DNA from: an uncultured bacterium
GTDB lineage: Bacteria; Patescibacteriota; Minisyncoccia; UBA6257; GWB1-50-10
Length of the DNA stretch: 64,000 nt
Direction of reading: 5' to 3'
Assembly (NCBI GenBank): GCA_963713955.1
Contig: OY970216.1
Location: 637,483 to 701,482, forward strand
Positions within the stretch are counted from its first letter, which is position 1, and each line of letters begins with the position of its first letter. Made by a program: the position numbers and the translations under genes. The notes beneath the pieces are model-generated. The model was given only the letters and a program-made list of their open reading frames with translations. It had not been told where the DNA came from and searched no databases. Below, piece by piece: positions 1 through 64,000 of this stretch.

Positions 1-945
1 GAGATACGGGAACGGCGTATCGGCGCACGCGAAGACGGCAACGATTTCCCCCTCCTCGTTCCTGAAGTTGTCGAGATCGCCCGCCCGCTTTCTCCCTTCA
101 AGAAATTTCAGGAGGCCGACCAGGGCGAACCCCGAACTCGGCCCGGCCATGAAACCACTCCGGATGAGAGACAGACTTTTTCGGTACGATTCGCCGGTCC
201 CCGCCTCGACCGTGAAATCAACCTCGGATTTCCAATCGAAGGAAATCATCTTCAGCCGTTCCGCCGTGCGGACGCCGGGAACGTCGCCGCCGGGTTCAAC
301 CACGACGCCCAAGACCGGCGCGCCGGATCTCATTTCCTTTAAATACTTCTTGACGCCGAGAATCATGCCTGTCGTCCCGAGCCCGGCGCAAAAGAGACTG
401 ATCCTCCCTTCCGTTTGCTTCCAAATCTGCTTACCCGTCCACCGGTAGTGGGCTTCAACGTTTGCCTGATTCTCATACTGGTCGAGGTTGAGAAAACCTT
501 CACTCTTCCCGGCTTCCCGGGCTTGCAGGGTCCCATCCTTCTCGCCGGGCCCAACTTTCCTCACCTCGGCGCCGGCCATCCGGAGCAATTTGAGCTTCCC
601 CTCTGCTATGTTCCCGGGCACGAACGTCACGACGTTCGCGATGCCGAACATTTTGCCGAGGATGGCAAGCGAAATCCCGGTATTGCCGGACGAGTTTTCG
701 ACAATCGTCTCGGTTCTCTCGAGACCGCCTTCGCGCTCCGCGTCGAGGAGCATGTTAAAAGCCATGACTGATTTGACGTTCAGGAGCGGCAAAAGATACA
801 TGAGCTTCGCGAATATCCTCACCTTCTCCCCGAGGAACGGGTTCAAATCCGATGGCAGCTCGACAAGCGGAATCATCGGATTCTCGTCCGGATTCATGAA
901 CGTCCTCACCGCATTTGGTCCCTTGAAAACGTTATTTTTTTCCAT
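1..945 (-). CDS. PLP-dependent cysteine synthase / cystathionine beta-synthase family enzyme (3' end runs off window)
   Basis: Reverse-strand reading from ATG at 943-945: MEKNNVFKGPNAVRTF..LNVKSVMAF..VENSSGNTGISLAILGKMFG..GAEVR; SGNTGI loop and PLP-lysine region typical of the CysK/CBS fold. Absent from the ORF track because it is edge-truncated. Confidence 0.7.
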   Translation of the reverse strand, partial: MEKNNVFKGPNAVRTFMNPDENPMIPLVELPSDLNPFLGEKVRIFAKLMYLLPLLNVKSVMAFNMLLDAEREGGLERTETIVENSSGNTGISLAILGKMFGIANVVTFVPGNIAEGKLKLLRMAGAEVRKVGPGEKDGTLQAREAGKSEGFLNLDQYENQANVEAHYRWTGKQIWKQTEGRISLFCAGLGTTGMILGVKKYLKEMRSGAPVLGVVVEPGGDVPGVRTAERLKMISFDWKSEVDFTVEAGTGESYRKSLSLIRSGFMAGPSSGFALVGLLKFLEGRKRAGDLDNFRNEEGEIVAVFACADTPFPYL

Positions 946-954
946 ATTTGATGA

Positions 955-2475
955 CTATACGAAACCCGGGAAAAAATCGCTTCTCACGTTCTTCTTCTCG
1001 ATGTCCATGCTCTCCAAAACTTCCTTGGAACCCTCGACCATGGAATGGGTCCCCGAAACGTAGAACAACCGCTCTTGGTAATCGGGGATTGCTTTTTCGA
1101 TCATTCGCTCGTCAATGCGCCCCCGTTCGCCGTCCCATCCCGCCGGCGCTTCTCCCGTCAGAGTGTAAACCGCTTTCACGCCCACCCTCCTCGCTTCGTC
1201 AAAAATGTCCCGGTACATGATTTCGTCGGCCGTCCGGTTGGAATATAAAAGAACGATGTCCCTCCGTTCGTTTCGATCTAAAAGATATTTCGCCATGCTG
1301 CGAAACGGCGTGATGCCGATCCCGCCCGCGATGAAAACGAGTTTCTTCCTCCTGTCTTTCGGCAAGACAAAATCTCCCGAGAGCTGTGAAGCGGTTATTT
1401 TTTCTCCTTCCTTGAGATACGCAAGTGCTTTCTTGAAAGAGCTGGGATTTTGATAAAACCGTACGCCCATCCGTATTCTCCCTTCGGTCGGCGAAGAAGC
1501 AATCGTGAAATATCTCCGGTTCCCCCTCGAATCCGGCCGCTTGTGCGGGAGCGTCCACTCCAAGTATTGCCCCGGCTTGAACCTCAGTTTCTCGTCAGAC
1601 CGGAAAACGAAATCGTAGAGGCCCGGCCCAATTCGTATTCGCTCCTCAAGCCTCAAGATGAGTTTCTTCTTGGAGCTCGCGAGGTACGAGAAAACGTTGC
1701 CGAGAAGAAGCGCGAGCTCCGGCGTGAAATAAAACGATCCCACGTGGACCTGCGGCGCGAAGAAAAAGCCGACGAGCGCACCGTAGACCATCCGGAGATT
1801 TTCGGTGGGCGGCGTGGTTAAGGGTTCCGTGAGCATGACGAACGCGAAGAAGAAAAGGGGCGAATCGAGAAAAGCCTGACTCGCAAGCCGCACGACGTCC
1901 TGGCCCCCAAAAAATCCGAAGGAGAACGTCGCGATGAGCGAAACTGCAAAGAAACTTATGACCAGATCGGATCGCAAAAGCTTCCTTGTCATCAAGAGCC
2001 CGCCGACGAGAACAAAAGGAAGCAGGGAAGCGGTTCCGACCCACCAGCTCGCCGATTGATTGATGGTGAGAGCGGTCAGGGCAACGCCGAACGCGGCAGG
2101 GTTGAAGACATGTTTCTTCTTGATGGCTAAGATGTATTTCGAAGCCATGGCCCAAACGGACGCCCAAACGGCGAGGGGAAAATACGAAGACGCACTCGAC
2201 GGAAAAAAGGGCGTTATGATGAGCGTGAGAATGAGCGCGGTGATGTAAACGGACTCAACGTTTGTCTGAGCCTCGAAGACGCGCGAGAAAAGGAGGTTCG
2301 TGAGCCAGCATACCGCCGTTATGAAAAATCCAGAGAACAGGAGCCCGCCCCACGAATAGGGAAGTATGTGGACGGCCGAAAAAACGACGGCGACGGCGAA
2401 AAGGCCGAGAAGGTAATAGAGCACCAGCCGGTACATTGTTATCCTGTTCAAAAAATTATCGATAAGATCAATCAT
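955..2475 (-). CDS. Fusion: RnfD/NqrB-like polytopic membrane domain + ferredoxin-NADP reductase-like FAD/NAD(P)-binding domain
   Basis: N-terminal ~250 aa are multi-TM with HVFNPAAFG and MLTEPLTTPP, matching RnfD FNPAM and LTDPVTASTT in order. C-terminal RRYFTIASSP (RxY[ST] FAD motif) and FIAGGIGITP (NAD(P) glycine loop), as in FNR/NqrF-type reductases. Confidence 0.7.
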   Translation of the reverse strand: MIDLIDNFLNRITMYRLVLYYLLGLFAVAVVFSAVHILPYSWGGLLFSGFFITAVCWLTNLLFSRVFEAQTNVESVYITALILTLIITPFFPSSASSYFPLAVWASVWAMASKYILAIKKKHVFNPAAFGVALTALTINQSASWWVGTASLLPFVLVGGLLMTRKLLRSDLVISFFAVSLIATFSFGFFGGQDVVRLASQAFLDSPLFFFAFVMLTEPLTTPPTENLRMVYGALVGFFFAPQVHVGSFYFTPELALLLGNVFSYLASSKKKLILRLEERIRIGPGLYDFVFRSDEKLRFKPGQYLEWTLPHKRPDSRGNRRYFTIASSPTEGRIRMGVRFYQNPSSFKKALAYLKEGEKITASQLSGDFVLPKDRRKKLVFIAGGIGITPFRSMAKYLLDRNERRDIVLLYSNRTADEIMYRDIFDEARRVGVKAVYTLTGEAPAGWDGERGRIDERMIEKAIPDYQERLFYVSGTHSMVEGSKEVLESMDIEKKNVRSDFFPGFV

Positions 2476-2635
2476 GGTTTTGTTCGGCTCATCCAGCCGA
2501 CTTACCGTGCGTCAACACGCGTCGGTCCGCCCCAGCCGGCGGACCGCGCTCGACCTCGTCCTCGCTCTTCTCGCTTCGCTCGAAACCATGCCCGCTCGGA
2601 CTCCGCACGGTTGACTTGACGATAAGTCGGCTGGA
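2476..2635 (-). promoter_or_regulatory. Structured leader / intercistronic element: 21-nt arms of a long inverted repeat enclosing a GC-rich hairpin, ending 15 nt before the start codon of the fusion gene
   Basis: atccagccgacttaccgtgcg (2486-2506) pairs with cgcacgg..taagtcggctggat (2603-2635); internal ggtccgcc..ggcggacc hairpin. Confidence 0.35.
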
Positions 2636-3382
2636 TTAAGTACAAACATATTTTTCAAAACCCGAAGTCATGGTTGCGACGCCCTTTTCATCGATCAGGT
2701 AGCCCTCCAGGCCCTCCCGTCGCTCTATGAAGAGTATGCCCTCCCGCCCCATCGCGAACGCAGCCGTCGCAAACCTGTCGGCTTCGTAGATATCGGGACC
2801 GATGACGCTTAAGCTCACGATTTCCGAAACCGGCTTGTTCCCTCCCCGGGGATTATAGATGTGTTTGCCCCGCTCGTACGTCCCCGAAGTGGCCATTCCC
2901 CCTCTTTTCAAAACGACGGTCTTCACGATTTCCGCGGTATTGAAGGGATTTCGGATGCCGATCCTCCACGCCCGCCCCTCGGCATTCGTCCCGCTAACCT
3001 CGATGTCTCCGCCGGCGTCAACGTAAAAGTTCTCAAAACCCCTTCCCCTTAAAATATCTGCGGCGTTCCGGATTGCCCACCCTTTCACCAACCCCGACGG
3101 GTCATACCCGCCGCCGGGAGCGACGATGTCGAAATAACCACTGGTTTCCTTTTTCGTTTCTTCCGCCAACCTGAAAATTTCTCTCATGTCGGAGCTTAAA
3201 CCCGACTCACCGATCTCTCCATTATTGATCCTCGTTATCTCGCTTGAATCTTTGTACGTGCTGAAAGTGTCATCAACGTATTCAAAATAGGAGAAGACTT
3301 CTTCAAGGTTCTCGGATGTGACATCGGCGTCGACAACCTCGACGGTCACCGGCATACCCATGAGTATTCGCGTCTCCTTCAT
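2636..3382 (-). CDS. apbE: FAD:protein FMN transferase (ApbE family flavin transferase)
   Basis: 248 aa; MKETRILMGMPVTVEV start (ApbE MGTxV-type), plus GWAIR.., DAGGDI, TSGTYERG motifs typical of ApbE. Confidence 0.8.
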   Translation of the reverse strand: MKETRILMGMPVTVEVVDADVTSENLEEVFSYFEYVDDTFSTYKDSSEITRINNGEIGESGLSSDMREIFRLAEETKKETSGYFDIVAPGGGYDPSGLVKGWAIRNAADILRGRGFENFYVDAGGDIEVSGTNAEGRAWRIGIRNPFNTAEIVKTVVLKRGGMATSGTYERGKHIYNPRGGNKPVSEIVSLSVIGPDIYEADRFATAAFAMGREGILFIERREGLEGYLIDEKGVATMTSGFEKYVCT

Positions 3383-3386
3383 GTCG

Positions 3387-3857
3387 TTAACTCGCTTTCG
3401 AGAGAGCGGAAGCTAAAGATTCCTGGAACGCCTGGCTCGTTTGCGTCGCTCCCGAAACGATGTCCACGTTCGAGCTTTGCGCTTGGATTGCTTCCCGAGT
3501 CAAAATGGGCATTGCCTTATTGCTCACGGAGCGGGAGTAAGATCGGTCGTTCGGATACTGGAGGAACGTGACGTCCGCGATTTTCCCCGACTTGATCGAA
3601 ACTTGCACCTCAACGTTCCCGAAAAAAGCGTTCGCGACATCGCCGATATACGCCCCATCTTTGTAGGCACCCGTCATACCGCCCATCGGCATAGAAGGAT
3701 TATTGCTTGATTGCTGCTGTGGCGGTGCTGACGCAGCCGGCGCCGGTGACACCAATGGAGACGTACTGGTCGAGCCGCTCCGGCCGCCGAGATGCTGTGC
3801 AATGACGTAAAAAACGAAAACGGCGACCACGGCCGAGGATAAGACTACTTTCTTCAT
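3387..3857 (-). CDS. Membrane-anchored FMN-binding domain protein (NqrC/RnfG-type FMN_bind) with SGAT flavinylation motif
   Basis: N-terminal TM helix, low-complexity Pro/Ser/Gln linker, then ..NVDIVSGATQTSQAF.. ([S/T]GAT[S/T] flavin-attachment motif). Confidence 0.65.
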   Translation of the reverse strand: MKKVVLSSAVVAVFVFYVIAQHLGGRSGSTSTSPLVSPAPAASAPPQQQSSNNPSMPMGGMTGAYKDGAYIGDVANAFFGNVEVQVSIKSGKIADVTFLQYPNDRSYSRSVSNKAMPILTREAIQAQSSNVDIVSGATQTSQAFQESLASALSKAS

Positions 3858-3899
3858 TGTTATGAATACGTTGTCTTCACCTTTTCTGTTTCATCATTA

Positions 3900-3930
3900 T
3901 ACAAGAAAAGAGGCCTTTAAAGGGCCTCCT
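3900..3930 (-). terminator. Rho-independent terminator after the Cys-rich gene, followed by a TATAAT box for the FMN-binding gene
   Basis: Minus-strand RNA GAGGCCCUUUAAAGGCCUC + UUUUCUUGUAUAAUG. Confidence 0.5.
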
Positions 3931-3955
3931 TTCCTTAATCCCGGTTCTCAATCGG

Positions 3956-4309
3956 CTATTGGCCGGTCGTGGTCGATCCCTGGGCACCGCTGTAATTCCC
4001 GTTCCAGCCGTACATCATGGGAACAGGGTATCTCGAACCGCCGCCACCCCGCATCATATAACGCACGGGCATTTCACGATACCCCCCGCCCCAAAACGAG
4101 AACATGGCGCCGAGTTTGAATCCGGCGCAGAAAACGATGGCGAGGACGATGATGCCGATGAGCCACCTGAGCCAGCGCCTCCGGCAGCCCCCGTGCATGA
4201 AGCAATGACACGAACCGCAGGCGCAACCGCCGCACGCTTCGCACTTGCCTCCGCTGCACATCGGACACTTGCATCCCTCGGGATGATCATTTTTTTGCTG
4301 CATCTCCAT
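3956..4309 (-). CDS. Small Cys-rich membrane protein (CxxC-rich N-terminus, one TM helix, Gly/Met/Tyr-rich C-terminus)
   Basis: 117 aa: GCKCPMCSGGKCEACGGCACGSCHCFMHGGC, then WLRWLIGIIVLAIVFCAGF TM, then GGGYREMPVRYMMRGGGGSRYPVPMMYGWNGNYSG. First gene of a same-strand tight cluster. The overlapping + ORF 3959..4462 is rejected. Confidence 0.55.
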   Translation of the reverse strand: MEMQQKNDHPEGCKCPMCSGGKCEACGGCACGSCHCFMHGGCRRRWLRWLIGIIVLAIVFCAGFKLGAMFSFWGGGYREMPVRYMMRGGGGSRYPVPMMYGWNGNYSGAQGSTTTGQ

Positions 4310-4371
4310 AAAATTATTTTTTACTTTAACATTAAACGACCTTTGTGCCTATTTTCATTATACTATAGTTG

Positions 4372-6801
4372 TCAAGACTTTTTCTTCGTCCCCTTTGTCC
4401 CGCCAGAAACGGAATGTCCGCCGAATTGGTTTCGGAGCGCGGAAAGAATGCGTCCCATATAACTCGGCGATTTTTTAGATCGCATGCGGAACTTGAAAGC
4501 ATCCTCAATGGCCGGCAACTTCATGTCCCGTTTGCGCGCCGTCAGGATCGTCCACTCGCCTTCTCCGGTCGCGACAACCGACCCCGAAATTCCTTTCAAA
4601 TCTTCACCGTGCGCGCGGAAGGCGTTCTCGAGCCACCCGACGAGCCTCGATTCGATGACGCTCCCCCGGTTGTAAACCGCCGCGACTTCTTTAAGATTCA
4701 ATTTGAAAGGAGATTTTTTCATGAGCGCGAAACCCTCCGCGAGCGATTGCATCATGCCGTACTCGATTCCGTTGTGCACCATTTTGACGAAATGCCCCGC
4801 GCCCGCTTCCCCGAAACGGGCATAGCCGCCGGGCACCGAGAGATCCGCGAAGAGTTTTCCAAGAGACTCAAACGTCTTCGGTTCCCCGCCTATCATGAGG
4901 GAACCGCCATGGCGCGCGCCGGAAGGCCCGCCCGAAAAACCGACGTCCATAAATCGTATGCCTCTTTTAGCGAGGAGTTTCGACCGACGGACCGTATCCT
5001 CGAAAAACGAGTTGCCGGCGTCGATGACGACGTCTCCTCTATCTAAAAACTTCGTCAAACCGCCTTTCCCGAAAAGAGCGTCATCCACTCCCTTTCCCGC
5101 CGTAATCATGAGCCACACAACCCTCGGGCGCTTGAGTTTCGATATGAGTTCCTCGATCGAGAAGGCCGTCTCGAAACCCTCCTCGCCGATCTCGTCCACG
5201 GGGCCCTGCGAGCGATTCGCCGCGACGACGCGCCATCCCTTGTCGCGAAGCTGGCGTGCGACGTTCCGACCCATCTTTCCCAGGCCGAAAATTCCTATCT
5301 CTCCCGCCGGGAGGCCGTTGAGAGAAACGCCGTTATCCAAAGCTTCCGCCTCGGCGGAAATCGAAGAGTTGTCCGGCCGGTAGTGCTTCAGAGGGACTGT
5401 GTTCTTCCGCCAGCCGGCGATTATGGAATCGATGAAGCGCCACATGGCGGATATTTCGGCGCTTGAGACGAAAAGCATCTGATTATCCGATATGCAATCG
5501 AGGAGGAGCTTTTCGTACTCTTCCGTATATTGCGTCCTCCGGCCAGTTTTCCGGAGATCGAAATCAAACGTTCGCTCTTCGAGCTCCATCGTGAGTCCCG
5601 GCTTCTTCGACCAAAAATGAATGGTAATACCCTCGGCGGGATCCTGTTTGAAAACAACGGAATTCCGGTAATGCTTGCCGGGCGGACAAAGGCAGGGCCG
5701 CGGATGCCTGAAAGTCACTTCTATTTCCGTTATCTCGCCGCGGGAGCCGGGATTCATGAGCCGTTTACCGGCTTCCATAATGAACGTCACGCCGCGCCAC
5801 CGGGGATGCGCAAGGGAAAATCTTGCCCTGAAGTAGGTCTCGGTATCGGAATCGGGACGCACGCCCTTCACGGAGCGGTACCCTTCGTACTGAGCCCGGA
5901 ATGTCTGTCGCTTGACTTCTTTAAAAGACAGAGGAACGAGCGTTTGGAGGATCGACGCGCGATTTTTCCTCACGGCGTCGGCTTCCAGGCTTTCCGGCTG
6001 ATCCATCGTGACCAAAGCCACCATCTGGAGAAGGTGGTTCTGGCCGACGTCCCGGAGCGCCCCCACCGCGTCGTAAAAGGGACCGCGGTCTTCCACCCCG
6101 ATGTTCTCGAATTCGCGGACGCGCACGCTCTCGATGAGTTCGTTCCCCCAATTGTCCTCGAAAAGATTGTTGAAGAACCGGAATGCCATCACGTTCTGGA
6201 ACGTTTCTTTGGCCAAGTAATGGTCAATCCGGTAAATCTGATCTTCGCTGAAAAGCTTGGCGAGTTCCGCGTCGAGTGCTTTTGCGCTCTTCTCGTCGCT
6301 GCCGAACGGTTTTTCCACGATTACCCTTGTCCATCCTTCTTCGGGTCCGCCGCACGGTTCGCTCAAGCCCGATGCCGAAATATTTTTCAGTATCTCCGGA
6401 TAAAAGCGCGGCGGCACCGCGAGGTACAAGAGTTTGTTCGAACACATACCCCAGCGACCGTCGACGGCTTTGAGCGCCTCGGAAAGCCTCGCGTAGTCGG
6501 CTTCGTTCTCAAACGTCCCCCGTTCGTAGGAGTAAAGCGAGAGGAATTTTTCAATGCGTTTCTTTTCGCGATTCACGTTTACATGTTTTTTGAGTATCTC
6601 CCTCACCCGTTCCCGGAAATCGCTGTCCGTTAGATCACGTCTCGCGAAACCGACGACGCGAAACATGCGCGGCAAAGAATCCTTCGCGAAAAGGTTATAG
6701 AGGGCCGGCACTATCTTCTTCGTCATGAGATCGCCGGTCGCTCCAATGATGACGACAATGGTCGGTATTCGAGGTTTTACGTCCTTCTTTTTTGCAGACA
6801 T
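4372..6801 (-). CDS. zwf: Bifunctional fusion: glucose-6-phosphate 1-dehydrogenase (Zwf) + short-form 6-phosphogluconate dehydrogenase (Gnd/YqeC-type)
   Basis: 809 aa. N-terminal part has IIGATGDLMTKKIVPALYNLF and RIDHYLAKE (G6PD signatures). C-terminal ~300 aa has IGIFGLGKMGRNVA, DAGNSFFEDT, GEAGAGHFVKMVHNGIEYGMMQ (6PGDH signatures). Confidence 0.85.
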   Translation of the reverse strand: MSAKKKDVKPRIPTIVVIIGATGDLMTKKIVPALYNLFAKDSLPRMFRVVGFARRDLTDSDFRERVREILKKHVNVNREKKRIEKFLSLYSYERGTFENEADYARLSEALKAVDGRWGMCSNKLLYLAVPPRFYPEILKNISASGLSEPCGGPEEGWTRVIVEKPFGSDEKSAKALDAELAKLFSEDQIYRIDHYLAKETFQNVMAFRFFNNLFEDNWGNELIESVRVREFENIGVEDRGPFYDAVGALRDVGQNHLLQMVALVTMDQPESLEADAVRKNRASILQTLVPLSFKEVKRQTFRAQYEGYRSVKGVRPDSDTETYFRARFSLAHPRWRGVTFIMEAGKRLMNPGSRGEITEIEVTFRHPRPCLCPPGKHYRNSVVFKQDPAEGITIHFWSKKPGLTMELEERTFDFDLRKTGRRTQYTEEYEKLLLDCISDNQMLFVSSAEISAMWRFIDSIIAGWRKNTVPLKHYRPDNSSISAEAEALDNGVSLNGLPAGEIGIFGLGKMGRNVARQLRDKGWRVVAANRSQGPVDEIGEEGFETAFSIEELISKLKRPRVVWLMITAGKGVDDALFGKGGLTKFLDRGDVVIDAGNSFFEDTVRRSKLLAKRGIRFMDVGFSGGPSGARHGGSLMIGGEPKTFESLGKLFADLSVPGGYARFGEAGAGHFVKMVHNGIEYGMMQSLAEGFALMKKSPFKLNLKEVAAVYNRGSVIESRLVGWLENAFRAHGEDLKGISGSVVATGEGEWTILTARKRDMKLPAIEDAFKFRMRSKKSPSYMGRILSALRNQFGGHSVSGGTKGTKKKS

Positions 6802-6844
6802 GTCTATCTATATACGCTTGGGAGACAATTTTGGTACAAAAAGT

Positions 6845-7936
6845 TCATTCGGCGAAATGCTTGGAAAGCTTCGCCTTCGATTGGAAAGAATAATTGGAGG
6901 TCCCAAGCGAATCGTAAAGGATCTCGGGGATTTCAGCCATCCGCTCAAACTTGATCTTCGCGATTGCCTGCTTGTTCCTGATAATCATATCCTCGAAAGG
7001 CCTCACTTCGAGCGTCGCGGGACGCCCTTTCCCCTCGCCTGCCTTGCCGTATCCCCATCCTGGATCGAAAAACCCCGCGTAGTGGGACCTAAATTCACCG
7101 CTCCGTTCATCCATCGGAGCGACTTCGAGCGCCATGGAGGGGGGGACCCGCACGGCCTCCTTGGTGGACAAAATGTAAAATCCTCCTTTCTTCAGGGAAA
7201 CGCTTTCTCCTTTCTTCATCAGCCTGAAAAAATCATCGGGATCGTAGAATTTCCTTTTTGAAAAATCCATCACCTTGTTCGATCCCAAGCATTCGTACCC
7301 GATTGCATCTTGATCGAGGTCTAATCTCAGGATCACCGAGCCGTCGCCGTCCCTTATTTTGATGTCTTCATAGCGTATCGGCTCTCCGTGGCTGTCGAAA
7401 ACGAGTGCTTCCTTGTCGAGGACGTCTTTGAGTTCATTTTCTGTAAGCCTCGTATCGCGGTTGAAAAACCGGACTTGCGTCAGCCGCTCGCCCGGAGAAA
7501 CCTTGATCGGATATGAACGCGGGTTCACAGCGAGCCACAGCGATCCCGCATACCCCCGAGGAATCGTATCATAGCGCGAAACCCCGTCCGCGAGCACGCG
7601 GACGTGAACGTCATTCCGGCCCGTCGAACTCTTCGGGTTACAATAGCCGTAGAGATCCGGCGGCAGAGCAATAACTTCATTGAGGCGCGCAAGATACGTT
7701 ACATCCCGTTCGAGCGGATTCTCGAAGTTGTGCTTCGAGTGTTCCGTTTTCTCCACGAGTTCTGCGATTGTTTCACCCGGACGCGGCAGAAATATTCCCT
7801 CCACCCGGTATATTTCTTCCGAAAGAGAGAGATCAATTGACGCGGGGTTCAGATTTTCATCGGCGGTGTTCTTAATCGACCCTCCCCGGATCAGTTCTTT
7901 CACCTCTTGATACGGCAAAGCTCCAAAGCCATCCAT
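6845..7936 (-). CDS. dUTPase-fold protein, long-form dCTP deaminase-like (DCD family-like)
   Basis: Start taken at internal Met (MDGFGALPYQEVKELIRGGSI), since the upstream 122 codons are antisense to a plausible + gene. NLNPASIDLSL and CNPKSSTGRNDVHV resemble Dcd motifs (ATVDVRLG, GRSSLARLG). 364 aa. Confidence 0.45.
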   Translation of the reverse strand: MDGFGALPYQEVKELIRGGSIKNTADENLNPASIDLSLSEEIYRVEGIFLPRPGETIAELVEKTEHSKHNFENPLERDVTYLARLNEVIALPPDLYGYCNPKSSTGRNDVHVRVLADGVSRYDTIPRGYAGSLWLAVNPRSYPIKVSPGERLTQVRFFNRDTRLTENELKDVLDKEALVFDSHGEPIRYEDIKIRDGDGSVILRLDLDQDAIGYECLGSNKVMDFSKRKFYDPDDFFRLMKKGESVSLKKGGFYILSTKEAVRVPPSMALEVAPMDERSGEFRSHYAGFFDPGWGYGKAGEGKGRPATLEVRPFEDMIIRNKQAIAKIKFERMAEIPEILYDSLGTSNYSFQSKAKLSKHFAE

Positions 7937-7954
7937 AGTATCATTAATGATATA

Positions 7955-8311
7955 ATGAATCCATCCATGGAAGCAATTTACTACCCATGCCGCTACTGCG
8001 GAAACCAAGTTCCTCCCGATGCTTATTTTTGCCCCGCGTGCGGAAAGCAGCTGAGAGAGAAGGAACTTTCGACTTCCGTCGCAAAGCAGATACTGATCTA
8101 CGCCGTGAGCTTCTTTTTGCCTCCTCTCGGACTCATGTGGACTTTCAAGTACCTGAAGCAGGAGAGCCAAAAAGCCAAAAATATCGGGATCATTTCTCTT
8201 GTCCTCACCGTTGTTGCCATAGCCGTCGCCGTCTGGGTCACGGCCGACATCGTGAACGGCCTGAACTCGTACCTCAACAATCAGCTTAACGGAAGTTTGC
8301 AACTGTACTAG
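7955..8311 (+). CDS. Zinc-ribbon (CxxC..CxxC) membrane protein, hypothetical
   Basis: MNPSMEAIYYPCRYCGNQVPPDAYFCPACGK, then two predicted TM helices. AT-rich upstream taatgatataatg. Confidence 0.5.
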   Translation: MNPSMEAIYYPCRYCGNQVPPDAYFCPACGKQLREKELSTSVAKQILIYAVSFFLPPLGLMWTFKYLKQESQKAKNIGIISLVLTVVAIAVAVWVTADIVNGLNSYLNNQLNGSLQLY

Positions 8312-8355
8312 GAACCCACTTCAAAATCCTTCATAAGGCGAAAGGATACTTAGAA

Positions 8356-8438
8356 GGGAGGCTCGGTGAGGCGAAAAAGTGGGTAAGACTTGGCCTAGCG
8401 GCCCGGAGCGCACACTTTTTCGGCTTGCCGGGCCTCCC
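8356..8438. repeat. Nested-palindrome intergenic repeat, family A copy 1 (MITE/REP-like)
   Basis: TIR-like arms gggaggc..gaggcgaaaaagtg / cactttttcgg..gcctccc. Core gaaaaagtgtgcgctccggg(c/g)cgctaggcca(a/ga)gtctt is shared, reverse-complemented, with 54925-55077. Confidence 0.6.
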
Positions 8439-8480
8439 GCTCCCGGTTGCTACTTTTGAAATAAATTCTAAAATAAATGT

Positions 8481-8738
8481 ATGGAAACTTACAACGAGAA
8501 TTGGGGCGACATGCCCAATGCCGTGAAGGACCTCGAGAGAGCCCGGCAGTCGCTCGTCGAGGAGCTTGAGGCAATTAATTGGTACGAGCAAAGGATCGAG
8601 GCGACGGACGACGGCGAACTGAGAAAGATCCTCACCCATAACAGGGATGAAGAAAAGGAGCACGCAGCTCTCCTCTTCGAATACATCAAAAAGCGCGACC
8701 CCGAGCAGGCGCGCGCCCTCGAGAAGTCAGACATCTAA
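8481..8738 (+). CDS. Encapsulated-ferritin-like (EncFtn-type) small ferritin-like protein
   Basis: 85 aa; VEELEAINWYEQRIEATDDGELRKILTHNRDEEKEHAALLFEYIKKRD closely resembles the EncFtn core (..EELEAVDWYDQR..NRDEEKEHAA..). No encapsulin shell gene nearby. Confidence 0.65.
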   Translation: METYNENWGDMPNAVKDLERARQSLVEELEAINWYEQRIEATDDGELRKILTHNRDEEKEHAALLFEYIKKRDPEQARALEKSDI

Positions 8739-8744
8739 GATTAT

Positions 8745-9539
8745 TTACCCAGCCACGGAATGTGCCGCGATGACGACGAGCTTGGAAAAGCCGAGGCCGC
8801 ACATGAGGGGTTTTCCTGCGCCTGTTTCTCTCTTCCAGAAATTCTCGTCCTCCAAGAGTTTGATGATCCACGGGAAATGCCCGTCTTGGGAAAGAATGAG
8901 GCCGCCCCGCGAGACCCGCGGATAGACGTACTTGACGCAATCCCTCGTCGATTCCGCGAGATCGGCGTTGATGCAGAGAACCGCGACTTTCCCTCTGAGA
9001 GGAGATAGCGTGTCTTTGAACCATCCCGGGAAAAACCGACACCGACTTATGACACCGTATTTGGCGACGTTCGCTTCGACTTCTTCAAGCCCCACGGCGT
9101 GGCTCCCTTTCGGGAAATGGTGCTCGCGGCCGAAGATGCTCCGGCCGTGCGCTTCGTTATTCTCCGGCATCCCCTCGAAAGAATCGAAAACCAAAAGATC
9201 CCGCTGGGCGAGCGCCGCGACGAGACTCAACTTTGCCGTGCTTCCTCCATGGAAAGCGCCGGCTTCCACGATCGCTCCTGGAACTCCCGGCCCGAGATCG
9301 AGAATCATGCGAGCTATCGAAAGAAGCTCGTGTTCGGTGTGCGGGCAGTCAACGCGGTACGAAATAGCGTAGAAACTTTTGACGGTGCACCACCGTTCCC
9401 GGAGCGTGGTTTTAGTCTCCAGCCGGCCGAAGAGGAAACGGACGGCGGCTACGAAGTCCTCCGGGAAATAATAAATCTTACGGTAGGTATAGAGGACCGG
9501 CCATGGCAGATGTCTTTTTATTTTGCTCCTCATGGACAT
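8745..9539 (-). CDS. Class I SAM-dependent O-methyltransferase, TylF/MycF (macrocin-O-MT) family-like
   Basis: GVPGAIVEAGAFHGGSTAKL and LLVFDSFEGMPE match the TylF-family GDxVExGVWRGGS / DSFEGxP motifs. Confidence 0.6.
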   Translation of the reverse strand: MSMRSKIKRHLPWPVLYTYRKIYYFPEDFVAAVRFLFGRLETKTTLRERWCTVKSFYAISYRVDCPHTEHELLSIARMILDLGPGVPGAIVEAGAFHGGSTAKLSLVAALAQRDLLVFDSFEGMPENNEAHGRSIFGREHHFPKGSHAVGLEEVEANVAKYGVISRCRFFPGWFKDTLSPLRGKVAVLCINADLAESTRDCVKYVYPRVSRGGLILSQDGHFPWIIKLLEDENFWKRETGAGKPLMCGLGFSKLVVIAAHSVAG

Positions 9540-9547
9540 CCATAAAA

Positions 9548-10267
9548 TTATACTCTTTTTCTCACGATGACGAAGGGGGTCATCTTGTTCCCCTGCCCCA
9601 GCGGATTGTCGAGGAGGACGAGTCGCGCGGTTTTCTTGTCGAGACCGACCCCTCTGCTCACGCCTAAAATCTTCACGTTAATGTAATTAGCGTCGGCCGT
9701 CACGGCAGGCATGCCGGTATTCTCTTCCACTTTATCGCAAACACCCTGCGGATCCGGCGGCGGCAAAACCGCCCACTCGGTGTAGGGATACATGTCTTCG
9801 GGTATGAATCCATCGATTTCGGAGACGCGATGGCCGGCGATAATCCAAAAAAGGCCGCGGATGCCGACGACCTTCCCGATGGCGCCCAAGATCATCGCCG
9901 GAATGATTCTCCACGCGCCAGCTTCTTCTATCGCAATCTGCACCTTTTCCGGCCTTGACCAGGCCGTCATGTTTTTATATTTCCTGACCCCCCTCGTCAC
10001 GATGCGCGCGAGGAATGTCACTTTGACCGTCGAAATGTGCCGCACGCGGTTCTCCGATATAGAAATTATCTTTTCCGATATCGCCACCCAGTCACCCTTC
10101 TTGAAATGCGGCTTCACGAACTCCCGGAGAACGTTTTCCAGATTTTCCCCGAACTTGATGAGGCACGGCACTTTGATGGGGTAGCGCTCATAAACGACTC
10201 CGCCGACCGTCTTCTCGATGGCCGGCTGCATTACCGATCCACTGGTTGTTCTTTCCGCCCTCGCCAT
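9548..10267 (-). CDS. CofE-like (F420-0:gamma-glutamyl ligase family) protein
   Basis: GDWVAISEKIISISENR and VLPPPDPQGVCDKVEENTG resemble CofE VVxSTVISKAEGR and LLPPLDPDGSAEKL..TG. Function here is uncertain. Confidence 0.4.
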   Translation of the reverse strand: MARAERTTSGSVMQPAIEKTVGGVVYERYPIKVPCLIKFGENLENVLREFVKPHFKKGDWVAISEKIISISENRVRHISTVKVTFLARIVTRGVRKYKNMTAWSRPEKVQIAIEEAGAWRIIPAMILGAIGKVVGIRGLFWIIAGHRVSEIDGFIPEDMYPYTEWAVLPPPDPQGVCDKVEENTGMPAVTADANYINVKILGVSRGVGLDKKTARLVLLDNPLGQGNKMTPFVIVRKRV

Positions 10268-10294
10268 GGAGTTTTTTGCAGACCAGGTCTTGTA

Positions 10295-10933
10295 TTATTC
10301 AAGTTCAATTCTGAAATTGCTCGGCTCGCCGCCGCAATATTTTTGGAATCCGGCCCACTCCACGTTCCCCGCCGCCGGCTGCTCCATCCGTCCTTGTTCA
10401 TCAATCATGCCGCCAAAGGAACTGCAGAACGACAGCGTATCGATCGGAACGTCATTCTTCTCGGCGCTTTCGAAGGCTTCGTTCACTTCCGACTTGAAAT
10501 CGTCATCCAAGTCGCGGACCACCGTCCCGTTCGTCGAGGAGGCCGAGAGCATTTCCTTCATCTCTTCGAGTCTCCGTTCGGCGAATTTCTGGTGGAGATA
10601 GGGCCTCTTCGCCGCCGGCGCGAGAACCAGCGTGACGTTTTCACCGAGGCGCTTGAATGAATAGAGAGGGTGCGTCGGACTCACGTTGCTCCCCTCCGCA
10701 AACGCCACGAGCGCGCCGTTCAGCGCCACGATGACGGCAAAGACGAGGGAATACTTGAAAAATTTGTTGAAACCTTTCCTCGCAAGTACGACCGCCCCCC
10801 GCGAAGCGGCGAGCGCGCCGAGAAAATCGGCCCGCGCTCTGTCAAGAAAACGCTTGTCGGGTTTCATCGCTCTCCTCACGAGCACAATCGCTCTCAGGAA
10901 GCACCATTTTGATTTGAACGGCCTAATTTTCAT
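10295..10933 (-). CDS. Putative membrane-spanning anti-sigma factor (start may be internal Met at 10867)
   Basis: Overlaps the stop of the upstream ECF sigma gene by 11 nt; single TM helix YSLVFAVIVALNGALVAFA; no other recognisable domain. Confidence 0.45.
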   Translation of the reverse strand: MKIRPFKSKWCFLRAIVLVRRAMKPDKRFLDRARADFLGALAASRGAVVLARKGFNKFFKYSLVFAVIVALNGALVAFAEGSNVSPTHPLYSFKRLGENVTLVLAPAAKRPYLHQKFAERRLEEMKEMLSASSTNGTVVRDLDDDFKSEVNEAFESAEKNDVPIDTLSFCSSFGGMIDEQGRMEQPAAGNVEWAGFQKYCGGEPSNFRIELE

Positions 10934-11471
10934 ATTGGTAGATTTCCTTTATTTTCTTTGCAATCCGGTGAGCCGAGACTCGGAGCGACACTTCCGTCTT
11001 CCCCGTGATCCCGGAAATCTCGCGGTACGACAAACCCTGAACGTACCGCAACGAAAAAAGCTCCTGCTCTTCTTCGGAAAATCCCCGGACGGTTCTCATG
11101 ATTTCCGCCAGGAATTCTTTCGTGTCGAGCGAATCGCTCGACACGAACTCGGCACCCTCCTCTTCGGTGAATTCCGAAAGCAAAACGTTCTTTCGTTCCC
11201 GGAAAAAATCATTGAGCGTATTCCTCGCGATCTGCCAGAACCAGGGAGTGAAATTGCCGAGCGACGGATCAAACGTATCGATCCGTGCCACCAGTTTCAC
11301 GAAAACGTCTTGGAGCAGATCTTCCGCCGTGCTCTTTGATCCGGTCCGCTGCATGAAAAACCTCAAAAACGAGGGGGCGAATTTGTTGAAAACCCTTTCC
11401 CCCGCTCTCACGTCTCCTCTTTTCAAATCCAAAGCCCACGAGTTGGTGTCGTCTCCCGAAGTTTTTCTCAT
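10923..11471 (-). CDS. ECF-type RNA polymerase sigma factor (sigma-70 regions 2 and 4)
   Basis: DLLQDVFVKLVARIDTFDP..FTPWFWQIARNTLNDFFRER (region 2) and LSYREISGITGKTEVSLRVSAHRIAKKI (region 4 HTH). Confidence 0.8.
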   Translation of the reverse strand: MRKTSGDDTNSWALDLKRGDVRAGERVFNKFAPSFLRFFMQRTGSKSTAEDLLQDVFVKLVARIDTFDPSLGNFTPWFWQIARNTLNDFFRERKNVLLSEFTEEEGAEFVSSDSLDTKEFLAEIMRTVRGFSEEEQELFSLRYVQGLSYREISGITGKTEVSLRVSAHRIAKKIKEIYQYEN

Positions 11472-11508
11472 AAAATATACGGACTATTTTGTCAATTGTT
11501 ACAGCCGG

Positions 11509-12414
11509 TCAGATGCTCAAATAGCGCCTCGTGGCTACGATACTGGAAACAATTCCGAGTCCCACCCCGAAGAGTACTTGATAAAGGAAGAGTGTCAGGA
11601 AGCCCGAGGAAAAATAAGAACCGAGATTCACTTCCGGTATGAAACTGTTCACATGGGGCGAGATGAACGTGATGACCGGTATCATAATGAGGAAGCTCAC
11701 GAGCGCCGAGATCAAGCCGTAGAGCGAACCCTCTACAACGTACGGACCCCTGATGAATTTGTTCGAAGCGCCGACGAGTCTCATGATCCCGATCTGCTCG
11801 CGGTTGGAAAAGATGGCGAGGCGTATGGTGTTGAACGTGACCGAGGCGGCGAGGAAGGCGAGGAAAATCGTCAGCACGAAACCGCCGGTCGTGAAATTGT
11901 CGACGATTGACACCAGCCGATTGATGACAACCTGGTTTTGGGCGTAGTTTACCTTATAGGTGATGTTCTGGAAATCGGGTTTTTCGAGGTACGCCGCGAT
12001 GGTGTCGTAATGGTGGATGTCTTTGGCCTTGATGTTGAGGGATGGCAGGAGTGGATTGGTGTCCAGCGTACTGAGCGTCTTCGTGATGGACTCGTCCCCC
12101 GCGTGGAGCGCTTTGAACGTAGCGAGCGCCTGTTCCTGTGAAACGTAGTCAACGTACTGGACCTCGTCCAGGCCTTCCAGCGATTTTTTGAGATTCAGGA
12201 TCGTATCTTCCGGAATATTGCTCTGGAAATAAACGGTGATGTCCACCTTGTTCTCGATGGTTTGCATGGCGCCTTTCGACACGACGTTGAAAAGGATGAG
12301 CCCTTCGAAAACGATGAGTGCCAAAATCATGATGGCGATCGTCGAAAACGAGAGCCACCCGTCCCGCAAAAAGTTCTGAATGCCGTATTTGAATATCCTG
12401 AAGAGGTTGATCAT
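11509..12414 (-). CDS. ftsX: Cell-division ABC transporter permease FtsX
   Basis: 301 aa, FtsX topology (N-terminal TM, periplasmic domain, three C-terminal TMs); immediately downstream of ftsE. Confidence 0.8.
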   Translation of the reverse strand: MINLFRIFKYGIQNFLRDGWLSFSTIAIMILALIVFEGLILFNVVSKGAMQTIENKVDITVYFQSNIPEDTILNLKKSLEGLDEVQYVDYVSQEQALATFKALHAGDESITKTLSTLDTNPLLPSLNIKAKDIHHYDTIAAYLEKPDFQNITYKVNYAQNQVVINRLVSIVDNFTTGGFVLTIFLAFLAASVTFNTIRLAIFSNREQIGIMRLVGASNKFIRGPYVVEGSLYGLISALVSFLIMIPVITFISPHVNSFIPEVNLGSYFSSGFLTLFLYQVLFGVGLGIVSSIVATRRYLSI

Positions 12415-12420
12415 ATGCTC

Positions 12421-13104
12421 CTAGTCTATTATAAACCTTCCGTGCGCTTCGTCCTTTATGACCTGCCCGTTTTCGAGGGTGATCACTCGCTCCCCGAGCG
12501 TATTCACGATCTCCTTGTCATGGGTCGCGAGAATCACGACGCTCCCCAGTTCGTTTATCTTCTTTAAAAGCTTTATCACTTCCCACGTGTTGAAAGGGTC
12601 GAGGTTGCCGGTCGGCTCATCCGCGATCAGGACGTCGGGCTGGTTTATCATGGCCCGCGCAATCGCGACTCGCTGTTTCTCGCCCCCCGAAAGTTCCGCC
12701 GGAAAGTTATGCACCTTGTCCTTGAGACCCACCATGTCGAGAACCTGTGGAACGAGTTCGTTTATTTCTTTTTGCGGTTTCCCCTCCACCTCGAGGGCAA
12801 AGGCAACGTTCTCGAACGCCGTTTTCTTGGGTAAGAGCCGAAAATCCTGGAATATGACGCCGATGTGCCTTCGGAACTCCGGCATCTCCCGCGGTTTCAA
12901 TTTCTCAACCTCGTAAGAGCCGAAAAAAATCTGCCCCTTCGTGGGCTTTTCCTCCCCGATCAAGAGCTTCACGACGGTTGACTTGCCTGCCCCCGATCTC
13001 CCAACGAGCGACACGAGCTCGTTGGGCTGTATCTTGAAACTCACTTTGTCGAGTGCGACGGTTCCGTGATTATAGGTTTTCGTTACATTTTGGAACGTTA
13101 TCAT
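12421..13104 (-). CDS. ftsE: Cell-division ATP-binding protein FtsE
   Basis: GRSGAGKST Walker [15 protein letters not shown] signature, [12 protein letters not shown] Walker B. Confidence 0.9.
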
Positions 13105-13178
13105 AATAAAAAACCCTGAGCGTAGGCTCCTAGTTTTGTTATTTCAATTATAAAACAAAAGAGCCTCAAGAACAACAG

Positions 13179-13907
13179 CTAGCTGCTTTTCATTTTCAAC
13201 AAATCGAGGTTCCCCTCCAGCACTTCCTCCACCTTCGTGATTTTAAGCCCCGTCCGGTGATCCTTCACCTGTTTGTACGGATGAAGAACGTAGGAGCGGA
13301 TCTCGTGTCCCCACTCCGGTTCCACCCTCACCCGCAAGTTTGTGATCTCCTTTTCGTGCTTTTCCTCCATGATTTTCGCGAGTTTCGATTTCAAAAGCAT
13401 CATGGCCTTTTCCCGGTTCTGCGATTGGGATCGCTCGGCCTGCGATGAAACGGCGATGCCCGTCGGGAGATGTACAATCCTGACGGCAGTCTCAACCTTG
13501 TTCACGTTTTGCCCTCCGGGCCCTGAAGATCTTGCAAACTCAATTTTCAAATCCTTCTCGGGGATGGCAATATCCTCCGCTCCCACCTTCCGGAAAGCGG
13601 GCAGAACTTCCACCAAGGCAAAAGAAGTATGCCGCAGTTTCTTGGCGTCAAAAGGCGAAATCCTCACGAGCCGGTGCACGCCCGCCTCATCTTTCAAAAT
13701 CTCATAGAGATTTTGTCCTGAGCTTGTCGAAGGACTACCTTTTATTTCGAGCGTACTGTCGTTCACGAAAGATTTTTTCCACCCTTTCCGCGTCGCGTAC
13801 TTTTCGTACATCGAAAGGAGGATACGCGCCCAATCCTTCGCATCTTCACCTCCCGCCCCCGGAAAAACGGACACATACACGATCCCCGTGTCGAAATGAG
13901 AGTCCAT
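13179..13907 (-). CDS. prfB: Class I peptide chain release factor, RF2-like but lacking N-terminal domain 1
   Basis: 242 aa starting MDSHFDTGIVYVSVFPGAGGEDAKDW (equivalent to E. coli RF2 residue ~125). Has SPFDAKKLRHTSF (SPF) and SSGPGGQNVNK (GGQ). In-frame TAA 21 nt upstream of the ATG; no CTT-TGA-C frameshift site. Confidence 0.75.
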   Translation of the reverse strand: MDSHFDTGIVYVSVFPGAGGEDAKDWARILLSMYEKYATRKGWKKSFVNDSTLEIKGSPSTSSGQNLYEILKDEAGVHRLVRISPFDAKKLRHTSFALVEVLPAFRKVGAEDIAIPEKDLKIEFARSSGPGGQNVNKVETAVRIVHLPTGIAVSSQAERSQSQNREKAMMLLKSKLAKIMEEKHEKEITNLRVRVEPEWGHEIRSYVLHPYKQVKDHRTGLKITKVEEVLEGNLDLLKMKSS

Positions 13908-13928
13908 ACCCTGTAGTACAACTTCGAA

Positions 13929-14216
13929 TTACTTTTTGCTTTCGTAGTAGACCTTTAATCTCTTGGCTAAAAACCTTGACCCGCCTGTAGTTTTCAAATA
14001 GTTCTCTCTCCTTCTGGCATCTTCCTCCATGAGACAACCCTCAAGGTAAATCAACTTCAGTGGCCTGCGATACCGAGTTGAAAAAACTCTCCCTTCCCGA
14101 TGTTCCTTGAGCCTCCGATTGATATTATCCGTGGAACCGATATATCTTTTCCCATCTTTCAAGCTTTCCAACACGTATGCCCAGAAGATGCCATTCGAAG
14201 TTGTCCTACGGGGCAT
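13929..14216 (-). CDS. GIY-YIG nuclease-domain protein (small, stand-alone)
   Basis: GIFWAYVLESLKDGKRYIGSTDNINRRLKEHREG is a canonical GIY-YIG module; 95 aa. Confidence 0.8.
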   Translation of the reverse strand: MPRRTTSNGIFWAYVLESLKDGKRYIGSTDNINRRLKEHREGRVFSTRYRRPLKLIYLEGCLMEEDARRRENYLKTTGGSRFLAKRLKVYYESKK

Positions 14217-14264
14217 GATTCATTAACTTTAGCAAAACGAGTTCTCCCCCGCAACGTGAGCGTT

Positions 14265-14780
14265 CTACGGATACGTTATTTTCCTGTTCTTCATTCTCAA
14301 AAATGGCGTTATTTTGTGGAGCTTCGCCGTTATCCGACTTGAAATGTGATATACCTTCCATCCTTTCTTTGTCATCGCATCAGCAATGAGCGATCGGTGA
14401 CACCGCCAGGGCACCGCCTCCGCGCACATGATGGCCGTGTTTTTCTTTTGTGCGATCGCCTGGAGTTTTTTCAATCCCTCTTCGAACTTGGATGTTTGCA
14501 TGTAATCGGCAAACCCGCGGAACGACAAGTTCTCCCAGCCGGTATTCTTCGAATCCTTCTTCGCGTGCCGGAGTCCCCCCAGCTCTTCCCCTAGCCACTT
14601 ATACCCTATGCCCTGCTTCCTGAGAAAAATTCCTAAATTTCCTCTCCCGAACTGCGGATTATGCCGCGACTTCGGAATCGTCCGGACATCCACCAGTTCT
14701 TTCACGCCGTGGGCTTGAAGCATCGAGACGAAATATTCAACCGTCCGCGTCGAATGCCCGATGCTAAAAAGCCTCTTCAT
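14265..14780 (-). CDS. DUF488 family protein
   Basis: AIMCAEAVPWRCHRSLIAD matches the DUF488 CAE..P..CHR signature. Confidence 0.6.
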   Translation of the reverse strand: MKRLFSIGHSTRTVEYFVSMLQAHGVKELVDVRTIPKSRHNPQFGRGNLGIFLRKQGIGYKWLGEELGGLRHAKKDSKNTGWENLSFRGFADYMQTSKFEEGLKKLQAIAQKKNTAIMCAEAVPWRCHRSLIADAMTKKGWKVYHISSRITAKLHKITPFLRMKNRKITYP

Positions 14781-15559
14781 GAGAAACTCACGACGAGCGG
14801 CAGATGATCCGAAACCTCGATCTCGGGAACAATAAAGAATTTTACCTCGATATCCGGCGAAACGAAGAAGTAGTCCGAAATGCGATCTTCCACTGCCTGA
14901 CCCCGATACTTTTCCCGGTTCAAATCGCTTCTCGTTGTCTCAATATGAAATTCACTTATGAGATTTCTCATGTCATGTCCCAAAAGAGCAATACTCTTGG
15001 TATCGGGATTTAGGTTGAAATCCCCGCACAATATCTTCGATCCTTCGATGCCGGAGAAAAACTCCTTCACTTTCCTGGACTGCTCCAATCTGGCCGTCGT
15101 GTCGTCCTTGGACCAAGCCGCAATGCCGTGCAAATTGCCAACAGCCAAAATCCGCTCCCCCGCCTTGAATTTACCGTACTGGAAAATGCCTACATCTTGG
15201 TTGTCTTCTTCGTGAAACTCCCGGAGAGCGCCGGCGGTGTAGAAACTTCCATTGTCGATTGGAATCAAGTTCTTTTTGTAGAATATAGCCGGTCCGTATT
15301 CTGCCTCTAAAGCCGCTCCGGCCGCGAAATCGTTAGCCTTGAATTCGGGAACGAAGTAATGATTGAAATCCGGCAGGATCGCCGTGAGTTCATTCAGGAG
15401 ATTGAAATGAGTACCGTCGTTCCCCACCCGCAAACACTCTTTAGAATCGTAGACTTCCTGAAAACAAAAAACATCCGTCTCGCCTGACACTTCTTTGAAA
15501 AATTTCGAGAGGGCATCGAATTCCCTTCCTCCCCAGACATTCAGAGAAACCAGTTGCAT
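14777..15559 (-). CDS. Endonuclease/exonuclease/phosphatase (EEP) family protein
   Basis: 260 aa; VFCFQEV.., ..ILCGDFNLNPD.., ..SDHLPLVVSF resemble EEP catalytic motifs. 4-nt overlap with the downstream gene. Confidence 0.65.
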   Translation of the reverse strand: MQLVSLNVWGGREFDALSKFFKEVSGETDVFCFQEVYDSKECLRVGNDGTHFNLLNELTAILPDFNHYFVPEFKANDFAAGAALEAEYGPAIFYKKNLIPIDNGSFYTAGALREFHEEDNQDVGIFQYGKFKAGERILAVGNLHGIAAWSKDDTTARLEQSRKVKEFFSGIEGSKILCGDFNLNPDTKSIALLGHDMRNLISEFHIETTRSDLNREKYRGQAVEDRISDYFFVSPDIEVKFFIVPEIEVSDHLPLVVSFS

Positions 15560-15583
15560 ACTTCCAATTCTAACATAAATCCC

Positions 15584-16270
15584 CTAAAGCCTGTCCGGAA
15601 AGTTGCTGAAAATGCCGTCGACGCCCATGGACTTGAATCGGGCGATTGCGGCTGCTCCGTCGACTGTCCAGACGAGGAGTTTCAATCCCTTCTCGTGAGC
15701 TTCCTTAATAAACTTCTCCTCGACGGTACTTGCCCGTGCCCCGATCCCCCATACCCGGAGATTGAGAGCCGTCGCAATGGACCGGCGAGAGTCTTCCCCC
15801 CACACCAATAGGATCCTTTTAAAATCCATGAGCCTGCCGGCCTCGGCAAGTTCATTCTCGGAAAAAGACGAAATGACGAAATCGTCGCTCTTCGCGCCGC
15901 CACTGAGACGCGAATTCAGGATGTCCGCTACTTCCCTGCTCAAGCCCTCGTCTTTTATCTCGATGTCAATGGGTACGCGGCCTGCGACCATGCCTAGAAC
16001 TTCGTCGAGCATCGGTATTCTCTCGCCCTGGCCGGCGTCGAGTGCTTGAATCTCGGCAAGCGTCAGGTCACTCACCCTTCCTTTCCCGTTCGTTGTCCGG
16101 TCAACCGTATCGTCGTGGATCACGACGACTTTTCCGTCCTTCGTTCCATGGACATCGAGTTCAATCACGTCGACGCCGAGCTCAAGCGCCCGCTTAAAAG
16201 AACGCAAGGTGTTTTCCGGTTCGTATCCCGCCGCCCCTCTATGACCTATACGTAAAAACATTTTTATCAT
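15584..16270 (-). CDS. Glycerophosphodiester phosphodiesterase (GDPD/UgpQ-like)
   Basis: Start at internal Met (MIKMFLRIGHRGAAGYEPENTLRSFKRALELGVDVIELDVHGTKDGKVVVIHD). The upstream 32 codons of the track ORF are a read-through of a hairpin repeat. Confidence 0.85.
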   Translation of the reverse strand: MIKMFLRIGHRGAAGYEPENTLRSFKRALELGVDVIELDVHGTKDGKVVVIHDDTVDRTTNGKGRVSDLTLAEIQALDAGQGERIPMLDEVLGMVAGRVPIDIEIKDEGLSREVADILNSRLSGGAKSDDFVISSFSENELAEAGRLMDFKRILLVWGEDSRRSIATALNLRVWGIGARASTVEEKFIKEAHEKGLKLLVWTVDGAAAIARFKSMGVDGIFSNFPDRL

Positions 16271-16272
16271 AC

Positions 16273-16301
16273 GGCTCCCGGTGCGAAGCCCCCCGGGAGC
16301 C
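16273..16301. repeat. GC hairpin repeat ggctcccggtgcgaagccccccgggagcc (family C hairpin module)
   Basis: Perfect 9-bp stem; the same module occurs at 21390-21420, 24375-24394 (partial) and 33153-33184 (inverted). Confidence 0.6.
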
Positions 16302-16316
16302 CAAAGTTGATTTCTA

Positions 16317-16769
16317 TTATCGCATTCCCCCGTATACCAAGAGAGAAACCACGACGAGAACGACATAGATGAACGCGGTGTGGAAATAGAACATGCTCCG
16401 GAAGGTCTCGCCGATCCGGTTTTCGTGCGTCGGCGGATGGGGAGAAGAAAAATCCTCCGGAAGATTTCCCCTTTCGAAGAACTCGCGGAGAGCCGCTGCC
16501 ACCCGGTCCCGCCGCGCCTTGTAATCCTGACGGAAGGATTTGCTGAGGCCGTCCAGAATCCAAAACATAACGATCGCTATCGATACCAGGAGCACGATAC
16601 CCTTGCTCTTGGTCTCGAACGACCATCCCATAGCCGCGACCCACAAAGTGATTGCCCAGCTTTTCACACGGTCGAGCGACCGGTCATATTTGTCCATCTG
16701 CCCCTGACAGAGTTCGAATTCCGATTCCACGATGTTTATCTTATCGTTCTCGTTTGCCATTTCTCTCAT
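16317..16769 (-). CDS. Hypothetical small membrane protein (two TM helices)
   Basis: 150 aa; architecture shared with 16796..17293 and 32487..32783. Confidence 0.45.
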   Translation of the reverse strand: MREMANENDKINIVESEFELCQGQMDKYDRSLDRVKSWAITLWVAAMGWSFETKSKGIVLLVSIAIVMFWILDGLSKSFRQDYKARRDRVAAALREFFERGNLPEDFSSPHPPTHENRIGETFRSMFYFHTAFIYVVLVVVSLLVYGGMR

Positions 16770-16795
16770 TCTATCATAACGCCATCTCCTATACC

Positions 16796-17293
16796 CTATC
16801 CCAAGTTTCCCGGTATAAACTTCTTGAAGACATCGCCGAGCTTTTCCACGATCCCCACTTTCACGTCTTCCTCATCCTTCAGCGGATGCTTCGAGATCGC
16901 CTCCCGCGGCGACGTATAGAGGATACCAATTGTGTTAATCATGAAATCCAGATATTTTTTCTGCTCGTCCGCCTTCGCGTGATTCACCTCTTTCTTCAAG
17001 AGATTAAGGTATCCGTCCATCGACCGCGCGACGAGCGACTTGAACGAATATTCCTCCAGATATTCCCGCGCCCCGGAGTACTGGGCATGAAAGAAAATTG
17101 CCGAGTAGACCAAAGGCAGCGCGACCGCGAATTCGAGCCACGTCGCCTTGCCGAAGCCGGCACTCGCCATCGGTCCGAAGAAAATGAGAATCGCGAGGAT
17201 GAAGAGCACCAGAATATTCACGATAAACCACTTCATCCACTTTGTCCTCGTCTCGTCGAGTTCCGCCTTCCGTTCCTCAAATAAATTTTCCAT
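16796..17293 (-). CDS. Hypothetical small membrane protein (paralog family MENxFEER...)
   Basis: Start taken at MENLFEERKAELDETRTKWMKWFIVNILVLFIL; paralogous to the 32487..32783 product (MENFEERVQRIEERNKK..). Confidence 0.5.
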   Translation of the reverse strand: MENLFEERKAELDETRTKWMKWFIVNILVLFILAILIFFGPMASAGFGKATWLEFAVALPLVYSAIFFHAQYSGAREYLEEYSFKSLVARSMDGYLNLLKKEVNHAKADEQKKYLDFMINTIGILYTSPREAISKHPLKDEEDVKVGIVEKLGDVFKKFIPGNLG

Positions 17294-17376
17294 ATTTTCC
17301 CCCTGCTTTTTCGACCTTTCGCGGCCGGGCACCGGGAAGCTCGCAGGTTCCCGGCGCCCCCAAATCAACAATCATT

Positions 17377-17925
17377 TTACTTCACCTCGAACGGCAATAC
17401 AGCAACTAAGACGTTTTCAATGTAAAGCTTGTACTCGTACTTTCCGGCTGATTGGGTTAAATTCTCACAACCCCCGCTGCCGCCGGCTTTGAGCTCCATC
17501 GGGAAAACCGTCTTCGGCTCACTATAACTCTTCGCCACTGTGTCGTATATCGCCGTTGCAATGCTCCCGGACGGAATCGTCTTCTTGAGTTGCATCATCG
17601 TGCAGAATTGATCCGCTCCACTCGTAAACGCGTTAGTTTCCACGGGGAAACCATCAGCACCGATTTTCTTGCCTACCGCCATCTTCCCCAGATAGATGCT
17701 GCTCAGATATTCGTCGAACTTCGCCTGATTTGGCTGCTCCGAGAGCGGTTCGTTGGCGGCCGCAGGTGCAGGCGTGGTCGCACTCGGAGTCGAAACTTCC
17801 GGCGTTTGGCCGATATTCTGCTCCGTAGACGGGCCTCCCTTGCTTCCCATGAAATAAGCCACCATCGCCACAATCACAACGACGAGGATTACAATGACTA
17901 TGTAGAGAACTTTCTTATTATTCAT
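17377..17925 (-). CDS. Hypothetical membrane-anchored extracytoplasmic protein
   Basis: N-terminal TM helix VLYIVIVILVVVIVAMVAYF, Pro/Thr/Ala linker, ~120-aa C-terminal domain. Confidence 0.5.
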   Translation of the reverse strand: MNNKKVLYIVIVILVVVIVAMVAYFMGSKGGPSTEQNIGQTPEVSTPSATTPAPAAANEPLSEQPNQAKFDEYLSSIYLGKMAVGKKIGADGFPVETNAFTSGADQFCTMMQLKKTIPSGSIATAIYDTVAKSYSEPKTVFPMELKAGGSGGCENLTQSAGKYEYKLYIENVLVAVLPFEVK

Positions 17926-17958
17926 ATTGACCCCCTCTTCAATCGGCCTTTTTGATAA

Positions 17959-18357
17959 TTATACCACTATTTTCCTCAATATTTTCCTGTCGTATTCGTT
18001 GGAAAGTTGACCCTCACTGTCGACCCACATGATGCCTTCTGCCTCAAGCGGTTTCGGCTCGCTGTTCCACTCTTTCACGAGATACACGAAAGATGAACAC
18101 CCGTCGTCATATAAAAACTCCCCGATGAAAATCGGGTTTTTCACTTTGACTCCCAGCTCTTCTTCCATTTCCCTCACAAGAGTCACCTCGGGAATTTCTC
18201 CTTTTTCAATCAATCCACCGGGGAACGTGACAAGCCCGGCGAAATGATCTTCCTGGATTCCGCGCTTCTCCGCCAGAAACTTCCCGTTCCTGCTCAAAAC
18301 CCCTACCGCGAATTTCTTTACTTCCAACACTTCGAATTTATTATAGCAAAGTCCCAC
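17959..18357 (-). CDS. NUDIX hydrolase
   Basis: Nudix box GGLIEKGEIPEVTLVREMEEELGV. Confidence 0.85.
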   Translation of the reverse strand: MGLCYNKFEVLEVKKFAVGVLSRNGKFLAEKRGIQEDHFAGLVTFPGGLIEKGEIPEVTLVREMEEELGVKVKNPIFIGEFLYDDGCSSFVYLVKEWNSEPKPLEAEGIMWVDSEGQLSNEYDRKILRKIVV

Positions 18358-18408
18358 CGATATCCGTTATTCGGTGGGACGCAACTTTGCACAAGATCAC
18401 CCCATAGG

Positions 18409-18585
18409 TTAAGGAGTTTCCTCTTTGGCCTTCGCCTCAGCCTCATCCAAGAGCTTATTCAGATAATCCCTGAGATCCCTTAGATTCTCGACCGTGTTCT
18501 CGCACGGTCTTTCGGCTTGGCCACGGATCCCCACGTCTTCTACCTCGAACCCCTTACCCCCATCCTGAGTTATAAGTATTCTCAT
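18409..18585 (-). CDS. Possible small protein (58 aa), below the ORF-track cutoff
   Basis: MRILITQDGGKGFEVEDVGIRGQAERPCENTVENLRDLRDYLNKLLDEAEAKAKEETP, with AAGGAG 7 nt upstream of the ATG. Confidence 0.3.
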   Translation of the reverse strand: MRILITQDGGKGFEVEDVGIRGQAERPCENTVENLRDLRDYLNKLLDEAEAKAKEETP

Positions 18586-18886
18586 CTCTTCTTTCTCCTT
18601 ATGCTTTTATCAACGGTTTTGTTTTACAGAAACCAGCGCTATCCTCGTGCTTTGGTTATAAGTCACACTCTCCCATTAGTCAACACGGTGACTGATAACT
18701 TCAAGCAACCTCCGCGTTGTAGCATTCCTCGCAGTACACAATCTCCTTCCTGTCGGGAGCGTATGTCGTCTCGAAGATGACTCACAATTTTGGCAAATTT
18801 TTTGCTCGGCGGCCATGTAAAGATTATACCCCTTATGAAAGAGCGAAGTCGTCGATGTCATCGGCGACTTGTGAAACAATGAAGAT

Positions 18887-19004
18887 CCCTTGGGAGCCGA
18901 TTCTCCTCTTACTCCGGCAACATTAAGAGTAAGGGAGATCGGCTTTCCGAACCAGGAAGGCGGTAGGGTGATCGGCTGTCCACCCTCCCAATTCCATCCA
19001 AGGG
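18887..19004. ncRNA. Candidate structured RNA / nested-palindrome element of unknown class inside a 550-nt non-coding gap
   Basis: Closing helix cccttgg...ccaaggg; internal 17-20-bp hairpin gccgattctcctcttactc/gagtaagggagatcggc; second hairpin agggtg..caccct. Confidence 0.3.
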
Positions 19005-19070
19005 TACAAAAAAGGCACATGTGAAAAGAACGTCTTTCCATAGTGCCATGATCGACAAAGCACTGTCAAC

Positions 19071-19129
19071 AAAAAGGGCTCTCGGTACTAAAAGTTCACC
19101 TGCCGATGAGGTAGGTCCCTCAGGAGCCC
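19071..19129 (-). terminator. Possible terminator downstream of tspO (GGGCUC..GAGCCC + U5)
   Basis: Minus-strand stem with a long loop followed by UUUUU. Confidence 0.3.
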
Positions 19130-19134
19130 AAATA

Positions 19135-19605
19135 TTAGTTCAAAAGCCAAATTGAAAGGTTCAAATAAGCCGCGAACGTCACCCAGAGGAGATACGGGAG
19201 GAGAGCCCACATCGCAGCGTGCGAGATTTTCCCGAACGCCATAATCGTTGCGACAATCGCGATCCAGAGAGCAATGACCGCGATGAAAGCGGCGAGAGGT
19301 GCATGGAGACCAAAGAAAATAACGGACCACAATATATTGAGAACGAGCTGGATTACGAAAACGCCGACGGCTTCTTTGACGCCCGCCGTTTTCCATCCCC
19401 TCCTCCAGACAAGGAAGAGTGCAATACCCATCAGAAAATATAAGAACGTCCAGACCGGACCAAAAAGCCACGCGGGCGGCATGAGCACGGGCTTCGTGAG
19501 AGAAGCATACCAGCCGGCAATGTTCGGCGTCGTGAAGATCGCACCGATTACCCCCGCGAGCTCGGAGATTCCCACATATACCACGAGCCCAATAATATTT
19601 TTCAT
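19135..19605 (-). CDS. tspO: TspO/MBR family tryptophan-rich sensory protein
   Basis: Start at MKNIIGL; PPAWLFGPVWTFLYFLMGIALFLVWRR and LLPYLLWVTFAAYLN are TspO hallmarks. Confidence 0.8.
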   Translation of the reverse strand: MKNIIGLVVYVGISELAGVIGAIFTTPNIAGWYASLTKPVLMPPAWLFGPVWTFLYFLMGIALFLVWRRGWKTAGVKEAVGVFVIQLVLNILWSVIFFGLHAPLAAFIAVIALWIAIVATIMAFGKISHAAMWALLPYLLWVTFAAYLNLSIWLLN

Positions 19606-19687
19606 CGTCTTATCCTTAATCATCAGTCTTATTATATCTAAAAAGTTGAAAGGATTCTTCGGACAAACCTGAAGAACTCTTTCATTT

Positions 19688-20029
19688 TCAAACTGCATGG
19701 GACTGATTATTTTCCTCTCCTAGCCCAAGTTTCCTATCATCCCTCAAGAGGAACATTGCCATCGGCCCAAATGTAGCTGCGAGTACAACCCCCATCACCA
19801 CACGTGACAGAACCTTCTCCATAGATCCGTAGGAGGACCTTTCCTCCTTTAGCGCCTTTACAAATCCCCTCATCACAACGAACGCGGCATAGATCGATCC
19901 GACAGACCAGTAGATCGCCAATCCATAAAGAAACGGATTCTTAGAGAGGAAATTAAGGTGAAAAGGAATCAGGGTGAAAACCACAGCCGCCAGCAGGGCC
20001 ACCAGGTTAAATTTTTTCCAGTGCACCAT
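19688..20029 (-). CDS. Hypothetical small membrane protein (113 aa)
   Basis: Start at [23 protein letters not shown]. The upstream part of the track ORF is antisense to ybjQ-like and rejected. Confidence 0.45.
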
Positions 20030-20215
20030 TTCTTGACTCCCTTCTTTTTTTGTTTGTGTGCTTGCAAAAATAATGACACGCCCTATACCATTTGTCAAAG
20101 CGCAAGCGCCAGCCCTCGGGGCACGCGAACGCGCCCCGAGGGCCCAAAACCAATCGACCCTCAAGGACTCAAGTGCTACAATAACGGTATGGACAAAAGG
20201 ACAATAGACCATTCC

Positions 20216-20536
20216 ATGGTCACAACGGCTTTTGAACTCCCCAACTACCGCATTGTGAAAAACCTCGGCGTCGCGCGGGGCATCGTCGTCCGGTCGCGTT
20301 CGATCATCGGATCGATTGGCGCCGGCCTCCAGACGATCGTCGGCGGCAACATAACGCTGTTCAGCAAGCTCTGTGAACGGACCCGCGAGGATTCCTTCGA
20401 TATCATGCTGGATCACGCAGCTGCGATGGGAGCGAACGCCGTGATCGGTTTCCGTTACGACGCCACGCAGATCGGCGGCGGCATCACCGAGGTCCTCGCC
20501 TACGGCACCGCCGTCCTCGTGGAACCAAAAGCGTAA
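20216..20536 (+). CDS. YbjQ/UPF0145 family protein
   Basis: [60 protein letters not shown] matches the YbjQ consensus (MIVTTT..GYEI..LG.V.G..V). Alternative start at 20189. Confidence 0.8.
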
Positions 20537-20544
20537 AAAAGGCT

Positions 20545-20584
20545 GGCCCTCGGGAGTCCTACGGATTCCCGAGGGCCTTTTATT
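20545..20584 (+). terminator. Rho-independent terminator after the ybjQ-like gene
   Basis: GGCCCUCGGGAGUCCUACGGAUUCCCGAGGGCC + UUUUAUU. Confidence 0.6.
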
Positions 20585-20639
20585 GATTTCCACACCCTGC
20601 ACCCCTGCCTCCTGCACGCGGAGACATGGCGCAGGCAGG

Positions 20640-21029
20640 TTATCCCCTCGTCACGACAACCCTCCTCTCCCGCGGCCCGTCGAACTCGATGAGCACCACT
20701 CGCTGCCACGTTCCCAAAACCAGCTTCCCGTTTTCGACCGGGAGCGTGAGCGACGTCCCGATGAGGGAGGAAAGAATGTGGTCCGGCACGTGCGCCGGAT
20801 TGTGCGGATGCCGGTAGTTCAGTTTCGGAATTAACTTCTCGAACGCATCCAGCATGTCGAGGTCCGTCCCCGGATCCAAATCAGCCGTCGTCAAAGCTGC
20901 CGTTGTGTGCGTGACAAAAACGTTCACCAAACCATCTTTCATTTTTTCCCCTCCTACGATTTCCTCCACCTGCCCCGTGATATCCACCACCTCCCGCTTC
21001 TTCTTCGTTTTGACGATCAATTCTTCCAT
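20640..21029 (-). CDS. YjbQ/UPF0047 family protein (secondary thiamine-phosphate synthase-like)
   Basis: Start at MEELIVKTKKK; VFVTHTTAALTTADLDPGTDLDMLDAFEKL..HNPAHVPDHILSSLIGTSLTLPVENGKLVLGTWQRVVLIEFDGPRERRVVV matches YjbQ. Confidence 0.8.
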   Translation of the reverse strand: MEELIVKTKKKREVVDITGQVEEIVGGEKMKDGLVNVFVTHTTAALTTADLDPGTDLDMLDAFEKLIPKLNYRHPHNPAHVPDHILSSLIGTSLTLPVENGKLVLGTWQRVVLIEFDGPRERRVVVTRG

Positions 21030-21033
21030 CTTT

Positions 21034-21309
21034 TTATTTCTTCTCGAGCTGGATGATCCAAAAGCCTTTTTCCTTGACGTCCTCGACGCTGTAGAACTGC
21101 AAGGGATTCCGGGCTGAGTGTTCAACTTTCTTGCATCCGAATTCCGCTGTGCGCCCCGTGTATTTTCCTGTCGCCGGATCGTACTCTTCAAAAACCAGCG
21201 TATCGCCGCTCTTCAAATCGAAATCCGCCAGTCTCAACTCGAACGTCCGGTCTCCCGAAACGAATTTCTCGAAGAACTCCGGCCAGCATTTTTTCTTTAT
21301 CGTCGCCAT
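21034..21309 (-). CDS. Hypothetical small protein (possibly ASCH/PUA-like)
   Basis: 91 aa beta-rich ORF; no firm motif. Confidence 0.4.
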   Translation of the reverse strand: MATIKKKCWPEFFEKFVSGDRTFELRLADFDLKSGDTLVFEEYDPATGKYTGRTAEFGCKKVEHSARNPLQFYSVEDVKEKGFWIIQLEKK

Positions 21310-21335
21310 GTTTTTATTCTATCACTCGCCGCCGA

Positions 21336-21420
21336 GTTATCCACAGATTTATGGAGAGCGGGAGGCCATATATTGGGAGATAACTCCGTTGCGGCTCCCG
21401 GTGCAAAGCCCCCGGGAGCC
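21336..21420. repeat. Intergenic repeat, family C copy 1 (gttatccacagatttatggagagcgggaggccatata..gataactccgttgcggctcccggtgc..cccgggagcc)
   Basis: Near-identical to 24298-24394; its 5' part recurs inverted at 31166-31196; the 3' hairpin recurs at 16273-16301 and 33153-33184. Confidence 0.65.
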
Positions 21421-21426
21421 CCAGAA

Positions 21427-22026
21427 TTAATTGAAATCAATCTTCTTGATTATTTTGTCCACCTGCCACCGCTTATTAACCCGGCAAAGATACATTTCCT
21501 TCGCGATGAACGAAAACCCAACGCCCTTCGTTCTTTCCCGAACCTCTAGGGCATCTCTGGGATTTTTCAAATACCCCATGCTGAAATGCGGGCTGAAACC
21601 GGTGGGACGGCCGTATTTCCCGAACTCCCGCAAGTCCTTTGCCGTCCAAGTTTTAAACGTGAGAAGCGGCATCGTCCCGGTTCTCAGCGGATGGATCCTT
21701 TCGAATACTTTCCTCTGCAAGGAAACCAGTGATCTCGTCCTTGCCACGGAAAATCCGACCGTCATTCCCCTCTTGACTTGAGAAGCGTGGAAATCGGCGA
21801 CGTTCACCGTGAAAGGTCTCAAATCCTCAGCTATCTTTTCGAGTTCTTCGGCTATTTTATTGATTCTCCCTCCGGCGGTATTGAGATGCCACAGGGAAAG
21901 ATGCGGAATCAGTTTAACGTTGTCGACCACGAACTCGGCCGGACACCCGGCGGTTTCTTTCCTCATCCTCCGGCCGATTTTCTCCCGCAACCCCGCCGGT
22001 GGCAATATGACCACATCCAGAAGCAT
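21427..22026 (-). CDS. 2H phosphoesterase superfamily protein (LigT-like RNA 2',3'-cyclic phosphodiesterase)
   Basis: Two H-x-[ST]-x motifs: PHLSLWHL and PHFSMGYL. Confidence 0.7.
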   Translation of the reverse strand: MLLDVVILPPAGLREKIGRRMRKETAGCPAEFVVDNVKLIPHLSLWHLNTAGGRINKIAEELEKIAEDLRPFTVNVADFHASQVKRGMTVGFSVARTRSLVSLQRKVFERIHPLRTGTMPLLTFKTWTAKDLREFGKYGRPTGFSPHFSMGYLKNPRDALEVRERTKGVGFSFIAKEMYLCRVNKRWQVDKIIKKIDFN

Positions 22027-22113
22027 ATTTTATCTTATCACAATCTCCCCGATTCCTTTCTCTTATTCGCTTATTCGCACGAATTAGAGATATGAGTGCG
22101 CGGGGGATTATTG

Positions 22114-22374
22114 TTATAAAAGCTCGATGATACGGCGGGCGGGCAATTTTTGAATCGATACCAACCGGTAGAACATCTGCAAGCTTCTTTGGTCCTTTTC
22201 GACCATATCCGCCGCCGACAGAATCCCGAGATGTTTGGATGTCGCCTTGAATGACAATTTGATCTCATGCGCGATTTCGCCGACGGGTGCTTCCTTGTTC
22301 TGCTTCAAATATTGCAGAATAGCCAACCGCCGCCGATTGGCCAACGCCTTCAATGTCCTCTCTAATTCCTTCAT
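22114..22374 (-). CDS. ArsR/SmtB family transcriptional regulator
   Basis: 86 aa; ANRRRLAILQYL..PVGEIAHEIKLSFKATSKHLGILSAADMV winged-helix signature. Confidence 0.8.
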   Translation of the reverse strand: MKELERTLKALANRRRLAILQYLKQNKEAPVGEIAHEIKLSFKATSKHLGILSAADMVEKDQRSLQMFYRLVSIQKLPARRIIELL

Positions 22375-22411
22375 CCCCTCTTACCCTTTTATTATATCAT
22401 CTTCCTCATCT

Positions 22412-22433
22412 AATTCTCTCATTCGCGCGAATT
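22412..22433. promoter_or_regulatory. Candidate ArsR operator (palindrome core ATTCGCGCGAAT); related half-palindrome at 22066-22087
   Basis: tctcattcgcgcgaattagaga between arsR and the divergent zinc-ribbon gene; ttattcgcacgaattagaga upstream of the LigT-like gene. Confidence 0.3.
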
Positions 22434-22545
22434 AGAGAACTTAAGAATGGACAAGGAGACCGCTAGCGTGGAAAAATGGACAAAAACCACGGCTCGTGGT
22501 AATACAAAACTAAATAAACAGCAATATTAAAAAGGAGAATAAGGT

Positions 22546-22797
22546 ATGAACTACTCAGCCAGAGGTCCGGAGCATATCCTCTATTGCGACGACTGCAACG
22601 AACCCCTCCGAATGATGGACCGCAGGGGGATCTACTGCCCCAAGTGCAAAGTAAGCGATTCCGGACGGAGTCCGAAATTCATTATGTCCTGCGTGGATTG
22701 CAATAAACCTCTGCAAGTCACAGAGGGCGGAGGGCTGTATTGCGAGCACTGCCTTTTCTATCCCAGCCTGCAGGATGTAGCACTCGAAGAGTGTTGA
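22546..22797 (+). CDS. Small protein with two tandem zinc-ribbon (CxxC..CxxC) modules
   Basis: YCDDCNEPL..GIYCPKCK and MSCVDCNKPL..GLYCEHC; AAAGGAG 8 nt upstream of the ATG; divergent from arsR. Confidence 0.55.
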   Translation: MNYSARGPEHILYCDDCNEPLRMMDRRGIYCPKCKVSDSGRSPKFIMSCVDCNKPLQVTEGGGLYCEHCLFYPSLQDVALEEC

Positions 22798-22820
22798 ACA
22801 TCCAGCCAGTATTCGCAACG

Positions 22821-22851
22821 AATACCCAACATCTGTTGGGTATTTTATTTT
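22821..22851 (+). terminator. Rho-independent terminator (possibly bidirectional) between the zinc-ribbon gene and pilin-like gene 1
   Basis: AAUACCCAACAUCUGUUGGGUAUU + UUAUUUU. Confidence 0.6.
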
Positions 22852-22978
22852 AGCTATTTCCTATCCCCTAAGCCCTAACTTCCACCTTCCCGCCGCCGCC
22901 CGCATAGGTTTTAGTTCTTGCTTTCAACAAAAATTTTTCGATTTCGGTTTTGGGCATTTTCTTATCCGCCTAAGTGCA

Positions 22979-24244
22979 CTACTTTTGAGCATTGTACATA
23001 GCCTGGATCTCAGCCGCAGACAATGCTCGATTATAGATGCGGACGTCGTCAAAAAGGCCATCCATCATCCATCCCGAAACACTTGAAATGCTGATGTTAT
23101 CCGAAGACAAAACATTCCCCGTCACCGAAGATATATTCACAGACCCTGATTGCTTTACTCCGTTCACGTAGACATATGCGAATCCCGCGGAACGATCGAA
23201 GACGATGGCGATATGAGCCCAGGTATTCTGAAGATCTGATGGCCGATACCCAGCGTCACATGCAACAAGTCCTGTCACTAAATTGGTACCATCATTGAAG
23301 TGGATGTTTATTCCTGTTGCACTATAGCTAGAATTGTCGATTGAATATCCAGGATGACCAGATTGATAAGAGTTACTGTTACCAATTGGGAAAAAGGCTC
23401 TTGGATAAACATAACTTCGGTGATAACCCCATCCCACGATCGTCAAACTTCCGGTTTGGGGATATAGGCTTGCATTGTTTCCAACGATCACATTATCATC
23501 CGTCCCATTGAAGTTCCCAGCGTATTGTCCCACCTTGCCTTGAGTATAGTAGGAACCATTGGTTATGGAACCAGACCACGTCCCCTGATTCCCATTCCCA
23601 CTCATATCATTAGGGTTTCCATCGAGGGGCCAGTAACCAACCAATCCATTCGTATTGAATAAGGGATTCAGGGAAAGGTTTGATCCATAAGCTATGACTC
23701 CAGGAATCATAGGAACCATAGGACTTCCTTCAATCTGAGACTTGTATTTCTGTGACTCAGGGAGACCGGTAAGTTCAAAGGAACCTCCCATGGTGTAGGT
23801 ATAGTAGAGGCCCGAACTCGTGGTGTTTATGGGATCAATAGGGAGCTTTGACAAAGGAGAACCTGATGAAATGAGGGTTAGATTGACGGGAATCCAGCCT
23901 GTTCCGTCTACCTTGGTTGAGGAAGAGCTTGGAACACAGTGATAACTCCAGCCTGTGGGAGGGGTAGGGAGACCCAAGGAGCCGCAGGTCGAAGAAGCGT
24001 TGTCGGGAACTGAGAGATAGAGGGTATTTGGAGTCCCTAAAGATTGACTCCACTCATCTGCCTGGAAGAGAGATAAAGCACTGTTTAAAGCTGCCAAGTC
24101 AGACAAACGAGTGGAATCTCTTCCCTGGGCCAGAAGCTGGGCAGGATTCAGGACGAGGACGACTGCGGTTGCGAGGACAGCAAGGATTGCTATCACAACC
24201 AGGAGCTCAATCAATGTAAAAGATTCTCTACTTCGCAGATTCAT
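22979..24244 (-). CDS. Prepilin-type N-terminal cleavage/methylation domain protein with C-terminal LamG (concanavalin A-like) domain, paralog 1
   Basis: Start at MNLRSRES|FTLIELLVVIAILAVLA (type IV pilin class III signal, Glu+5); C-terminal GLFDDVRIYNRALSAAEIQAMYNAQK (Laminin_G_3-type motif). The 51 upstream codons of the track ORF read through repeat C and are rejected. Confidence 0.8.
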   Translation of the reverse strand: MNLRSRESFTLIELLVVIAILAVLATAVVLVLNPAQLLAQGRDSTRLSDLAALNSALSLFQADEWSQSLGTPNTLYLSVPDNASSTCGSLGLPTPPTGWSYHCVPSSSSTKVDGTGWIPVNLTLISSGSPLSKLPIDPINTTSSGLYYTYTMGGSFELTGLPESQKYKSQIEGSPMVPMIPGVIAYGSNLSLNPLFNTNGLVGYWPLDGNPNDMSGNGNQGTWSGSITNGSYYTQGKVGQYAGNFNGTDDNVIVGNNASLYPQTGSLTIVGWGYHRSYVYPRAFFPIGNSNSYQSGHPGYSIDNSSYSATGINIHFNDGTNLVTGLVACDAGYRPSDLQNTWAHIAIVFDRSAGFAYVYVNGVKQSGSVNISSVTGNVLSSDNISISSVSGWMMDGLFDDVRIYNRALSAAEIQAMYNAQK

Positions 24245-24297
24245 TAGTTCAATTATAGCAGGAAAACGTCCTGCCTTTTTGTTCTGGGAGGAGAGTG

Positions 24298-24394
24298 TAG
24301 TTATCCACAGATTTATGGAGAGCGGGAAGCCATAATGAGAGCGGGAGGCCATATAATTGGGGGATAACTCCGTTGCGGCTCCCGGTGCGGAGTC
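24298..24394. repeat. Intergenic repeat, family C copy 2 (with an internal 20-nt duplication), just upstream of pilin-like gene 1
   Basis: agttatccacagatttatggagagcgggaagccataatgagagcgggaggccatataattgggggataactccgttgcggctcccggtgcggagtcc. Confidence 0.65.
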
Positions 24395-24463
24395 CAAATT
24401 TCTATTCCCTATCCCTCTAACCCGTCCGAGCCTTGAGGAGAAATCGAGTTAATGCATCTCTGT

Positions 24464-25255
24464 TCATAATTTGAATAACTTCTTCGCGTTTTTCCAGAAG
24501 ATCCTCTCCTTATCTCTCCCAGGGATCTTCAGCGAATTGATGAGATCGATATGTTCCTGGAAGCCGCATATAGCGTAGTCCGTTCCGAACAAGACGCTTT
24601 CCGGGTTGTCCCTCACGGTCCGTTCCAGAACATCCCTTATCTTATTCAGGCCGATTCTCCTCACCACTTCTTCGTCAGCGAGCCCGGAAGTGTCGAAATG
24701 GATATTCCTGAAACCTCTCGTCATGTCGTAGCAGTAGTCAACTTCCGGATAGAAATAGTGGGCGATGACGATCTTGAGATCCGGAAATTGTTTCGCGACT
24801 TCGACGATATGCTTCGGGTCGTTGTACTCCGCGGCCTCCGGGTGGTTCGGGTTCGAGCCGGTATGGATCACGATAGGGCGACCGTATTTCACGCAGAGTT
24901 TGTAAACGGGCATTAATCTCTCGTCCGTCGGATAGATCGGGTCGTGTCCCGGGAATATCTTGATGCCTCTTATCTTATCCTCCCTGAAAAGCCGGTCCAG
25001 CTTACCCATCCATTCCTTCCCGTCACTCCTCACGTCTATCGTTCCCAGGAGAAAAATATTTTTCTCGCTTTCGGTCAGCCTAAGGCATATATCCAGATCC
25101 CCTATTCCCGAACCGCGTATATTGTCGGGAATCATCACCGCGGCATCGATACCGCCATCCTTCATGTCGGAAAGAAGTTTCTTCTTTGCAACCTCGAAAT
25201 CAAAGCCCGAGCCGCTCTTCACAACAGGTAAGTGAACGTGTGCGTCTATTATCAT
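24464..25255 (-). CDS. Amidohydrolase-2 family metal-dependent hydrolase (TIM barrel)
   Basis: Start at MIIDAHVHLP (classic amidohydrolase HxH); ..VIHTGS.., ..IAHY.. further metal-ligand positions. Confidence 0.75.
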   Translation of the reverse strand: MIIDAHVHLPVVKSGSGFDFEVAKKKLLSDMKDGGIDAAVMIPDNIRGSGIGDLDICLRLTESEKNIFLLGTIDVRSDGKEWMGKLDRLFREDKIRGIKIFPGHDPIYPTDERLMPVYKLCVKYGRPIVIHTGSNPNHPEAAEYNDPKHIVEVAKQFPDLKIVIAHYFYPEVDYCYDMTRGFRNIHFDTSGLADEEVVRRIGLNKIRDVLERTVRDNPESVLFGTDYAICGFQEHIDLINSLKIPGRDKERIFWKNAKKLFKL

Positions 25256-25340
25256 ATTTTCATCCGGGCTTTCGATAAAAATTTTTCCAGTTCGGTTTTT
25301 ACAGCTGGAGGAGACATTTGTTCTAACTTTACTACTCCTG

Positions 25341-25613
25341 TTACTGCACCTCATTCTGAACTTCTTCAGACCCGACCGGAGCGGCAGGCACCTGTAGCGA
25401 TGATAGTTTTGTTCGTATAGACCCTAAAAGTGTATTGGTAACCTTGGAGATGTCACCTATTTCCTCCAGCAAGTTAACTATTTTATTTATTTTCCAATAC
25501 CAACAGAAAAACTCGCGCAAAATAATGAAAAGACATATCGCTATCACTATCCATGCTATAAAAACCAACGCGTTGGAACTGCTCACCAGTTGCCCAAAAA
25601 TAAATTGATTCAT
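25341..25613 (-). CDS. Hypothetical small membrane protein (island)
   Basis: 90 aa, one TM helix, AT-rich coding. Confidence 0.4.
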   Translation of the reverse strand: MNQFIFGQLVSSSNALVFIAWIVIAICLFIILREFFCWYWKINKIVNLLEEIGDISKVTNTLLGSIRTKLSSLQVPAAPVGSEEVQNEVQ

Positions 25614-25656
25614 ATTCAGTTTTTACCCCCTAACTTCCTCGACCTTTCAAAAACTA

Positions 25657-25992
25657 CTACTTCTTGGAGAAATTTTTATAAACCTTATTTATGAAGTAAG
25701 CAATGGCACCTAAAGAAATTACCTCTACCACTAACCCGGCCACAGGATTGATGCCACTAAGGAAAATGGATATAACTAATTGAATAATAGCTATTATCAA
25801 AAGAGCAATTGTAACAAACGTTAAAACCCTACTCCACCTTGTAGTATTTCCATCAAACTTCTCGATAGAATCCTTCAATCGTCGCATCATTTCAACTTGA
25901 GCACCTTGAGACTTGAGACCACTTGTTGTACCTATAACTGTCTCACTAGCCAAGTTTACCAATTCTTCGTCTTTTTTATTTTTAAATTCCAT
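25657..25992 (-). CDS. Hypothetical small membrane protein (island)
   Basis: 111 aa, two C-terminal TM helices. Confidence 0.4.
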   Translation of the reverse strand: MEFKNKKDEELVNLASETVIGTTSGLKSQGAQVEMMRRLKDSIEKFDGNTTRWSRVLTFVTIALLIIAIIQLVISIFLSGINPVAGLVVEVISLGAIAYFINKVYKNFSKK

Positions 25993-26151
25993 AATTTATC
26001 TCAATTATTTCTACAACTTCTATTGTTCTAGCTCCAATCTAACCACATTTCAAGGAAAAGCTGGGCCCGGGTCCTGCTTCCTGCCTGGGGCAACGTCTTC
26101 GCGGCCAACAATATTACCTAAGGTAAACTATTATGTTCTCGTTCCATAGTT

Positions 26152-26772
26152 CTATTTATTCCAACCAAAAAGGTAAACGAGATAAGCAATGACTAGGCCT
26201 ATAATAACTGTAGATATGATCTTATTTTTCTTAATCCAACGCCAGGCATTACCAAAAACAAGTCTCCAATACGCACGATGCGGATTTTTAACATCCTTAA
26301 TGGTAATTCCTTCTGGCGTGAATTCTTTCCCTACCTGGACAAAAGACACTGAACCACCAGCACCACCATCGCCGCCCTTGCTACCATTGAATCCATGACC
26401 ACCGTGACCGCCAGAAGCCTCAATTTTAGGTCCGGAGCTCTTCGGCTCGAACAATGACTTGAATTCCTCTTCGCCCATACTTTCTAGTTTCCCGTGTATA
26501 TAATTCAGATCCTGTATCACAGCATCAATATCATCGAGAATTTCCACATTGTTTGAAAAGGCAGAAAGATACACATCACTATTCTTGCTTAACGCGTTAA
26601 TATACTTCTCATACTTGCCGTAGGCCTGAGTCAATCCGGCCCGATGTATCAATAATGTCCGTTCCCGTGAGTCGGAAGATAACGAATAATCGGCGTTCAC
26701 AAAGGTTCGCCGGTAATTTTCAACCTGAGAACGAAAGACTGAAACTTGTGTTTTTAAATCATTAATTGTCAT
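26152..26772 (-). CDS. Hypothetical protein with Gly-rich segment and C-terminal TM anchor (island)
   Basis: Start at MTINDLKT; SGGHGGHGFNGSKGGDGGAGGS; C-terminal IISTVIIGLVIAYLVYLFGW. Confidence 0.4.
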   Translation of the reverse strand: MTINDLKTQVSVFRSQVENYRRTFVNADYSLSSDSRERTLLIHRAGLTQAYGKYEKYINALSKNSDVYLSAFSNNVEILDDIDAVIQDLNYIHGKLESMGEEEFKSLFEPKSSGPKIEASGGHGGHGFNGSKGGDGGAGGSVSFVQVGKEFTPEGITIKDVKNPHRAYWRLVFGNAWRWIKKNKIISTVIIGLVIAYLVYLFGWNK

Positions 26773-26798
26773 TACTCTCTGGCACACCTACTCATCTG

Positions 26799-26850
26799 GC
26801 AGTTCACTAACAATCCAAGCCGGGCGATGCCCGGCTTGGAAGTGATTGAC
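26799..26850 (-). terminator. Hairpin terminator downstream of the R-M pair
   Basis: CCAAGCCGGGCAUCGCCCGGCUUGG on the minus strand followed by AUUGUUAG. Confidence 0.4.
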
Positions 26851-26967
26851 TTTCGAGTCGGGGCTCTTTCTCTCTATTCCCCGCCTGCTCTTTATTCGAT
26901 TACCTTAATTTTAACCCTCTTAAATTAGAACACAAAGAAGTTGTCCACCTTGCCTCCAGAGCTTGGA

Positions 26968-27765
26968 TCAGATGATTGTCGTCACTTTTTCGTACAACAT
27001 TGGCAAACAATCCTGCCTCATGCGGAATTTTGTCCCATGATTGTGGCCAGTGCGGGCATCGAAATCAACAAGCACATTGCCCTTTTCTAAAGCCTTCAAG
27101 AATCCTTCGAAGCTAAATTTCTGCAACATCATCACTTTTGTATATTTGTAATATTCTTTTCCACGTTCTACCTTCGATTCCGCTTGAACATAGAAAGCAT
27201 TAAGTAATTTCGTACCAGCCTTATGTTCTAGATCATCAAATCCCCAATACGGTTGCGGATCAAGTTCACCTAACCCGGTTCGTTTCTTGACTAGCTTAAG
27301 CCAATCCTTGTGTCTAGGATCAACACTTTTGGCATTAAACGAAACTAAGACCTTCTCTTCCTTACGATCTATGGTAACTTTAAAACCACGATCGCTTCGT
27401 GACTTACCATGAATAGTTTGACGAAAACTCATCTCGCCTTTCCTATACAGCTTCCCCGCTTCCTCATGGGGCCATCCGTATAGAGGAAGTAAAACCTGGG
27501 GCACGAATCTTATAGCACGGGGCGACGGTTCAGTATGAAATAGTGTGGTTAGCGAGGTGGTGTTTGTCCTCTGCGCCTTCAATTCCCACTCCGCCGCGTT
27601 CGGGATTGGTAGGTTATTCTCTTTAATACCAAGCAGATCCTCAAGTGTATTACCTACGCCGCCAGTATTACCCCTCCGTGCGTTTGGGATCCACCCCATC
27701 GCAGAAATTTTTCTCAGTTTTGCTATCAATGCTGGTTTTGTATAGATTACTGGTCTCTTCTTCAT
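26968..27765 (-). CDS. Type II restriction endonuclease, MvaI/BcnI family-like
   Basis: N-terminal LRKISAMGWIPNARRGNTGGVGNTLEDLLGIKENNLPIPNAAEWELK resembles the MvaI/BcnI catalytic N-terminus; 3 nt downstream of an N4/N6 MTase. Confidence 0.6.
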   Translation of the reverse strand: MKKRPVIYTKPALIAKLRKISAMGWIPNARRGNTGGVGNTLEDLLGIKENNLPIPNAAEWELKAQRTNTTSLTTLFHTEPSPRAIRFVPQVLLPLYGWPHEEAGKLYRKGEMSFRQTIHGKSRSDRGFKVTIDRKEEKVLVSFNAKSVDPRHKDWLKLVKKRTGLGELDPQPYWGFDDLEHKAGTKLLNAFYVQAESKVERGKEYYKYTKVMMLQKFSFEGFLKALEKGNVLVDFDARTGHNHGTKFRMRQDCLPMLYEKVTTII

Positions 27766-27767
27766 AG

Positions 27768-28577
27768 TTATAAGAGCTTTGACTGGTGTTTATACTCTTT
27801 AATTCTCTTTTCTGCCATCTCACAATATTCTGGTGAGACATCTATTCCTATATAGTTTCGCTTATTGTTCATCGCAGCAATTGCTGTAGTACCAGAACCC
27901 ATAAATGGATCCAAGATCATCTTGGCATTCGTCGCGGAAACAATCCGGTCAATTAAATTAACCGGAAAGGCAGCGGGATGTTCATTATTCATTTCTTGAG
28001 TAAATTCCCAAACATCGCCACGAGCATTAGCTTTTGGCGAAAGTTTGAACTTAGGCTTGGCAATCAGATAGATTACCTCGTAAGTTGGAAGGAAATAACC
28101 CGGGTTGAAATTCAATCCCCCTTTTCGCTTCCAGATAATAATCTGGCGAATTGGAAAACCACTGACGATATCCTGACGATCTTGCAGTAAACCACCCTGC
28201 ACGCGCCACTTGTGGTTGTAAAAAATTGCACCATCATCTGGTATAACTCGCATCATCTCTGTCAGGCAATCTCTTTGCCACTTAACATATTCTTCGTGTG
28301 GCATACAGTCATCATGGTTCGCATACCCTTTTTGAAGTGCGGCATTGGCCCATTTGCCACCTCGACCATCTTTCATTCCATTGCCAGTAGAATTCTTCAA
28401 GTTATAGGGCGGCGAAGTGACCACCAGATCAACCGCCCCATCCGGTATCTGTCTCATTACATCAACTGCATCACCACAAATGATCTTGTTTATAAAATCT
28501 TTGGGAAATCTAATGTCTTTTGAGATTTGTTTATTCGGAGTAATAGTTCCTCTTTTTAATACTGTTGATGGTTTCAT
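27768..28577 (-). CDS. DNA methyltransferase, beta-class N4-cytosine/N6-adenine (SPPY motif)
   Basis: DLVVTSPPYNL (motif IV) and LDPFMGSGTTAIAA (FxGxG SAM-binding motif I) in circularly permuted beta order, as in M.MvaI/M.BcnI-type m4C MTases. Confidence 0.85.
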   Translation of the reverse strand: MKPSTVLKRGTITPNKQISKDIRFPKDFINKIICGDAVDVMRQIPDGAVDLVVTSPPYNLKNSTGNGMKDGRGGKWANAALQKGYANHDDCMPHEEYVKWQRDCLTEMMRVIPDDGAIFYNHKWRVQGGLLQDRQDIVSGFPIRQIIIWKRKGGLNFNPGYFLPTYEVIYLIAKPKFKLSPKANARGDVWEFTQEMNNEHPAAFPVNLIDRIVSATNAKMILDPFMGSGTTAIAAMNNKRNYIGIDVSPEYCEMAEKRIKEYKHQSKLL

Positions 28578-28722
28578 GATGGGAAGGATATAAGCTAATA
28601 TTACCCCATTTTTCTGTATTTTTCATCATCGAATATTATACGCAGCCGTGTTTAGTCATTTATTTAGATCCTTCCTTTTTCCCTTTTCTCCAACCACCAT
28701 TTCTTGAAAAACGGCATAAAAA

Positions 28723-29082
28723 TCAGAGCTCCGTATACTTTCTATGGCTCCCCCACGCTTTCTTGACGGGGTATTTTTTCTCGTTCTTCTCCATCTTCTT
28801 CTCCAAAGCTTTCTTAATGTCTATATCCAAATCGTGGCTCATAAGGAGCACCCAGTAGAGCACATCGGCCAGTTCTTCACCTATGTGCTCCTTGTGGGTT
28901 TTGATGTATTTTTTAATTTCCTCGCCATTCTTCCACTGGAAGTGCTCCAAGACTTCAGCGGCTTCCAAGGAAAGAGAAATGGCCACATCCTTCGGATTGT
29001 GAAACTGCTTCCAATTCCTGGCGTTCCTGAACTTTAAAATCCTGTTGGTTAGCGCTTTTATGTCGGACATGGTATCCCTCAA
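28723..29082 (-). CDS. MazG-like nucleotide pyrophosphohydrolase (all-alpha NTP-PPase)
   Basis: LSLEAAEVLEHFQW..EELADVLYWVLLMSHDL EExxE/D motifs. Confidence 0.7.
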   Translation of the reverse strand: MRDTMSDIKALTNRILKFRNARNWKQFHNPKDVAISLSLEAAEVLEHFQWKNGEEIKKYIKTHKEHIGEELADVLYWVLLMSHDLDIDIKKALEKKMEKNEKKYPVKKAWGSHRKYTEL

Positions 29083-29188
29083 ATTCTACCCCTTCCGCCT
29101 CTCCATAATCCGCCAGCCGGCGGATGTGGATAACCATCCCCCACCCCGCCGAAAAGCAGAAAGGCGCCATCTGAGTTAGAATATACCT

Positions 29189-29884
29189 ATGGACCTCAAT
29201 GGCAAAATCGTTGTTATTACAGGTGGCAGCAAAGGTTTAGGTAGATCTCTGGCTGAACTTTTGTCAAAAGAAGGTGCGAAACTGGCTATCTGTTCTCCCG
29301 AGGAGGAGGAAATTCTTGCGGTTGCGAAGGAGATTGGTTGCTTGGGAATACGAGCCGATGTACGCCGCGAAGAAGAAGTTAAAAAACTTGCTGAACTTAC
29401 GGAGCGGGAATTTGGAAGAATTGACATATGGATAAACAATGCCGGCATCCGGATTCCGAGAGTTCCACTCGAGGATACAGACATGAAAAGAGTGCACGAG
29501 ATGGTGGAAGTGAATCTTTTCGGGACAATGTACGGTTCCAAGGCGGCGATGATCCAAATGAAAAAACGAAAAGAAGGTACAATCGTAAACATACTTTCGA
29601 CAAGTGCACTTGAGGGAGCGAAATATTCCACCGGATACGGAGCCAGCAAGGGCGGAGCCATAGCTTTTACGAAATCGCTCAGAGTAGAACTTTCACCCTT
29701 TGGAATAAGTGTCATCGGTGTTTATCCCAAGGGAATGAGAACGGAGTTTTTCCGCGAGAATAAGCCAGCTGATTATGAAAAATACATGGACCCAAGAGAA
29801 GTAGCACGGCAAATCGTGAACAATCTCAAGAAAAACAAACCGGAAGAAGAATTCTTCATCAAAACTGATCCGTCTGCTCCTTAA
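29189..29884 (+). CDS. Short-chain dehydrogenase/reductase (SDR) family oxidoreductase
   Basis: ITGGSKGLG (TGxxxGxG), NNAG, YGASKGG (YxxxK). Confidence 0.85.
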   Translation: MDLNGKIVVITGGSKGLGRSLAELLSKEGAKLAICSPEEEEILAVAKEIGCLGIRADVRREEEVKKLAELTEREFGRIDIWINNAGIRIPRVPLEDTDMKRVHEMVEVNLFGTMYGSKAAMIQMKKRKEGTIVNILSTSALEGAKYSTGYGASKGGAIAFTKSLRVELSPFGISVIGVYPKGMRTEFFRENKPADYEKYMDPREVARQIVNNLKKNKPEEEFFIKTDPSAP

Positions 29885-29937
29885 GTTCTCCTCCCACAAA
29901 CAAAAAAGCATGGCGTTTTCCTGCTATAATTGAACTA

Positions 29938-31157
29938 ATGAACTTTCGTTTCAGAGAATCTTTTACCTTAATTGAGCTTCTTGTAGTCATAGCCATCCTT
30001 GCCGTCTTAGCAACCGCCGTCATCCTAATCCTGAATCCTGCCCAGCTCTTAGCCCAAGGAAGAGACTCCACCAGACTCTCTGATCTTGCAGCTCTGAATA
30101 GTGCTCTCTCCCTCTTCCAGGCTGATCAATGGAGTCAATCCATGGGATTAGCTTCCACCACCTATATCTCAGTCCCTGATCATCATCCACCTGTGGTAAT
30201 CTAGGCCTCCCTGCCTTACCTTCAGGCTATTCCTATCACTGTGTCCCCAGTGCTTCCTCCACGAGAATAGATGGTACCGGCTGGATTCCCGTCAATCTAA
30301 CCCTCATATCATCAGGATCTCCTCTTTCGAAGCTCCCCCTAGACCCCCTGAACACTACCTCGAGTGGAGAATACTATACCTATACGCCAGGAGGATCCTT
30401 TGAACTCACGGCCATACCCGAGTCCCAGAAGTACCGCGCTCAGTATCAAACCATTCCTCCCCTTCAGAACATTCCTGGAGTTATAGCCTATGGATCGAAT
30501 CTTTCCCTCTCTCCCCTCTTCAATACCCAAGGGTTAGTGGGGTATTGGCCGCTGGATGGAAACTCTAATGATATGTCTGGGAATGGGAATAATGGGAGTT
30601 TAACGGCGGGGGTAGGATGGGGAAACGGTAAAATTGGTTCAGCGTTGAGTTTAAATGGTAGTGGTAATGATTACGCTCGGGTTTCTCGTGTGGTGGCCAA
30701 TGATTTTTCAATTTGTTTATATGTTAAGGCATTGAGTGATTCTACGTCGGGATCGCAATGGTACCATGGACAGGGACTTTTTGATTCAGAGGTTAGTGGT
30801 GTCGTGAACGACTACGGCGTAGCATATCTTAATAACAAGGCTGCGTTTGGTACGGGGAACCCCGACACAACTATCCAGAGCACCCAATTCATAAACGATG
30901 GAATATGGCATCAAGTATGTGCTACCAGGATACAAAGTAGCGGAAGCATTTTTTTGTACGTAGACAGCAATTTACAGGCGAGTACAACTGAGGCGAATAC
31001 CGCATCTCTCACGGCACCGACATATTCTTATATGGGCAGCTCAAATGGAGGTGTCGGAAATCACGGGATCATTAATGGCCTCATCGACGACGTTCGCGTC
31101 TACAACAGGGCTTTGTCAGCAGCAGAGATTGCGGCTATATACAACGCCCAGAAATAA
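29938..31157 (+). pseudogene. Prepilin::LamG paralog 2, disrupted by a frameshift (4-nt deficit relative to paralog 3 near 30170-30200)
   Basis: Frame A 29938..30204 (MNFRFRES|FTLIELLVVIAILAVLA...SVPDHHPPVVI*); frame B continues ..SSSTCGNLGLPALPSGYSYHCVPSASSTRIDGTGWIPVNLT.. through 30537..31157 (..GLIDDVRVYNRALSAAEIAAIYNAQK). Confidence 0.6.
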
Positions 31158-31165
31158 ATACTCAA

Positions 31166-31196
31166 CCTCCCGCTCTCCATAAATCTGTGGATAACT
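31166..31196. repeat. Family C repeat, 5' module in inverted orientation, between paralogs 2 and 3
   Basis: cctcccgctctccataaatctgtggataact is the reverse complement of agttatccacagatttatggagagcgggagg. Confidence 0.6.
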
Positions 31197-31251
31197 ATCT
31201 CCTCCTTTCAAAAACAAAAAGCCAGGACATTTTCCTGCTATAATTAAACAA

Positions 31252-32478
31252 ATGAACTTTCGTTCCCGAAGCAGCTTCACTTTGATCGAGCTCCTTGTCG
31301 TGATCGCGATCCTGGCTGTCCTAGCCACAGCAGTCGTCCTAGTCTTAAACCCCTCCCAGCTCCTTGCTCAGGGAAGGGATTCCACCCGTCTCTCAGACCT
31401 GGCAGCTCTGAATAGCGCTTTATCCTTGTTCCAGGCTGATGCCTATACCCAGTCATTGGGGACTCCCAATACCCTCTACATCTCAGTCCCTGACAATGCC
31501 TCCTCCACCTGTGGATCCCTGGGTCTTCCCACCCCTCCCACAGGCTATTCCTATCACTGTGTCCCCAGTGCTTCCTCCACGAGAATAGATGGTACCGGCT
31601 GGATTCCCGTCAATCTAACCCTCATATCATCAGGATCTCCTCTTTCGAAGCTCCCTATTGATCCCATAAACACTACCTCATCTGGTCTCTACTACACCTA
31701 TGTCTCAGGAGGATCATATGAATTGACCGGTCTACCTGAATCACAGAAGTACAAGGCACAGATTGAAGGCAACCCAATGATTCCCATGATTCCCGGAGTC
31801 ATAGCCTATGGTTCCAACCTTACCTTATCTCCCTTGTTCAGTACCCAGGGGTTAGTGGGCTATTGGCCTCTCGATGAAGGGTCCGGCTCAACAGCCAATG
31901 ATATGAGTGGGAATGGGAATAATGGGACGTGGAATGGAAGTGGAACGCATTATGCTCAGGGTAAGGTTGGGGGGTTCGCTGGGCAATTCAATGGGACAAG
32001 CACACAAGATTACACTAGCGCTCCTTATAACACTTCACTCAATGTAACGAGTCTTACTATAACCGCCTGGGTCAAAAACTCGGCAACGGGAGAGAGGGTT
32101 GTCGCCTCAAAATTTGGTTCATCACCTTATCAAGGTTATTGGTTTGGCGAAGACAGTGGTGGTGGATTGCGGGTTTGCTTAGGTACAGGTGGTCAGACAT
32201 GTATTAATAAGGGACTTTTTCCTACCGATAATACCTGGCATTTTATTTCTTTTACTTATGACAATACGACCGGTACTTGGAATTTCTATATTGATGCTTC
32301 TACAACTGGTTCATCTACGGCAGTTACCGCTATAGCACCGGTTAATACGGATTTTCGGATCGGAGTCGGCCAGTGGAGTTCAAGCGACTATTTTCAGGGA
32401 CTAATCGACGATGTTCGTATCTACAACCGAGCGTTGTCCGCAGCGGAGATAGCTGCTATCTATAACGCACAGAAGTAA
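31252..32478 (+). CDS. Prepilin::LamG paralog 3
   Basis: MNFRSRSS|FTLIELLVVIAILAVLA..; C-terminal GLIDDVRIYNRALSAAEIAAIYNAQK. Confidence 0.8.
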   Translation: MNFRSRSSFTLIELLVVIAILAVLATAVVLVLNPSQLLAQGRDSTRLSDLAALNSALSLFQADAYTQSLGTPNTLYISVPDNASSTCGSLGLPTPPTGYSYHCVPSASSTRIDGTGWIPVNLTLISSGSPLSKLPIDPINTTSSGLYYTYVSGGSYELTGLPESQKYKAQIEGNPMIPMIPGVIAYGSNLTLSPLFSTQGLVGYWPLDEGSGSTANDMSGNGNNGTWNGSGTHYAQGKVGGFAGQFNGTSTQDYTSAPYNTSLNVTSLTITAWVKNSATGERVVASKFGSSPYQGYWFGEDSGGGLRVCLGTGGQTCINKGLFPTDNTWHFISFTYDNTTGTWNFYIDASTTGSSTAVTAIAPVNTDFRIGVGQWSSSDYFQGLIDDVRIYNRALSAAEIAAIYNAQK

Positions 32479-32486
32479 TTCCGTTT

Positions 32487-32783
32487 TTATTTATCTTTTT
32501 CCTTTTTTGAAAGCCCCCACGACCTATGCGTAGGTGTGCGGGTTAACCACCACTTCTTGAAGAAGGGCATCGTGAGCGTGGAAAGCATGAAGGCGACTGC
32601 CGGGACGACGGCATTCAGCCACGGGTTCGGAATCCTGATCGCCCACATATAGACGCCAAGCGCGAGGTACGTGAAGACTGTGAGGAGCCCGCGCCTCGTC
32701 CAACTCTTCTCCCACGCCTTGTCCCCCTCGACTTTTTTGTTTCTCTCCTCGATCCTTTGAACTCTCTCCTCGAAATTCTCCAT
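32487..32783 (-). CDS. Hypothetical small membrane protein (paralog of 16796..17293)
   Basis: Start at MENFEERVQRIEERNKK; two TM helices. Confidence 0.45.
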   Translation of the reverse strand: MENFEERVQRIEERNKKVEGDKAWEKSWTRRGLLTVFTYLALGVYMWAIRIPNPWLNAVVPAVAFMLSTLTMPFFKKWWLTRTPTHRSWGLSKKEKDK

Positions 32784-32787
32784 AGCT

Positions 32788-33108
32788 TTATTTCTTCTTT
32801 CTTTTCCCTCCCTGCTGCCCGGGTTTCGCATTCTTCACCGGAAGCTGCTTTTTGTTCTTCTTGACGATCTTCTCGATCACCTCTTCGAAGACGGCGCCGT
32901 TCCCGTTCGCGAGAAGCGCGAGGACCCAGTAGACGTCGTCGATATTATCTTCCACCTCTTCCCAGTCGTACTTCAGGAATTTCTTCAGAATCTCCGCATC
33001 CTCCTCCAATTTGACGGCATTCCGGAGCTCGCCGATCCCCGCGACGACGTTCAAAAGGAGATCCTTGGGATTCGAAATCTTGCCAGCCGGTATTTTGGTG
33101 TCAGACAT
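32788..33108 (-). CDS. MazG-like nucleotide pyrophosphohydrolase, second paralog
   Basis: 106 aa; ELRNAVKLEEDAEILKKFL..DDVYWVLALLA; Lys-rich C-terminus. Confidence 0.6.
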   Translation of the reverse strand: MSDTKIPAGKISNPKDLLLNVVAGIGELRNAVKLEEDAEILKKFLKYDWEEVEDNIDDVYWVLALLANGNGAVFEEVIEKIVKKNKKQLPVKNAKPGQQGGKRKKK

Positions 33109-33152
33109 GGTATTACCTGAATTCTAGCGCTTTTCCAAGACCACGACAATTT

Positions 33153-33184
33153 GGGGACTCCCGGGGACTTCGCACCGGGAGGCC
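33153..33184. repeat. Family C hairpin module (inverted): ggggactcccggggacttcgcaccgggaggcc
   Basis: Reverse complement ggcctcccggtgcgaagtccccgggagtcccc matches 16273-16301. Confidence 0.55.
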
Positions 33185-33211
33185 ATAGATCCTGGGGATA
33201 AACTGCAGTCA

Positions 33212-34450
33212 CTATCTTGAAAACCTTCGGGGAGATTCTCCTCTCCTCCCGAACCGCGAAGTGCGATAAGGGACATGCCGCCTCTCAAATCGCTTCGGTT
33301 CAAGCTTCAAGTGCAACGGATGAGGAGAAGGCAAAACAGGAAGCTTCGAAACGGGCAACACGGCTCGGATGAGACGCTCAATTGCGCGCACGTCTTGGCG
33401 CTGATTCGGGCGCGCGAAGGAGATCGCATGACCCGACGAGCCCGCGCGTCCCGTGCGGCCGATCCGATGCACGTAATCCCCCGGGTTTTCCGGAAGATCA
33501 TAGTTCACAACAAGCTCGATATTATTCACATCGATGCCGCGGGAAGCGATGTCCGTCGCGACGAGCACGCGATATCTCCCCCGTTTGAATCCCTCGAGCG
33601 CTTCCTGCCGCTGGCGGAGCGACCGATTCGAATGGATCTCGGCGGCGGTATGCCCGAGCCCGCGGAGCAGGGCGGCTATTTTTCTCGCGCCGTACTTCGT
33701 CCGCGAAAAAACCAGGACGGATCCCAAGTAGTCCTGCATCACTTTTTCCAAAAGGCGCGGCTTGTCTTCCTGCGGCACGAAAAATATCTCATGCGTCACG
33801 TCTTTTGCGGTTGTCCCCGACTTCGCGATCTCGACGCGGATCGGAAGCTTCATGTACGCGCGGGCTATCTTGACGATTTCGTCCGGCATCGTCGCCGAAA
33901 AAAGCATCGTCTGTCGCTCATGCGGAAGCACCGCGAGAATCTGTTTCAACTGCGGAGCGAAACCCATGTCGAGCATGCGATCGGCCTCATCGAGCACGAG
34001 TATCTCCGTTTTTTGAAGCGACACGGTTTTCTGTCTCATGTGATCTAAAATTCTTCCCGGAGTTCCGATGATAATCTGGGGATTGCGCTCGAGGTCGCGA
34101 CGCTGGCGCCATATCGGCTCGCCGCCGATCAGGGTCGCGGTTTTGAGTCCGAGCGAACCTCCGATTTTCCCCAAGGTCTCACTGATCTGGATCGCAAGTT
34201 CGCGGGTGGGCGCAATGACGAGACCCAGGGAATCGTTTTTCAAAATACGCTGGAGAAGCGGGACGCCGAACGCGAGCGTCTTTCCCGTTCCCGTCTGCGC
34301 AATACCCATGACGTCTTTCCCTTCCACGCCGACGGGAATCGCCTGCTCCTGAATGGGGGTAGGAACGGTAAAATGAAGTTTCGTCAGGATTTCCAGAATG
34401 CCGGGCGCGATGCCGAGGCCGTAAAAATTCTTTTTATCGAGGATTGCCAT
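33212..34450 (-). CDS. DEAD-box ATP-dependent RNA helicase
   Basis: Q-motif region, AQTGTGKT (motif I), VLDEADRMLDMGF (motif II), SAT, HRIGRTGRAG (motif VI); basic C-terminal tail. Confidence 0.85.
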   Translation of the reverse strand: MAILDKKNFYGLGIAPGILEILTKLHFTVPTPIQEQAIPVGVEGKDVMGIAQTGTGKTLAFGVPLLQRILKNDSLGLVIAPTRELAIQISETLGKIGGSLGLKTATLIGGEPIWRQRRDLERNPQIIIGTPGRILDHMRQKTVSLQKTEILVLDEADRMLDMGFAPQLKQILAVLPHERQTMLFSATMPDEIVKIARAYMKLPIRVEIAKSGTTAKDVTHEIFFVPQEDKPRLLEKVMQDYLGSVLVFSRTKYGARKIAALLRGLGHTAAEIHSNRSLRQRQEALEGFKRGRYRVLVATDIASRGIDVNNIELVVNYDLPENPGDYVHRIGRTGRAGSSGHAISFARPNQRQDVRAIERLIRAVLPVSKLPVLPSPHPLHLKLEPKRFERRHVPYRTSRFGRRGESPRRFSR

Positions 34451-34457
34451 CGCATTT

Positions 34458-35396
34458 TTATTTCCAGGGGAAGTCGCGGCCGAAATGGCCCCACGCGGCC
34501 GTGTCGGCCCATTTTACAGTATCGAGTTTCAGGAACTCGTAAATTCCTCTGGGCGAGAGATCATATCCCGCGATCTCCATCTCTTTCCCGTCAATCTCGG
34601 CGACAGCCATGACCGGATCCTTTTTCCCGATCGCGTAGGCAAGTTTTACTCGCACATTCTCCGCTCCATATTTCTCGAGATAGTCTACGGCAATCCGCCG
34701 CGCCATGTAGGCGCCGCTCCGGTCCACTTTCGTGTAATCCTTGCCCGAGAACGAACCGCCGCCGACGCCGATTTCCGGACCGTAGTTGTCAATCACAATC
34801 TTTCTTCCCGAAAGGCCCGAGTCAGCGTCGAATCCGCCGACCGGCCACTCTCCCGTCGGGTTTATCAAATACTTATCAGCTTGTATTATTTCCCGAGCCA
34901 GTTTCTCGAGATCCGGCGTTTTTGTGGTCTGGAAACTCGCGACGACAGTTTTTGCTCTGCCGTCTTCCACCGTCACCTGCGTCTTGCCATCAAAAGGATA
35001 TTTTTCATAGATCTTCCGACAGACATCACGCGCAAGCTCATATTCCAGAGGCATGTAGTTCTTGGTCTCGCGGGTCGCATACCCGATCATAATTCCCTGA
35101 TCGCCGGCGCCTCCGGCATCGACGCCCTGCCCGATGTACTGGCTCTGTTTCACGACGAACGTCCGAACCTCGAAACTCGGACCGACGAGATTCTTCACAA
35201 TCCCCACGATATCAACGTTCGCACCACTCGTGACTTCACCGGAAACAGTTATCTGACCGTGGCCGCCGACCGCTTCCAAGGCGACGCGGCTTTTCGGATC
35301 TCCCTTCATAAATTCATCGAGGAGGGTATCCACGATGACGTCGCACATCTTGTCGGGATGCTTCGGCGATACGAATTCTGCTGTTTTTATGTTCAT
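34458..35396 (-). CDS. metK: S-adenosylmethionine synthetase (compact, 312 aa)
   Basis: SPKHPDKMCD, GAGDQG, GGGSFSGKD, DRSGAY signatures. Confidence 0.85.
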   Translation of the reverse strand: MNIKTAEFVSPKHPDKMCDVIVDTLLDEFMKGDPKSRVALEAVGGHGQITVSGEVTSGANVDIVGIVKNLVGPSFEVRTFVVKQSQYIGQGVDAGGAGDQGIMIGYATRETKNYMPLEYELARDVCRKIYEKYPFDGKTQVTVEDGRAKTVVASFQTTKTPDLEKLAREIIQADKYLINPTGEWPVGGFDADSGLSGRKIVIDNYGPEIGVGGGSFSGKDYTKVDRSGAYMARRIAVDYLEKYGAENVRVKLAYAIGKKDPVMAVAEIDGKEMEIAGYDLSPRGIYEFLKLDTVKWADTAAWGHFGRDFPWK

Positions 35397-35418
35397 TGGT
35401 TTTTTTTAACTAAATACG

Positions 35419-37242
35419 CTACCAGCTGCCGCCGCCTCCCCCGCCGAAGCCGCCTCCGGAGAATCCCCCGGCGCCGAAGCCGCTCGTCGCGGGAGCCGAG
35501 GCAATCGAGAACGCCTGGTTGAACGAGGTGTTGAAAAACGCCAGATTCGCGACGAGGAGCGATCCGTTGAACGCGGTCATCGTCGGGTCCTCGTACCACG
35601 CAGGCATCGCGGTATAAATGCCTTCGAATTTTTTGGCCCATTCGTTTTCCACTCCGAGAACCATCGCGTACGGCAGGAATTTCTCGAATGTTTCCGGCTT
35701 CAGTTCCGGCGCATCCATCATCTTGAGCCTGTCCTCCTCGGTGTATCGCAAGAACTCCCGGAAGCCGAGAATTTGCTGGAGCGCCGCGACGCCCTTCGGG
35801 GTGAGCTCAGGAGTCGACGAGCGCCCAAATTCAATCACGGTAAGAACGACAGCCGCGAGCGCGATAAAGATCATGAGACCCGGATCCCCGCCGAAAAAGA
35901 TTCCCGCGAGGAGCAGGAGAAGCAAAACGAACATGCCGCCGCCGAAATACATCCTTGACTTGTCGCGCTTGGTCCGGGCGGCCGCGTCGAAGTATCCCTC
36001 GGCGTATATATCATCGTCCGTCACCTTCCCGACGTTTTTCAGAGTCTCAAAAAGGACTGCCCGCGAACCTTGGAGATCGCTCAGGGAAACGCTGCCCCGG
36101 GCGGTGAAGAGGAGATTGAAAATAATCTTTTCGGCCGGATGAACGAGATCGGAACCGTCCTTGAGCTTCACAAGCTCGAAATCTTTCTTGTCGGGCCAGA
36201 ACTTAATCTGCCGCACCGTATAGCGGATTTTGAGGTAGCCCCTCACGGCAAGATCCATGATGACCGACGAAACGTCAGCCATGTCAACTCGCCGGTCGAT
36301 GATCGTCCCCACGTCTATGGGCCGGAGATTGTCCGGCGGACCGTACGCGACGACAACCGGCTGATTCTTGAGTTCCTTCGGTATCACGGGTTTCGATTTC
36401 ATCCTGAGACTCACGCCCCCGAAGCCGCTACGACGGCGCCAGAGAGACGTCCTCACCGCAAAAACAATAAAAACAAAGAAGAAGATGAAACCTGGAATCA
36501 GAGAAAGATTCCCTCCCGAGCCACCACTTCCGGACGGGGCCGAACTCTCGGGAACAACGACCGCCGGAGAAACAGTGAGATGGCCCAGGGGAATCCCCAA
36601 AACGATCGACAACCCCTCGCCGGCATTCAAGGTTCTCGTCGCGGAATAGTTCACGCCCCCGGAAGCTTCACTGAAATTGCAGTCGGTTCCCTTCGCTCCG
36701 GCCGGACCGGTGTAGCACGCCATGGCAAGGCCACTCACCTCTTCCGGGAGTGCAACCGAAGCCGAAACGTTGCCGAGGGGCACGTTCCAGCCGTTGCCGG
36801 TCACGTTCCAGTACACTTCGTCGTGGTCGCTGAACTCGCGAACGGCGTTATGGACGACATAATTTATGACGTACGTCTCGACGCCGCTCACCGAAACGTT
36901 CGGATCTCCTATTTTCACGTCCAGCGTGTTGCCGGACACCGAATCGGAATACGGATAGCTCCTCCCTTGTCCGTCGTCCACGCCCGTAACGTCGACAACG
37001 AGATTGGGACCGTTCGGCGAGGCGAGGGGGATGTCGCGAAGAATGCCGTGCCGTTCGTTCGAATCAAAGTCGTATGTTATCGTCTCCGCGACGGAGAGCG
37101 TCCCGTCGCGTTCCAGAATGATCCGGGAGTTAAAACCGCTCACGGTTTCCGCGTCCGCGCGGACGGCGCGGGCCAAACCGAAAGCCAAGACGGAAAAACT
37201 CACCGCAGCGACGAAACCGAGAACGTATCTCTTAGTGATCAT
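35419..37242 (-). CDS. DUF2207-type membrane protein (signal peptide, extracytoplasmic domain, TM segments, Gly-rich C-terminus)
   Basis: 607 aa; architecture and pairing with the downstream LemA gene are typical of DUF2207. Confidence 0.7.
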   Translation of the reverse strand: MITKRYVLGFVAAVSFSVLAFGLARAVRADAETVSGFNSRIILERDGTLSVAETITYDFDSNERHGILRDIPLASPNGPNLVVDVTGVDDGQGRSYPYSDSVSGNTLDVKIGDPNVSVSGVETYVINYVVHNAVREFSDHDEVYWNVTGNGWNVPLGNVSASVALPEEVSGLAMACYTGPAGAKGTDCNFSEASGGVNYSATRTLNAGEGLSIVLGIPLGHLTVSPAVVVPESSAPSGSGGSGGNLSLIPGFIFFFVFIVFAVRTSLWRRRSGFGGVSLRMKSKPVIPKELKNQPVVVAYGPPDNLRPIDVGTIIDRRVDMADVSSVIMDLAVRGYLKIRYTVRQIKFWPDKKDFELVKLKDGSDLVHPAEKIIFNLLFTARGSVSLSDLQGSRAVLFETLKNVGKVTDDDIYAEGYFDAAARTKRDKSRMYFGGGMFVLLLLLLAGIFFGGDPGLMIFIALAAVVLTVIEFGRSSTPELTPKGVAALQQILGFREFLRYTEEDRLKMMDAPELKPETFEKFLPYAMVLGVENEWAKKFEGIYTAMPAWYEDPTMTAFNGSLLVANLAFFNTSFNQAFSIASAPATSGFGAGGFSGGGFGGGGGGSW

Positions 37243-37251
37243 GAATCTAAT

Positions 37252-37797
37252 TTAAAAGGAAACTTTCACGGCTTCCCGCTCGTTTTCCTCCGCACCGAAA
37301 AACTCGGTTTGCTTAAAACCGAGAATCCCCGCCACTAAATTGGCCGGGAAAACCTGGATAGCGTTGTCGAACTCCCGCACGGCGGCGTTGTAGAAACGGC
37401 GGGCGGACTGGATATCGTCTTCGAGCGACGAGAGTTCGTCCTGGAGTTTCTGGAAGTTCGCGGAAGCCTTGAGATCCGGATAATTTTCCGCGACGGCGAA
37501 GAGACTCTTCAAGGCGCCGCTCAATTGATTCTCCGCTTGGGCCTTGGCCGCTCCCCCGCCTGATACGTTCATCGCGCTCGTCCTCGCCTCCGTGACTTCT
37601 TGAAGAACCGACGCTTCGTAGTTCTTGTAACCCTTGACCGTCTCAACCAAGTTGGGAACCAAATCGTACCGCCGCTTCAACTGCACGTCGACGTCCGACC
37701 AGGCGTTCTGCATCATGTTCCTCTTTCTCACCAGCGAATTGAAAAGGAAAACGGCCCAAACGAGGATTATTCCTATGACTATCAATACGATGATCAT
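37252..37797 (-). CDS. lemA: LemA family protein
   Basis: N-terminal TM helix + NAWSDVDVQLKRRYDLVPNLVETVKGY..RRFYNAAVREFN LemA signature. Confidence 0.85.
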   Translation of the reverse strand: MIIVLIVIGIILVWAVFLFNSLVRKRNMMQNAWSDVDVQLKRRYDLVPNLVETVKGYKNYEASVLQEVTEARTSAMNVSGGGAAKAQAENQLSGALKSLFAVAENYPDLKASANFQKLQDELSSLEDDIQSARRFYNAAVREFDNAIQVFPANLVAGILGFKQTEFFGAEENEREAVKVSF

Positions 37798-37837
37798 GTT
37801 TTTTAAATTTTATTTATCGACCCTCTTTTCGTTTCTG

Positions 37838-37909
37838 AGCCGGAGGCGAGATTCGAACTCGCGACTTGCTGTTTACGAAACAGCTACTCTACCACTGAGT
37901 TACTCCGGC
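37838..37909 (-). tRNA. tRNA-Thr (anticodon CGU)
   Basis: GCCGGAGUAACUCAGUGGUAGAGUAGCUGUUUCGUAAACAGCAAGUCGCGAGUUCGAAUCUCGCCUCCGGCU folds as a cloverleaf: 7-bp acceptor stem, 4-bp D stem, anticodon loop UUCGUAA, 5-bp T stem with UUCGAAU loop. CCA not encoded. Confidence 0.85.
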
Positions 37910-37994
37910 AACGCTATGAATAAATGTAGCTAAAATAGGTGTTTTTGTAAACTCTGGCTTGAAAAAATCAATAAGATGGCATATACTTCAACCA

Positions 37995-38559
37995 GAGCAT
38001 ATCAAGCGACAGCCCGCCTGTATCCGTAAGGTTACGGCGGGAGGAAAGTCGGGACACCCTCGTTCGCTTCGCTCACAGCTTACGAAAGTACCAAAACATA
38101 CGAAATTACGAAACGGCAGATTTCGTACTTTCGTAGATATTCGTAACTTGCGAGCGGAGCGAGCGGAAACGTAGCGGCTAACAGCCGTCGTTCGGAAGAA
38201 TAGAGGTACGAGCAGTGACGTCTTTCGGCGAAAGCCGGAGGAAGACCCAATCCCAAGCTTGCTGGTCTAACTCCGCCATAGGGACAACAAAGCGGAGATG
38301 AAACGGCTAAATCCTTACGGGGTGCAAGGCCGTGCTCGCCAACAGCTACGCAGTTGCTGGCGAGAGCGCCGCCAGAGCCCGAGAGTAATTGAAGGCCCAG
38401 ACAGATTGTCGCGCCGGTTTTGTCTACCGCAGGTAGATACAAAACCGAGCGTCCTGAGTTTTTCGAAGGACATAAATCCCTCGACCCTGCTCGGGATTCT
38501 CGATTTTGCACCACCTCCGGTGGGCAAAATCGGAACAGAATCCCGCTTATGATATGCTC
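37995..38559 (+). ncRNA. rnpB: RNase P RNA (bacterial, unusually long at ~565 nt)
   Basis: P4 5' strand CGGGAGGAAAGUCGGGAC (universal GGAAAGUC); P4 3' strand ACAGAAUCCCGCUUAU near the 3' end; P1 GAGCAUAUCAAGCG pairs with CGCUUAUGAUAUGCUC. Track ORFs in this span (38080..38571 etc.) are rejected. Confidence 0.8.
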
Positions 38560-38564
38560 AAAAA

Positions 38565-38596
38565 GCCGCAACTTCAGTTGCGGCTTTCAGTCTCTT
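38565..38596 (+). terminator. Rho-independent terminator after RNase P RNA
   Basis: GCCGCAACUUCAGUUGCGGC + UUUCAGUCUCUU. Confidence 0.5.
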
Positions 38597-38757
38597 GAAC
38601 TTTCCTGCGGTAAAGCCATAACCCTATTCTCCTTCGCCCTGGATACCTCATCGCTTGCGATGAGGATGAAGGGCGAGGAGAACCCTTCCGTAGCCTTGGC
38701 GAAGGAGGGTTGGCTTCGGATGAATTCCGATACCGCACTGCTTGCAGTGCGGTATCT

Positions 38758-39378
38758 TCATTGTATAAAGTTTTTGCAAAAAGAGCGGCGGTGCACTTCC
38801 GAAAGACCGTGTTTCTTGATGGCCGCGATGTGCGCGCGCGTCCCGTAACCCATATGTCTCTCGAATCCGTACGCCGGATACCTCGCGGAAAGTTTCTTCA
38901 TATACCGATCTCGCTTCACTTTGGCCAGAATGGACGCCGCCTTCACGGCGTTTATCTTCTGGTCGGCCCTCACGACCGTATTCCCTCCCTCGACGTAAAG
39001 TCCACCGTCCAAAAAGACAACCGACCGTTCCCGCGGGATACCCTTTCGGGAAACCAAACGATCGAGCGATCGCTTCACGGCGAGATTCGCGGTATTTGCA
39101 ATGTTTATCTTGTCTATGACGGCCGGCGAAACGCTCGCGATCGCAAAGACAACTCCCTTTTCTTTCAATCTCCTCGACCACGCTTCCCGGGATTTCGCGG
39201 TCAATTTTTTCGAATCGTTTAACCTGACACCGTTCCCGAGCGGAGCGAATTTCATTCCCCTCCGGACGGCCGCGGCGCACACGGTGACGGGCCCGGCAAG
39301 GGGCCCCCGCCCGACTTCATCTATACCGATAGTAAACAAAAGCCTTTTTCGGTGTTGTTTTTCTCTGGTTACTCCCAT
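38758..39378 (-). CDS. rnhB: Ribonuclease HII
   Basis: GIDEVGRGPLAGPV, LNDSKKLT, AASILAKVKRDR signatures. Confidence 0.85.
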   Translation of the reverse strand: MGVTREKQHRKRLLFTIGIDEVGRGPLAGPVTVCAAAVRRGMKFAPLGNGVRLNDSKKLTAKSREAWSRRLKEKGVVFAIASVSPAVIDKINIANTANLAVKRSLDRLVSRKGIPRERSVVFLDGGLYVEGGNTVVRADQKINAVKAASILAKVKRDRYMKKLSARYPAYGFERHMGYGTRAHIAAIKKHGLSEVHRRSFCKNFIQ

Positions 39379-39409
39379 AGAATGAGAACGTCATTATCAT
39401 TGTAGTGTC

Positions 39410-42400
39410 ATGACCAAGTTTGTCCACTTACATACCCATTCCCATTTCTCATTGCTCGACGGACTTTCGAAAATAGACGGCATCGTGGACAAAGCCAAGA
39501 GTTACGGTATGGACGCGGTTGCCGTGACCGATCACGGCAATCTCTACGGCGCCGTGGAGTTCTATAAAAAAGCGAAAAAAGAGGGAATAAAACCGATCAT
39601 CGGCGTCGAGGCTTACCTCGCACCCTACGGACGCCTCAATAAGCGTCCCAAGGTGGACGAAACGAGGTATCATTTGATCCTCCTCGCCAAAAACGAAGCA
39701 GGCTGGAAAAATCTCATTCAACTCGTCACGTCGTCGCAAACCGAAGGATTCTACTACAAACCCCGCATAGACAAAGAGATCCTCGAAAAACGGAGCGAAG
39801 GTTTGATTTGCCTCTCCGGATGTTCTTCCGGGGAAATCTCGCGGCTCCTTGAAACCAACAAACTCGCGGAAGCAGAGGAGGCAGCTCGGTGGTACCGGAA
39901 AATATTCGGCGACGATTTTTACATCGAACTTCAGCCGCACACGCCGGAGCTAAACAAAAAAGCCGCGGCGCTCGCCCGGAAAACGGGCATCGCGGTCGTC
40001 GCGACCCAGGACAGCCATTACCTCGACATACCCGACCGGACCGAACACGAAATCCTCCTCGCGGTCCAGACGAACAACAGGGTGACCAACGACGAGCGAA
40101 TGAGCCTGAAAAATTACGATCTGCATTTTCGGAGCGGCGACGAGATGGCCGAACTCTTCAAGGACACCCCTGAAGCTTTGGAAAACACTCTGAAGATCGC
40201 CGACAAATGCAATTGGGAACTCGAGCTCGGCAAAATACACCTGCCGAGGTTCCCCGTGCCGGACGAGAAAACCGCGATGGGATACCTGAATGAACTCGTT
40301 GAAGAAAGGATAACGAAAAGATACGAGCGGGTAACCAAAGAGATACGAGAACGCGTCGAGCAGGAGCTCGCGGTTATAGAAAAAACCGGCTTCGCCGATT
40401 ACTTCCTCATCGTTCAAGATTACGTAAACTGGGCCAAGGATCACGGAATCGTCGTGGGGCCGGGCCGCGGCTCGGTCGCGGGGAGCATCGTTTCCTATAT
40501 TCTCGGCATCACAAGCCTCGATCCCCTCGCCTATGACCTCCTCTTCGAACGCTTCCTGAATCCCGACCGGATCCAGGCGCCGGATATCGACATCGATTTC
40601 ACCGACCTTAGGCGGGACGAGGTTTTGTCTTACGTCAAGGAAAAATACGGCGAAGATCGCGTTGCCCAGATCATCACCTTCGGCATGATGATGTCAAAAG
40701 CAGCGGTGCGGGACGTAACGCGCGCCCTCGGATTCCCCTATAGCTTGGGCGATCAGATAGCGAAACTCATACCGTTCGCCATGAATCTGAAGCAATCCTT
40801 GGAAACGATCCCCGAACTCAAGGCCATCTACGACGGGAACCCCGACGCCCGGAAGATCATCGCGTCCGCCATCAAACTCGAAGGAACGGCGAGACACGCC
40901 TCGGTCCACGCCTGCGGGGTCGTCATCGCGCCGGAACCCCTGACGAATTTCATGCCGCTCCAGCGGGCGCCCCAAGGAGAAAATTCCGTGATAACCCAGT
41001 TCGAGATGCACAGCGTCGAAGACCTGGGTCTCCTCAAAATGGATTTCCTGGGACTCCGGAACCTCTCCGTCATCGAAGAGACGCTCCGCGTCATCAAGGA
41101 AATGCACGGCACGACGATTGACATCGAGCGCCTGCCGCTCGACGACCGGAAAACGTTCGAGCTCCTCCAGACCGCCGAGACGACTGGCGTCTTCCAACTC
41201 GAGTCCTCGGGCATGCGGAGATATTTGAAGGATCTGAAGCCGACTTCCCTCGAAGACATCATCGTCATGATTTCGCTCTATCGCCCCGGGCCGATGGAAC
41301 TGATCCCCACGTACATAAAGAGGAAATTCGGCAAAGAAGAAGTTTCCTACCTTCACCCCAAGCTCGAGCCGATCCTCAAGACCACGTACGGCGTCGGCAT
41401 CTACCAGGAACAGATGATGAGAATCGCGCGGGATCTCGCTGGGTACACCTTGGCCGAAGCTGATACGCTCCGCAAGGCCATCGGCAAGAAGATCAAGAAG
41501 CTCTTGGACGAGCAGAAGGAAAAACTCGTGAACGGGATGGTCGCGAACGGCATCGACAAGAAGACGGCCAAGGAGATCTGGGAACTCTTCCCGCCCTTCG
41601 CGCGGTACGGATTTAACAGAAGTCACGGGGCCTGCTACGCGATGATCAGCTACGAAACGGCGTACCTTAAGGCCCACTACCCCGTCGAATTCACGGCGAG
41701 CCTCCTCAACATCTCCGGTACGGACATCGAGCGAATCAACTTCCTGGTCGGCGAGGCAAAACGTCTCGGCATCGTGGTCTTGCCGCCGGACATCAACCTG
41801 AGTTTCAAAACGTTCACCGTGGATACTTCGACAAGCTCGACCGGAGGCGGCAACATCAGATTTGGTCTCGCAGCCATCAAAAACATAGGAACCCACATCG
41901 TGGAAAAGATAATAGAGGAACGGACACTCGGGGGACCGTTCGAGGATTTGAGCGATTTTCTCTCGAGGATCCAAGACCGGGATCTGAACAAAAAATCGCT
42001 GGAAAGTCTCGTGAAGGCGGGAGCGTTGGATTCCCTCGGTTCCGAACGCGGACAACTCCTTGAAAGCATCGACGATCTCTTGGCTTGGAACGTCGCCGCT
42101 AAGAAGAATGCGTCAAGCAACCAATCTTCCCTCTTCGCCGGGGAAAAGCAATTCGGCAAACTTAAACTGAAACCGGCGAAGCCGGCGGACAAAAGATCGA
42201 TCATGGCGTGGGAAAAGGAGCTTTTGGGTCTCTATCTTACCGATCACCCCGTGAACGGACGCGCGGCAAAACTGGGAGGGAATGGAATGGTCAAGAACGT
42301 GCGATACGCTCTCGATCTTCCGAAGAACGGCGATCGATCATCCAAGATAATCCTCGCCGGTGTCATCGCGAAAACCCAGAAAATCGTGACCAAGAACGGC

Positions 42401-42583
42401 CAGCCGATGATGTTCGTAACCCTGGAGGACACGGCGGACTCGATCGAACTTTTGGTCTTCAACGATCTTCTGAAAGAGAGTCTGAATGCCTGGCAGGAAA
42501 ACAACGTGATCCTGGTGGAAGGGTGCGTCTCGTGGAAAAACGGCGATACGAAATTCATTTGCGATCGCGTGAAGGAACTATGA
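39410..42583 (+). CDS. dnaE: DNA polymerase III alpha subunit
   Basis: 1057 aa; PHP domain HLHTHSHFSLLDG; polymerase core and HhH regions. Confidence 0.9.
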   Translation: MTKFVHLHTHSHFSLLDGLSKIDGIVDKAKSYGMDAVAVTDHGNLYGAVEFYKKAKKEGIKPIIGVEAYLAPYGRLNKRPKVDETRYHLILLAKNEAGWKNLIQLVTSSQTEGFYYKPRIDKEILEKRSEGLICLSGCSSGEISRLLETNKLAEAEEAARWYRKIFGDDFYIELQPHTPELNKKAAALARKTGIAVVATQDSHYLDIPDRTEHEILLAVQTNNRVTNDERMSLKNYDLHFRSGDEMAELFKDTPEALENTLKIADKCNWELELGKIHLPRFPVPDEKTAMGYLNELVEERITKRYERVTKEIRERVEQELAVIEKTGFADYFLIVQDYVNWAKDHGIVVGPGRGSVAGSIVSYILGITSLDPLAYDLLFERFLNPDRIQAPDIDIDFTDLRRDEVLSYVKEKYGEDRVAQIITFGMMMSKAAVRDVTRALGFPYSLGDQIAKLIPFAMNLKQSLETIPELKAIYDGNPDARKIIASAIKLEGTARHASVHACGVVIAPEPLTNFMPLQRAPQGENSVITQFEMHSVEDLGLLKMDFLGLRNLSVIEETLRVIKEMHGTTIDIERLPLDDRKTFELLQTAETTGVFQLESSGMRRYLKDLKPTSLEDIIVMISLYRPGPMELIPTYIKRKFGKEEVSYLHPKLEPILKTTYGVGIYQEQMMRIARDLAGYTLAEADTLRKAIGKKIKKLLDEQKEKLVNGMVANGIDKKTAKEIWELFPPFARYGFNRSHGACYAMISYETAYLKAHYPVEFTASLLNISGTDIERINFLVGEAKRLGIVVLPPDINLSFKTFTVDTSTSSTGGGNIRFGLAAIKNIGTHIVEKIIEERTLGGPFEDLSDFLSRIQDRDLNKKSLESLVKAGALDSLGSERGQLLESIDDLLAWNVAAKKNASSNQSSLFAGEKQFGKLKLKPAKPADKRSIMAWEKELLGLYLTDHPVNGRAAKLGGNGMVKNVRYALDLPKNGDRSSKIILAGVIAKTQKIVTKNGQPMMFVTLEDTADSIELLVFNDLLKESLNAWQENNVILVEGCVSWKNGDTKFICDRVKEL

Positions 42584-42745
42584 GGCGGGAATAAATTCCT
42601 GCCATTTTTGTTTTCTGTCCATAAGAGGTAGATCTCTCTCCTCGAAGAAATCTCTCGCAGCGAGGTTATAGCTTCGCAAGCGAAGACGACCCTGAGATCG
42701 TCCGGGGATAAATTCGCGCCGATTTTTTCCTTGACCTCCCCCATT

Positions 42746-42779
42746 CCAAGTTAAAAAAGCCATGGCTTTTTTAACTTGG
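42746..42779. terminator. Bidirectional rho-independent terminator between convergent dnaE and a hypothetical gene
   Basis: Perfect 34-nt palindrome ccaagttaaaaaagccatggcttttttaacttgg with A/U runs on both strands. Confidence 0.6.
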
Positions 42780-42856
42780 AAAACAAAAGGACTCCTTCAA
42801 CAATTGTCGAAGGAGTCAAAGATACGAAAATATGAGGATTTCGAGGAGCCGAGATT

Positions 42857-43330
42857 TCAACTTCTGGACTCCTTACCGGAATGACCGACCCGGTGATACG
42901 AAGAGAAGTTACTATCGATCCAAGGCCATCGCAGAACCCAGAGTAAGCCATGCCCATCGAGACACGGGAAACGCCGGCTGTCACCGTCGTTCAAAACCAT
43001 TAACCCGGGTAAATCAATATAGATTTTACCGCGCATTTTCTGGAAGTTGGGGTACACAAGTTGATTCTTCGCAAGATACAAGCCCTGTTGGTAACCAAAC
43101 TTTCCCTCAACGGAACGTAGTCTGTATTCGTACTCTCTTCCGTTTATGGAATTTTCATCAGAACGAAAAACCGTTCCCAAGACCAGTGTGACTGGCTCGG
43201 TTGGGGAATTGTCAAACTCGATGGCTTTTATCCAAGAATACTTTCTTTGGAGTTCTTCAAGTGTTGGCCGGGGAATGGCAGGGATTTGAATCTTTAATTC
43301 ACCGGTTTCTCTAAAATAATCACCAACCAT
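42857..43330 (-). CDS. Hypothetical protein (157 aa)
   Basis: GGGAGG 9 nt upstream of the ATG; no recognisable motif. Confidence 0.5.
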   Translation of the reverse strand: MVGDYFRETGELKIQIPAIPRPTLEELQRKYSWIKAIEFDNSPTEPVTLVLGTVFRSDENSINGREYEYRLRSVEGKFGYQQGLYLAKNQLVYPNFQKMRGKIYIDLPGLMVLNDGDSRRFPCLDGHGLLWVLRWPWIDSNFSSYHRVGHSGKESRS

Positions 43331-43489
43331 ACTTAGTCGCCTCCCACTCTATAGCTTCCACCATCCGATCGTTTGTTCATGGACAGCAAAAACTGTTTAT
43401 GATGATGAACTTAGAGTTTACACAATACCACAAATCAATAGCGTGGTCAATGTGCGCAAAATGCCGGATTCAAATATAATAAATTCACT

Positions 43490-45235
43490 ATGGCGAAACT
43501 GGAGAAAGTAGAAGAAATCAGGCATTCCCTGGCGCACCTCCTCGCAGCCTCAGTTTTGAAAAAGTTTCCGAAGGCGAAATTGGGGATAGGACCGGTCATC
43601 GAGAACGGTTTTTATTACGATTTCAAGCTCCCCCGCCCCTTGACGCCGGACGATTTGAAAGAACTGGAACACACGATGCGTGCCCTCGTTATGGAAAAGC
43701 TCCCCTTCAAGGGAGAAAAGCTGACTCCGCTTAAGGCCAGGAAAGCGTTCAAGGATCAACCGTTCAAGCTGGATTTGATAAAGGAGTTCGTGAAAGGAAA
43801 GAAACCCCTCACGATCTATAACACCGGCGATGTTTTTTTCGATCTCTGCCGCGGGGGGCACGTAAAAAACACGTCGGAGATAAACACCGACAGTTTCAAA
43901 CTCACCTCGATTGCCGGCGCCTACTGGCGGGGCAACGAGAAGAATCCCCAACTCCAAAGAATCTACGGCGTCGCGTTCGAAACCAAAAAGGAACTGGACG
44001 ATTATCTCGCGATGCTCGAAGAAGCCAAGCGACGCGATCACAAGAAGCTCGGAGTTGAACTCGATCTTTTCACCTTCTCCGACCTCGTGGGCGGTGGCCT
44101 TCCCCTCTGGACGCCCAAGGGAACGCTCGTCCGAAATCTCCTCGACGACTTCGTTTGGGAACTCAGAAAAAAAGCCGGCTATGAACAAGTGGACATTCCG
44201 CACATAACCAAAAAGGAGCTGTATGAAACGAGCGGCCACTGGGAAAAATTCAAAGACGATCTTTTCAAAATCCAGACGCGCGAGGGACATCTCTTTGCGA
44301 TGAAACCCATGAACTGTCCCCACCACACGCAGATCTACGCGCGGCGTCCCTGGAGCTACCGTGATCTTCCTCAGCGATATGCCACGACGACGAAGGTGTA
44401 CCGCGACGAGCAAACCGGCGAACTTTCGGGCCTCTCGCGCGTCCGGGCAATCACTCAGGATGACGCCCATGTCTTTTGCCGTCTTTCCCAAACCAAAGAA
44501 GAATTCCTGAAAATTTGGGATATCGTCCAGACGTTTTATAAGCCGTTCGGCTTCAAGCTCCAAATAAGAGTTTCCACTCATGATCCAAAACACCCCGAAA
44601 AATATCTCGGAGACAAGAAGAAATGGAAATTTGCCGAAGAGATGCTCCAAGAGATCGCCGAAAGCAAAAAAGCTGATACGTTCGAGGGTATCGGCGAAGC
44701 CGCTTTCTACGGCCCGAAACTCGATTTCATGGGAAGGGATTCTCTCGGCCGCGAATGGCAGGTTGCAACCATCCAGCTCGACGTCGTGATGCCCGAACGG
44801 TTCAACTTGACTTGCATCAACGAGGAGGGCAAACCGGAACGGATTGTCATGATCCACGCCGCGATCATGGGATCCATCGAGCGGTTCCTTGCGATTATCA
44901 TCGAACACCTGGCCGGCGATTTCCCCGTGTGGCTCTCGCCCGTCCAGGCGCGCGTGATCCCTATATCAGACCGGCACCGCGAATACGCGGAAAAAGTTTT
45001 GAAAATGCTGAAGGACAACAACGTGCGGGCCGACGTCGCGTCAAGCGGCGAGACGCTCGGGAAAAACATCAGGCAAGGAGAACTAGAAAAAATCCCCTAT
45101 CTCCTCATCGTGGGAGATAAAGAAATCGAGAGCCGATCAGTCAACGTCCGGGAACGGCATAAAAAAGAAACATCCACGGTGTCCGTGGAAAAATTCATAG
45201 AGAGAATAAAGAAAGAAGACGAAGAGAAAAGATGA
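43490..45235 (+). CDS. thrS: Threonyl-tRNA synthetase (no N-terminal TGS domain)
   Basis: Starts in the second N-terminal (editing) domain (RHSLAHLLAASV); class II motifs including MKPMNCPHHTQIY; anticodon-binding C-terminus. Confidence 0.9.
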   Translation: MAKLEKVEEIRHSLAHLLAASVLKKFPKAKLGIGPVIENGFYYDFKLPRPLTPDDLKELEHTMRALVMEKLPFKGEKLTPLKARKAFKDQPFKLDLIKEFVKGKKPLTIYNTGDVFFDLCRGGHVKNTSEINTDSFKLTSIAGAYWRGNEKNPQLQRIYGVAFETKKELDDYLAMLEEAKRRDHKKLGVELDLFTFSDLVGGGLPLWTPKGTLVRNLLDDFVWELRKKAGYEQVDIPHITKKELYETSGHWEKFKDDLFKIQTREGHLFAMKPMNCPHHTQIYARRPWSYRDLPQRYATTTKVYRDEQTGELSGLSRVRAITQDDAHVFCRLSQTKEEFLKIWDIVQTFYKPFGFKLQIRVSTHDPKHPEKYLGDKKKWKFAEEMLQEIAESKKADTFEGIGEAAFYGPKLDFMGRDSLGREWQVATIQLDVVMPERFNLTCINEEGKPERIVMIHAAIMGSIERFLAIIIEHLAGDFPVWLSPVQARVIPISDRHREYAEKVLKMLKDNNVRADVASSGETLGKNIRQGELEKIPYLLIVGDKEIESRSVNVRERHKKETSTVSVEKFIERIKKEDEEKR

Positions 45236-46149
45236 GGAGGAAGAAACTCCTGGTGATCGTGGGGCCGACGGCTTCGGGCAAAAGCGCCTTGGCCATCAAA
45301 CTTGCTGAAAAGCTCAACGGCGAGATTGTATCTGCCGATTCGAGGCAAATATACAAAGGACTGGAGATAGGGTCGAATCACCCCTCAAAACGGGAATTAA
45401 AAGCCGTCCCCCATCACCTGATAGGTCTCATGGACCCGAAGAAAACTTTCACGGTTGCGGAATACCAAAAAAAAGCTCGAAAGATAATCGCCGACATCTG
45501 GAAACGCGGGAAGCTTCCGATACTTTGCGGCGGAACGGGGTTCTACATACAATCCGTTGTCAACGGGACCGTCATGCCGGAAGTGCCACCTCAAGAAACA
45601 TTGCGAAAGGAGCTCGAGAGGAAAACGACCGAGGAGCTGGCAGAAATCCTGAAAGAGAAAGATGCGACAAGATGGAAAACAATCGACCGCAAGAACAAAA
45701 GACGACTCATACGGGCGATCGAGATAGCGGCGGTACTCGGCAAAGTCCCGAAAATAAAAACGGATCCCCTGAAAGCCGAGGTGCTCGCGATCGGACTGAA
45801 TCCGGACAAAAAAATTCTCGAAGCGTCGATAAAGAAAAGATCGCGGGTGATGATGGAACGCGGTTTCATTAATGAAACCAAGACACTCCTCAAAAATGGA
45901 GTCAAAGAAGAAAAAATAGGAGAGCTTGGCTTCGAATATCAAAATGCCCTCAAATATATCCGCGGAGAAATCAAATCCAAAAGGGAGCTTGCCGACATCA
46001 TCTCGCAAGCGACCATGAAGTACGCGAAGCGGCAGATGACGTGGTTCAAAAGAGACAAGAAAATCCGCTGGTTCAAGAATGAGGAGGAAGCGGTGAAAGC
46101 GCTTCAATTGATCGAAGCGGTGAAATTCCAAGATTCAAATTCCAAATAA
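45232..46149 (+). CDS. miaA: tRNA dimethylallyltransferase
   Basis: VGPTASGKSALAI P-loop and DSRQIYKGLEIGS; overlaps the thrS stop (ATGA). Confidence 0.85.
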   Translation: MRRKKLLVIVGPTASGKSALAIKLAEKLNGEIVSADSRQIYKGLEIGSNHPSKRELKAVPHHLIGLMDPKKTFTVAEYQKKARKIIADIWKRGKLPILCGGTGFYIQSVVNGTVMPEVPPQETLRKELERKTTEELAEILKEKDATRWKTIDRKNKRRLIRAIEIAAVLGKVPKIKTDPLKAEVLAIGLNPDKKILEASIKKRSRVMMERGFINETKTLLKNGVKEEKIGELGFEYQNALKYIRGEIKSKRELADIISQATMKYAKRQMTWFKRDKKIRWFKNEEEAVKALQLIEAVKFQDSNSK

Positions 46150-46227
46150 CAAATAAATGCTCAAATTCGAAATTCGGAAATTGAATATTGTTTGAAATTT
46201 GGTGCTTGGGATTTAGTGCTTTACCTT

Positions 46228-47436
46228 CTATTTCTGCGCGTTATAGATAGCTTGAATCTCCGCTGCCGATAATGCTCGGTTATAGATGCGGACATCGTCA
46301 ATTAAACCGCTGAATTTAGAAAGAGTGCCCATATTAGGTGGACAGGGATAGTTATTTCCTCCTCCTATAATGGTACAACTGCCCCCGCCATTTACATTGA
46401 CCCCTGAAACTCCATTGCCGTTTTGAACGGCCAAACCGTCGATGTAGAGGTAGTAATTATCGCCTTGCCTAGTACCTACAATAAAGTGCCATTGGCTATC
46501 TGAAAAAACTGTTGTAGATAGTGTATGGTAAATCCCATCCGTACCACGAAGCGTATAGGCACCGTTATTCAACACAAACTCGGGTGTCCAGGAATAATTA
46601 CTCAATATTATATTCGAAGAACCAACACCAGATTTGAACCAACTGGATAGAGTTAAACTCCCCATGCCGAGGTTATCCATCCAAGTTCCGATGTTTATAT
46701 AGTCATCCGTCCCATTGAAGTTCCCAGCCTGGTTGATCTTCCCTCCTGTATAATAGGAACCATTGGTCATGGAACCATACCAGGTACCACTATTGTTGTT
46801 TCCACTCCTGTCCCCCGGGTCTCCATCGAGGGGCCACCATCCTACTAATCCCTCACTCCTTCCAATAAGGGAAAGGTCAGAACCGATCTCATACTTCCCA
46901 GGATCATAGCCTTGGTCCTGGGATGCAGTAGAACTGAGGTATTTCTGTGATTCCAAGGCACTGGATAAGGCATAGGAGCCTCCTGATACGTAGGTATAGT
47001 AGAGTCCAGTGCTTGTGGTATTCGTAGGGTCTATCGGGAGCTTGGATAAAGGGGATCCTGATGATAGGAGGGTAAGATTCACGGGAATCCAGCCTGTTCC
47101 GTCTACTCTTGTTGAGGAAGAGCTTGGAACACAGTGATAGGCCCATCCTATAGGAGGAGAAGACAGTCCCAGATTGGCACAGGTGGATGTGGTATCGGGG
47201 ACTGATACGTAGAGGGTATTCGGAGTCCCTAAGGACTGGGTATATTGATCTGCTTGGAAGAGGGATAAGGCACTATTCAGGGCTGAAAGATCAGAGAGCC
47301 TGGTTGAATCTCTTCCTTGAGCTAAGAGCTGGGCGGGATTCAAGACCAAGACGACGGCGGTTGCAAGGACGGCTAAGATCGCGATGACTACTAATAACTC
47401 AATGAGGGTGAAAGATTCTCTACCTCTGAGATTCAT
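46228..47436 (-). CDS. Prepilin::LamG paralog 4
   Basis: MNLRGRES|FTLIELLVVIAILAVLA..; C-terminal GLIDDVRIYNRALSAAEIQAIYNAQK; divergent LamG core. Confidence 0.8.
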   Translation of the reverse strand: MNLRGRESFTLIELLVVIAILAVLATAVVLVLNPAQLLAQGRDSTRLSDLSALNSALSLFQADQYTQSLGTPNTLYVSVPDTTSTCANLGLSSPPIGWAYHCVPSSSSTRVDGTGWIPVNLTLLSSGSPLSKLPIDPTNTTSTGLYYTYVSGGSYALSSALESQKYLSSTASQDQGYDPGKYEIGSDLSLIGRSEGLVGWWPLDGDPGDRSGNNNSGTWYGSMTNGSYYTGGKINQAGNFNGTDDYINIGTWMDNLGMGSLTLSSWFKSGVGSSNIILSNYSWTPEFVLNNGAYTLRGTDGIYHTLSTTVFSDSQWHFIVGTRQGDNYYLYIDGLAVQNGNGVSGVNVNGGGSCTIIGGGNNYPCPPNMGTLSKFSGLIDDVRIYNRALSAAEIQAIYNAQK

Positions 47437-47452
47437 ATGGATATATGTACAT

Positions 47453-48220
47453 CTATTTATCTCCGTCTGTATCTATTATTCTCTGTATTATCTTTTTCGT
47501 CTCTTTCGGGCCAGATACCTGGATAGCCTCCACACCCGCTTCTTTCGCTGGATAATCATTACCGCCCGGGAAGAGAGCATCGCCCACATAAAGCATTTCC
47601 GATCTCGGTATTTCCAAGTACTTCTCCATCTGCTTTATTCCGTACGCCTTGTCGATCCCCTTCCGCGTGACGTCAACCGAGGTCATACCCCCGATCTTCG
47701 CATCGAACCCGGGGATGCGCTCATTGAGGCGCTTTATGATCTCGTCGCGTTTCTTGTGATCTGGATCCCAAACGGCCTTCGCCGAGACCGGCGCCTGCTG
47801 GCCCAAAGCCGAAAAGGTTATTTGGGTATTCCTGTCCTCAATCTGCTCACCATAGAGTTTCTCCGGCTTATCGAAGCCAAGTTCGGCGACAGTCTCCTGC
47901 ATCGCCTTCGTAATTTCCTTCCTTTCCTCGATTGTGAGTTTTTCTTCATAGACATTCACCCATCCCCCTCCGCCATAGCGGTAAAACGCCGTGGCGTCGG
48001 TCGGAAAGAGATAGAGATTCCCCGCTTCCGCACCGGAAGAAAACCTGCTGACGAACTGCTCGTTGAATTTCTGCCATGAGCCGCCGCCGATGATTGCGAC
48101 CCTTTTCTTTCCCAAGAGTTCGCGGAGGAGTTCCGCCACCTCCAAATCCATCGGCTGCTTGCTCTCCGTAAGCGTCCCATCCAAATCGAAAACAATCAAT
48201 TTTTTGCTCTGGTAAGCCAT
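47453..48220 (-). CDS. HAD-IIB family hydrolase, phosphomannomutase-like
   Basis: Start at MAYQSKKLIVFDLDGTLT (HAD motif I); GGGSWQKF, ..VGDALFPGGNDY (motif IV-like). Confidence 0.6.
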   Translation of the reverse strand: MAYQSKKLIVFDLDGTLTESKQPMDLEVAELLRELLGKKRVAIIGGGSWQKFNEQFVSRFSSGAEAGNLYLFPTDATAFYRYGGGGWVNVYEEKLTIEERKEITKAMQETVAELGFDKPEKLYGEQIEDRNTQITFSALGQQAPVSAKAVWDPDHKKRDEIIKRLNERIPGFDAKIGGMTSVDVTRKGIDKAYGIKQMEKYLEIPRSEMLYVGDALFPGGNDYPAKEAGVEAIQVSGPKETKKIIQRIIDTDGDK

Positions 48221-48232
48221 TTCCCTCCGCAT

Positions 48233-49054
48233 CTACAACGCCACAGTTAAAGCGTTCACTTCGTCCATCACCGCGCGCACTTTCTTTTCTTTGAGACCCA
48301 GAGAAAAAAGCGCATCCGCGTTGACCTCTTTCGCGAGCACCAACCCCTTCTCCAAAAGGGTCCTTTTTGCCCACCCATCGAGCGTGAGGAGACTAGTCAG
48401 CGGATGAAGGTGCGACTGTTCTATCAAACGCTGCAAACTTCTCTCATGCGGATAATTCCAAGCGATGGCGGTGAGTCCGACGCAGGCGCTATATTCCCGC
48501 GCGTCGCCGGTCAACTTCGTATTCGTGACGAGCCATGCCTCGTCCCATCGGTCGACGCTCTTGATGTCCTCAAATCGCGAATGGACGTACATTGCGATTT
48601 TCACGTCGCTTTTGATACCCGGTTCGTTGTGATACTTGGCCTCGACCATAATTTGCCTCCCCTCTTTCTTCGCGACGACGTCCACTTCATGCGTGACGCA
48701 TTTGCCGCGAATCATGAGATTCGTCTCAGCCTCGTACCCCTCCGCCTTGAGAACCCACGCGACCAGCTTCTCGAACGGATGGCCAGTGGGACCGAGTTCC
48801 ATGATGGCTCGCTTCAGGCGGTATCGCGCCGCGAAGGGGCCTTCTTCTTTCCTTAAAAGTTCGAACGCTTGGTCGTGGATCTCGGAAGTTCTGGTTCTGT
48901 CCTTTACCTTTTGTTTTATTTTGCCGGCTATCCACTTGCTCAAGATGTCGCTCGCCCCCGCTCTCGCAAGAGATTGTCGCAATTTTTCTTCGGAAAAGGG
49001 CTCAATCTCGCCCGACGCCTTGAGGACGCTTATGGTTCCATTCATTTCATCCAT
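48233..49054 (-). CDS. ATP-cone domain fused to Mrr-like restriction-endonuclease-fold domain
   Basis: Start at MDEMNGTISVLKASGEIEPFSEEKLRQSL (ATP-cone). FEKLVAWVLKAEGYEAETNLMIRGKCVTHEVDVVAKKEGRQIMVEAKY matches the Mrr_cat D-(D/E)xK core. Confidence 0.55.
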   Translation of the reverse strand: MDEMNGTISVLKASGEIEPFSEEKLRQSLARAGASDILSKWIAGKIKQKVKDRTRTSEIHDQAFELLRKEEGPFAARYRLKRAIMELGPTGHPFEKLVAWVLKAEGYEAETNLMIRGKCVTHEVDVVAKKEGRQIMVEAKYHNEPGIKSDVKIAMYVHSRFEDIKSVDRWDEAWLVTNTKLTGDAREYSACVGLTAIAWNYPHERSLQRLIEQSHLHPLTSLLTLDGWAKRTLLEKGLVLAKEVNADALFSLGLKEKKVRAVMDEVNALTVAL

Positions 49055-49078
49055 TATAACAGAAAACCCCGGGTTTTC
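49052..49078 (-). terminator. Hairpin + U-run downstream of eno
   Basis: GAAAACCCGGGGUUUUC + UGUUAUAAUG on the minus strand. Confidence 0.5.
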
Positions 49079-49197
49079 ACCCGGAGTTATAAGAAAAAGA
49101 GGGGGTGTGGCCCTTTTTAGCCCTTGAGACCCGGCCACGGGGTTTCTTCTCTCAGGGGCGTTGAGGTATACGACCGACGGGGCCGTTTCGTTTCAAA

Positions 49198-50397
49198 TCA
49201 GCCGGAAATGCGGAGAAGTTCATTAAACTTGAATATTCGTTCCCGCGCCGGGGCTCCGATCTTGACGCCATAGGCGCCGGCCGCCTTCGCCAAATGAATA
49301 ATGAAAACATCGTCGGTTTCCCCCGACCGGTGGGAAACGACGGCTTTTATTCCTTCCTTATGAGCGGCACCGAGAGCCGCAGCGGTCTCGGTTACCGTTC
49401 CCGCTTGATTCGGCTTTATGATAACACCGTTTATGAGACCCTCTGAGGCGTACTTTTCAATGTAATCTTTGCTCGTGACCGTGAGATCGTCGCCCACCAC
49501 TATTTTACTTTTCAACTTCCCGGAAAGGAGTGAAAAGCCGGTTGTGTCGTTTTCCGAGAACGGATCCTCCAGCGAAAGCAGCGCCGGGATTTTTTTGAAA
49601 TAGCTCTCATATATGCCGGCGAGCTTCTCCGTAGTCACTTTTTTGCCGTCGAACGAGTATGCGCCGCGGGAGAAAAATCCGTTCGCGGCCGCGTCCATTC
49701 CTAAACGAGAACTGCCCGTGAGTCCGTTTTCCTTTATGAGATCCGAAAGGATGGCAAGCGGTTCAAGATTGTTCTTGAAGTCCAGCGAGTACCCTCCTTC
49801 GTCACCAATCGGTATGTTTGAAACGTGTTTCAGCTTGCCAAGTCTTTCGCCAAGCCCCCGGTAGAAGGAGATGAGTTTCCTCACGGCATTTTTCACGCCG
49901 CCCCTCGTTTCGACGAGGATCAGGTATTCTTGGATGTCGAGATTATTCCGGGCGTGCTCGCCTCCGTTTATGAGATTCGAGAAGATCACCGGCTCCCACA
50001 CCCGAATCGACCCCCTGAAAAACTCTTCTCGCAAAAATTCCCAGAGTTCCATCCCCCGCTCCGCCGCCAGGCCCCTAGCGAAAGACATGGAAAGGCCGAG
50101 CATGACATTCCCGCCGATTTTCCGTTTATTCGTCGTACCGTCGAGCTTGATAAGAAACTCATCGAACGACCGCTGAGTCGCAAAATCCTTGTCTTTTATG
50201 AAAGCGAGTTTTCTCATATTCTTTGCACTCGACGCTTCGGCAAAGCTCAAAACCGCGGCCTCCTTGGATCCGCGGCTTTTGCCGGCCGGGAGCGACGAGG
50301 AAAACGCGGAGCCGTTCCCGACGACGATCTTGACCTCAATCGTGGAATTTCCCCTCGAATCGAAAATCTCGTTGATCGCAAAATCCTTTATTCTCAT
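49198..50397 (-). CDS. eno: Enolase
   Basis: IKDFAINEIFDSRGNSTIEV.., SHRSGETDD. Confidence 0.9.
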   Translation of the reverse strand: MRIKDFAINEIFDSRGNSTIEVKIVVGNGSAFSSSLPAGKSRGSKEAAVLSFAEASSAKNMRKLAFIKDKDFATQRSFDEFLIKLDGTTNKRKIGGNVMLGLSMSFARGLAAERGMELWEFLREEFFRGSIRVWEPVIFSNLINGGEHARNNLDIQEYLILVETRGGVKNAVRKLISFYRGLGERLGKLKHVSNIPIGDEGGYSLDFKNNLEPLAILSDLIKENGLTGSSRLGMDAAANGFFSRGAYSFDGKKVTTEKLAGIYESYFKKIPALLSLEDPFSENDTTGFSLLSGKLKSKIVVGDDLTVTSKDYIEKYASEGLINGVIIKPNQAGTVTETAAALGAAHKEGIKAVVSHRSGETDDVFIIHLAKAAGAYGVKIGAPARERIFKFNELLRISG

Positions 50398-51401
50398 CCT
50401 TTCACCACGTTCGTCGGCGCTCCCGCGACGAACGATTTAATGTTTCCAATGGTCGTTGCCAAAATCCTTTGCAAGGCCTCCTTGGTATTGAACGCGTTGT
50501 GGGGGGTGATGAGAACGTTCGGGTGCTTCATGAGAACGTGGTTTTCGAGGACGGTTTTCAAATTAGCTTCCTTGGCCGCCGGATTGCTCAAAAACTCGAG
50601 TTCGTCTTTCGTTTCGCCTTCTTCCTCCAAGACATCCAAGCCGACCCCTGCGAAAATTCCTCCTTTCAATCCAAGGACGATCGCATCGGTGTCGACGATC
50701 CCTCCCCGGGCGGTATTCACGAGGTATACTCCCTTTTTGAAAAGAGTCACGTTTTTCTTGTTGATCAGGTGTTCCGTTTGCGGCGTCAAAGGGCAATGGA
50801 TGGTAACCGCATCGGCGCTTCTCAGGAGCTCTTCGAGCGACACGTACTTGACGCCGAACGCTTGCGCGAAATTGTAATCCGGGTACGGATCATAGGCATA
50901 GATCACCATGCCGAAACCACGGGCGATCCGGATCGCCTCCTTGCCAATCCGGCCCGTCCCCACGACGCCCATGATTTTCCCCTTGAGATCTATCCCCTCC
51001 AAACCCGCGAGCGAGAACGATTCTGTTTCTTTTATTTGGTCGATCGCGCGGTAGATTTTCCTCGTGAGGTTCAAGAGGAGGCCAAATGCGTACTCGGCGA
51101 CGGTGTTGTCGCCGTACCCCGGCACGTACGAGACCACGATGTTCTTCGATTTGCAGAACTCGAGATCGATGTGATCGAATCCCGTCGAACGCGTCGTCAG
51201 GAGCTTCAAATTCGGGAAATTTCCCAGGAGCTCACCGTCAATCTTCGAGCCAATGAACGTGGAGATAACGTCAAAATCTTTCTCCATCGGCAGATTCTCG
51301 ACGGCAAGCTTATCTTTTGACAGATACATTTCATCCCCGGGGAAAGATTGCTTTATCGTTTCGTCTTCCCATCCTTCGAGGTCAAAAAAAGCTATCCGCA
51401 T
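50394..51401 (-). CDS. D-isomer-specific 2-hydroxyacid dehydrogenase (NAD-dependent)
   Basis: GVVGTGRIGKEAIRIARGFGMVIYAYD Rossmann motif; 4-nt overlap with eno. Confidence 0.8.
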   Translation of the reverse strand: MRIAFFDLEGWEDETIKQSFPGDEMYLSKDKLAVENLPMEKDFDVISTFIGSKIDGELLGNFPNLKLLTTRSTGFDHIDLEFCKSKNIVVSYVPGYGDNTVAEYAFGLLLNLTRKIYRAIDQIKETESFSLAGLEGIDLKGKIMGVVGTGRIGKEAIRIARGFGMVIYAYDPYPDYNFAQAFGVKYVSLEELLRSADAVTIHCPLTPQTEHLINKKNVTLFKKGVYLVNTARGGIVDTDAIVLGLKGGIFAGVGLDVLEEEGETKDELEFLSNPAAKEANLKTVLENHVLMKHPNVLITPHNAFNTKEALQRILATTIGNIKSFVAGAPTNVVKG

Positions 51402-51458
51402 ATAGTCTCATTATAGCATACGTTGAAACAATCTCGCGCCAGACTATAATGAAAGAGA

Positions 51459-52184
51459 ATGATGAATTCCTATAGATCAAAACTCATCAAGAAGGAAGAG
51501 ATTGCGAAGGGTACCATGGCTTTCCACTTCGAAAAGCCGGACGGCTTCTCTTTCGTGCCCGGCCAGTACGCGGATCTTACCATGGTGAATCCGAAGGAAA
51601 CGGATGAGGAGGGCAACATCAGAACCTTCACGATCGCGAGCGCCCCCCTCGAAAAAGATCTCATCTTCGCGACCCGGATGCGCGACACGGCCTTCAAGCG
51701 CGAGCTTGGCAAAATGCCGGAAGGAGCGGAAATCGAGATTGATGGGCCATTCGGCTCCTTTACGCTCCATACCAAAAGAGAGAAACCCGCCGCCTTCATC
51801 GCCGGCGGCATCGGCATCACACCGTTCTTGAGCATTCTGAAAACCGCGGCCGAAGAAAAACCCGACCGGAAATTCTATTTGTTTTATTCCAACCGGACCG
51901 AGGATGATGCTCCATTCCTCCGCGACCTTTCCAGCCTGACAAAAGGAACTCCCGGTTTCACGTTCGTGCCAACGATGTCCAACCTCCCGCCGGGAGAAAA
52001 CGGGTGGAAGGGGGAAACCGGTTACATCAACGGCGACATGATAAAGAAACATCTTCCCACGATCGACGGCCCGATATACTACCTCGCAGGGCCTCCGCAA
52101 ATGGTCGCTGCCATGAGGAAAATGCTTTCCGAGATGGGAGTATCCGAGGATGACATTCGCTTCGAGGAATTTTCAGGCTACTAG
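51459..52184 (+). CDS. Stand-alone ferredoxin-NADP reductase-like FAD/NAD(P)-binding oxidoreductase
   Basis: RTFTIASAP (RxY[ST]-type) and FIAGGIGITPF; paralogous to the C-terminal domain of 955..2475. Confidence 0.75.
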   Translation: MMNSYRSKLIKKEEIAKGTMAFHFEKPDGFSFVPGQYADLTMVNPKETDEEGNIRTFTIASAPLEKDLIFATRMRDTAFKRELGKMPEGAEIEIDGPFGSFTLHTKREKPAAFIAGGIGITPFLSILKTAAEEKPDRKFYLFYSNRTEDDAPFLRDLSSLTKGTPGFTFVPTMSNLPPGENGWKGETGYINGDMIKKHLPTIDGPIYYLAGPPQMVAAMRKMLSEMGVSEDDIRFEEFSGY

Positions 52185-52202
52185 CCCCATATCCTTACCG
52201 CA

Positions 52203-52868
52203 ATGACTACCGAGCAATTAAAAACAAGAAAGGCTAGAGCCAAGAAAATCGTCGCTGCTCTCAACAAGCTTTTTCCGAAAGCCGGCATCGCCCTCAAATA
52301 CAGAAACAACTGGGAGCTTCTGGTCGCCGTCGTCCTTTCAGCCCAATGCACGGACAAGAAAGTCAATGAAGTGACGGAAGAACTCTTTAAAAAGTATAAG
52401 AAATTGGACGATTATGTGAACGCGAAGCAGGCCGAATTTGAAAAAGACATCCGCCCAACCGGTTTCTACCGGAATAAAGCGAAGAACATCCTCGCGGCGG
52501 CGAAGATGGTGAAGGAAAAATTCCACGGTAAAATTCCCCGCACGATGGAAGAGATATTGACAATCCCCGGCGTCGCGCGGAAAACCGCGAATGTCGTCCT
52601 CGGGAACGCATACGGCATTGTGGAAGGCATTGCTGTCGACACGCACGTCAGGCGTCTCGCGATGAAACTCGGACTCACGAATCACGACAATCCGGTGAAA
52701 ATCGAGCGTGACCTCATGGAAATATTTCCGAAGAAAGACTGGTTCACGGTGACTTACAAACTCATCGAATACGGCAGGCACGTCTGCTCCGCTCGGCCGC
52801 ACGACTGCGCGAATCATCCGCTCACGAAAATCTACCCTCCGGCTGCGAACATTTGGCCAAAACACTAG
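52203..52868 (+). CDS. nth: Endonuclease III-like DNA glycosylase (HhH-GPD); FeS-cluster cysteines not conserved
   Basis: LLVAVVLSAQCTD, HhH PGVARKTANVVL, catalytic D (AVDTHV). C-terminus CSARPHDCANHPL has 2 Cys instead of Cx6Cx2Cx5C. Confidence 0.75.
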   Translation: MTTEQLKTRKARAKKIVAALNKLFPKAGIALKYRNNWELLVAVVLSAQCTDKKVNEVTEELFKKYKKLDDYVNAKQAEFEKDIRPTGFYRNKAKNILAAAKMVKEKFHGKIPRTMEEILTIPGVARKTANVVLGNAYGIVEGIAVDTHVRRLAMKLGLTNHDNPVKIERDLMEIFPKKDWFTVTYKLIEYGRHVCSARPHDCANHPLTKIYPPAANIWPKH

Positions 52869-52870
52869 GG

Positions 52871-52957
52871 CTTGCCATCCACCCCTCGCTCAGGCTGTCT
52901 CCGGGGCGACGCCCAAGTCTTAGCCTTCGCAAGGGATGGATGGCTCGCTTTTTTCGG
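52871..52957. repeat. Nested-palindrome repeat family B copy 1, acting as a terminator between convergent nth and pilin-like gene 5
   Basis: gccatccacccctcgc..cctcgctcaggctgtctccggggcgacgcccaagtcttagccttcgc..gcaagggatggatggc + ttttttcgg; the core recurs inverted at 55848-55894. Confidence 0.6.
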
Positions 52958-52961
52958 AAGG

Positions 52962-54149
52962 TTACTTTTCTGCGTTGTACATCGCTTGAATCTCGGCTGC
53001 GGAAAGTGGACGGTTGTAGATACGAACATCATCGATCAAGCCGTTGAAATAACCGTTACCGGCACCAATGACTGGATTTCCAGAAATCGAGGTTATGCTC
53101 CCGGGAACGTATGTCTTGGAACTCACCATAACGCCGTTTATGTAAAGCTTTGTCACTCCCGAGATGGCATCGCCGGTACCCGCCGCATAATACCATGTAC
53201 CATAAGAGGGAATTACATAACGCGGAGTTGCATCCTCTCTAGTACTATTCACGTTAATCTCTCCGACTATTTGTCCGTTGCCATCTATCCAGACACCATT
53301 CATGTATCCCCAACCTACAACTTGCGTACTTATCTGGCTGTTTGGCCTAACCCATGCCGAAAAAGAAACTTGGTTCGAGGTGGTGATGAGCGAATTCAGG
53401 GCAGCACTCAAATTCACGGAAGCGTTGCTACTCGTCCCGTTGAAACTTAAGCACCCTCCAACCTTACAGCCTGAAGTCCACATGGGGCTGTTCACTAATG
53501 TCCCATTATTCCCATTCCCACTCATATCACTCGCATTCCCATCCAGCGGCCAGTACCCCACGAGCCCACTTGCATTGAATAAGGGAGAAAGATTGAGGTT
53601 GGAACCATAGGCAATGACTCCAGGAATCATCTGGATCATAGGATTTGTCTCAATCTGGGCTTTGTACTTCTGTGACTCAGGGATAGCGGTAAGCTCAAAG
53701 GAGCCTCCTGGCGTATAGGTATAGTAGAGTCCTGAGGACGTAGTATTCACGGGATCAATCGGGAGCTTGGATAATGGGGATCCTGATGAAATGAGGGTGA
53801 GATTGACGGGAATCCAGCCAGAACCATCTGTTCTTGTGGAAGAAGCAGCTGGAACACAGGCATAGGAGTAACCTCCTGGAAGGGCAGGGAGCCCCAGGTT
53901 GCCACAGGTACTTGAGGAGTCAGGGATAGAGACATAGGTAGTGGAGGCATTTCCTAAGGGTTGGTTCCATTGATCGGTCTGGAAGAGGGATAAGGCACTA
54001 TTCAGAGCTGAGAGATCAGAGAGTCTCGTGGAATCCCTTCCTTGAGCGAGAAGCTGGGAAGGGTTCAAGACCAAGACGACGGCGGTTGCGAGGACCGCAA
54101 GGATCGCAATCACGACCAGGAGCTCGATCAGGGTGAAGGATTCCCTCAT
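52962..54149 (-). CDS. Prepilin::LamG paralog 5
   Basis: MRES|FTLIELLVVIAILAVLA..; C-terminal GLIDDVRIYNRPLSAAEIQAMYNAEK. Confidence 0.8.
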   Translation of the reverse strand: MRESFTLIELLVVIAILAVLATAVVLVLNPSQLLAQGRDSTRLSDLSALNSALSLFQTDQWNQPLGNASTTYVSIPDSSSTCGNLGLPALPGGYSYACVPAASSTRTDGSGWIPVNLTLISSGSPLSKLPIDPVNTTSSGLYYTYTPGGSFELTAIPESQKYKAQIETNPMIQMIPGVIAYGSNLNLSPLFNASGLVGYWPLDGNASDMSGNGNNGTLVNSPMWTSGCKVGGCLSFNGTSSNASVNLSAALNSLITTSNQVSFSAWVRPNSQISTQVVGWGYMNGVWIDGNGQIVGEINVNSTREDATPRYVIPSYGTWYYAAGTGDAISGVTKLYINGVMVSSKTYVPGSITSISGNPVIGAGNGYFNGLIDDVRIYNRPLSAAEIQAMYNAEK

Positions 54150-54267
54150 ATTGCTTTCATTGTAACATAGTTTTCCTTCTTGATTACTTGTTACTCGTTA
54201 CTGATTATCTTTTTAATTTGACTTCCTTCGGAAATAACATATAATAATGAGGCTAAATTGAACTACT

Positions 54268-54462
54268 ATGGGTGGAGTACCTACCAAACATCATTCAAAA
54301 TCGAAAGTCGGCAGACGTCGTTCCCAGCTGGCTCTCAAAAAAGTTAACGTGATCCCCTGCCCCCAGTGTGGAGGTCCGGCGCTTCCCCACCGAATTTGTC
54401 CTCAGTGCGGAACCTACGTCAAGCAGAATTCCAAGCACCAAGCATCAAATCACAAACAATAA
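54268..54462 (+). CDS. rpmF: 50S ribosomal protein L32 (zinc-ribbon type)
   Basis: HHSKSKVGRRRS..CPQCGGPALPHRICPQCGTY. Confidence 0.85.
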   Translation: MGGVPTKHHSKSKVGRRRSQLALKKVNVIPCPQCGGPALPHRICPQCGTYVKQNSKHQASNHKQ

Positions 54463-54489
54463 CAAAATATCAATGACCGAAACAAGCAC

Positions 54490-54924
54490 ATGGCCACTCG
54501 CCATTTGATCAGATCGATAGTTCTTCAGTCACTCTATGAGTGGGACTTCTACAACAAGAAGACCGATCTCACGGCGATCATGCAAAGGAATCTCGAGGAG
54601 TTCGGGCCGGGAATCGACGAGCCGGAATTTGCCTGGCGGCTCCTCAAGGGCATCATCGACCATCTCCCTCAGATAGACGAACTTATAAAAACGTACGCGA
54701 GCGAATGGCCAATAGACCAAATAGCCATCGTGGATCGAAATATATTGAGAATCGGGCTTTACGAACTACTCTACGCCAATAAAGAAGAGGTGCCGCCGAA
54801 GGTAGCCATCAATGAGGCCATCGAAGTAGCCAAAAACTACAGCGGGCAGAACTCGCCGCGTTTCATCAACGGCGTTTTGGGAACCGTTTACAAGGAACTG
54901 GAGGAAGGAAAGATATCCAGATAA
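54490..54924 (+). CDS. nusB: Transcription antitermination factor NusB
   Basis: [13 protein letters not shown].., ..[25 protein letters not shown]. Confidence 0.8.
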
Positions 54925-55077
54925 GATTCGGTAAGTCGAAAAAGTGTGCGCTCCGGGGCGCTAGGCCAGAGTCTTCTTTTGGCGAGCGAGGAGCAAAACG
55001 AGAGTTTCTTACTATCGCTTTGTCCGAGCGATGGCAAAAAGAGCGAAGCTCTACCCACTTTTTCGCCTTCCCGAATC
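54925..55077. repeat. Nested-palindrome repeat family A copy 2 (MITE-like, 24-nt TIRs, ~80-nt internal insertion relative to copy 1), overlapping the 3' end of tmk
   Basis: gattcggtaagtcgaaaaagtgtgcgctccggggcgctaggccagagtctt...cccactttttcgccttcccgaatc. Confidence 0.6.
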
Positions 55078-55773
55078 TTTTCTTAAGAGGCGGAGTTGTA
55101 CTTTTTCCCACACGAGTTCGTGTATTTCGGGGACAGTCATAAGCCGCCCCTTTTTGACACATTCTATCAAAGTAAAATCCTTCGGGAACATTTTTACCAT
55201 TTCGAGGTACGTACGTTCGGCCTGCCTTAAGTGGGAGATATCTTTTTCGTGGATATCCCTCATTTTGCCGCCCAAATACTCACGGGATCTTTTCCTGCCA
55301 ATGAGATCGTAGGCGATCTCGGCCGGCACGTGAAGTATGATCGAGAGATCGGGCTTCGGGATGCCCATGATCCCGTATTCGAAATCGTAAACCCAGTGCA
55401 GAAATCTTTTTCTCTCCACCCTGTTCCCTACCTTGGCGCCTTGGTGGCCCATGTTAGAAGGAACATATCGGTTGGAAACGACGACGTGGCCGGACGAGAC
55501 CCATTTTCTTATTTTTGGTCCGACGTCGAATCGATCGAGGCCGTAAAAAATAGATGCCCGATAGGGGCCGACATCGCGCCAACCTCCATAGGAGCCGTTC
55601 AGATACCGTTCCACGAAAAAAGCCGACGGTTTCCCGTACTGCGGAAAGTCGAATGTCGCCGTCTTGAAACCTTCGGATTTAAGCCTTTTCAAGAGGAGGT
55701 CAAATTGTTTGCTTTTGCCGGAGCCATCGATGCCCTCGAGAACTAAAAACTTTCCTCTTCGCATGGCCTTCAT
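55051..55773 (-). CDS. tmk: Thymidylate kinase
   Basis: Start at MKAMRRGKFLVLEGIDGSGKS (P-loop); the last ~9 codons lie inside repeat A. Confidence 0.75.
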   Translation of the reverse strand: MKAMRRGKFLVLEGIDGSGKSKQFDLLLKRLKSEGFKTATFDFPQYGKPSAFFVERYLNGSYGGWRDVGPYRASIFYGLDRFDVGPKIRKWVSSGHVVVSNRYVPSNMGHQGAKVGNRVERKRFLHWVYDFEYGIMGIPKPDLSIILHVPAEIAYDLIGRKRSREYLGGKMRDIHEKDISHLRQAERTYLEMVKMFPKDFTLIECVKKGRLMTVPEIHELVWEKVQLRLLRKDSGRRKSG

Positions 55774-55833
55774 TATAGCACAAGAAGAGAGACTCCCGAG
55801 CGCCTTCAATGCTCAGGAGTCATAGAAATAAAC

Positions 55834-55921
55834 GAGCTCAGTAATCCCGCGAAGGCTAAGACTTGGGCGTCGCCCCGGAGACTGCCTGAGCGGGAATACT
55901 GAGCGAGTTGATTTAATCAAC
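55834..55921. repeat. Repeat family B copy 2 (inverted) plus gttgatttaatcaac palindrome overlapping the rplK stop; terminator-like
   Basis: gagctcagtaatcccgcgaaggctaagacttgggcgtcgccccggagactgcctgagcgggaatactgagcgag. Confidence 0.55.
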
Positions 55922-56338
55922 TACCTCTATACCCATGTTCTTCGCGGTGCCGGCAATAATCTTTATCGCAGCCTCAATATTGTTGGCGTTCAGATCAATC
56001 ATCTTTTTCTCGGCGATCTTTTTCAAATCTTCGCGTGTCACTTTCCCAACCGACTTGCGGCCGGGTTCCGCAGAAGCCTTATCGATGCCCGCAGCTTTTT
56101 TGAGAAGCGCGGAAGCCGGCGGCGTCTTTAGCTTGAATTCAAAAGACCGGTCCTCGTAGATTGTGATCTCCGCAGGAATCACGTCCCCCTTCATGTCCTT
56201 CGTCGCTTCGTTGAACTGCTGGCAAAAAGCTCCAATATTCACGCCGTGTTGTCCCAAGGCCGGTCCTATGGGAGGCGACGGATTCGCTTCTCCAGCCTTT
56301 ATTTGAAGTTTCAAGACTGTTTTTATCGGTTTCGCCAT
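55913..56338 (-). CDS. rplK: 50S ribosomal protein L11
   Basis: [35 protein letters not shown]. Confidence 0.9.
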
Positions 56339-56346
56339 AGTATAGC

Positions 56347-56901
56347 TTATAGTTTCCTTACCTGGAGCGAGTCCAACTCGACGACCGTGTCCCTCCCGAA
56401 TATCGGCACGAGGACTTTGATTCTCCCCCGTTCTTCGTCTATTTCCGAAATTTTTCCTTCTTGATCCTTGAATGGACCGTCTGTAATTTTTACCATTTCA
56501 TCAACCTTAAAGTCAACCTTAAATTTCGGCTCTTGGCCGCCCATTCTCAGCATGAGTTCGGCAACCTCATCCTTGGAGAGGGGCGTCGGCTTGGTCGAGT
56601 CTGCACCCACAAACCCGGTAACGCGCGGTGTGTTCCTGACCACGTACCAGGAATCGTTGTCGAGAGTCATATGCACAAGAACGTAACCCGGATAGATTTT
56701 TTCCTCAGTCTTTTGCCTCTTTCCATTTTTCACTTTTATTTTAACTTCCTTCGGGACCACAACGTCGAAAATCTTGTCGTTCATGCCGAGCGAAGATATT
56801 CTCTGTTTCAGATACTTGGCCACCGCATCTTCATAACCGGAATAGGTATGCACTGCGTACCACGCCTTGGTTTTTTTGGTTGTTTCTCTTTCTTGTTCCA
56901 T
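56347..56901 (-). CDS. nusG: Transcription termination/antitermination factor NusG
   Basis: [17 protein letters not shown] domain + C-terminal KOW. Confidence 0.9.
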
Positions 56902-56961
56902 GAACTTCTCTACGAAGTCAGTTTTCGTATATTCGTATTGTTTCGTATTTCGTAGCCATAA

Positions 56962-57147
56962 TTAAAACACTATCCTCTGCAAAACCTGCAAAAATACAAA
57001 ATCCAAAATACCCAGAAAAACAGAAAGGCCCACCGACAAACCTATGACGAAGAGAGTGTACCGGACGGTCTCTTCTCTCGTGGGCCAATTCACTTTTTTC
57101 AGTTCCTGCCTGGATTCCCTGAGAAAATTGGCTACCTTTTCGAACAT
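56962..57147 (-). CDS. secE: Preprotein translocase subunit SecE
   Basis: 61 aa; VNWPTREETVRYTLFVIGLSV single TM helix. Confidence 0.8.
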   Translation of the reverse strand: MFEKVANFLRESRQELKKVNWPTREETVRYTLFVIGLSVGLSVFLGILDFVFLQVLQRIVF

Positions 57148-57746
57148 GACAATACGTATAAATTACCACGAAAAGCGCCTTCGCGCAACACCCGGGGCTT
57201 TCCGCCAACGAGCGAAATGAGCGTCGATGATTTAGATACCAAATCGCCAACAGAAACGTAAAAATCGACGCCGTCGCCGAAATATTCTTTCGCCTCGCGC
57301 ACATTCTTCGCCGGCTTTTTGCCCTCCACATTGGCGCTCGGCGCAACGAGCGGCCCGGACCTCTTGAGCAGATTTCTCAACCAAACGGATCCCGGCATCC
57401 TGAACGCAAGAGTACTCCCACCTCTTTTCAGATAATCGAATTTCCCCGATTTCGATCTTAAAACGACACTCACGGGGCCCGGCCAAAGCTTTTTCAAAAT
57501 ATCTCCCTCCCGAACGCCGAGGCGAACGCCAAAAATCTTGAGATCGCCGAGGGAAGAAATAAGTATGATGAAAGGTTTGTCCGGTCTCCTCTTTCGGAGG
57601 ACGTAGATTCGCTCCACTGATCTTTCGAGGAACGCGGAACCTACAATCCCGTAGAGCGTGTCGGTGGGCAAAACGCCCACCGCCCCGCCCTTGAGGGAAA
57701 GTGCCAGATTAAGCGCGAGCTTCCTCGGTAAGCGGAGGTTTTTCAT
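57132..57746 (-). CDS. tsaC: L-threonylcarbamoyladenylate synthase (TsaC/YrdC/Sua5 family)
   Basis: GGAVGVLPTDTLYGIV, ..PGPVSVVL.., ..SANVEGKKPA. Confidence 0.8.
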   Translation of the reverse strand: MKNLRLPRKLALNLALSLKGGAVGVLPTDTLYGIVGSAFLERSVERIYVLRKRRPDKPFIILISSLGDLKIFGVRLGVREGDILKKLWPGPVSVVLRSKSGKFDYLKRGGSTLAFRMPGSVWLRNLLKRSGPLVAPSANVEGKKPAKNVREAKEYFGDGVDFYVSVGDLVSKSSTLISLVGGKPRVLREGAFRGNLYVLSCSKR

Positions 57747-58260
57747 TGTTCTTCTTCAAGAACAGAAACTTAAAAACCCAGAAAGTCAAAAATCCGACGA
57801 GAATGCCCGCAAGGATATCCGATGGCCAGCTCACCCCCACAAAGACATCCGCGATACTGCTCATGGAAGAGAAGATCAAAAACCATATGCCCCACTTCCT
57901 ATTGAGCGCAAGGAGAATCAGCGAAACGGCGAAGAAAAATGCGGCATGGCCGGAGGGAAATGAAAATCCGCCCCTCCCGACGAGCGGCGAAAAGCCAAGG
58001 GAGACAAAAGGTCTTGCCCGTGGTACGAAAAACTTCAAAACGGAAACGAGGACGTATCGCGAGACGATACCGGCAAAAACGAGATAAAGAAAAGCCGAAA
58101 CTTTTTCCTTCAAACCTTTCCTTTTGAAAATGAAAACCAGAAGGGCCGCTCCCAAAAGATACGGCAGATATTCCGCCATAAAAACCCCCGCGAAATCCAA
58201 TATGCCGGATATCCCCGCCGTCCCGTGTATGACATTGAAAAGTCCGGTGTCGAGGGGCAT
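57709..58260 (-). CDS. PAP2-family phosphatase (undecaprenyl-diphosphatase-like)
   Basis: SFPSGHAAF and SRVYLGVHWP-like VGVSWPSDILAG motifs; multi-TM. Confidence 0.75.
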   Translation of the reverse strand: MPLDTGLFNVIHGTAGISGILDFAGVFMAEYLPYLLGAALLVFIFKRKGLKEKVSAFLYLVFAGIVSRYVLVSVLKFFVPRARPFVSLGFSPLVGRGGFSFPSGHAAFFFAVSLILLALNRKWGIWFLIFSSMSSIADVFVGVSWPSDILAGILVGFLTFWVFKFLFLKKNNEKPPLTEEARA

Positions 58261-58266
58261 GTTCGC

Positions 58267-58476
58267 TTATTTTCTGACGAAGGGCATGAGACCCATCGCC
58301 CGCGCTTGCTTTATAGCCTTCGCGAGTCTCCGTTGGTGCTTGGCACAAACGCTCGTATGCCTTGGATCTATAATTTTGAGCTGGCTCGAAACGAACTTTC
58401 GGAGCGTCTCAACGTCCCGGTAATCTATGATTCGGGAATTTTGAGAACAAAAAAAACACTGTTTTTGCTGTTTCAT
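58267..58476 (-). CDS. rpsR: 30S ribosomal protein S18
   Basis: CFFCSQNSRIIDYRDVETLRKFVS..KIIDPRHTSVCAKHQRRLAKAIKQAR. Confidence 0.85.
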   Translation of the reverse strand: MKQQKQCFFCSQNSRIIDYRDVETLRKFVSSQLKIIDPRHTSVCAKHQRRLAKAIKQARAMGLMPFVRK

Positions 58477-58543
58477 CCTCTTGGAAAATTAAAACTTTTC
58501 GACAGTATACCTCCCCCGCGGCAAAAACTCAAGACAGAACTTC

Positions 58544-58996
58544 TTAAAACGGAATATCTTCAGTTTTTATCTCAGAATCCTCCAGATTGATCTCCGGCAA
58601 CTCCTCCTCTTTTACTTCATCGCTCGTGGAAGAATCACCGCGGCTCTCCGGCGCGGCAGCCCCGAAATTGGTCCGTTGCCCGAGTTGCATCCTCTCGGCG
58701 ATTATTTCCGTCGTCTTATGCTGAATTCCCTGCTTATCCTGCCAAGAACGCGTTTGGAGCCTTCCCTCAATCAAAACAGAACTGCCTTTTCTCAAAAACT
58801 GGTTAGCCACTTCGGCCTGTCTCCCCCAGAGCACGACGTTGTGAAACTCGGTCCTCTTCTGCTTCTGCCCGGATCGGTCTGAAAAGAAACTGTTGGTCGC
58901 GACTCCAAACGAGCAAACCGACTGCCCGCCGGGCGTTTGCCTGAGCTCAGGGTCCCTCGTCAGGTTCCCGAGAATGAACACTTTATTGAGATTCAT
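58544..58996 (-). CDS. ssb: Single-stranded DNA-binding protein
   Basis: MNLNKVFILGNLTRDPELRQTPGGQSVCSFGVATN OB fold; acidic C-terminus ending ..DIPF. Confidence 0.9.
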   Translation of the reverse strand: MNLNKVFILGNLTRDPELRQTPGGQSVCSFGVATNSFFSDRSGQKQKRTEFHNVVLWGRQAEVANQFLRKGSSVLIEGRLQTRSWQDKQGIQHKTTEIIAERMQLGQRTNFGAAAPESRGDSSTSDEVKEEELPEINLEDSEIKTEDIPF

Positions 58997-59107
58997 CCCG
59001 TTAGAAAATTAAACCGAATACATTTATCGATGCGACCTTCTTTCCCATTATAGCACTCCCGGGAAAACGATGAAATGCTCATAATTTTCCAACGGGATGA
59101 ACGGGTT

Positions 59108-59542
59108 TTAATTCAAAATTTCCTCGATCTTCTTTTCGAGGCTCTCATTGGTCAAAACGTCTTCTTCCTTTTTGCGAGCCGGCGACGGATAGGCAGCTCT
59201 CTCCCGGAACGATGAAAAGCCGCTTCTCGCGTTGTCGACGGTTTCCCTCGGGGGTGCCGCTTTCCTTTCATCCATACCCGTCACGGCGTATCGGAGAACC
59301 ATGTGATCAAGGTTCAGGGAATCCCCGATCTTCCGCACCGCTTCCGGACGGGAGGCAAAGGTCACATTCCCCAGAAAAGCGAAGCGTTCCTTTTTAATCG
59401 GGTAGGCGAGCTGCATCTTATGGATTTCTTTCTCCTCCAGAACGTCACATCCGTTCGCGCGGAGCACGTCCTTCACGGGTGCGCCGTTTTCTTCCTTCAG
59501 CCAGAAGGTTATTTCATATTTTTTCTTCTCGGTTTCTTCCAT
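59108..59542 (-). CDS. rpsF: 30S ribosomal protein S6 (with C-terminal extension)
   Basis: KKYEITFWLKEE..KEIHKMQLAYPIKK; sits in an rpsF-ssb-rpsR arrangement. Confidence 0.8.
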   Translation of the reverse strand: MEETEKKKYEITFWLKEENGAPVKDVLRANGCDVLEEKEIHKMQLAYPIKKERFAFLGNVTFASRPEAVRKIGDSLNLDHMVLRYAVTGMDERKAAPPRETVDNARSGFSSFRERAAYPSPARKKEEDVLTNESLEKKIEEILN

Positions 59543-59544
59543 AA

Positions 59545-61125
59545 TTATTTTTGAGGTTCTTCTTTGACTTCGCCACCTTGACCCCCTTCTTTCACGGTTA
59601 CGGTATCAGAAAGAGTAGGACCTGTCAATTGAATCCTTAATTCCTCAAGCTCTTCGGCGGGTATCTTCCGCACCCCCGTGCCGGCTGGTATCAACCTTCC
59701 AATGATCACGTTTTCTTTCAAGCCTCTCAAGTTATCCACTTTGCCGGAGACAGAGGCTTCAACTAAAACTCTCGCCGTTTCCTGGAAAGAGGCTGCGGAA
59801 AGGAAACTCTCCGTCCCAAGAGCGATTCTCGTTATGCCGAAAATTTTCTGCACTGCCCGCGGGGGTCTCTTTTTCGTTTTCTTCATCGCCCGCACGGCGC
59901 CGATGAACCGGGGTTTGCCGACTATTTCCCCCATCATGAACTCGGAATCGCCCGGATCCTTGACCACGACTTTGGAAAGCATTTGCTTCATCATTATTTC
60001 GACGTGCTTGTCGTTGATGACCGAACCCTGGGAAACATATATTTTCTGCACTTCGTTTATGACGTAATGGATCAAAGCATCGAGTCCCCGATAAGCCAGA
60101 ATCTCCCGTAAATCAAGCGGACCCTCATATATCTGATCTCCTTTTTTGACTGCATCCCCGACTTTGACCCTGATCCCGGCCCGCGGAGGAACCAGATATT
60201 CGTAAACGTTCGCATCTTTGGAGGAAGATTTCCTGCCTCTCCTCTTTGGTTTTGACGGTTTATTTTCCGAAACGGATATGACGGTCGAGAGCCCTCGCTC
60301 CGCTATGTCGGTTACCACCCCTTCCGCCCTCACGAGCGCAGCTTTGCCTTTCGGGACTCTCGCTTCAAAGACCTCTTCTATCCTCGGCAAGCCGTGGGTG
60401 ATGTCCGCACCCGCGATGCCGCCGATGTGGAACGTCCGGAGTGTAAGTTGGGTCCCCGGCTCGCCGATGGATTGGGCGGCTATCACACCGACCGCCTCAC
60501 CGATCTCAACTTTTTTGTTTCTGCCCAGATCCACGCCATAGCACGTAGCACAAACCCCGGAAAGAGATTTGCAGGTTATGGGCGATCTTACTTTGACCAA
60601 TTCCAGCTTGGAGTTGTGTATCTCCTTGGCCGCCTCCCTCGTAATCGACTCATTTGCTTTGACGACGACGCGCCGATCAATCCTTATATCTTCCAGCGCC
60701 GTCCTCGAAAAAATCCTCTCGGCAAAAGAATAACCGTACTCGTCGCCCTCGCTCCTCAAGATCTCGATGCCGCCCTTAGAGCCGCAATCATCCTCTCTCA
60801 CGAAAACATCCTGAGCAACGTCGACCAGCCTCCTCGTGAGATAGCCAGCCGCGGCGGTCTTCAAAGCCGTGTCAGTGGAGCCCTTTCTGGCTCCATGGGC
60901 ACTTATGAAATATTCAAGGACACTCAATCCTTCTTTGTACGAAGACTTAGCCGGCAACTCGATGGTTTCCCCGCGGACGTCTTGTATCAAACCTTTCATC
61001 CCGATCATCTGGATCATCTGCGACCAGCCGCCGCGGGATTTCGAATCCAGGATGAGATACAGAGGATTGTCTTCTTTCAAGGTAGCCGGCAAAACTTTGG
61101 CTATCCTCTCTCTGCATCGGTCCAA
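59545..61125 (-). CDS. rpoC: RNA polymerase beta' subunit, C-terminal segment (frame shifted relative to the upstream segment)
   Basis: ..GLSVLEYFISAHGARKGSTDTALKTAAAGYLTRRLVDVAQD.. The track ORF starts at a TTG inside the overlap. Confidence 0.85.
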   Translation of the reverse strand: MDRCRERIAKVLPATLKEDNPLYLILDSKSRGGWSQMIQMIGMKGLIQDVRGETIELPAKSSYKEGLSVLEYFISAHGARKGSTDTALKTAAAGYLTRRLVDVAQDVFVREDDCGSKGGIEILRSEGDEYGYSFAERIFSRTALEDIRIDRRVVVKANESITREAAKEIHNSKLELVKVRSPITCKSLSGVCATCYGVDLGRNKKVEIGEAVGVIAAQSIGEPGTQLTLRTFHIGGIAGADITHGLPRIEEVFEARVPKGKAALVRAEGVVTDIAERGLSTVISVSENKPSKPKRRGRKSSSKDANVYEYLVPPRAGIRVKVGDAVKKGDQIYEGPLDLREILAYRGLDALIHYVINEVQKIYVSQGSVINDKHVEIMMKQMLSKVVVKDPGDSEFMMGEIVGKPRFIGAVRAMKKTKKRPPRAVQKIFGITRIALGTESFLSAASFQETARVLVEASVSGKVDNLRGLKENVIIGRLIPAGTGVRKIPAEELEELRIQLTGPTLSDTVTVKEGGQGGEVKEEPQK

Positions 61126-63248
61126 ATGGTTATGATCCTGCTCTTCCGTTCCTCGAAGGTCAAAAGCCCTTCGTTGTACTGTTCTTCAACCACGCCAACT
61201 TTTTCCTCAGCTTCACTCAAGATCGTCTTTTTCTCTTCCGGCAAAATGGTATCAAGCATCCCCCACGTGACCGATGAAAGCGTCGAGTATTGGAAGCCGA
61301 GATCTTTTATCCTGTCGACGTATAACCTGCTTTCGTCGACGCTGTAGCGTTCTATGATCTTGCCGACGAGGCCTTTTAATCCCCCCTTATCGAGAACGGT
61401 ATTCACGAAACCGAAATCCGGAGGCAAGATAGCGTTGAAAATCAAGCGGCCATAGGATGTCTCGACAGGCTCGTTTTCCACCCGAATTTTAACCAGCGCG
61501 TTGATATCAACGATGCTGTTTTCATAAGCAAGTTCCAGCTCTCTGAAATCTGCGAAGATTTTCCCCTCTCCCTTGGCTCCCCTTTTTACGCGGGTCAGGA
61601 AGTAAATGCCCAAAATGACGTCGTTCGTCGGCGTCACAATGGGACCTCCATCGGCCGGCTTCAGGAGATTGTGGCCGGCATCCATGAGTTCCTTGGCTTC
61701 ATACTGAGCTTCAGCGGTCAAAGGCAAATGGACAGCCATTTGATCGCCGTCGAAATCGGCGTTGAACGCGGCGCAAACGAGGGGCGGAATCCTAATGGCC
61801 AAATCTTCTATGAGAAGCGGCTTGAAAGCTTGAATCCCCAGACGATGGAGTGTCGGCGCTCTGTTTAAGAGCACTCTCCTCGATTGAATCACCTCTTCGA
61901 GGATCGCCCACACCTCCGGAGGCCCCTGCTCGATGAGACGGTTCGCCTGTTTTATGTTAAACGCCAGACCCCGTTCTATTATCTTATTGATAATGAAGGG
62001 GCGGAAGAGTTCGATGGCCATGTTTTTGGGAAGACCGCACTCGTTGAGTTTCAGTTCGGGGCCGACCACGATGACCGATCTTCCAGAGTAGTCAACACGC
62101 TTGCCCAAGAGATTTTGGCGGAACCTGCCCTGTTTGCCCTTCAGCATGTCTGCCAGCGATTTGAGAGGCCTTCGCCGCGAAGACAAAAGCTGGCTTCCCA
62201 GCCTCGCCGTGTTGTCTATGAGAGCGTCGACCGCTTCCTGAAGCATCCTCTTTTCATTGACGATAATGACTTCGGGCGATTTGAGCTCCATGAGCTTTTT
62301 CAACCTGTTGTTCCTGTTGATGACGCGTCCATAGAGATCGTTCAAATCCGCCGTGGCGTAAAAACCGCCGTCCAAGACCACCATGGGCCGGAGTTCTGGC
62401 GGCAATACCGGCAAGACCGTCATCACCATCCATTCAGGCCTCACGTTCGCTTTCATCATCGAGCGCGCGAGTTTCAGGCGGAGTAGTATTTTTTTCTGTT
62501 TCAAGACATCGCCGGCTTCTTGAAGTTCCTTCTGGAGTTCTCTCGACAAAACCTTGAGATCCACCGTCTCCAAAATTTTCCGCACGGCTTCGGCTCCCTG
62601 CCCCGCTTCGAACACGTCGCCGAATTTATCCACCAGATTGTAATACTCATCCTGACTCAAGATGAGGCCGACTTTCAAAAGTGAAATGATTTCCTTCACT
62701 TCACTTTGCTTTTTCTTGAGTTCTTCCGTCTTAAAACCTTCGCCCTTCAGCTCCTTGAATTCCTTGGTAAGGCTGTCAAGAGCCCGCTTCTTGTTTTCCT
62801 CGTTGACTCTCGTCACGATGTACGCCGCGTAGTAAATCACCTTCTCAAGTTTCGGCTCGGAAATGTTCAAAACAAGGCTGAGCCGCGAGGGAACCGTTTT
62901 CAAAAACCATATGTGAGTCGTAGGCGTTGCGAGCTTGATGTGTCCCATTCGTTCCCGCCGAACCGACGAGTGGGTTACCTCGACTCCGCACTTCTCACAG
63001 ACGATGCCCTTGAACTTCACTTTCTTGTACTTGCCGCAGTAACATTCATAATCCCTCGTCGGCCCGAAGATTCTCTCCGAGAACAAACCGTCTTTCTCCG
63101 GACGTTGCGTCCGGTAGTTCAGGGTTTCTGGTTTGGTAACCTCTCCGTACACCGTGGAACCATCCGACCCCCGGTGAGCTGACCACTCGAGTATTCCCTC
63201 CGGCGAAGCCAGCTTGATGCCTATTCTTTTGATGTCATCTCTCGTCAT
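61101..63248 (-). CDS. rpoC: RNA polymerase beta' subunit, N-terminal segment (ends at a TAG created by a +1 frame shift in a GAGAGAG run)
   Basis: Zn-binding CYCGKYKKVKFKGIVCEKCGVEV, NADFDGDQMAVHLP catalytic motif; ends ..IWTDAERG* where homologs continue ..DR[VS]KAMM.. Confidence 0.85.
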   Translation of the reverse strand: MTRDDIKRIGIKLASPEGILEWSAHRGSDGSTVYGEVTKPETLNYRTQRPEKDGLFSERIFGPTRDYECYCGKYKKVKFKGIVCEKCGVEVTHSSVRRERMGHIKLATPTTHIWFLKTVPSRLSLVLNISEPKLEKVIYYAAYIVTRVNEENKKRALDSLTKEFKELKGEGFKTEELKKKQSEVKEIISLLKVGLILSQDEYYNLVDKFGDVFEAGQGAEAVRKILETVDLKVLSRELQKELQEAGDVLKQKKILLRLKLARSMMKANVRPEWMVMTVLPVLPPELRPMVVLDGGFYATADLNDLYGRVINRNNRLKKLMELKSPEVIIVNEKRMLQEAVDALIDNTARLGSQLLSSRRRPLKSLADMLKGKQGRFRQNLLGKRVDYSGRSVIVVGPELKLNECGLPKNMAIELFRPFIINKIIERGLAFNIKQANRLIEQGPPEVWAILEEVIQSRRVLLNRAPTLHRLGIQAFKPLLIEDLAIRIPPLVCAAFNADFDGDQMAVHLPLTAEAQYEAKELMDAGHNLLKPADGGPIVTPTNDVILGIYFLTRVKRGAKGEGKIFADFRELELAYENSIVDINALVKIRVENEPVETSYGRLIFNAILPPDFGFVNTVLDKGGLKGLVGKIIERYSVDESRLYVDRIKDLGFQYSTLSSVTWGMLDTILPEEKKTILSEAEEKVGVVEEQYNEGLLTFEERKSRIITIWTDAERG

Positions 63249-63257
63249 GGGTTTAAA

Positions 63258-64000
63258 TTATCTTTCACTCTCCCGTTCCCCTTCATCTTCGCGGCCTTTT
63301 TCATATTCATAGTTGACTTCGAGTCCCAGCGATTTCATCTCGCTGACCAGTACGTTGAACGAGGCAGGAACGTTGGGTTTCTTGATTTCCTGCCCCCGGA
63401 TAATCGCTTCAAAAGCGGCCGATCGGCCCAAAACGTCGTCGGATTTTATGGTCAGCATCTCCTGGAGCGTGTGGGCGGCTCCGTACCCTTCGAGCGCCCA
63501 AACCTCCATTTCCCCGAAACGCTGGCCGCCGAGATTCGCTTTCCCGCCCAAGGGCTGCTGGGTAATAAGGGAATAAGGCCCCGTCGATCTCACGTGCATC
63601 TTGTCTTCAACCAAGTGGTTCAGCTTCATGATATACATGTAGCCGACGGTCACGGGCTCCGAGAAAGCTTGACCCGTGAGGCCGTTATAAACCGTCATCT
63701 TGCCGGTCGGTGAATACCCCGCGGCCGTAAGTTCATCTTTCACGTCTTCCTCGGAGGCGCCCACAAAACCGTGGACGACGGCCCGATAGCCCTGCTTCTT
63801 GGCGGCAAGGCCCAAACTCACTTCCATGATTTGTCCCAGGTTCATGCGGGTCACGACGCCCAAGGGATTCAAAACGATGTCAACCGGCGTACCGTCTTCG
63901 AGATACGGCATGTCTTCGACTTTCCGGATCTGGGAAATCACACCCTTGTTCCCGTAACGCCCCGCCAATTTATCGCCGGCTTTTATCTTCCGGAGTTGCG
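63258..64000 (-). CDS. rpoB: RNA polymerase beta subunit, C-terminal part (5' end outside the window)
   Basis: ..[57 protein letters not shown].. Confidence 0.9.

What the first reader, a model, noticed from the sequence alone, without database searches (positions are those of the whole stretch)
955..4309. Operon-like flavin-based membrane electron-transfer module next to an NADPH-generating Zwf::Gnd fusion
Four tightly spaced same-strand genes (gaps 4-98 nt) sit in this order. First a Cys-rich single-TM protein, then a membrane-anchored FMN_bind protein with the SGAT flavinylation motif, then ApbE (flavin transferase), then an RnfD/NqrB-like membrane domain fused to an FNR-like NAD(P)H:FAD domain. 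The Zwf::Gnd fusion immediately upstream yields 2 NADPH per glucose-6-phosphate. That fits an NAD(P)H to FAD to membrane to extracytoplasmic FMN electron conduit. It is reminiscent of flavin-based extracellular electron transfer (PplA/FmnB) and of Rnf/Nqr, but with a different, minimal subunit set. No quinone-binding or canonical Rnf/Nqr partner subunits are present.
Basis: partly seen in the sequence, partly recalled or inferred. Interest (0 to 1): 0.8.

Follow-up and report, generated by a model that had tools for sequence, protein, structure and literature searches.

The report
Known minimal Nqr/Rnf-like flavin electron conduit
This is a three-gene membrane module, already described from genome surveys as the "Nqr/Rnf-like" system but never tested experimentally, that probably passes electrons from NAD(P)H inside the cell to a flavin protein outside; it is a typical member of a family that is very common in Patescibacteria (CPR).

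Summary
The minus strand carries a Cys-rich one-helix protein (3956-4309), a membrane-anchored FMN_bind protein with an SGAT motif (3387-3857), ApbE (2636-3382) and an NqrB/RnfD-like membrane domain fused to an FNR-type FAD/NAD(P)H domain (955-2475). A Zwf::Gnd fusion (4372-6801) lies upstream.

The proposed NAD(P)H to FAD to membrane to outside-FMN conduit is reasonable but not new. It matches the operational definition of the "NQR/RNF-like system" (Meheust 2021, eLife; Huang 2024, mSystems), which is known only in silico.

In 81 related loci only FMN_bind, ApbE and the fusion protein are co-conserved, in that order. The Cys-rich gene sits next to the module in 4 lineages and elsewhere in others, and a terminator-like hairpin follows it here. 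Zwf::Gnd and a downstream cysteine-synthase-like gene are linked only in the closest clade.

Points not mentioned in either paper:
- The cluster's ApbE lacks any signal peptide family-wide, although its substrate is predicted to be exported.
- A conserved 160-nt hairpin separates ApbE from the fusion gene.
- A conserved acidic residue hints at NADH rather than NADPH.

Verdict: a new member of a known kind, of modest interest.

The parts
955..2475 (-). Core subunit 1 (506 aa). Residues 1-268 form a 10-helix NqrB/RnfD-like membrane domain. Residues 272-506 form an FNR-type FAD/NAD(P)H domain with the motifs RRYFTIASSP, GGIGITP and YVSG.
   Evidence: Pfam PF03116 and PF00175. The C-terminal domain matches NADH-cytochrome b5 reductase and NqrF in the PDB. 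The N-terminal profile matches RnfD 8ahx_D at E 1e-4. The full-length AF2 model has pLDDT 88.7. The N-domain model matches only RnfD and NqrB. The motifs are near-invariant in 80 homologs.
2476..2635 (-). Structured 160-nt spacer between ApbE and the fusion gene. It is a long hairpin closed by a 14-17 bp outer stem (arms at 2491-2504 and 2623-2636) and has no U-tract after it.
   Evidence: MFE -82.4 kcal/mol, z = -6.4. The arms are unique in the window. There is no Rfam match. The same-position element in L003 and L002/L081 has compensatory changes in the outer stem. It is absent where ApbE and the fusion gene overlap.
2636..3382 (-). ApbE-family FAD:protein FMN transferase (248 aa). It is a bare catalytic domain with no signal peptide, lipobox or hydrophobic segment.
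   Evidence: PF02424, E 8e-43. The ORF cannot extend upstream, because it starts 4 nt after the FMN_bind stop. A hydropathy scan finds no TM segment. The same signal-less form occurs in essentially all 68 loci that have an ApbE.
3387..3857 (-). Core subunit 2 (156 aa), NqrC/RnfG-like. It has an MKK + TM signal anchor, a Ser/Pro/Ala/Gln-rich linker and an FMN_bind domain with the flavinylation motif DIVSGAT (Thr138).
   Evidence: PF04205, E 9e-10. The motif [DN]x[VI][ST]GA[TS] is kept in 73 of 73 partners. The charge difference across the anchor is negative in 73 of 73 (mean -2.8), which predicts N-in/C-out.
3896..3935 (-). Terminator-like hairpin (3903-3935: A-tract, 13-bp stem, U-tract) directly followed by TATAAT (3896-3901). 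It lies between the Cys-rich gene and FMN_bind.
   Evidence: Sequence read directly. Fold energy -19.9 kcal/mol, z = -3.0. The pattern scan listed the palindrome on the + strand only.
3956..4309 (-). Cys-rich single-TM protein (117 aa). It is an occasional neighbour, probably not a core component. It has an HPEGCxCxxC...GKCExCG N-terminus (predicted cytoplasmic), one TM helix and a Gly/Tyr/Met-rich tail.
   Evidence: No Pfam or NCBIfam hit. The family is small: 116 clusters at 50% identity. It is adjacent to FMN_bind in the window, L006, L021/L083 and L041. It sits elsewhere in L082, L088-L092. In L086 it is next to an ArsR-type regulator.
4372..6801 (-). Zwf::Gnd fusion (809 aa). It is a clade-specific neighbour and a possible source of reduced nicotinamide cofactor.
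   Evidence: Pfam G6PD_N/C plus NAD_binding_2/6PGD. TIGR00871 and NF007161 score above their cut-offs, and TIGR00872 (NAD+-dependent Gnd) also scores above its cut-off. It is within 2 kb of the fusion gene, in two different arrangements, in L001-L004 and L081. The fusion itself is widespread in Patescibacteria.
1..945 (-). PLP-dependent (PALP) cysteine-synthase-family gene. It starts 9 nt after the fusion gene's stop and is cut by the window edge. It is a clade-specific downstream neighbour.
   Evidence: Six-frame translation. A homolog lies immediately downstream of the fusion gene in L001-L004 and L081. It is only a distant CysK/M relative, at 80 bits against a cut-off of 344.

Best explanation
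The locus encodes a member of the 'Nqr/Rnf-like' flavinylation-associated system: a two-subunit, all-flavin transmembrane NAD(P)H oxidoreductase plus its own flavin transferase.

Proposed mechanism:
1. NADH or NADPH reduces FAD in the cytoplasmic FNR-type domain of the 506-aa protein (inferred from homology and conserved motifs).
2. Electrons cross the membrane through the fused 10-helix NqrB/RnfD-like domain, most likely through a non-covalent flavin pocket inherited from NqrB/RnfD (inferred). The loop that carries the covalent FMN in NqrB/RnfD is missing here (shown).
3. Electrons reach FMN covalently bound to Thr138 of the membrane-anchored NqrC/RnfG-like FMN_bind subunit on the outer face. 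The motif and topology are shown; flavinylation itself is inferred.
4. ApbE installs that FMN from FAD (inferred).
5. The outer FMN reduces an unidentified extracytosolic acceptor such as a metal ion, O2, a soluble flavin or quinone, or a disulfide.

No NqrD/E or RnfA/E-type subunits are present. The system is therefore probably a one-way electron sink or reductase rather than an ion pump.

The functional unit is the three genes FMN_bind-ApbE-fusion. The Cys-rich protein, Zwf::Gnd and the PALP gene are lineage-specific neighbours.
For: - Domain identities.
- RnfD/NqrB fold of the N-domain. High-confidence full-length model.
- Predicted topology is N-in, C-in with 10 helices. Positive loops (KKKH 118-122, RK 164-165, KKK 269-271) lie on the same side as the FNR domain.
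- The FMN_bind partner always has an N-in/C-out anchor and an intact flavinylation motif.
- By phmmer, FMN_bind is found in 72 and ApbE in 68 of 81 loci, nearly always directly upstream on the same strand with overlaps or 4-nt gaps. BLAST clustering shows these are the only recurrent neighbours.
- More than 7,900 database homologs were found. The top 120 are all about 505 aa; all 120 carry PF00175 and about 95 also carry PF03116 in the precomputed Pfam column.
- The locus meets the published operational definition and model of the class.
Against: - No member of the class has been studied experimentally. Cofactor content, direction of electron flow, donor and acceptor are all inferred.
- ApbE is predicted cytosolic while its substrate is predicted extracytosolic, so the maturation step is unexplained.
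- The four closest relatives (L001, L002, L004, L081) have ApbE and the fusion gene but no FMN_bind within 10 kb.
- The PF03116 match is only just above threshold and covers the C-terminal half of the profile.
Confidence: 0.72

Rival explanations
1. First reader's wider module. A four- or five-gene, NADPH-coupled unit in which the Cys-rich protein is a structural or redox partner and the Zwf::Gnd fusion is the dedicated NADPH supplier. Glucose-6-phosphate oxidation would then be wired directly to extracellular reduction.
For: - In the closest clade Zwf::Gnd stays within 2 kb of the fusion gene in two different gene orders: upstream in the window and L003, downstream of PALP in L001, L002, L004 and L081.
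- The Cys-rich gene lies directly upstream of FMN_bind in four separate lineages.
- In two other clade genomes the Cys-rich gene lies next to Zwf::Gnd or near PALP.
Against: - 74 of 81 loci have no Zwf::Gnd within 10 kb, although that fusion is common in Patescibacteria.
- The Cys-rich family is small (116 clusters). It also occurs next to DsbD/thioredoxin, MsrA/B, Cupin/UbiA and ArsR genes with no flavin module nearby.
- A terminator-like hairpin and a TATAAT box separate it from FMN_bind here.
- Donor specificity leans towards NADH, and the Gnd half also fits an NAD+-dependent model.
Confidence: 0.15
2. Cytoplasm-facing system. Because ApbE is cytosolic, the FMN_bind domain would be flavinylated and would function on the cytoplasmic face. 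The module would then be a membrane-bound intracellular NAD(P)H:acceptor reductase rather than an outward conduit.
For: ApbE lacks any export signal in essentially every locus. Cytosolic ApbE enzymes that serve cytosolic substrates are known, for example in Klebsiella pneumoniae with fumarate reductase (review PMC12052999).
Against: - All 73 FMN_bind partners have an MKK + TM anchor with negative C-minus-N charge and a long low-complexity linker, which predicts N-in/C-out.
- Their homologs NqrC/RnfG are periplasmic.
- The short loop that replaces the flavinylated loop of NqrB/RnfD is predicted to lie outside.
- The AlphaFold-multimer model in Huang 2024 docks the subunit on the outer face.
Confidence: 0.08
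3. Reverse or energy-coupled operation. The complex would take electrons from an external donor to reduce NAD(P)+, or would pump ions like Nqr/Rnf.
For: NqrB/RnfD belong to ion-translocating complexes, and Meheust 2021 notes that the direction could in principle be reversed.
Against: None of the partner families recovered in the neighbourhood survey is an NqrD/E, RnfA/E, NqrA or RnfB/C homolog. No energy-coupling element is evident. Uphill NAD(P)+ reduction without coupling is thermodynamically unfavourable (general knowledge).
Confidence: 0.05

Closest known systems
NQR/RNF-like (Nqr/Rnf-like) flavinylation-associated system (Meheust et al. 2021, eLife, PMC8238504; Huang et al. 2024, mSystems, PMC11334425; modelled for Ktedonobacter racemifer)
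   Same: It has the same two subunits (PF03116 + PF00175 fusion, and a membrane-anchored FMN_bind protein) and the same clustering with ApbE. The flavinylated Thr loop is absent from the membrane subunit. The same one-way NAD(P)H-to-outside model applies.
   Different: Nothing essential differs; this is a member. Local extras are the Cys-rich neighbour, the Zwf::Gnd and PALP linkage, and the 160-nt hairpin between ApbE and the fusion gene. The signal-less ApbE appears family-wide, but neither paper's main text mentions it.
Na+-NQR (NqrA-F) of Vibrio cholerae
   Same: The membrane domain has the NqrB fold. The FMN_bind subunit resembles NqrC. The FNR domain resembles the FAD/NADH domain of NqrF. 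ApbE-dependent covalent FMN is expected.
   Different: There is no NqrA, NqrD or NqrE and no 2Fe-2S centres. There is no covalent-FMN loop in the NqrB-like domain and no evident quinone site. The NqrF-like domain is fused directly to the NqrB-like domain. Electron flow is expected to be one-way outward rather than semicircular, with no ion pumping expected.
Rnf complex (RnfABCDEG)
   Same: RnfD is the best sequence and fold match for the membrane domain. The partner resembles RnfG.
   Different: There is no RnfA, RnfB, RnfC or RnfE and no ferredoxin link. The flavinylated Thr loop of RnfD is deleted.
Listeria-type flavin-based extracellular electron transfer (Ndh2, EetA/B, DmkA/B, FmnA/B, PplA)
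   Same: An ApbE-family enzyme and a membrane-tethered FMN_bind flavoprotein are proposed to deliver cytosolic NADH electrons to the outside.
   Different: There is no Ndh2, demethylmenaquinone or EetAB route. The PplA model scores 22.7 bits against a cut-off of 325. FmnB is a secreted lipoprotein, whereas this ApbE has no signal.
Bacterial NADPH oxidase SpNOX, and ferric-reductase/MsrQ-like proteins fused to PF00175
   Same: The logic is the same: a cytoplasmic FNR-type dehydrogenase domain fused to a membrane domain that carries electrons outward. SpNOX chains appear among the fold hits through the FNR domain.
   Different: Those proteins use two b-type hemes in a ferric-reductase domain. 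This one uses an NqrB/RnfD-like domain and flavins only.

Membership tests
NQR/RNF-like flavinylation-associated system (Meheust 2021 definition) | One protein with an N-terminal PF03116 (NqrB/RnfD) membrane domain and a C-terminal PF00175 NAD-binding domain | tested here: met
   PF03116 scores 30.2 bits (gathering 27.7) at residues 147-264. PF00175 has E 7e-19 at residues 381-483. The fold of residues 1-268 matches only RnfD and NqrB.
NQR/RNF-like flavinylation-associated system (Meheust 2021 definition) | [quoted passage not shown] | tested here: met
   ApbE and FMN_bind lie immediately upstream on the same strand. The same order is seen in about 60 of 81 related loci.
NQR/RNF-like flavinylation-associated system (Huang 2024 features) | Partner is a membrane-anchored extracytosolic NqrC/RnfG-like subunit with a flavinylation site | tested here: met
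   It has an MKK + TM anchor with charge bias -2, which predicts N-in/C-out, and an SGAT motif at residues 135-138. Both features are kept in 73 of 73 partners.
NQR/RNF-like flavinylation-associated system (Huang 2024 features) | Membrane subunit lacks the conserved flavinylated Thr of NqrB/RnfD | tested here: met
   Only about 12 residues (INQSASWWVGTA) lie between the FNPA helix and the next helix, where RnfD/NqrB carry a long loop with the Thr (the comparison with E. coli RsxD is from memory). A residual S-A-[S/T] is present in 70 of 80 homologs and is N, I or G in the other 10. A cryptic site is therefore unlikely but not excluded.
NQR/RNF-like flavinylation-associated system | Covalent FMN on the partner, and NAD(P)H-driven outward electron transfer | not testable with these tools
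   This needs protein chemistry. No experimental paper was found.
Canonical Na+-NQR / Rnf complexes | Six-subunit complex that includes NqrD/E or RnfA/E and NqrA/F or RnfB/C | tested here: not met
   Besides FMN_bind and ApbE, the recurrent neighbour families in 81 loci are ABC transporters, histidine kinase/response regulator pairs, an ECF sigma factor, HlyD/MacB and a P-type ATPase, each in 19 loci or fewer. None of these is an Nqr or Rnf subunit. The rest of the 64-kb window was not scanned family by family.
Canonical Na+-NQR / Rnf complexes | NqrB/RnfD carries covalent FMN on a conserved Thr | tested here: not met
   The loop is absent.
Listeria-type flavin-based EET (PplA/FmnB) | PplA-type lipoprotein with FMN_bind domains, secreted FmnB, and Ndh2/EetAB/Dmk genes | tested here: not met
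   The PplA model NF041941 scores 22.7 bits against a cut-off of 325. The anchor has no lipobox. ApbE is signal-less. No Ndh2- or Eet-like family recurs in the neighbourhood.
ApbE FAD:protein FMN transferase | ApbE catalytic domain | tested here: met
   PF02424 scores 147 bits.
ApbE FAD:protein FMN transferase | N-terminal signal peptide or lipobox that places the enzyme outside the cytoplasm (typical, but not universal) | tested here: not met
   The ORF begins with the catalytic domain and cannot be extended. It has no hydrophobic segment. In about 45 of 68 loci fewer than 20 in-frame codons precede aligned residue 1.
FNR (ferredoxin-NADP+ reductase) superfamily | FAD-binding RxY(S/T) motif, GGxGxxP nucleotide motif and a C-terminal aromatic residue | tested here: met
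   RRYFTIASSP, GGIGITP and the C-terminal DFFPGF are near-invariant in 80 homologs. The domain aligns to cytochrome b5 reductase and NqrF.

The most novel reading that the evidence does not exclude
The dedicated ApbE of this very large, mostly CPR family is cytosolic, while its only evident substrate is an exported, signal-anchored FMN_bind domain. Two readings follow. Flavinylation may precede export, so that a flavinylated chain or a holo-domain crosses the membrane; that would be a maturation route not described for ApbE substrates. Alternatively, ApbE may have a second, cytoplasmic-face target. In this clade the module is also tied to a Zwf::Gnd fusion. That would make it a candidate for the main NAD(P)H-reoxidising electron sink of a fermentative, respiration-less CPR cell. 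Its expression would be tuned by the conserved intergenic hairpin.
Probability: 0.2. Interest if true: 0.6.

Novelty: new member of a known kind. Interest (0 to 1): 0.3.

Why it matters
CPR/Patescibacteria lack respiratory chains, and how they balance redox is an open question. A three-gene, all-flavin NAD(P)H-to-outside conduit was found in at least 180 species-level genomes with one set of peptide patterns and has thousands of database homologs. It may therefore be one of their commonest membrane redox devices. The 2021 survey filtered on signal peptides and reported CPR as under-represented, so it probably undercounted the family.

The class itself is already published, so this locus adds detail rather than a new concept:
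- It defines the real core as three genes.
- It shows the accessory status of the Cys-rich, Zwf::Gnd and PALP neighbours.
- It flags the unexplained cytosolic ApbE.
- It suggests NADH rather than NADPH as the likely donor.

Tried and rejected
- Sequence search of the full protein against the PDB found only FNR-domain relatives. A profile of the N-terminal domain was needed to reach RnfD.
- A fold search with the full-length model was swamped by FNR-domain hits. A separate N-domain model was needed.
- The word-based homolog search for the Cys-rich protein found only itself.
- The four-sequence Cys-rich alignment was too divergent for a locus scan. The three-sequence scan of metagenome contigs gave only 2 loci.
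- The exhaustive HMMER search gave 116 clusters. Context look-ups showed mixed neighbourhoods, so I rejected the Cys-rich protein as a core subunit.
- I considered S143 (in S-A-S-W-W) as a cryptic flavinylation site in the membrane domain. It is S or T in 70 of 80 homologs but N, I or G in the rest. It aligns better with the 'AGWQW' helix start of RnfD than with the 'QATPL' site, a comparison made from memory. I judged it unlikely.
- Rfam gave nothing for the intergenic hairpin.
- The promoter and terminator pattern scan was at chance level overall. I read the terminator-like hairpin after the Cys-rich gene directly from the sequence.
- I looked for FMN_bind near the four closest relatives with a family HMM and found none within 10 kb.
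- A literature search for a described Zwf::Gnd fusion in CPR found nothing.

Full report
**1. Observation**

The minus strand of window 1-6801 carries, in transcription order:
- Zwf::Gnd, 4372-6801, 809 aa.
- A Cys-rich one-helix protein, 3956-4309, 117 aa.
- An FMN_bind protein, 3387-3857, 156 aa.
- ApbE, 2636-3382, 248 aa.
- A 506-aa fusion protein, 955-2475.
- A PLP-dependent cysteine-synthase-like gene that starts at about 945 and runs off the window start.

- PF03116 NQR2_RnfD_RnfE at 30.2 bits, just above the gathering score of 27.7.
- PF00175, E 7e-19.
- ApbE, E 8e-43.
- FMN_bind, E 9e-10.
- G6PD_N/C plus NAD_binding_2/6PGD for the Zwf::Gnd fusion.

The Cys-rich protein has no family hit.

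The gaps are 62, 98, 4, 160 and 9 nt.

**2. The fusion protein**

The C-terminal 235 residues align to NADH-cytochrome b5 reductase and to the FAD/NADH domain of NqrF. The FNR motifs RRYFTIASSP, GGIGITP and DFFPGF are near-invariant in 80 homologs.

A 29-sequence profile of the N-terminal 270 residues hits a single PDB family, RnfD (8ahx_D, E 1.1e-4).

The full-length AlphaFold model is confident (pLDDT 88.7, pTM 0.81), but its fold hits are dominated by the FNR domain. A model of residues 1-268 alone (pLDDT 82.5) gives RnfD and NqrB chains as its top 15 Foldseek hits (E 5e-5 to 2e-3, TM-score up to 0.72). Urea transporters follow at E > 0.1. The NqrB/RnfD assignment is therefore sound.

The helices in the model and the positive loops (KKKH 118-122, RK 164-165, KKK 269-271) give 10 helices with both ends inside. 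The FNR domain is then cytoplasmic.

Only about 12 residues (INQSASWWVGTA) lie between the conserved HxFNPAAF helix and the next helix. In RnfD/NqrB a long outer loop at that point carries the flavinylated Thr. That comparison is from my memory of E. coli RsxD. Huang 2024 says the same of the class.

**3. The partner and ApbE**

The FMN_bind protein has an MKK + hydrophobic anchor, a low-complexity linker and DIVSGAT. In 73 of 73 partners from related loci the motif [DN]x[VI][ST]GA[TS] is intact. In all 73 the charge difference across the anchor is negative (mean -2.8), which predicts N-in/C-out.

ApbE is a bare catalytic domain. Its ORF starts 4 nt after the FMN_bind stop and cannot be extended. 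It has no hydrophobic segment. In essentially all 68 loci with an ApbE the alignment starts at residue 1, and in about 45 of them fewer than 20 in-frame codons lie upstream.

A cytosolic flavin transferase paired with an exported substrate is unexplained. I did not find it mentioned in either paper on this class. Cytosolic ApbEs are known only for cytosolic substrates.

**4. Conservation**

The fusion protein has more than 7,900 database homologs. The top 120 are all about 505 aa; all carry PF00175 and about 95 also carry PF03116 in the precomputed Pfam column, and the few that carry a source name are labelled Patescibacteria or with a generic enzyme name.

A genome scan returned 80 loci, out of at least 180 confirmed. 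Most are CPR, with some Ktedonobacteraceae and Acidobacteriota.

Searching the window's proteins against six-frame ORFs of 81 loci gave these counts:
- FMN_bind: 72 loci.
- ApbE: 68 loci.
- Cys-rich protein: 2 loci.
- Zwf::Gnd: 7 loci.
- PALP: 6 loci.

The order FMN_bind-ApbE-fusion on one strand, with overlaps or 4-nt gaps, is nearly universal. Nine loci have FMN_bind directly next to the fusion gene with no ApbE between them.

Independent BLAST clustering of called genes shows these three families as the only recurrent neighbours, in 80, 61 and 62 loci. The next families each occur in 19 loci or fewer: ABC transporters, histidine kinase/response regulator pairs, an ECF sigma factor, HlyD/MacB and a P-type ATPase. 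The functional unit is a trio.

**5. The extras**

*Cys-rich gene.* A pattern-free look upstream of FMN_bind found similar small proteins in only three other loci: L006, L021 and L041. L083 is the same as L021. The family has 116 clusters at 50% identity in 1.84 billion representatives.

Contexts of its homologs:

| Locus | Neighbours of the Cys-rich homolog |
|---|---|
| L085 | Directly after Zwf::Gnd, then an unrelated response regulator and ThiF |
| L086 (same assembly as L003) | About 3.5 kb past PALP, next to an ArsR-type regulator |
| L088 | DsbD and thioredoxin genes |
| L089, L090 | Cupin and UbiA genes |
| L092 | MsrA and MsrB genes |
| L082, L091 | Other unrelated genes |

In the window the gene is followed by an A-tract/13-bp stem/U-tract hairpin (3903-3935, -19.9 kcal/mol) and then TATAAT. 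I read it as an occasional neighbour with its own transcript. It may be metal- or thiol-related.

*Zwf::Gnd and PALP.* Both are linked to the fusion gene only in the closest clade (fusion protein 68-74% identical): L001-L004 and L081. Two gene orders occur there. That is weak evidence for a clade-specific functional tie. The Zwf::Gnd fusion itself is common in Patescibacteria, with at least 120 clusters of 773-845 aa.

The four nearest relatives lack FMN_bind within 10 kb.

**6. Donor**

The residue aligned with the ribose-binding Asp of NADH-cytochrome b5 reductase and with Glu of NqrF is D or E in 79 of 80 homologs. The role of that Asp is from my own knowledge. This leans towards NADH.

The Gnd half passes the cut-offs of both an NADP-type model and an NAD+-type model. 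"Two NADPH per glucose-6-phosphate feeding the module" is therefore unproven.

**7. Comparison with the literature**

Meheust et al. 2021 defined the "NQR/RNF-like system" as a PF03116 + PF00175 protein in a flavinylation cluster. They found it in 127 genomes, mainly Actinobacteria and CPR, and proposed one-way NAD(P)H-to-outside transfer.

Huang et al. 2024 modelled the two-subunit complex and noted the missing Thr.

Neither paper, nor any other I found, reports experiments.

This locus meets every testable criterion of the class. It fails the criteria of canonical Nqr/Rnf and of Listeria-type EET.

**8. Side observation**

The 160-nt ApbE-to-fusion spacer folds into a long hairpin (-82.4 kcal/mol, z = -6.4). 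It has no Rfam match. It recurs at the same position in L003 and L002/L081, with compensatory changes in the 15-17 bp outer stem. With only three distinct sequences this is suggestive, not proven.

**9. Verdict**

It is a new member of a known kind, and interest is about 0.3. The most interesting leftover is the cytosolic ApbE.

Noticed in passing
window 2476-2635 (minus strand): The 160-nt spacer between ApbE and the fusion gene forms a very stable long hairpin (-82.4 kcal/mol, z = -6.4). It has no Rfam match. The same element, with compensatory changes in the outer stem, occurs in L003 (9839-10000) and L002/L081. It is absent in most loci, where the two genes overlap.
   Followed up: partly
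window 2636-3382, and ApbE genes of L001-L081: The cluster's ApbE has no signal peptide, lipobox or TM segment in essentially all loci, although its predicted substrate is exported. I did not find this mentioned in the two papers that describe the class.
   Followed up: partly
window 3896-3935 (minus strand): A terminator-like hairpin (A-tract, 13-bp stem, U-tract) followed by a perfect TATAAT lies between the Cys-rich gene and FMN_bind. This suggests separate transcription units.
   Followed up: partly
window 1-945 (minus strand): A PLP-dependent cysteine-synthase-family gene starts 9 nt after the fusion gene's stop and is cut by the window edge. The same gene follows the fusion gene in L001-L004 and L081. 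It is only a distant CysK/M relative (80 bits against a cut-off of 344), so its specificity is unknown.
   Followed up: partly
window 4372-6801 (minus strand): The Zwf::Gnd fusion (with no lactonase) is not a one-off. At least 120 clusters of 773-845-aa proteins with the same four domains exist. Those that carry a source name are mostly labelled Patescibacteria or Paceibacterota and are annotated only as glucose-6-phosphate dehydrogenase. No paper describing the fusion was found. The Gnd half passes both an NADP-type and an NAD+-type model.
   Followed up: partly
window 3956-4309; L086 3915-4564; L088; L092: The Cys-rich/Met-rich one-helix protein belongs to a small family (116 clusters at 50% identity). 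Its members sit next to an ArsR-type regulator, DsbD/thioredoxin genes or MsrA/MsrB in other genomes. This hints at a metal or thiol-stress role.
   Followed up: partly
window 51459-52184 (plus strand): A stand-alone 241-aa FNR-type paralog of the fusion protein's C-terminal domain (E 2e-35 to it). It has the same TFTIASAP, GGIGITP and YSNRTEDD motifs and no membrane domain.
   Followed up: no
L001, L002, L004, L081 (closest relatives, 71-74% identity): These loci keep ApbE-fusion-PALP-Zwf::Gnd but have no FMN_bind gene within 10 kb, even by family HMM. A truncated pyruvate kinase gene occupies the upstream position in L081.
   Followed up: partly
window 6845-8302 (minus strand) and 7907-8311 (plus strand): The longest ORF for the dCTP deaminase gene is 485 aa, but the family match covers only residues 124-484, so the true start is probably internal. 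The freed region overlaps a plus-strand ORF that encodes a zinc-ribbon (CxxC...CxxC) protein with two hydrophobic helices.
   Followed up: no

Follow-up and report, generated by a model that had tools for sequence, protein, structure and literature searches.

The gene under study encodes a single polypeptide in which an RnfD/NqrB-like membrane domain precedes an FNR-like reductase, and we interpret this fusion as the transmembrane subunit of an NQR/RNF-like module that would carry electrons from NAD(P)H through FAD and a membrane flavin to an external FMN, a reading to which we assign a probability of about 0.7. The locus lies within the 64,000-nucleotide stretch of DNA analyzed here (referred to below as the window; Table 1). 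It is an ordinary member of the NQR/RNF-like class, which is widespread among CPR bacteria, and every one of its elements, the missing covalent flavinylation site included, has already been published. A sequence-only reading of the window had called the fusion unusual. This description does not hold, as published work uses this very fusion to define the NQR/RNF-like system (Méheust et al., 2021, eLife, PMC8238504; Huang et al., 2024, mSystems, PMC11334425).

Table 1. Features of the fusion locus and its surroundings. Positions are those of the window, except for the homologous hairpin elements, which are numbered within their own loci.
Feature	Position	Strand	Remarks
RnfD/NqrB-like + FNR-like fusion gene	955-2475	-	506 aa, uninterrupted ORF; stop codon 955-957
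NAD(P)H-binding Rossmann-type domain	958-1344	-	aa378-506; C-terminal DFFPGF
GGIGITP	1306-1326	-	aa384-390; motif of the fusion protein
FNR-type FAD-binding beta-barrel	1360-1668	-	~aa270-372; RRYFT at aa320-324
RRYFTIASSP	1489-1518	-	aa320-329; motif of the fusion protein
N-terminal membrane domain, RnfD/NqrB fold	1672-2475	-	aa1-268; ~10 helices plus re-entrant segments
LTEPLTTPP	1807-1833	-	aa215-223; counterpart of RnfD LTDPVTAST
Deletion site of the flavinylation loop	2038-2055	-	SASWW (aa141-145, equivalent to RsxD QMTSW) directly joins VGT
FNPA	2095-2106	-	aa124-127; motif of the fusion protein
Intergenic hairpin element	2476-2635	-	160 nt; flanked by 15-bp inverted repeats; between apbE and fusion
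Homologous hairpin elements, same place	L001 7807-7962; L086 4704-5000; L090 1-117; L089 1-73
ApbE flavin transferase	2636-3382	-	248 aa; PF02424, 147 bits; no signal peptide or lipobox
FMN_bind protein, NqrC/RnfG-like flavinylation substrate	3387-3857	-	156 aa; MKK + TM anchor; Ser/Pro/Ala/Gln-rich linker
DIVSGAT flavinylation site of FMN_bind protein	3444-3464	-	aa132-138; motif scan
Terminator-like hairpin of the 117-aa protein gene	3910-3928
117-aa Cys-rich protein	3956-4309	-
G6PD-6PGD fusion	4372-6801	-	809 aa
Low-G+C stretch	22000-30000
Stand-alone FNR-like paralogue	51459-52184	+	241 aa, no membrane domain; PF00175, PF00970
Pilin-like protein	52962-54149	-	395 aa
RNA polymerase beta' ORFs	59545-61125; 61101-63248	-	25-nt overlap

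The fusion gene starts at the ATG at position 2475. Because D6, L9, N10 and T13, all of which precede Met14, are conserved family-wide, this start is favored over the shorter 493-aa call in public data. The four motifs named in the sequence-only reading (FNPA, LTEPLTTPP, RRYFTIASSP and GGIGITP) are all present at their expected positions, and E217, P218, T220, P222 and P223 of LTEPLTTPP are invariant across the fusion family. Pfam places NQR2_RnfD_RnfE on aa147-264 (30.2 bits; gathering score 27.7) and NAD_binding_1 on aa381-483 (68.9 bits), with FAD_binding_6 slightly below threshold on aa276-361, and NCBIfam returned solely partial, sub-threshold matches to FNR-type reductases, NqrF and RnfD. 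When sequences alone were compared, likeness to RnfD was confined to the C-terminal half of the membrane domain. A four-sequence RnfD profile, consisting of E. coli RsxD (locus L082) and three solved structures, aligned to aa10-263 of the fusion (hhalign; probability 95%, E = 3.9e-8, 238 columns), and an AlphaFold2 model of the fusion, made with 50 homologues, had a pLDDT of 87.5 and a pTM of 0.80. The protein has the membrane fold and core motifs of RnfD/NqrB.

The C-terminal part of the fusion has the features of an FNR/cytochrome b5 reductase-type module, namely an RxY[ST] FAD barrel and a GGxGxxP NAD(P)H domain. Matches of the latter among PDB sequences include cytochrome b5 reductase and NqrF, and the best of them, NADH-cytochrome b5 reductase, is a hint of NADH as the donor. 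The stand-alone FNR paralogue that had been proposed elsewhere in the window is indeed related, being 35% identical to aa265-505 of the fusion (E = 1e-36). The fusion contains a single, non-conserved Cys and its membrane domain holds just two conserved His, which makes a flavin-only path the economical reading; judged from these residues, Fe-S or bis-haem chemistry in the fusion appears unlikely.

No D..[ST].A[ST] motif was found by scanning all 506 aa of the fusion protein. In RnfD, the flavinylation segment lies in the loop following the FNPA helix, and its consensus is D-G-[ILMV]-[ST]-x-A-T-P-L, with D181, A186 and T187 invariant in the four RnfD sequences (E. coli numbering). We take T187 of DGISQAT to be the ApbE target of E. 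coli RsxD, the residue number being reportedly that of Backiel et al. (2008) and in keeping with the invariant D181, A186 and T187 columns. RsxD residues 143-219, a stretch of about 75 residues that carries DGISQATPLD with T187, have no counterpart in the fusion: in the hhalign alignment FNPAAFGVALTALTINQSASWW of the fusion pairs with RsxD, residues 143-219 of RsxD are skipped, and the alignment picks up at VGTASLLPFVLVGGLLMTRK. In the fusion-family alignment, none of the 22 sequences has an insertion at the deletion point. The fusion is without a flavinylation site because the whole extracytoplasmic loop has been deleted, family-wide, and in this it differs from the RnfD/NqrB subunits of Rnf and Na+-NQR (PDB 8ahx_D, 7zc6_D and 7xk3_B).

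The sequence-only reading had noted the absence of an SGAT site preceding LTDP. The absence of a site is borne out, with the loop deleted and no motif elsewhere, but the expected location was wrong, the true site of RnfD lying about 100 residues before LTDP. Immediately before LTDP, E. coli RsxD reads LLSGATMLGAFFILTDP and other RnfDs have SGGL or AGGL; by this comparison the 'SGAT' of E. coli RsxD would be incidental and not the modification site. A cryptic ApbE site at SAS (aa141-143) was rejected, since these residues align with QMTSW of RnfD and are without the D and [ST]G context, and since position 143 of the fusion varies between S, T and N within the family.

The apbE gene lies between the FMN_bind and fusion genes, both neighbors being upstream of the fusion on the same strand, with a gap of 4 nt between FMN_bind and apbE; a gene for a PLP-dependent enzyme begins 9 nt past the fusion stop. 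The neighboring FMN_bind protein does have the flavinylation site that had been ascribed to it. Among 81 related loci, FMN_bind is found in 74 and ApbE in 69, on the same strand and usually abutting the fusion gene on its upstream side. The strict D-x-x-S-G-A-T site is present in the FMN_bind protein of 50 of the 74 relatives, and in 65 of the 74 the N-terminal segment reaches a KD17 hydropathy of at least 1.8, a count by hydropathy only. The TM anchor of FMN_bind (N-terminal 30 residues, loci L003-L081) is conserved in sequence across phyla, as K-K-x-x-L-S-x-F-V-I-x-x-F-x-x-Y-A, which suggests that it meets the RnfD-like domain in a specific contact within the membrane.

When the other ORFs within 5.5 kb were clustered across 88 loci, no further conserved partner or terminal reductase emerged; beside the cassette were only regulators and ABC-type genes, and these were sporadic. 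Genes for RnfA/B/C/E or NqrA/D/E/F did not recur among the conserved neighbors of the 88 loci, and phmmer searches with E. coli queries found no homologues of RsxA, B, C, E or G in the 64-kb window. With no conserved neighbor and no other Rnf subunit in the window, FMN_bind, apbE and the fusion form, by their gene neighborhoods, a self-contained three-gene module.

Several other genes lie close to the cassette. The G6PD-6PGD fusion (G6PD_N, G6PD_C, NAD_binding_2 and a partial 6PGD domain) is a NADPH source. L001 and L083-L088 likewise have a G6PD or G6PD-6PGD gene close to the cassette, but more distant loci do not; the nearby G6PD-6PGD gene in close relatives is a hint of NADPH as the donor. 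The 117-aa protein, which matches nothing in Pfam or NCBIfam, combines a single TM helix with an N-terminus rich in Cys (CKCPMCSGGKCEACGGCACGSCHC) and a tail rich in Gly and Met; a search beside the cassette in 81 loci (L001-L081) turned up no homologue. Its gene has its own terminator-like hairpin, after which comes a TATAAT box that lies upstream of FMN_bind.

The spacer that separates apbE from the fusion gene is a hairpin element with a minimum free energy of -85.1 kcal/mol (z -5.3). It matches no Rfam family, has no second copy in the window, and contains no convincing promoter or terminator consensus. The 120 metagenome matches to its core GAGCRAGCGCGAATTC were all due to chance, and by nhmmer none contains the element. 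Most relatives are without the spacer, apbE and the fusion gene abutting, and the element is lineage-specific. Homologous elements occupy the same place in four relatives (Table 1). Their stems differ in sequence between genomes with complementarity kept, and their orientation varies, being sense in the window, L089 and L086, and antisense in L001 and L090. L086 and L090 are mutual closest relatives (80% protein identity) with opposite element orientation, and the window and L001 (74% identity) also differ in orientation, so that at least two inversions must be assumed. The contig of L089 breaks inside the inner palindrome; because de Bruijn assemblers break at palindromes, this break is neutral with respect to inversion. 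The element may represent an inverton, or else an insert of the MITE-like kind.

Elsewhere in the window, RNA polymerase beta' is encoded in two overlapping ORFs, one carrying Rpb1 domains 1-3 (715 aa) and the other domains 4-5 (526 aa), which could reflect a natural split of rpoC or a frameshift. G+C content falls to 43-46% at 22000-30000, compared with 50-56% in the rest of the window, and this stretch may have been horizontally acquired. The pilin-like protein combines a prepilin N-terminal methylation motif (FTLIELLVVIAILAVLA) with a C-terminal Laminin_G_3/concanavalin-like lectin domain.

The placement of the locus within the NQR/RNF-like class rests on features that are shared with the published system. 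Méheust et al. (2021, PMC8238504) defined the system as a PF03116 + PF00175 fusion with ApbE and/or FMN_bind within five genes; here PF03116 is N-terminal and PF00175 C-terminal in one protein, and both neighbors immediately precede the gene on its own strand. Loss of the flavinylation Thr from the NQR/RNF-like membrane subunit was reported by Huang et al. (2024, PMC11334425), and here too this Thr is lost and the site is found on the NqrC/RnfG-like partner. The domain architecture, the cluster with ApbE and FMN_bind, the phyla (CPR, Chloroflexota and Actinobacteria) and the lost Thr are the same; nothing essential differs, and the locus adds the hairpin between apbE and the fusion.

Full-length collinear fusions were found in at least 596 GTDB species genomes (one genome per species), mainly of Patescibacteria, Chloroflexota and Actinomycetota, compared with the 127 reported in 2021 (PMC8238504). 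According to record titles, the best 80 of these loci, which number at least 596, comprise 44 from CPR/Patescibacteria, 19 from Chloroflexota, 3 from Actinomycetota, 4 labelled otherwise and 10 unclassified. The cultured Ktedonobacteria Dictyobacter aurantiacus and Ktedonospora formicarum have a full-length fusion that is 53% identical. They belong to the same class as Ktedonobacter racemifer, whose complex has been modelled with AlphaFold-multimer; in that model, FMN_bind docks on the extracytoplasmic face beside the vacated FMN pocket (PMC11334425). No experimental characterization of any NQR/RNF-like member was found in the literature searched.

Compared with canonical Rnf and Na+-NQR, the fusion is without RnfA/B/C/E or NqrA/D/E/F partners in the 64-kb window, and its C-terminus is fused to an FNR module. 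Electron flow in Rnf and Na+-NQR is U-shaped, whereas that of the fusion system is proposed to be one-way, and, unlike for RnfD/NqrB, the membrane subunit is predicted by the published model of the fusion system to touch the RnfG-like subunit directly. Relative to NqrF, the FNR module is without the N-terminal 2Fe-2S ferredoxin domain and is tethered to a membrane domain instead. The NOX, MsrQ-like and PepSY-like reductases follow the same logic, in that a cytoplasmic FNR module sits on a transmembrane conduit, often in ApbE/FMN_bind clusters (PMC8238504). Their conduits are, however, bis-haem six-helix structures, whereas the fusion has the RnfD fold and no set of haem ligands, and presumably works with flavins only.

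Following Méheust et al. (2021, PMC8238504) and Huang et al. (2024, PMC11334425), we infer an electron path in which cytoplasmic NAD(P)H would reduce the FAD of the FNR module, electrons would cross the membrane via the non-covalent flavin site or sites kept in the RnfD/NqrB-like domain, and FMN covalently attached by ApbE to the external FMN_bind protein would receive them. The membrane leg would be analogous to the FMN-to-riboflavin step of NqrB, run outward, and the proposed path would be the reverse of that of Na+-NQR, in which electrons pass from NqrC-FMN to NqrB-FMN and then to riboflavin (PMC12052999). Perhaps the tethered FMN swings into the pocket emptied by the deleted flavinylation loop. 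Electrons would then exit to an extracytoplasmic acceptor, such as Fe(III), O2 or another oxidant, for which the module has no gene. The module would thus represent the RnfC-RnfD-RnfG half of Rnf, with the fused FNR domain in the place of RnfC, and its likely function is one-way, flavin-only transfer from NAD(P)H to an externally tethered FMN. Such a module would let fermentative CPR cells discard reducing equivalents outside the cell.

A frameshift or mis-assembly could have joined two genes, or the membrane part of the fusion could be a ferric-reductase/NOX-type or transporter domain; the PF03116 sequence match is limited to the C-terminal half of the membrane domain (aa147-264), and NOX and MsrQ-like proteins do fuse FNR modules to bis-haem ferric-reductase domains. 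The homologues, however, speak decisively against this explanation. A word-indexed search with the fusion protein gave at least 7,998 homologous 90% clusters, the best 120 of which are all about 500 aa long and all have PF00175, most also having PF03116, and when the membrane domain by itself was searched exhaustively, 1,512 clusters at 50% identity came up, most of them again about 500 aa. The inter-domain linker is near-invariant (Y264, S267, K269, K271, L274 and L276). A frameshift or assembly join as the origin of the fusion is therefore rejected, given a conserved linker and collinear fusions in hundreds of genomes, and the best structural matches of the membrane domain are RnfD/NqrB and not an unrelated transporter family. 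The earlier proposal that both domains belong to one polypeptide is confirmed by the collinear homologues and the structural matches, and we regard an artefact or unrelated family as ruled out for practical purposes.

The first residues of the cassette ApbE (MKETRILMGMPVTVEVV) already belong to the mature fold, and by hydropathy a signal peptide, N-terminal hydrophobic extension or lipobox is present in 0 of 69 relatives. It could be that ApbE flavinylates FMN_bind in the cytoplasm, and that electrons pass from FAD to this FMN, then to the NqrB-like flavin site and a membrane acceptor such as quinone. The uniformly leaderless ApbE fits such a scheme, and FNR modules commonly pass electrons to an FMN domain. 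Characterized leaderless ApbEs modify cytoplasmic proteins, and NqrB hands electrons through riboflavin to ubiquinone (PMC12052999). However, the positive N-terminus, TM helix and Ser/Pro-rich, extracellular-type linker of FMN_bind predict an N-in/C-out topology. To our knowledge, CPR bacteria also generally lack quinone biosynthesis. The published AlphaFold-multimer model places FMN_bind on the extracytoplasmic face (PMC11334425), and on balance we find a cytoplasm-side circuit of this kind improbable. It is slightly less probable still that outward electron transfer is accompanied by Na+ or H+ translocation through the RnfD/NqrB-like domain, which would make the module a minimal respiratory pump: RnfD/NqrB alone is without evidence of ion translocation, and RnfA/E (NqrD/E) are absent both from the 64-kb window and from the conserved neighbors of the 88 loci.

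There is nevertheless a mismatch between the location of the enzyme and that of its presumed substrate, so that the published model has yet to account either for the topology or for when flavinylation takes place. A leaderless ApbE set against an FMN_bind protein predicted to lie outside gives rise to a minority view, that flavinylation is cytoplasmic and perhaps the FMN_bind domain as well. The leaderless cassette ApbE is not discussed by Méheust et al. (PMC8238504) or Huang et al. (PMC11334425), and two observations go beyond those papers, namely the leaderless ApbE in 69 of 69 cassettes and the inverted-repeat hairpin found in either orientation upstream of the fusion. With ApbE leaderless throughout the family, it is tempting to speculate that the accepted picture is incomplete. 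FMN_bind might be flavinylated in the cytoplasm and then exported by an unknown route, or it might work on the cytoplasmic side as part of a membrane NAD(P)H dehydrogenase that uses flavins only and is possibly ion-motive; the invertible hairpin of this lineage could, in addition, switch expression. We hold this to be unlikely, and prefer the one-way transfer of electrons to an externally tethered FMN.

The class to which the locus belongs has already been catalogued, and the locus is a clean, typical example that adds no new category. What the present survey sharpens is the deletion of the whole loop, the three-gene module without a conserved acceptor gene, and the uniformly leaderless ApbE, for which studies of the NQR/RNF-like system will have to account. 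If function on the cytoplasmic side were true, many CPR bacteria would have the module as their only respiratory-type machine. Under the preferred outward path, a compact conduit from NAD(P)H to the outside would be a major redox-balance route for CPR/Patescibacteria, which are without conventional respiratory chains, and perhaps it would also play a role in their interaction with hosts or minerals.

What the first reader, a model, noticed from the sequence alone, without database searches (positions are those of the whole stretch)
4372..6801. Single-polypeptide fusion of G6P dehydrogenase and short-form 6-phosphogluconate dehydrogenase
An 809-aa ORF joins a complete Zwf (GATGDL, RIDHYLAKE) to a ~300-aa Gnd (GLGKMGRNVA..GAGHFVKMVHNGIEYG). 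No lactonase domain is present. Fusing steps 1 and 3 of the oxidative pentose phosphate branch is uncommon. It suggests channeling of NADPH production, perhaps to the adjacent reductase module.
Basis: partly seen in the sequence, partly recalled or inferred. Interest (0 to 1): 0.55.

Follow-up and report, generated by a model that had tools for sequence, protein, structure and literature searches.

The report
Fused Zwf–Gnd pentose-phosphate enzyme gene

Summary
Confirmed. Window 4372-6801 holds one 809-aa ORF, on the minus strand. The real junction is at 5302-5337, not 5850-5950. Residues 1-488 are a complete glucose-6-phosphate dehydrogenase (TIGR00871, above cutoff). Residues 501-809 are a complete short-chain 6-phosphogluconate dehydrogenase (TIGR00872 and NF007161, above cutoff). 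A 12-residue variable linker joins them, and all catalytic motifs are intact. It is not an assembly artefact: an independent assembly has identical DNA. All 120 best homolog clusters and 40 distinct fetched loci share the architecture. These are mainly Patescibacteria, plus high-GC Coriobacteriia MAGs. Unfused relatives carry zwf and gnd overlapping or 1-12 nt apart, once separated by a single in-frame TAG, so one small mutation makes the fusion. Both halves carry NADP+-type coenzyme motifs. The "channelling to the adjacent reductase module" idea is not supported. That neighbourhood occurs only in this genome, and a stable terminator-like hairpin lies in between. No lactonase is encoded in the protein or in the ~70 kb visible. 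Fused genes have largely lost the adjacent lactonase gene that unfused operons keep (1/26 versus 14/23). A PF04199 "cyclase-like" hydrolase repeatedly occupies the lactonase slot in related operons. Verdict: new member of a known kind, of modest interest.

The parts
4372..6801 (-). Fused zwf-gnd gene, 809 codons plus stop (TGA at 4372-4374)
   Evidence: ORF list and translation. Domain hits. DNA identical in two other assemblies.
5338..6801 (-). Glucose-6-phosphate dehydrogenase half, residues 1-488. It carries GATGDL 20-25, R54, EKPFG 163-167, RIDHYLAKE 191-199 and catalytic-His motif QNHLLQ with H256.
   Evidence: TIGR00871 438.5 bits, above cutoff 400.6. Aligns end to end with solved G6PDs 9EMM, 7E6H and 1DPG. 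Residues invariant in 85 fused homologs. AF2 model fits 1DPG with TMt 0.90.
5302..5337 (-). Linker, residues 489-500 (DNGVSLNGLPAG). It is variable in sequence and in length (10-20 aa) across the family.
   Evidence: Lowest conservation in the 131-sequence alignment. Lies between the Zwf and Gnd HMM ends. AF2 pLDDT is below 50 for residues 491-498.
4375..5301 (-). Short-chain 6-phosphogluconate dehydrogenase half, residues 501-809. It carries GLGKMG 505-510, N529-R530-S531, SGGPxGA 623-629, K673/H676/N677/E680 and the C-terminal RxxFGxH motif 790-796.
   Evidence: TIGR00872 313.1 bits above cutoff 297.2, and NF007161 331.8 above 271. Aligns end to end with short-chain 6PGDHs 6XEQ, 6VPB and 8IHE. 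Motif meaning comes from PMC8900737 and bioRxiv 10.64898/2026.01.21.700892. Residues invariant.
3956..4309 (-). Small ORF (117 aa) 62 nt downstream of the fusion. It has a Cys-rich N-terminus and one hydrophobic helix, and matches no family. It is probably the last gene of the same transcription unit.
   Evidence: Sequence read directly. No Pfam or NCBIfam hit.
3903..3935 (-). Terminator-like hairpin (13-bp stem, A-tract before it and U-tract after it). It lies between the small ORF and the FMN_bind/ApbE/RnfD-FNR genes.
   Evidence: Pattern scan. Sequence. RNA fold -22.1 kcal/mol, z = -2.9.

Best explanation
This is a bifunctional oxidative pentose-phosphate enzyme made as one polypeptide. The N-terminal Zwf half oxidises glucose-6-phosphate to 6-phosphoglucono-delta-lactone. 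The lactone leaves the enzyme and is hydrolysed, either spontaneously or by a lactonase encoded elsewhere. The C-terminal short-chain Gnd half then oxidatively decarboxylates 6-phosphogluconate to ribulose-5-phosphate. Both halves most likely use NADP+, giving 2 NADPH per glucose-6-phosphate. The gene arose in the Patescibacteria lineage from a tightly packed zwf-gnd(-pgl) operon. A stop-codon loss or a small frameshift at the overlapping zwf stop and gnd start would suffice. The likely benefit is fixed 1:1 expression and co-assembly of two obligately oligomeric dehydrogenases in a minimal genome, not metabolite tunnelling. Placing Gnd at the C-terminus keeps free the C-terminal tail that short-chain 6PGDHs donate to a neighbouring subunit's active site. 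Shown here: the ORF, its domain content, intact motifs, conservation, distribution, and the junction anatomy in relatives. Inferred: enzyme activities, coenzyme preference, oligomeric state, and the selective reason for the fusion.
For: The ORF and domains are established. Every catalytic or binding motif of both enzymes is invariant or nearly so in 85 fused homologs. The mean column identity is 55% and only the linker is unconserved. The architecture is shared by the 120 best clusters at 55-69% identity and by 40 distinct fetched loci. DNA is identical in independent assemblies. On origin, unfused CPR relatives show an ATGA overlap (L021), a 1-nt spacer (L022), or a single in-frame TAG plus 9 nt (L004) between zwf and gnd. 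Fused and unfused forms interleave within one CPR clade in NJ trees of both halves. There is no Met or start codon at the Gnd N-terminus in the query (…PAG-EIGIFGLGKMG), so Gnd can only be made as part of the fusion. On coenzyme use, the Gnd beta2-alpha2 triplet is N529-R530-S531. That is the Asn-Arg-Thr type that binds the 2'-phosphate, whereas NAD+-preferring short forms have Asp-Arg-Asp (PMC8900737). Of 36 fused proteins, 29 have NR[S/T/H]. Zwf R54 is at least 90% conserved. The RxxFGxH tail motif is present. AF2 gives two confident domains joined by a disordered 8-residue stretch. Glucose-6-phosphate isomerase (bact-PGI_C) lies within 3 kb of the fusion in 5 of 26 scorable fused loci and directly follows it in L083, L085, L090 and L096. 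That fits a G6P-consuming role.
Against: There is no biochemical evidence, and coenzyme preference rests on motifs alone. Step 2 is unaccounted for. No PF01182 or PF04199 gene lies in the 64-kb window or in any of 26 fused loci with flanks, except L008. In E. coli, intracellular spontaneous hydrolysis was reported not to compensate for loss of Pgl (bioRxiv 10.1101/2023.11.29.569206). The benefit of the fusion could be nil, that is, a neutral relic. The NJ trees have no bootstrap support, so the number of fusion and fission events is uncertain. The relative orientation of the two halves is not predicted with confidence (pTM 0.63).
Confidence: 0.8

Rival explanations
1. Artefact: two adjacent genes (zwf, gnd) were merged by a sequencing or assembly error at the junction.
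For: Close relatives have zwf and gnd as separate, overlapping or abutting genes, so a 1-nt error could merge them.
Against: DNA is identical in an independent Logan assembly and in an ENA assembly. The junction has no homopolymer. All 120 best homolog clusters and 40 distinct loci from many samples and assemblers have the same uninterrupted ORF. The ancestral gnd ATG is absent.
Confidence: 0.01
2. The ORF is translated as one chain but is then cleaved in the linker, so the cell contains ordinary separate Zwf and Gnd. The fusion would only be an expression device. This was suspected for some diatom metabolic fusions.
For: The linker is short, variable and predicted disordered. Kroth et al. mention post-translational cleavage of some diatom fusion proteins (PMC2173943).
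Against: No conserved cleavage motif exists in the linker. No dedicated protease is linked to the gene. Bacterial metabolic fusions are normally stable.
Confidence: 0.07
3. The fusion is coupled to the neighbouring membrane flavoprotein module (FMN_bind, ApbE, RnfD-like/FNR fusion). It would supply NADPH directly to an extracytoplasmic electron-transfer chain.
For: The genes share a strand and lie within 2 kb. The 506-aa protein has an FNR-type NAD(P)H-binding domain and an RnfD/NqrB-like membrane part. ApbE and an FMN_bind protein weakly similar to PplA lie beside it.
Against: The module is next to the fusion only in this genome. None of 39 other fused loci has it. A small ORF and a stable terminator-like hairpin, followed by a TATAAT-like box, separate the two units. 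NADPH diffuses freely, so no physical channel is needed or implied.
Confidence: 0.07
4. The fusion makes a dedicated lactonase dispensable. For example, 6-phosphogluconolactone could be hydrolysed at or near the tethered Gnd domain, so fused lineages lost pgl.
For: Lactonase candidates (PF01182 pgl or PF04199 cyclase-like) lie within 3 kb of 14 of 23 unfused zwf>gnd pairs and 37 of 51 gnd>zwf pairs. They lie within 3 kb of only 1 of 26 fused genes (Fisher p = 2e-5). None is in the 64-kb window.
Against: Loss of adjacency is not loss from the genome, and only about 70 kb of an 805-kb genome was visible. No extra domain, insertion or conserved linker exists that could provide hydrolase chemistry. 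No 6PGDH is known to hydrolyse the lactone (my own knowledge).
Confidence: 0.1

Closest known systems
G6PDH/6PGDH fusion of the diatom Phaeodactylum tricornutum (protein 54663 / XP_002183714.1; Kroth 2008 PMC2173943; Stover 2011 PMC3148214)
   Same: Same two enzymes in the same order (G6PD first), joined by a short spacer (39 nt there, 36 nt here). No lactonase domain.
   Different: The diatom case is eukaryotic and restricted to one species and its close relatives. Its legitimacy was questioned and cleavage was suspected. In 2011 a BLAST of nr found no other such fusion. The present one is bacterial and found in at least 40 distinct loci. It derives from a bacterial zwf-gnd operon and uses the ~300-aa short-chain Gnd. 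I did not test whether the diatom Gnd half is short or long, or whether the two fusions are related.
G6PD::6PGL bifunctional enzymes (Plasmodium GluPho, Giardia/Trichomonas G6PD::6PGL, metazoan H6PD)
   Same: G6PD is fused to another enzyme of the oxidative branch. The fusions have repeated independent origins. The same questions arise about channelling versus a neutral relic.
   Different: There the partner is the lactonase (PF01182), so consecutive steps 1 and 2 are joined. Here steps 1 and 3 are joined and the lactonase is missing. A bacterial-type G6PD-6PGL example, P0270, turned up in the same search.
Stand-alone short-chain (tetrameric) 6PGDH, e.g. Gluconobacter oxydans 6VPB, 6XEQ, M. 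tuberculosis Gnd2 8IHE
   Same: End-to-end alignment (E 1e-52 to 1e-54). Same GxGxxG fingerprint, catalytic Lys/Glu motif and C-terminal RxxFGxH tail.
   Different: The solved enzymes have Asp at the first position of the beta2-alpha2 triplet (D-R-D, D-H-D, D-R-T), which is the NAD+-type pattern. The query has N-R-S, the NADP+ type. The query also lacks their ~15-25-residue insertion before the GAGHFVKM motif, and its N-terminus is tethered to Zwf.
Unfused zwf-gnd-pgl and zwf-gnd-'cyclase' operons of other Patescibacteria (e.g. L018, L021, L026, L089)
   Same: Same clade of Zwf and Gnd sequences and the same gene order. The genes overlap or lie 1-12 nt apart.
   Different: They have two polypeptides, and a lactonase candidate directly follows gnd.

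Membership tests
Glucose-6-phosphate dehydrogenase (Zwf, TIGR00871, EC 1.1.1.49) | Full-length match to the equivalog model above its curated cutoff | tested here: met
   438.5 bits against cutoff 400.6; residues 14-475 cover model positions 3-463 of 486.
Glucose-6-phosphate dehydrogenase (Zwf, TIGR00871, EC 1.1.1.49) | Dinucleotide fingerprint GxxGDL, EKPFG motif, substrate motif RIDHYLGKE, and the catalytic His in QNHLLQ | tested here: met
   GATGDL 20-25, EKPFG 163-167, RIDHYLAKE 191-199 and H256 are all present. E163-G167, D193, H194, Y195, K198 and H256 are invariant in 85 homologs. They align with 9EMM and 7E6H. The roles of the motifs are from my own knowledge of G6PD structures.
Glucose-6-phosphate dehydrogenase (Zwf, TIGR00871, EC 1.1.1.49) | G6P-dependent NAD(P)+ reduction | not testable with these tools
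   Needs an enzyme assay.
Short-chain 6-phosphogluconate dehydrogenase (gnd_rel TIGR00872 / NF007161) | Full-length match above curated cutoffs, with a single helical hemi-domain (~300 aa) | tested here: met
   313.1 bits against 297.2 and 331.8 against 271; residues 501-798 cover the models end to end. Long-form models fall far below their cutoffs (207 against 427). PF00393 is matched only over positions 1-115 of 290.
Short-chain 6-phosphogluconate dehydrogenase (gnd_rel TIGR00872 / NF007161) | Catalytic Lys/Glu motif (GHFVKMVHNGIEYG) and C-terminal RX2FGXH substrate-binding tail | tested here: met
   K673, H676, N677, E680, R790, F793, G794 and H796 are invariant. The motif definition is from bioRxiv 10.64898/2026.01.21.700892. 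It is present in 35 of 36 fused proteins.
Short-chain 6-phosphogluconate dehydrogenase (gnd_rel TIGR00872 / NF007161) | NAD+ preference, as in the TIGR00872 name (Asp-Arg-Asp type beta2-alpha2 loop) | tested here: not met
   The query has N529-R530-S531, the NADP+-type Asn-Arg-X triplet. It is therefore filed as a short-chain 6PGDH with predicted NADP+ preference. The NCBIfam NF007161 name 'NADP-dependent' fits better.
Short-chain 6-phosphogluconate dehydrogenase (gnd_rel TIGR00872 / NF007161) | Homotetramer with C-terminal helix exchange | not testable with these tools
   Only a monomer model was made.
G6PD::6PGL fusion enzymes (GluPho / H6PD type) | A 6-phosphogluconolactonase (PF01182) domain in the same chain | tested here: not met
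   No PF01182 hit. The linker is only 12 aa.
G6PD-6PGDH fusion (diatom type) | One ORF with G6PD N-terminal and 6PGDH C-terminal, joined by a short spacer | tested here: met
   The description of the diatom case is from PMC3148214.
G6PD-6PGDH fusion (diatom type) | Common descent with the diatom gene | not tested
The query's halves group with unfused CPR zwf and gnd, which argues for an independent bacterial origin.

The most novel reading that the evidence does not exclude
In fused-gene lineages the oxidative branch runs without a classical lactonase. Either the tethered Zwf-Gnd assembly itself copes with 6-phosphogluconolactone, or step 2 is done by an unrecognised enzyme. The best candidate is the ~207-aa PF04199 'cyclase/arylformamidase-like' metal hydrolase. 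It sits in the pgl slot of zwf-gnd operons in all 13 loci where it was found and in every context checked, so it may be a new, non-orthologous 6-phosphogluconolactonase.
Probability: 0.3. Interest if true: 0.65.

Novelty: new member of a known kind. Interest (0 to 1): 0.35.

Why it matters
The fusion shows that many ultra-small-genome bacteria encode both NADPH-yielding steps of the pentose phosphate pathway in one gene. Public annotation labels that gene only 'glucose-6-phosphate dehydrogenase'. Automated metabolic reconstructions of these organisms may therefore miss Gnd and call the oxidative branch incomplete. The family is a natural, compact two-step NADPH-regenerating enzyme of possible biotechnological use. 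It also offers a clean evolutionary series (overlapping genes, then an in-frame stop, then a fusion) for studying how operon genes fuse. Finally, it sharpens the question of who hydrolyses the lactone in these bacteria.

Tried and rejected
1. Plus-strand reading of 4372-6801 is full of stops, and the gene is on the minus strand.
2. Assembly artefact was rejected.
3. The second half is not another beta-hydroxyacid dehydrogenase such as HIBADH or tartronate semialdehyde reductase. Those models score 58-74 bits against cutoffs of 290-400.
4. Conserved linkage to the FMN_bind/ApbE/RnfD-FNR module was not found in any other fused locus.
5. I looked for a conserved partner directly next to fused genes. 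Neighbours are heterogeneous: tRNA synthetase, CstA, HAD, SIMPL, TMEM175, transketolase and PGI.
6. I tried to find this genome's lactonase by matching 'longest contig' fingerprints among the top 120 PF04199 homologs. There was no match, but at least 8000 candidates exist, so the result is uninformative. I ran no further search on the same lottery for pgl.
7. The afdb50 fold library was unavailable. The PDB fold and sequence searches found only single-enzyme structures.
8. Six literature searches found no paper describing a natural bacterial Zwf-Gnd fusion. The 'zwf-gnd' hits are engineered co-expression constructs.
9. The HPxPCLC…H stretch in the Zwf half is a substitution within an aligned strand region, not an inserted domain.
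Full report
**1. Observation**

Window 4372-6801 contains a single ATG-to-TGA ORF of 809 codons on the minus strand. The plus-strand translation is riddled with stops. The finding's coordinates are right, but its suggested junction (~5850-5950) was counted from the wrong end.

Pfam places G6PD_N at residues 17-203, G6PD_C at 205-479, NAD_binding_2 at 501-654 and the first third of the 6PGD helical domain at 669-777. There is no lactonase domain.

NCBIfam equivalog models are passed for both halves:

| Model | Score (bits) | Cutoff (bits) |
|---|---|---|
| zwf TIGR00871 | 438.5 | 400.6 |
| gnd_rel TIGR00872 | 313.1 | 297.2 |
| NF007161 | 331.8 | 271 |

Long-form Gnd models and other beta-hydroxyacid dehydrogenase models fall far below their cutoffs. 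By HMM boundaries the Zwf half ends at L488 and the Gnd half starts at E501. The linker is therefore DNGVSLNGLPAG, which is window 5302-5337.

**2. Not an artefact**

- The exact protein is encoded on three contigs from different pipelines: NCBI 804,691 bp, ENA 59,408 bp and Logan 5,874 bp.
- The ENA and Logan DNA that I could fetch is identical to the window over 16.8 kb and 5.9 kb respectively.
- The junction has no homopolymer. The two alternative frames of the gene carry 32 and 18 stops.
- The 120 best homolog clusters (90% identity clustering) are all 773-844 aa, carry all four domains, and are 55-69% identical.
- Among the 150 best representatives of 50%-identity clusters, about 16 are fused or partial fusions and the rest are plain Zwf or Gnd.
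- Of 169 loci fetched from GTDB species genomes, metagenomes and exact look-ups, 40 distinct loci carry an uninterrupted zwf+gnd reading frame.

**3. Who has it**

- Source names are Candidatus Paceibacterota, Minisyncoccia, Patescibacteria, Wolfebacteria, Magasanikbacteria, Doudnabacteria, and Woesebacteria/Microgenomates. One of these is a 928,688-bp genome.
- All are annotated just 'glucose-6-phosphate dehydrogenase'.
- The window itself looks like such a genome. It has DUF5667 next to an ECF sigma factor and many type-IV-pilin-like proteins with Laminin_G_3 domains. Its GC content is 51%.
- Three MAGs labelled Actinomycetes, Coriobacteriia and Slackia carry fused genes in 64-68% GC DNA. 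Their sequences nest inside the CPR clade. This suggests lateral transfer, although the NJ trees carry no support values.

**4. Origin**

The short-form gnd and zwf are neighbours in many phyla.

- The order is gnd>zwf(>pgl) in Chloroflexota, Acidobacteriota, Chlorobiota and others.
- The order is zwf>gnd in Patescibacteria, some Bacillota and some Actinomycetota.
- In unfused Patescibacteria the two genes overlap (ATGA in L021) or are separated by 1 nt (L022). In L004 they are in the same frame, separated by one TAG and 9 nt.
- A point mutation or a 1-2-nt indel therefore creates the fusion. The 10-20-residue linkers of fused proteins correspond to the old Zwf tail plus the Gnd leader.
- In the query the ancestral Gnd start codon is gone, so Gnd can only be made as part of the fusion.
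- Fused and unfused forms interleave within a single CPR clade for both halves. This suggests more than one fusion or fission event, with the caveat that these are NJ trees without bootstrap.

**5. Function of each half**

All motifs I know to define G6PD are present and invariant or nearly so across 85 fused homologs:

- GATGDL.
- R54 in GFARR, which I take to be the counterpart of the 2'-phosphate-binding Arg.
- EKPFG.
- RIDHYLAKE.
- H256 in QNHLLQ.

The Gnd half aligns end to end with the solved short-chain, tetrameric 6PGDHs 6XEQ, 6VPB and 8IHE.

- It keeps the catalytic K673/E680 block.
- It keeps the C-terminal RxxFGxH motif (R790…H796). In Gluconobacter 6PGDH that motif reaches into the neighbouring subunit's substrate site.
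- Placing Gnd last leaves this tail free.

The coenzyme-discriminating beta2-alpha2 triplet is N529-R530-S531.

- According to the 6PGDH structural review, Asn-Arg-Thr binds the 2'-phosphate and defines NADP+ specificity, whereas Asp-Arg-Asp goes with NAD+ preference (PMC8900737).
- The solved short-chain enzymes have Asp at the first position.
- Of 36 fused proteins, 29 have NR[S/T/H] and the rest begin with Asp.

I therefore predict that both halves of this protein use NADP+. This is an inference from motifs, not a measurement.

**6. Structure**

- AlphaFold2 with the 85-sequence alignment gives mean pLDDT 86.4.
- It shows two confident domains and a disordered stretch at residues 491-498. 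The overall pTM is 0.63, so the mutual orientation is undetermined.
- The Zwf half superposes on 1DPG with TM 0.90 normalised to the target.
- No PDB chain covers more than one half, by fold or by sequence.

**7. The missing second step**

The protein has no lactonase domain. HMMs for DevB-type pgl (PF01182) and for a PF04199 family find nothing in the six-frame translation of the whole window. Pfam data for 47 of the 72 window ORFs of 90 aa or more show no YbhE-type or SMP30-type lactonase. These data come from scans of 41 ORFs plus precomputed hits for six more. One Amidohydro_2 protein lies at 24464-25354.

Across loci there is a clear pattern. The table counts loci that have at least 1 kb of flank on both sides and a lactonase candidate within 3 kb.

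| Arrangement | With candidate / loci scored | Comment |
|---|---|---|
| gnd>zwf pairs | 37/51 | pgl |
| Unfused zwf>gnd pairs | 14/23 | Loci found through the cyclase query are excluded |
| Fused genes | 1/26 | Fisher p = 2e-5 against unfused zwf>gnd |

Fusion therefore goes with dissolution of the operon. The fused gene sits in very variable contexts. Its most frequent neighbour is glucose-6-phosphate isomerase of the bact-PGI_C type, within 3 kb in 5 of the 26 scored loci.

Whether fused-gene genomes have a lactonase elsewhere could not be tested, because only about 70 kb of this 805-kb genome is visible. This matters because a recent flux study reports that intracellular spontaneous hydrolysis does not compensate for loss of Pgl in E. 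coli (bioRxiv 10.1101/2023.11.29.569206).

**8. A by-product: a candidate lactonase**

A ~207-aa PF04199 'cyclase/arylformamidase-like' protein occupies the pgl slot in related operons.

- It carries the HxGTHxDxPxH metal motif. Its closest solved relatives are 'metal-dependent hydrolase' 8HMO and 1R61 and the kynurenine formamidases.
- It lies in the same gene cluster as zwf/gnd in loci L019, L024, L029, L041, L008, L023, L103, L117 and L120, directly after gnd in most of them.
- All four further contexts I looked up at random from the homolog list are also beside zwf/gnd (L086-L089). They include a complete Roizmanbacteria genome.
- It is a strong candidate for a non-orthologous 6-phosphogluconolactonase.
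- It is not present in this window.

**9. The reductase idea**

Downstream on the same strand lie four genes:

- a 117-aa Cys-rich membrane ORF;
- an FMN_bind protein with faint PplA similarity;
- ApbE;
- a 506-aa RnfD/NqrB-like membrane protein fused to an FNR-type NAD(P)H domain.

This is plausibly an NAD(P)H-oxidising, flavinylated, extracytoplasmic electron-transfer module. However, it neighbours the fusion only in this genome. A 13-bp hairpin with flanking A and U tracts (-22.1 kcal/mol, z = -2.9), followed by a TATAAT-like box, lies between the small ORF and the module. I see no evidence for a dedicated link.

**10. Comparison with what is known, and novelty**

- Fusions of G6PD with the lactonase are well known (Plasmodium, Giardia/Trichomonas, metazoan H6PD).
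- A G6PD-6PGD fusion has been reported only for Phaeodactylum. There its reality was debated, and a 2011 nr search found no other example (PMC3148214 and PMC2173943).
- Six full-text searches found no description of a natural bacterial Zwf-Gnd fusion.
- The sequences are nevertheless abundant in public databases.
- I therefore rate it a new, bacterial, independently derived member of a known kind (bifunctional oxidative-PPP fusion enzymes). It is real and tidy, but of modest surprise.
- The more interesting open points are the fate of the lactone and the PF04199 candidate.

Noticed in passing
L019 1360-1974; L024 12406-13026; L029 12554-13180; L041 1878-2504; L008 14169-14795; L086-L089 ~5001-5627; L103, L117, L120: A ~207-aa PF04199 'cyclase/arylformamidase-like' metal hydrolase (HxGTHxDxPxH motif) lies beside zwf/gnd, in most loci directly after gnd, in the slot that pgl has in other operons. 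This held in every context examined, including 4 of 4 random look-ups. It is a candidate non-orthologous 6-phosphogluconolactonase. It is absent from this window.
   Followed up: partly
L084 10418-11086: A 222-aa alpha/beta-hydrolase gene overlaps the stop codon of a fused zwf-gnd gene by 4 nt. It shows weak similarity to enol-lactonases and esterases, and is another possible lactone hydrolase.
   Followed up: no
window 955-3857 (-): Three genes suggest a flavinylated, NAD(P)H-oxidising extracytoplasmic electron-transfer module in a CPR-type genome. They are an FMN_bind protein (3387-3857), the ApbE flavin transferase (2636-3382), and a 506-aa fusion of an RnfD/NqrB-like membrane domain with an FNR-type FAD/NAD(P)H domain (955-2475).
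   Followed up: partly
window 3956-4309 (-): A 117-aa ORF right after the fusion has about 13 Cys in its first 45 residues (CKCPMCSGGKCEACGGCACGSCHC), then one hydrophobic helix and a Gly/Met/Tyr-rich tail. It matches no family. It is followed by the hairpin terminator.
   Followed up: no
window 24464-25354 (-): An Amidohydro_2 (PF04909) protein of 296 aa. That family includes sugar and aromatic lactonases (my own knowledge), so it is a remote candidate for the missing lactonase. It has no NCBIfam match.
   Followed up: no
window 5674-5709 (-), residues 365-376: The stretch HPRPCLCPPGKH in the Zwf beta-sheet domain follows the family consensus HPxPCLCxxxxH. It replaces a hydrophobic strand of canonical G6PDs. 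It could be a metal or redox site, or nothing.
   Followed up: no
L004 4948-4962: In this Parcubacteria MAG, zwf and gnd are in the same frame and are separated only by one TAG and 9 nt. That is one point mutation, or stop read-through, away from the fused form.
   Followed up: partly
L012, L014, L015 (match at ~10001-12340): Fused zwf-gnd genes occur in 64-68% GC contigs of Actinomycetes, Coriobacteriia and Slackia MAGs. Their sequences nest within the CPR clade, which suggests lateral transfer of the fused gene out of Patescibacteria.
   Followed up: partly
window 22000-30000: A low-GC stretch (43-46% against ~52% elsewhere) carries an MvaI/BcnI-type restriction endonuclease (26968-27765) and its N4/N6 DNA methylase (27768-28577). 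It is probably an acquired island.
   Followed up: no
window 22979-24397, 30537-31157, 31252-32478, 46228-47436, 52962-54149: Five paralogous proteins have a Laminin_G_3 (concanavalin-like) domain. Four of them also have an N-terminal type-IV-pilin methylation motif. This looks like a family of pilin-like surface adhesins.
   Followed up: no
window 6845-8302 (-): The dCTP deaminase-like gene 43 nt upstream of the fusion is listed as 485 aa from a TTG start. The family model matches only residues 124-484, and another assembly calls it 363 aa. The N-terminal 120 residues are probably not translated.
   Followed up: no
window 59545-63248 (-): The RNA polymerase beta' region appears as two ORFs overlapping by 25 nt (61101-63248 and 59545-61125). 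The second carries Rpb1 domains 4-5. This is either a split rpoC or a frameshift, and the first ORF was not scanned.
   Followed up: no
P0270, P0227: The same library search also returned a G6PD-6PGL fusion (768 aa) and a protein with a partial N-terminal 6PGL-like stretch before G6PD (652 aa). These are other fusion types of the oxidative branch.
   Followed up: partly
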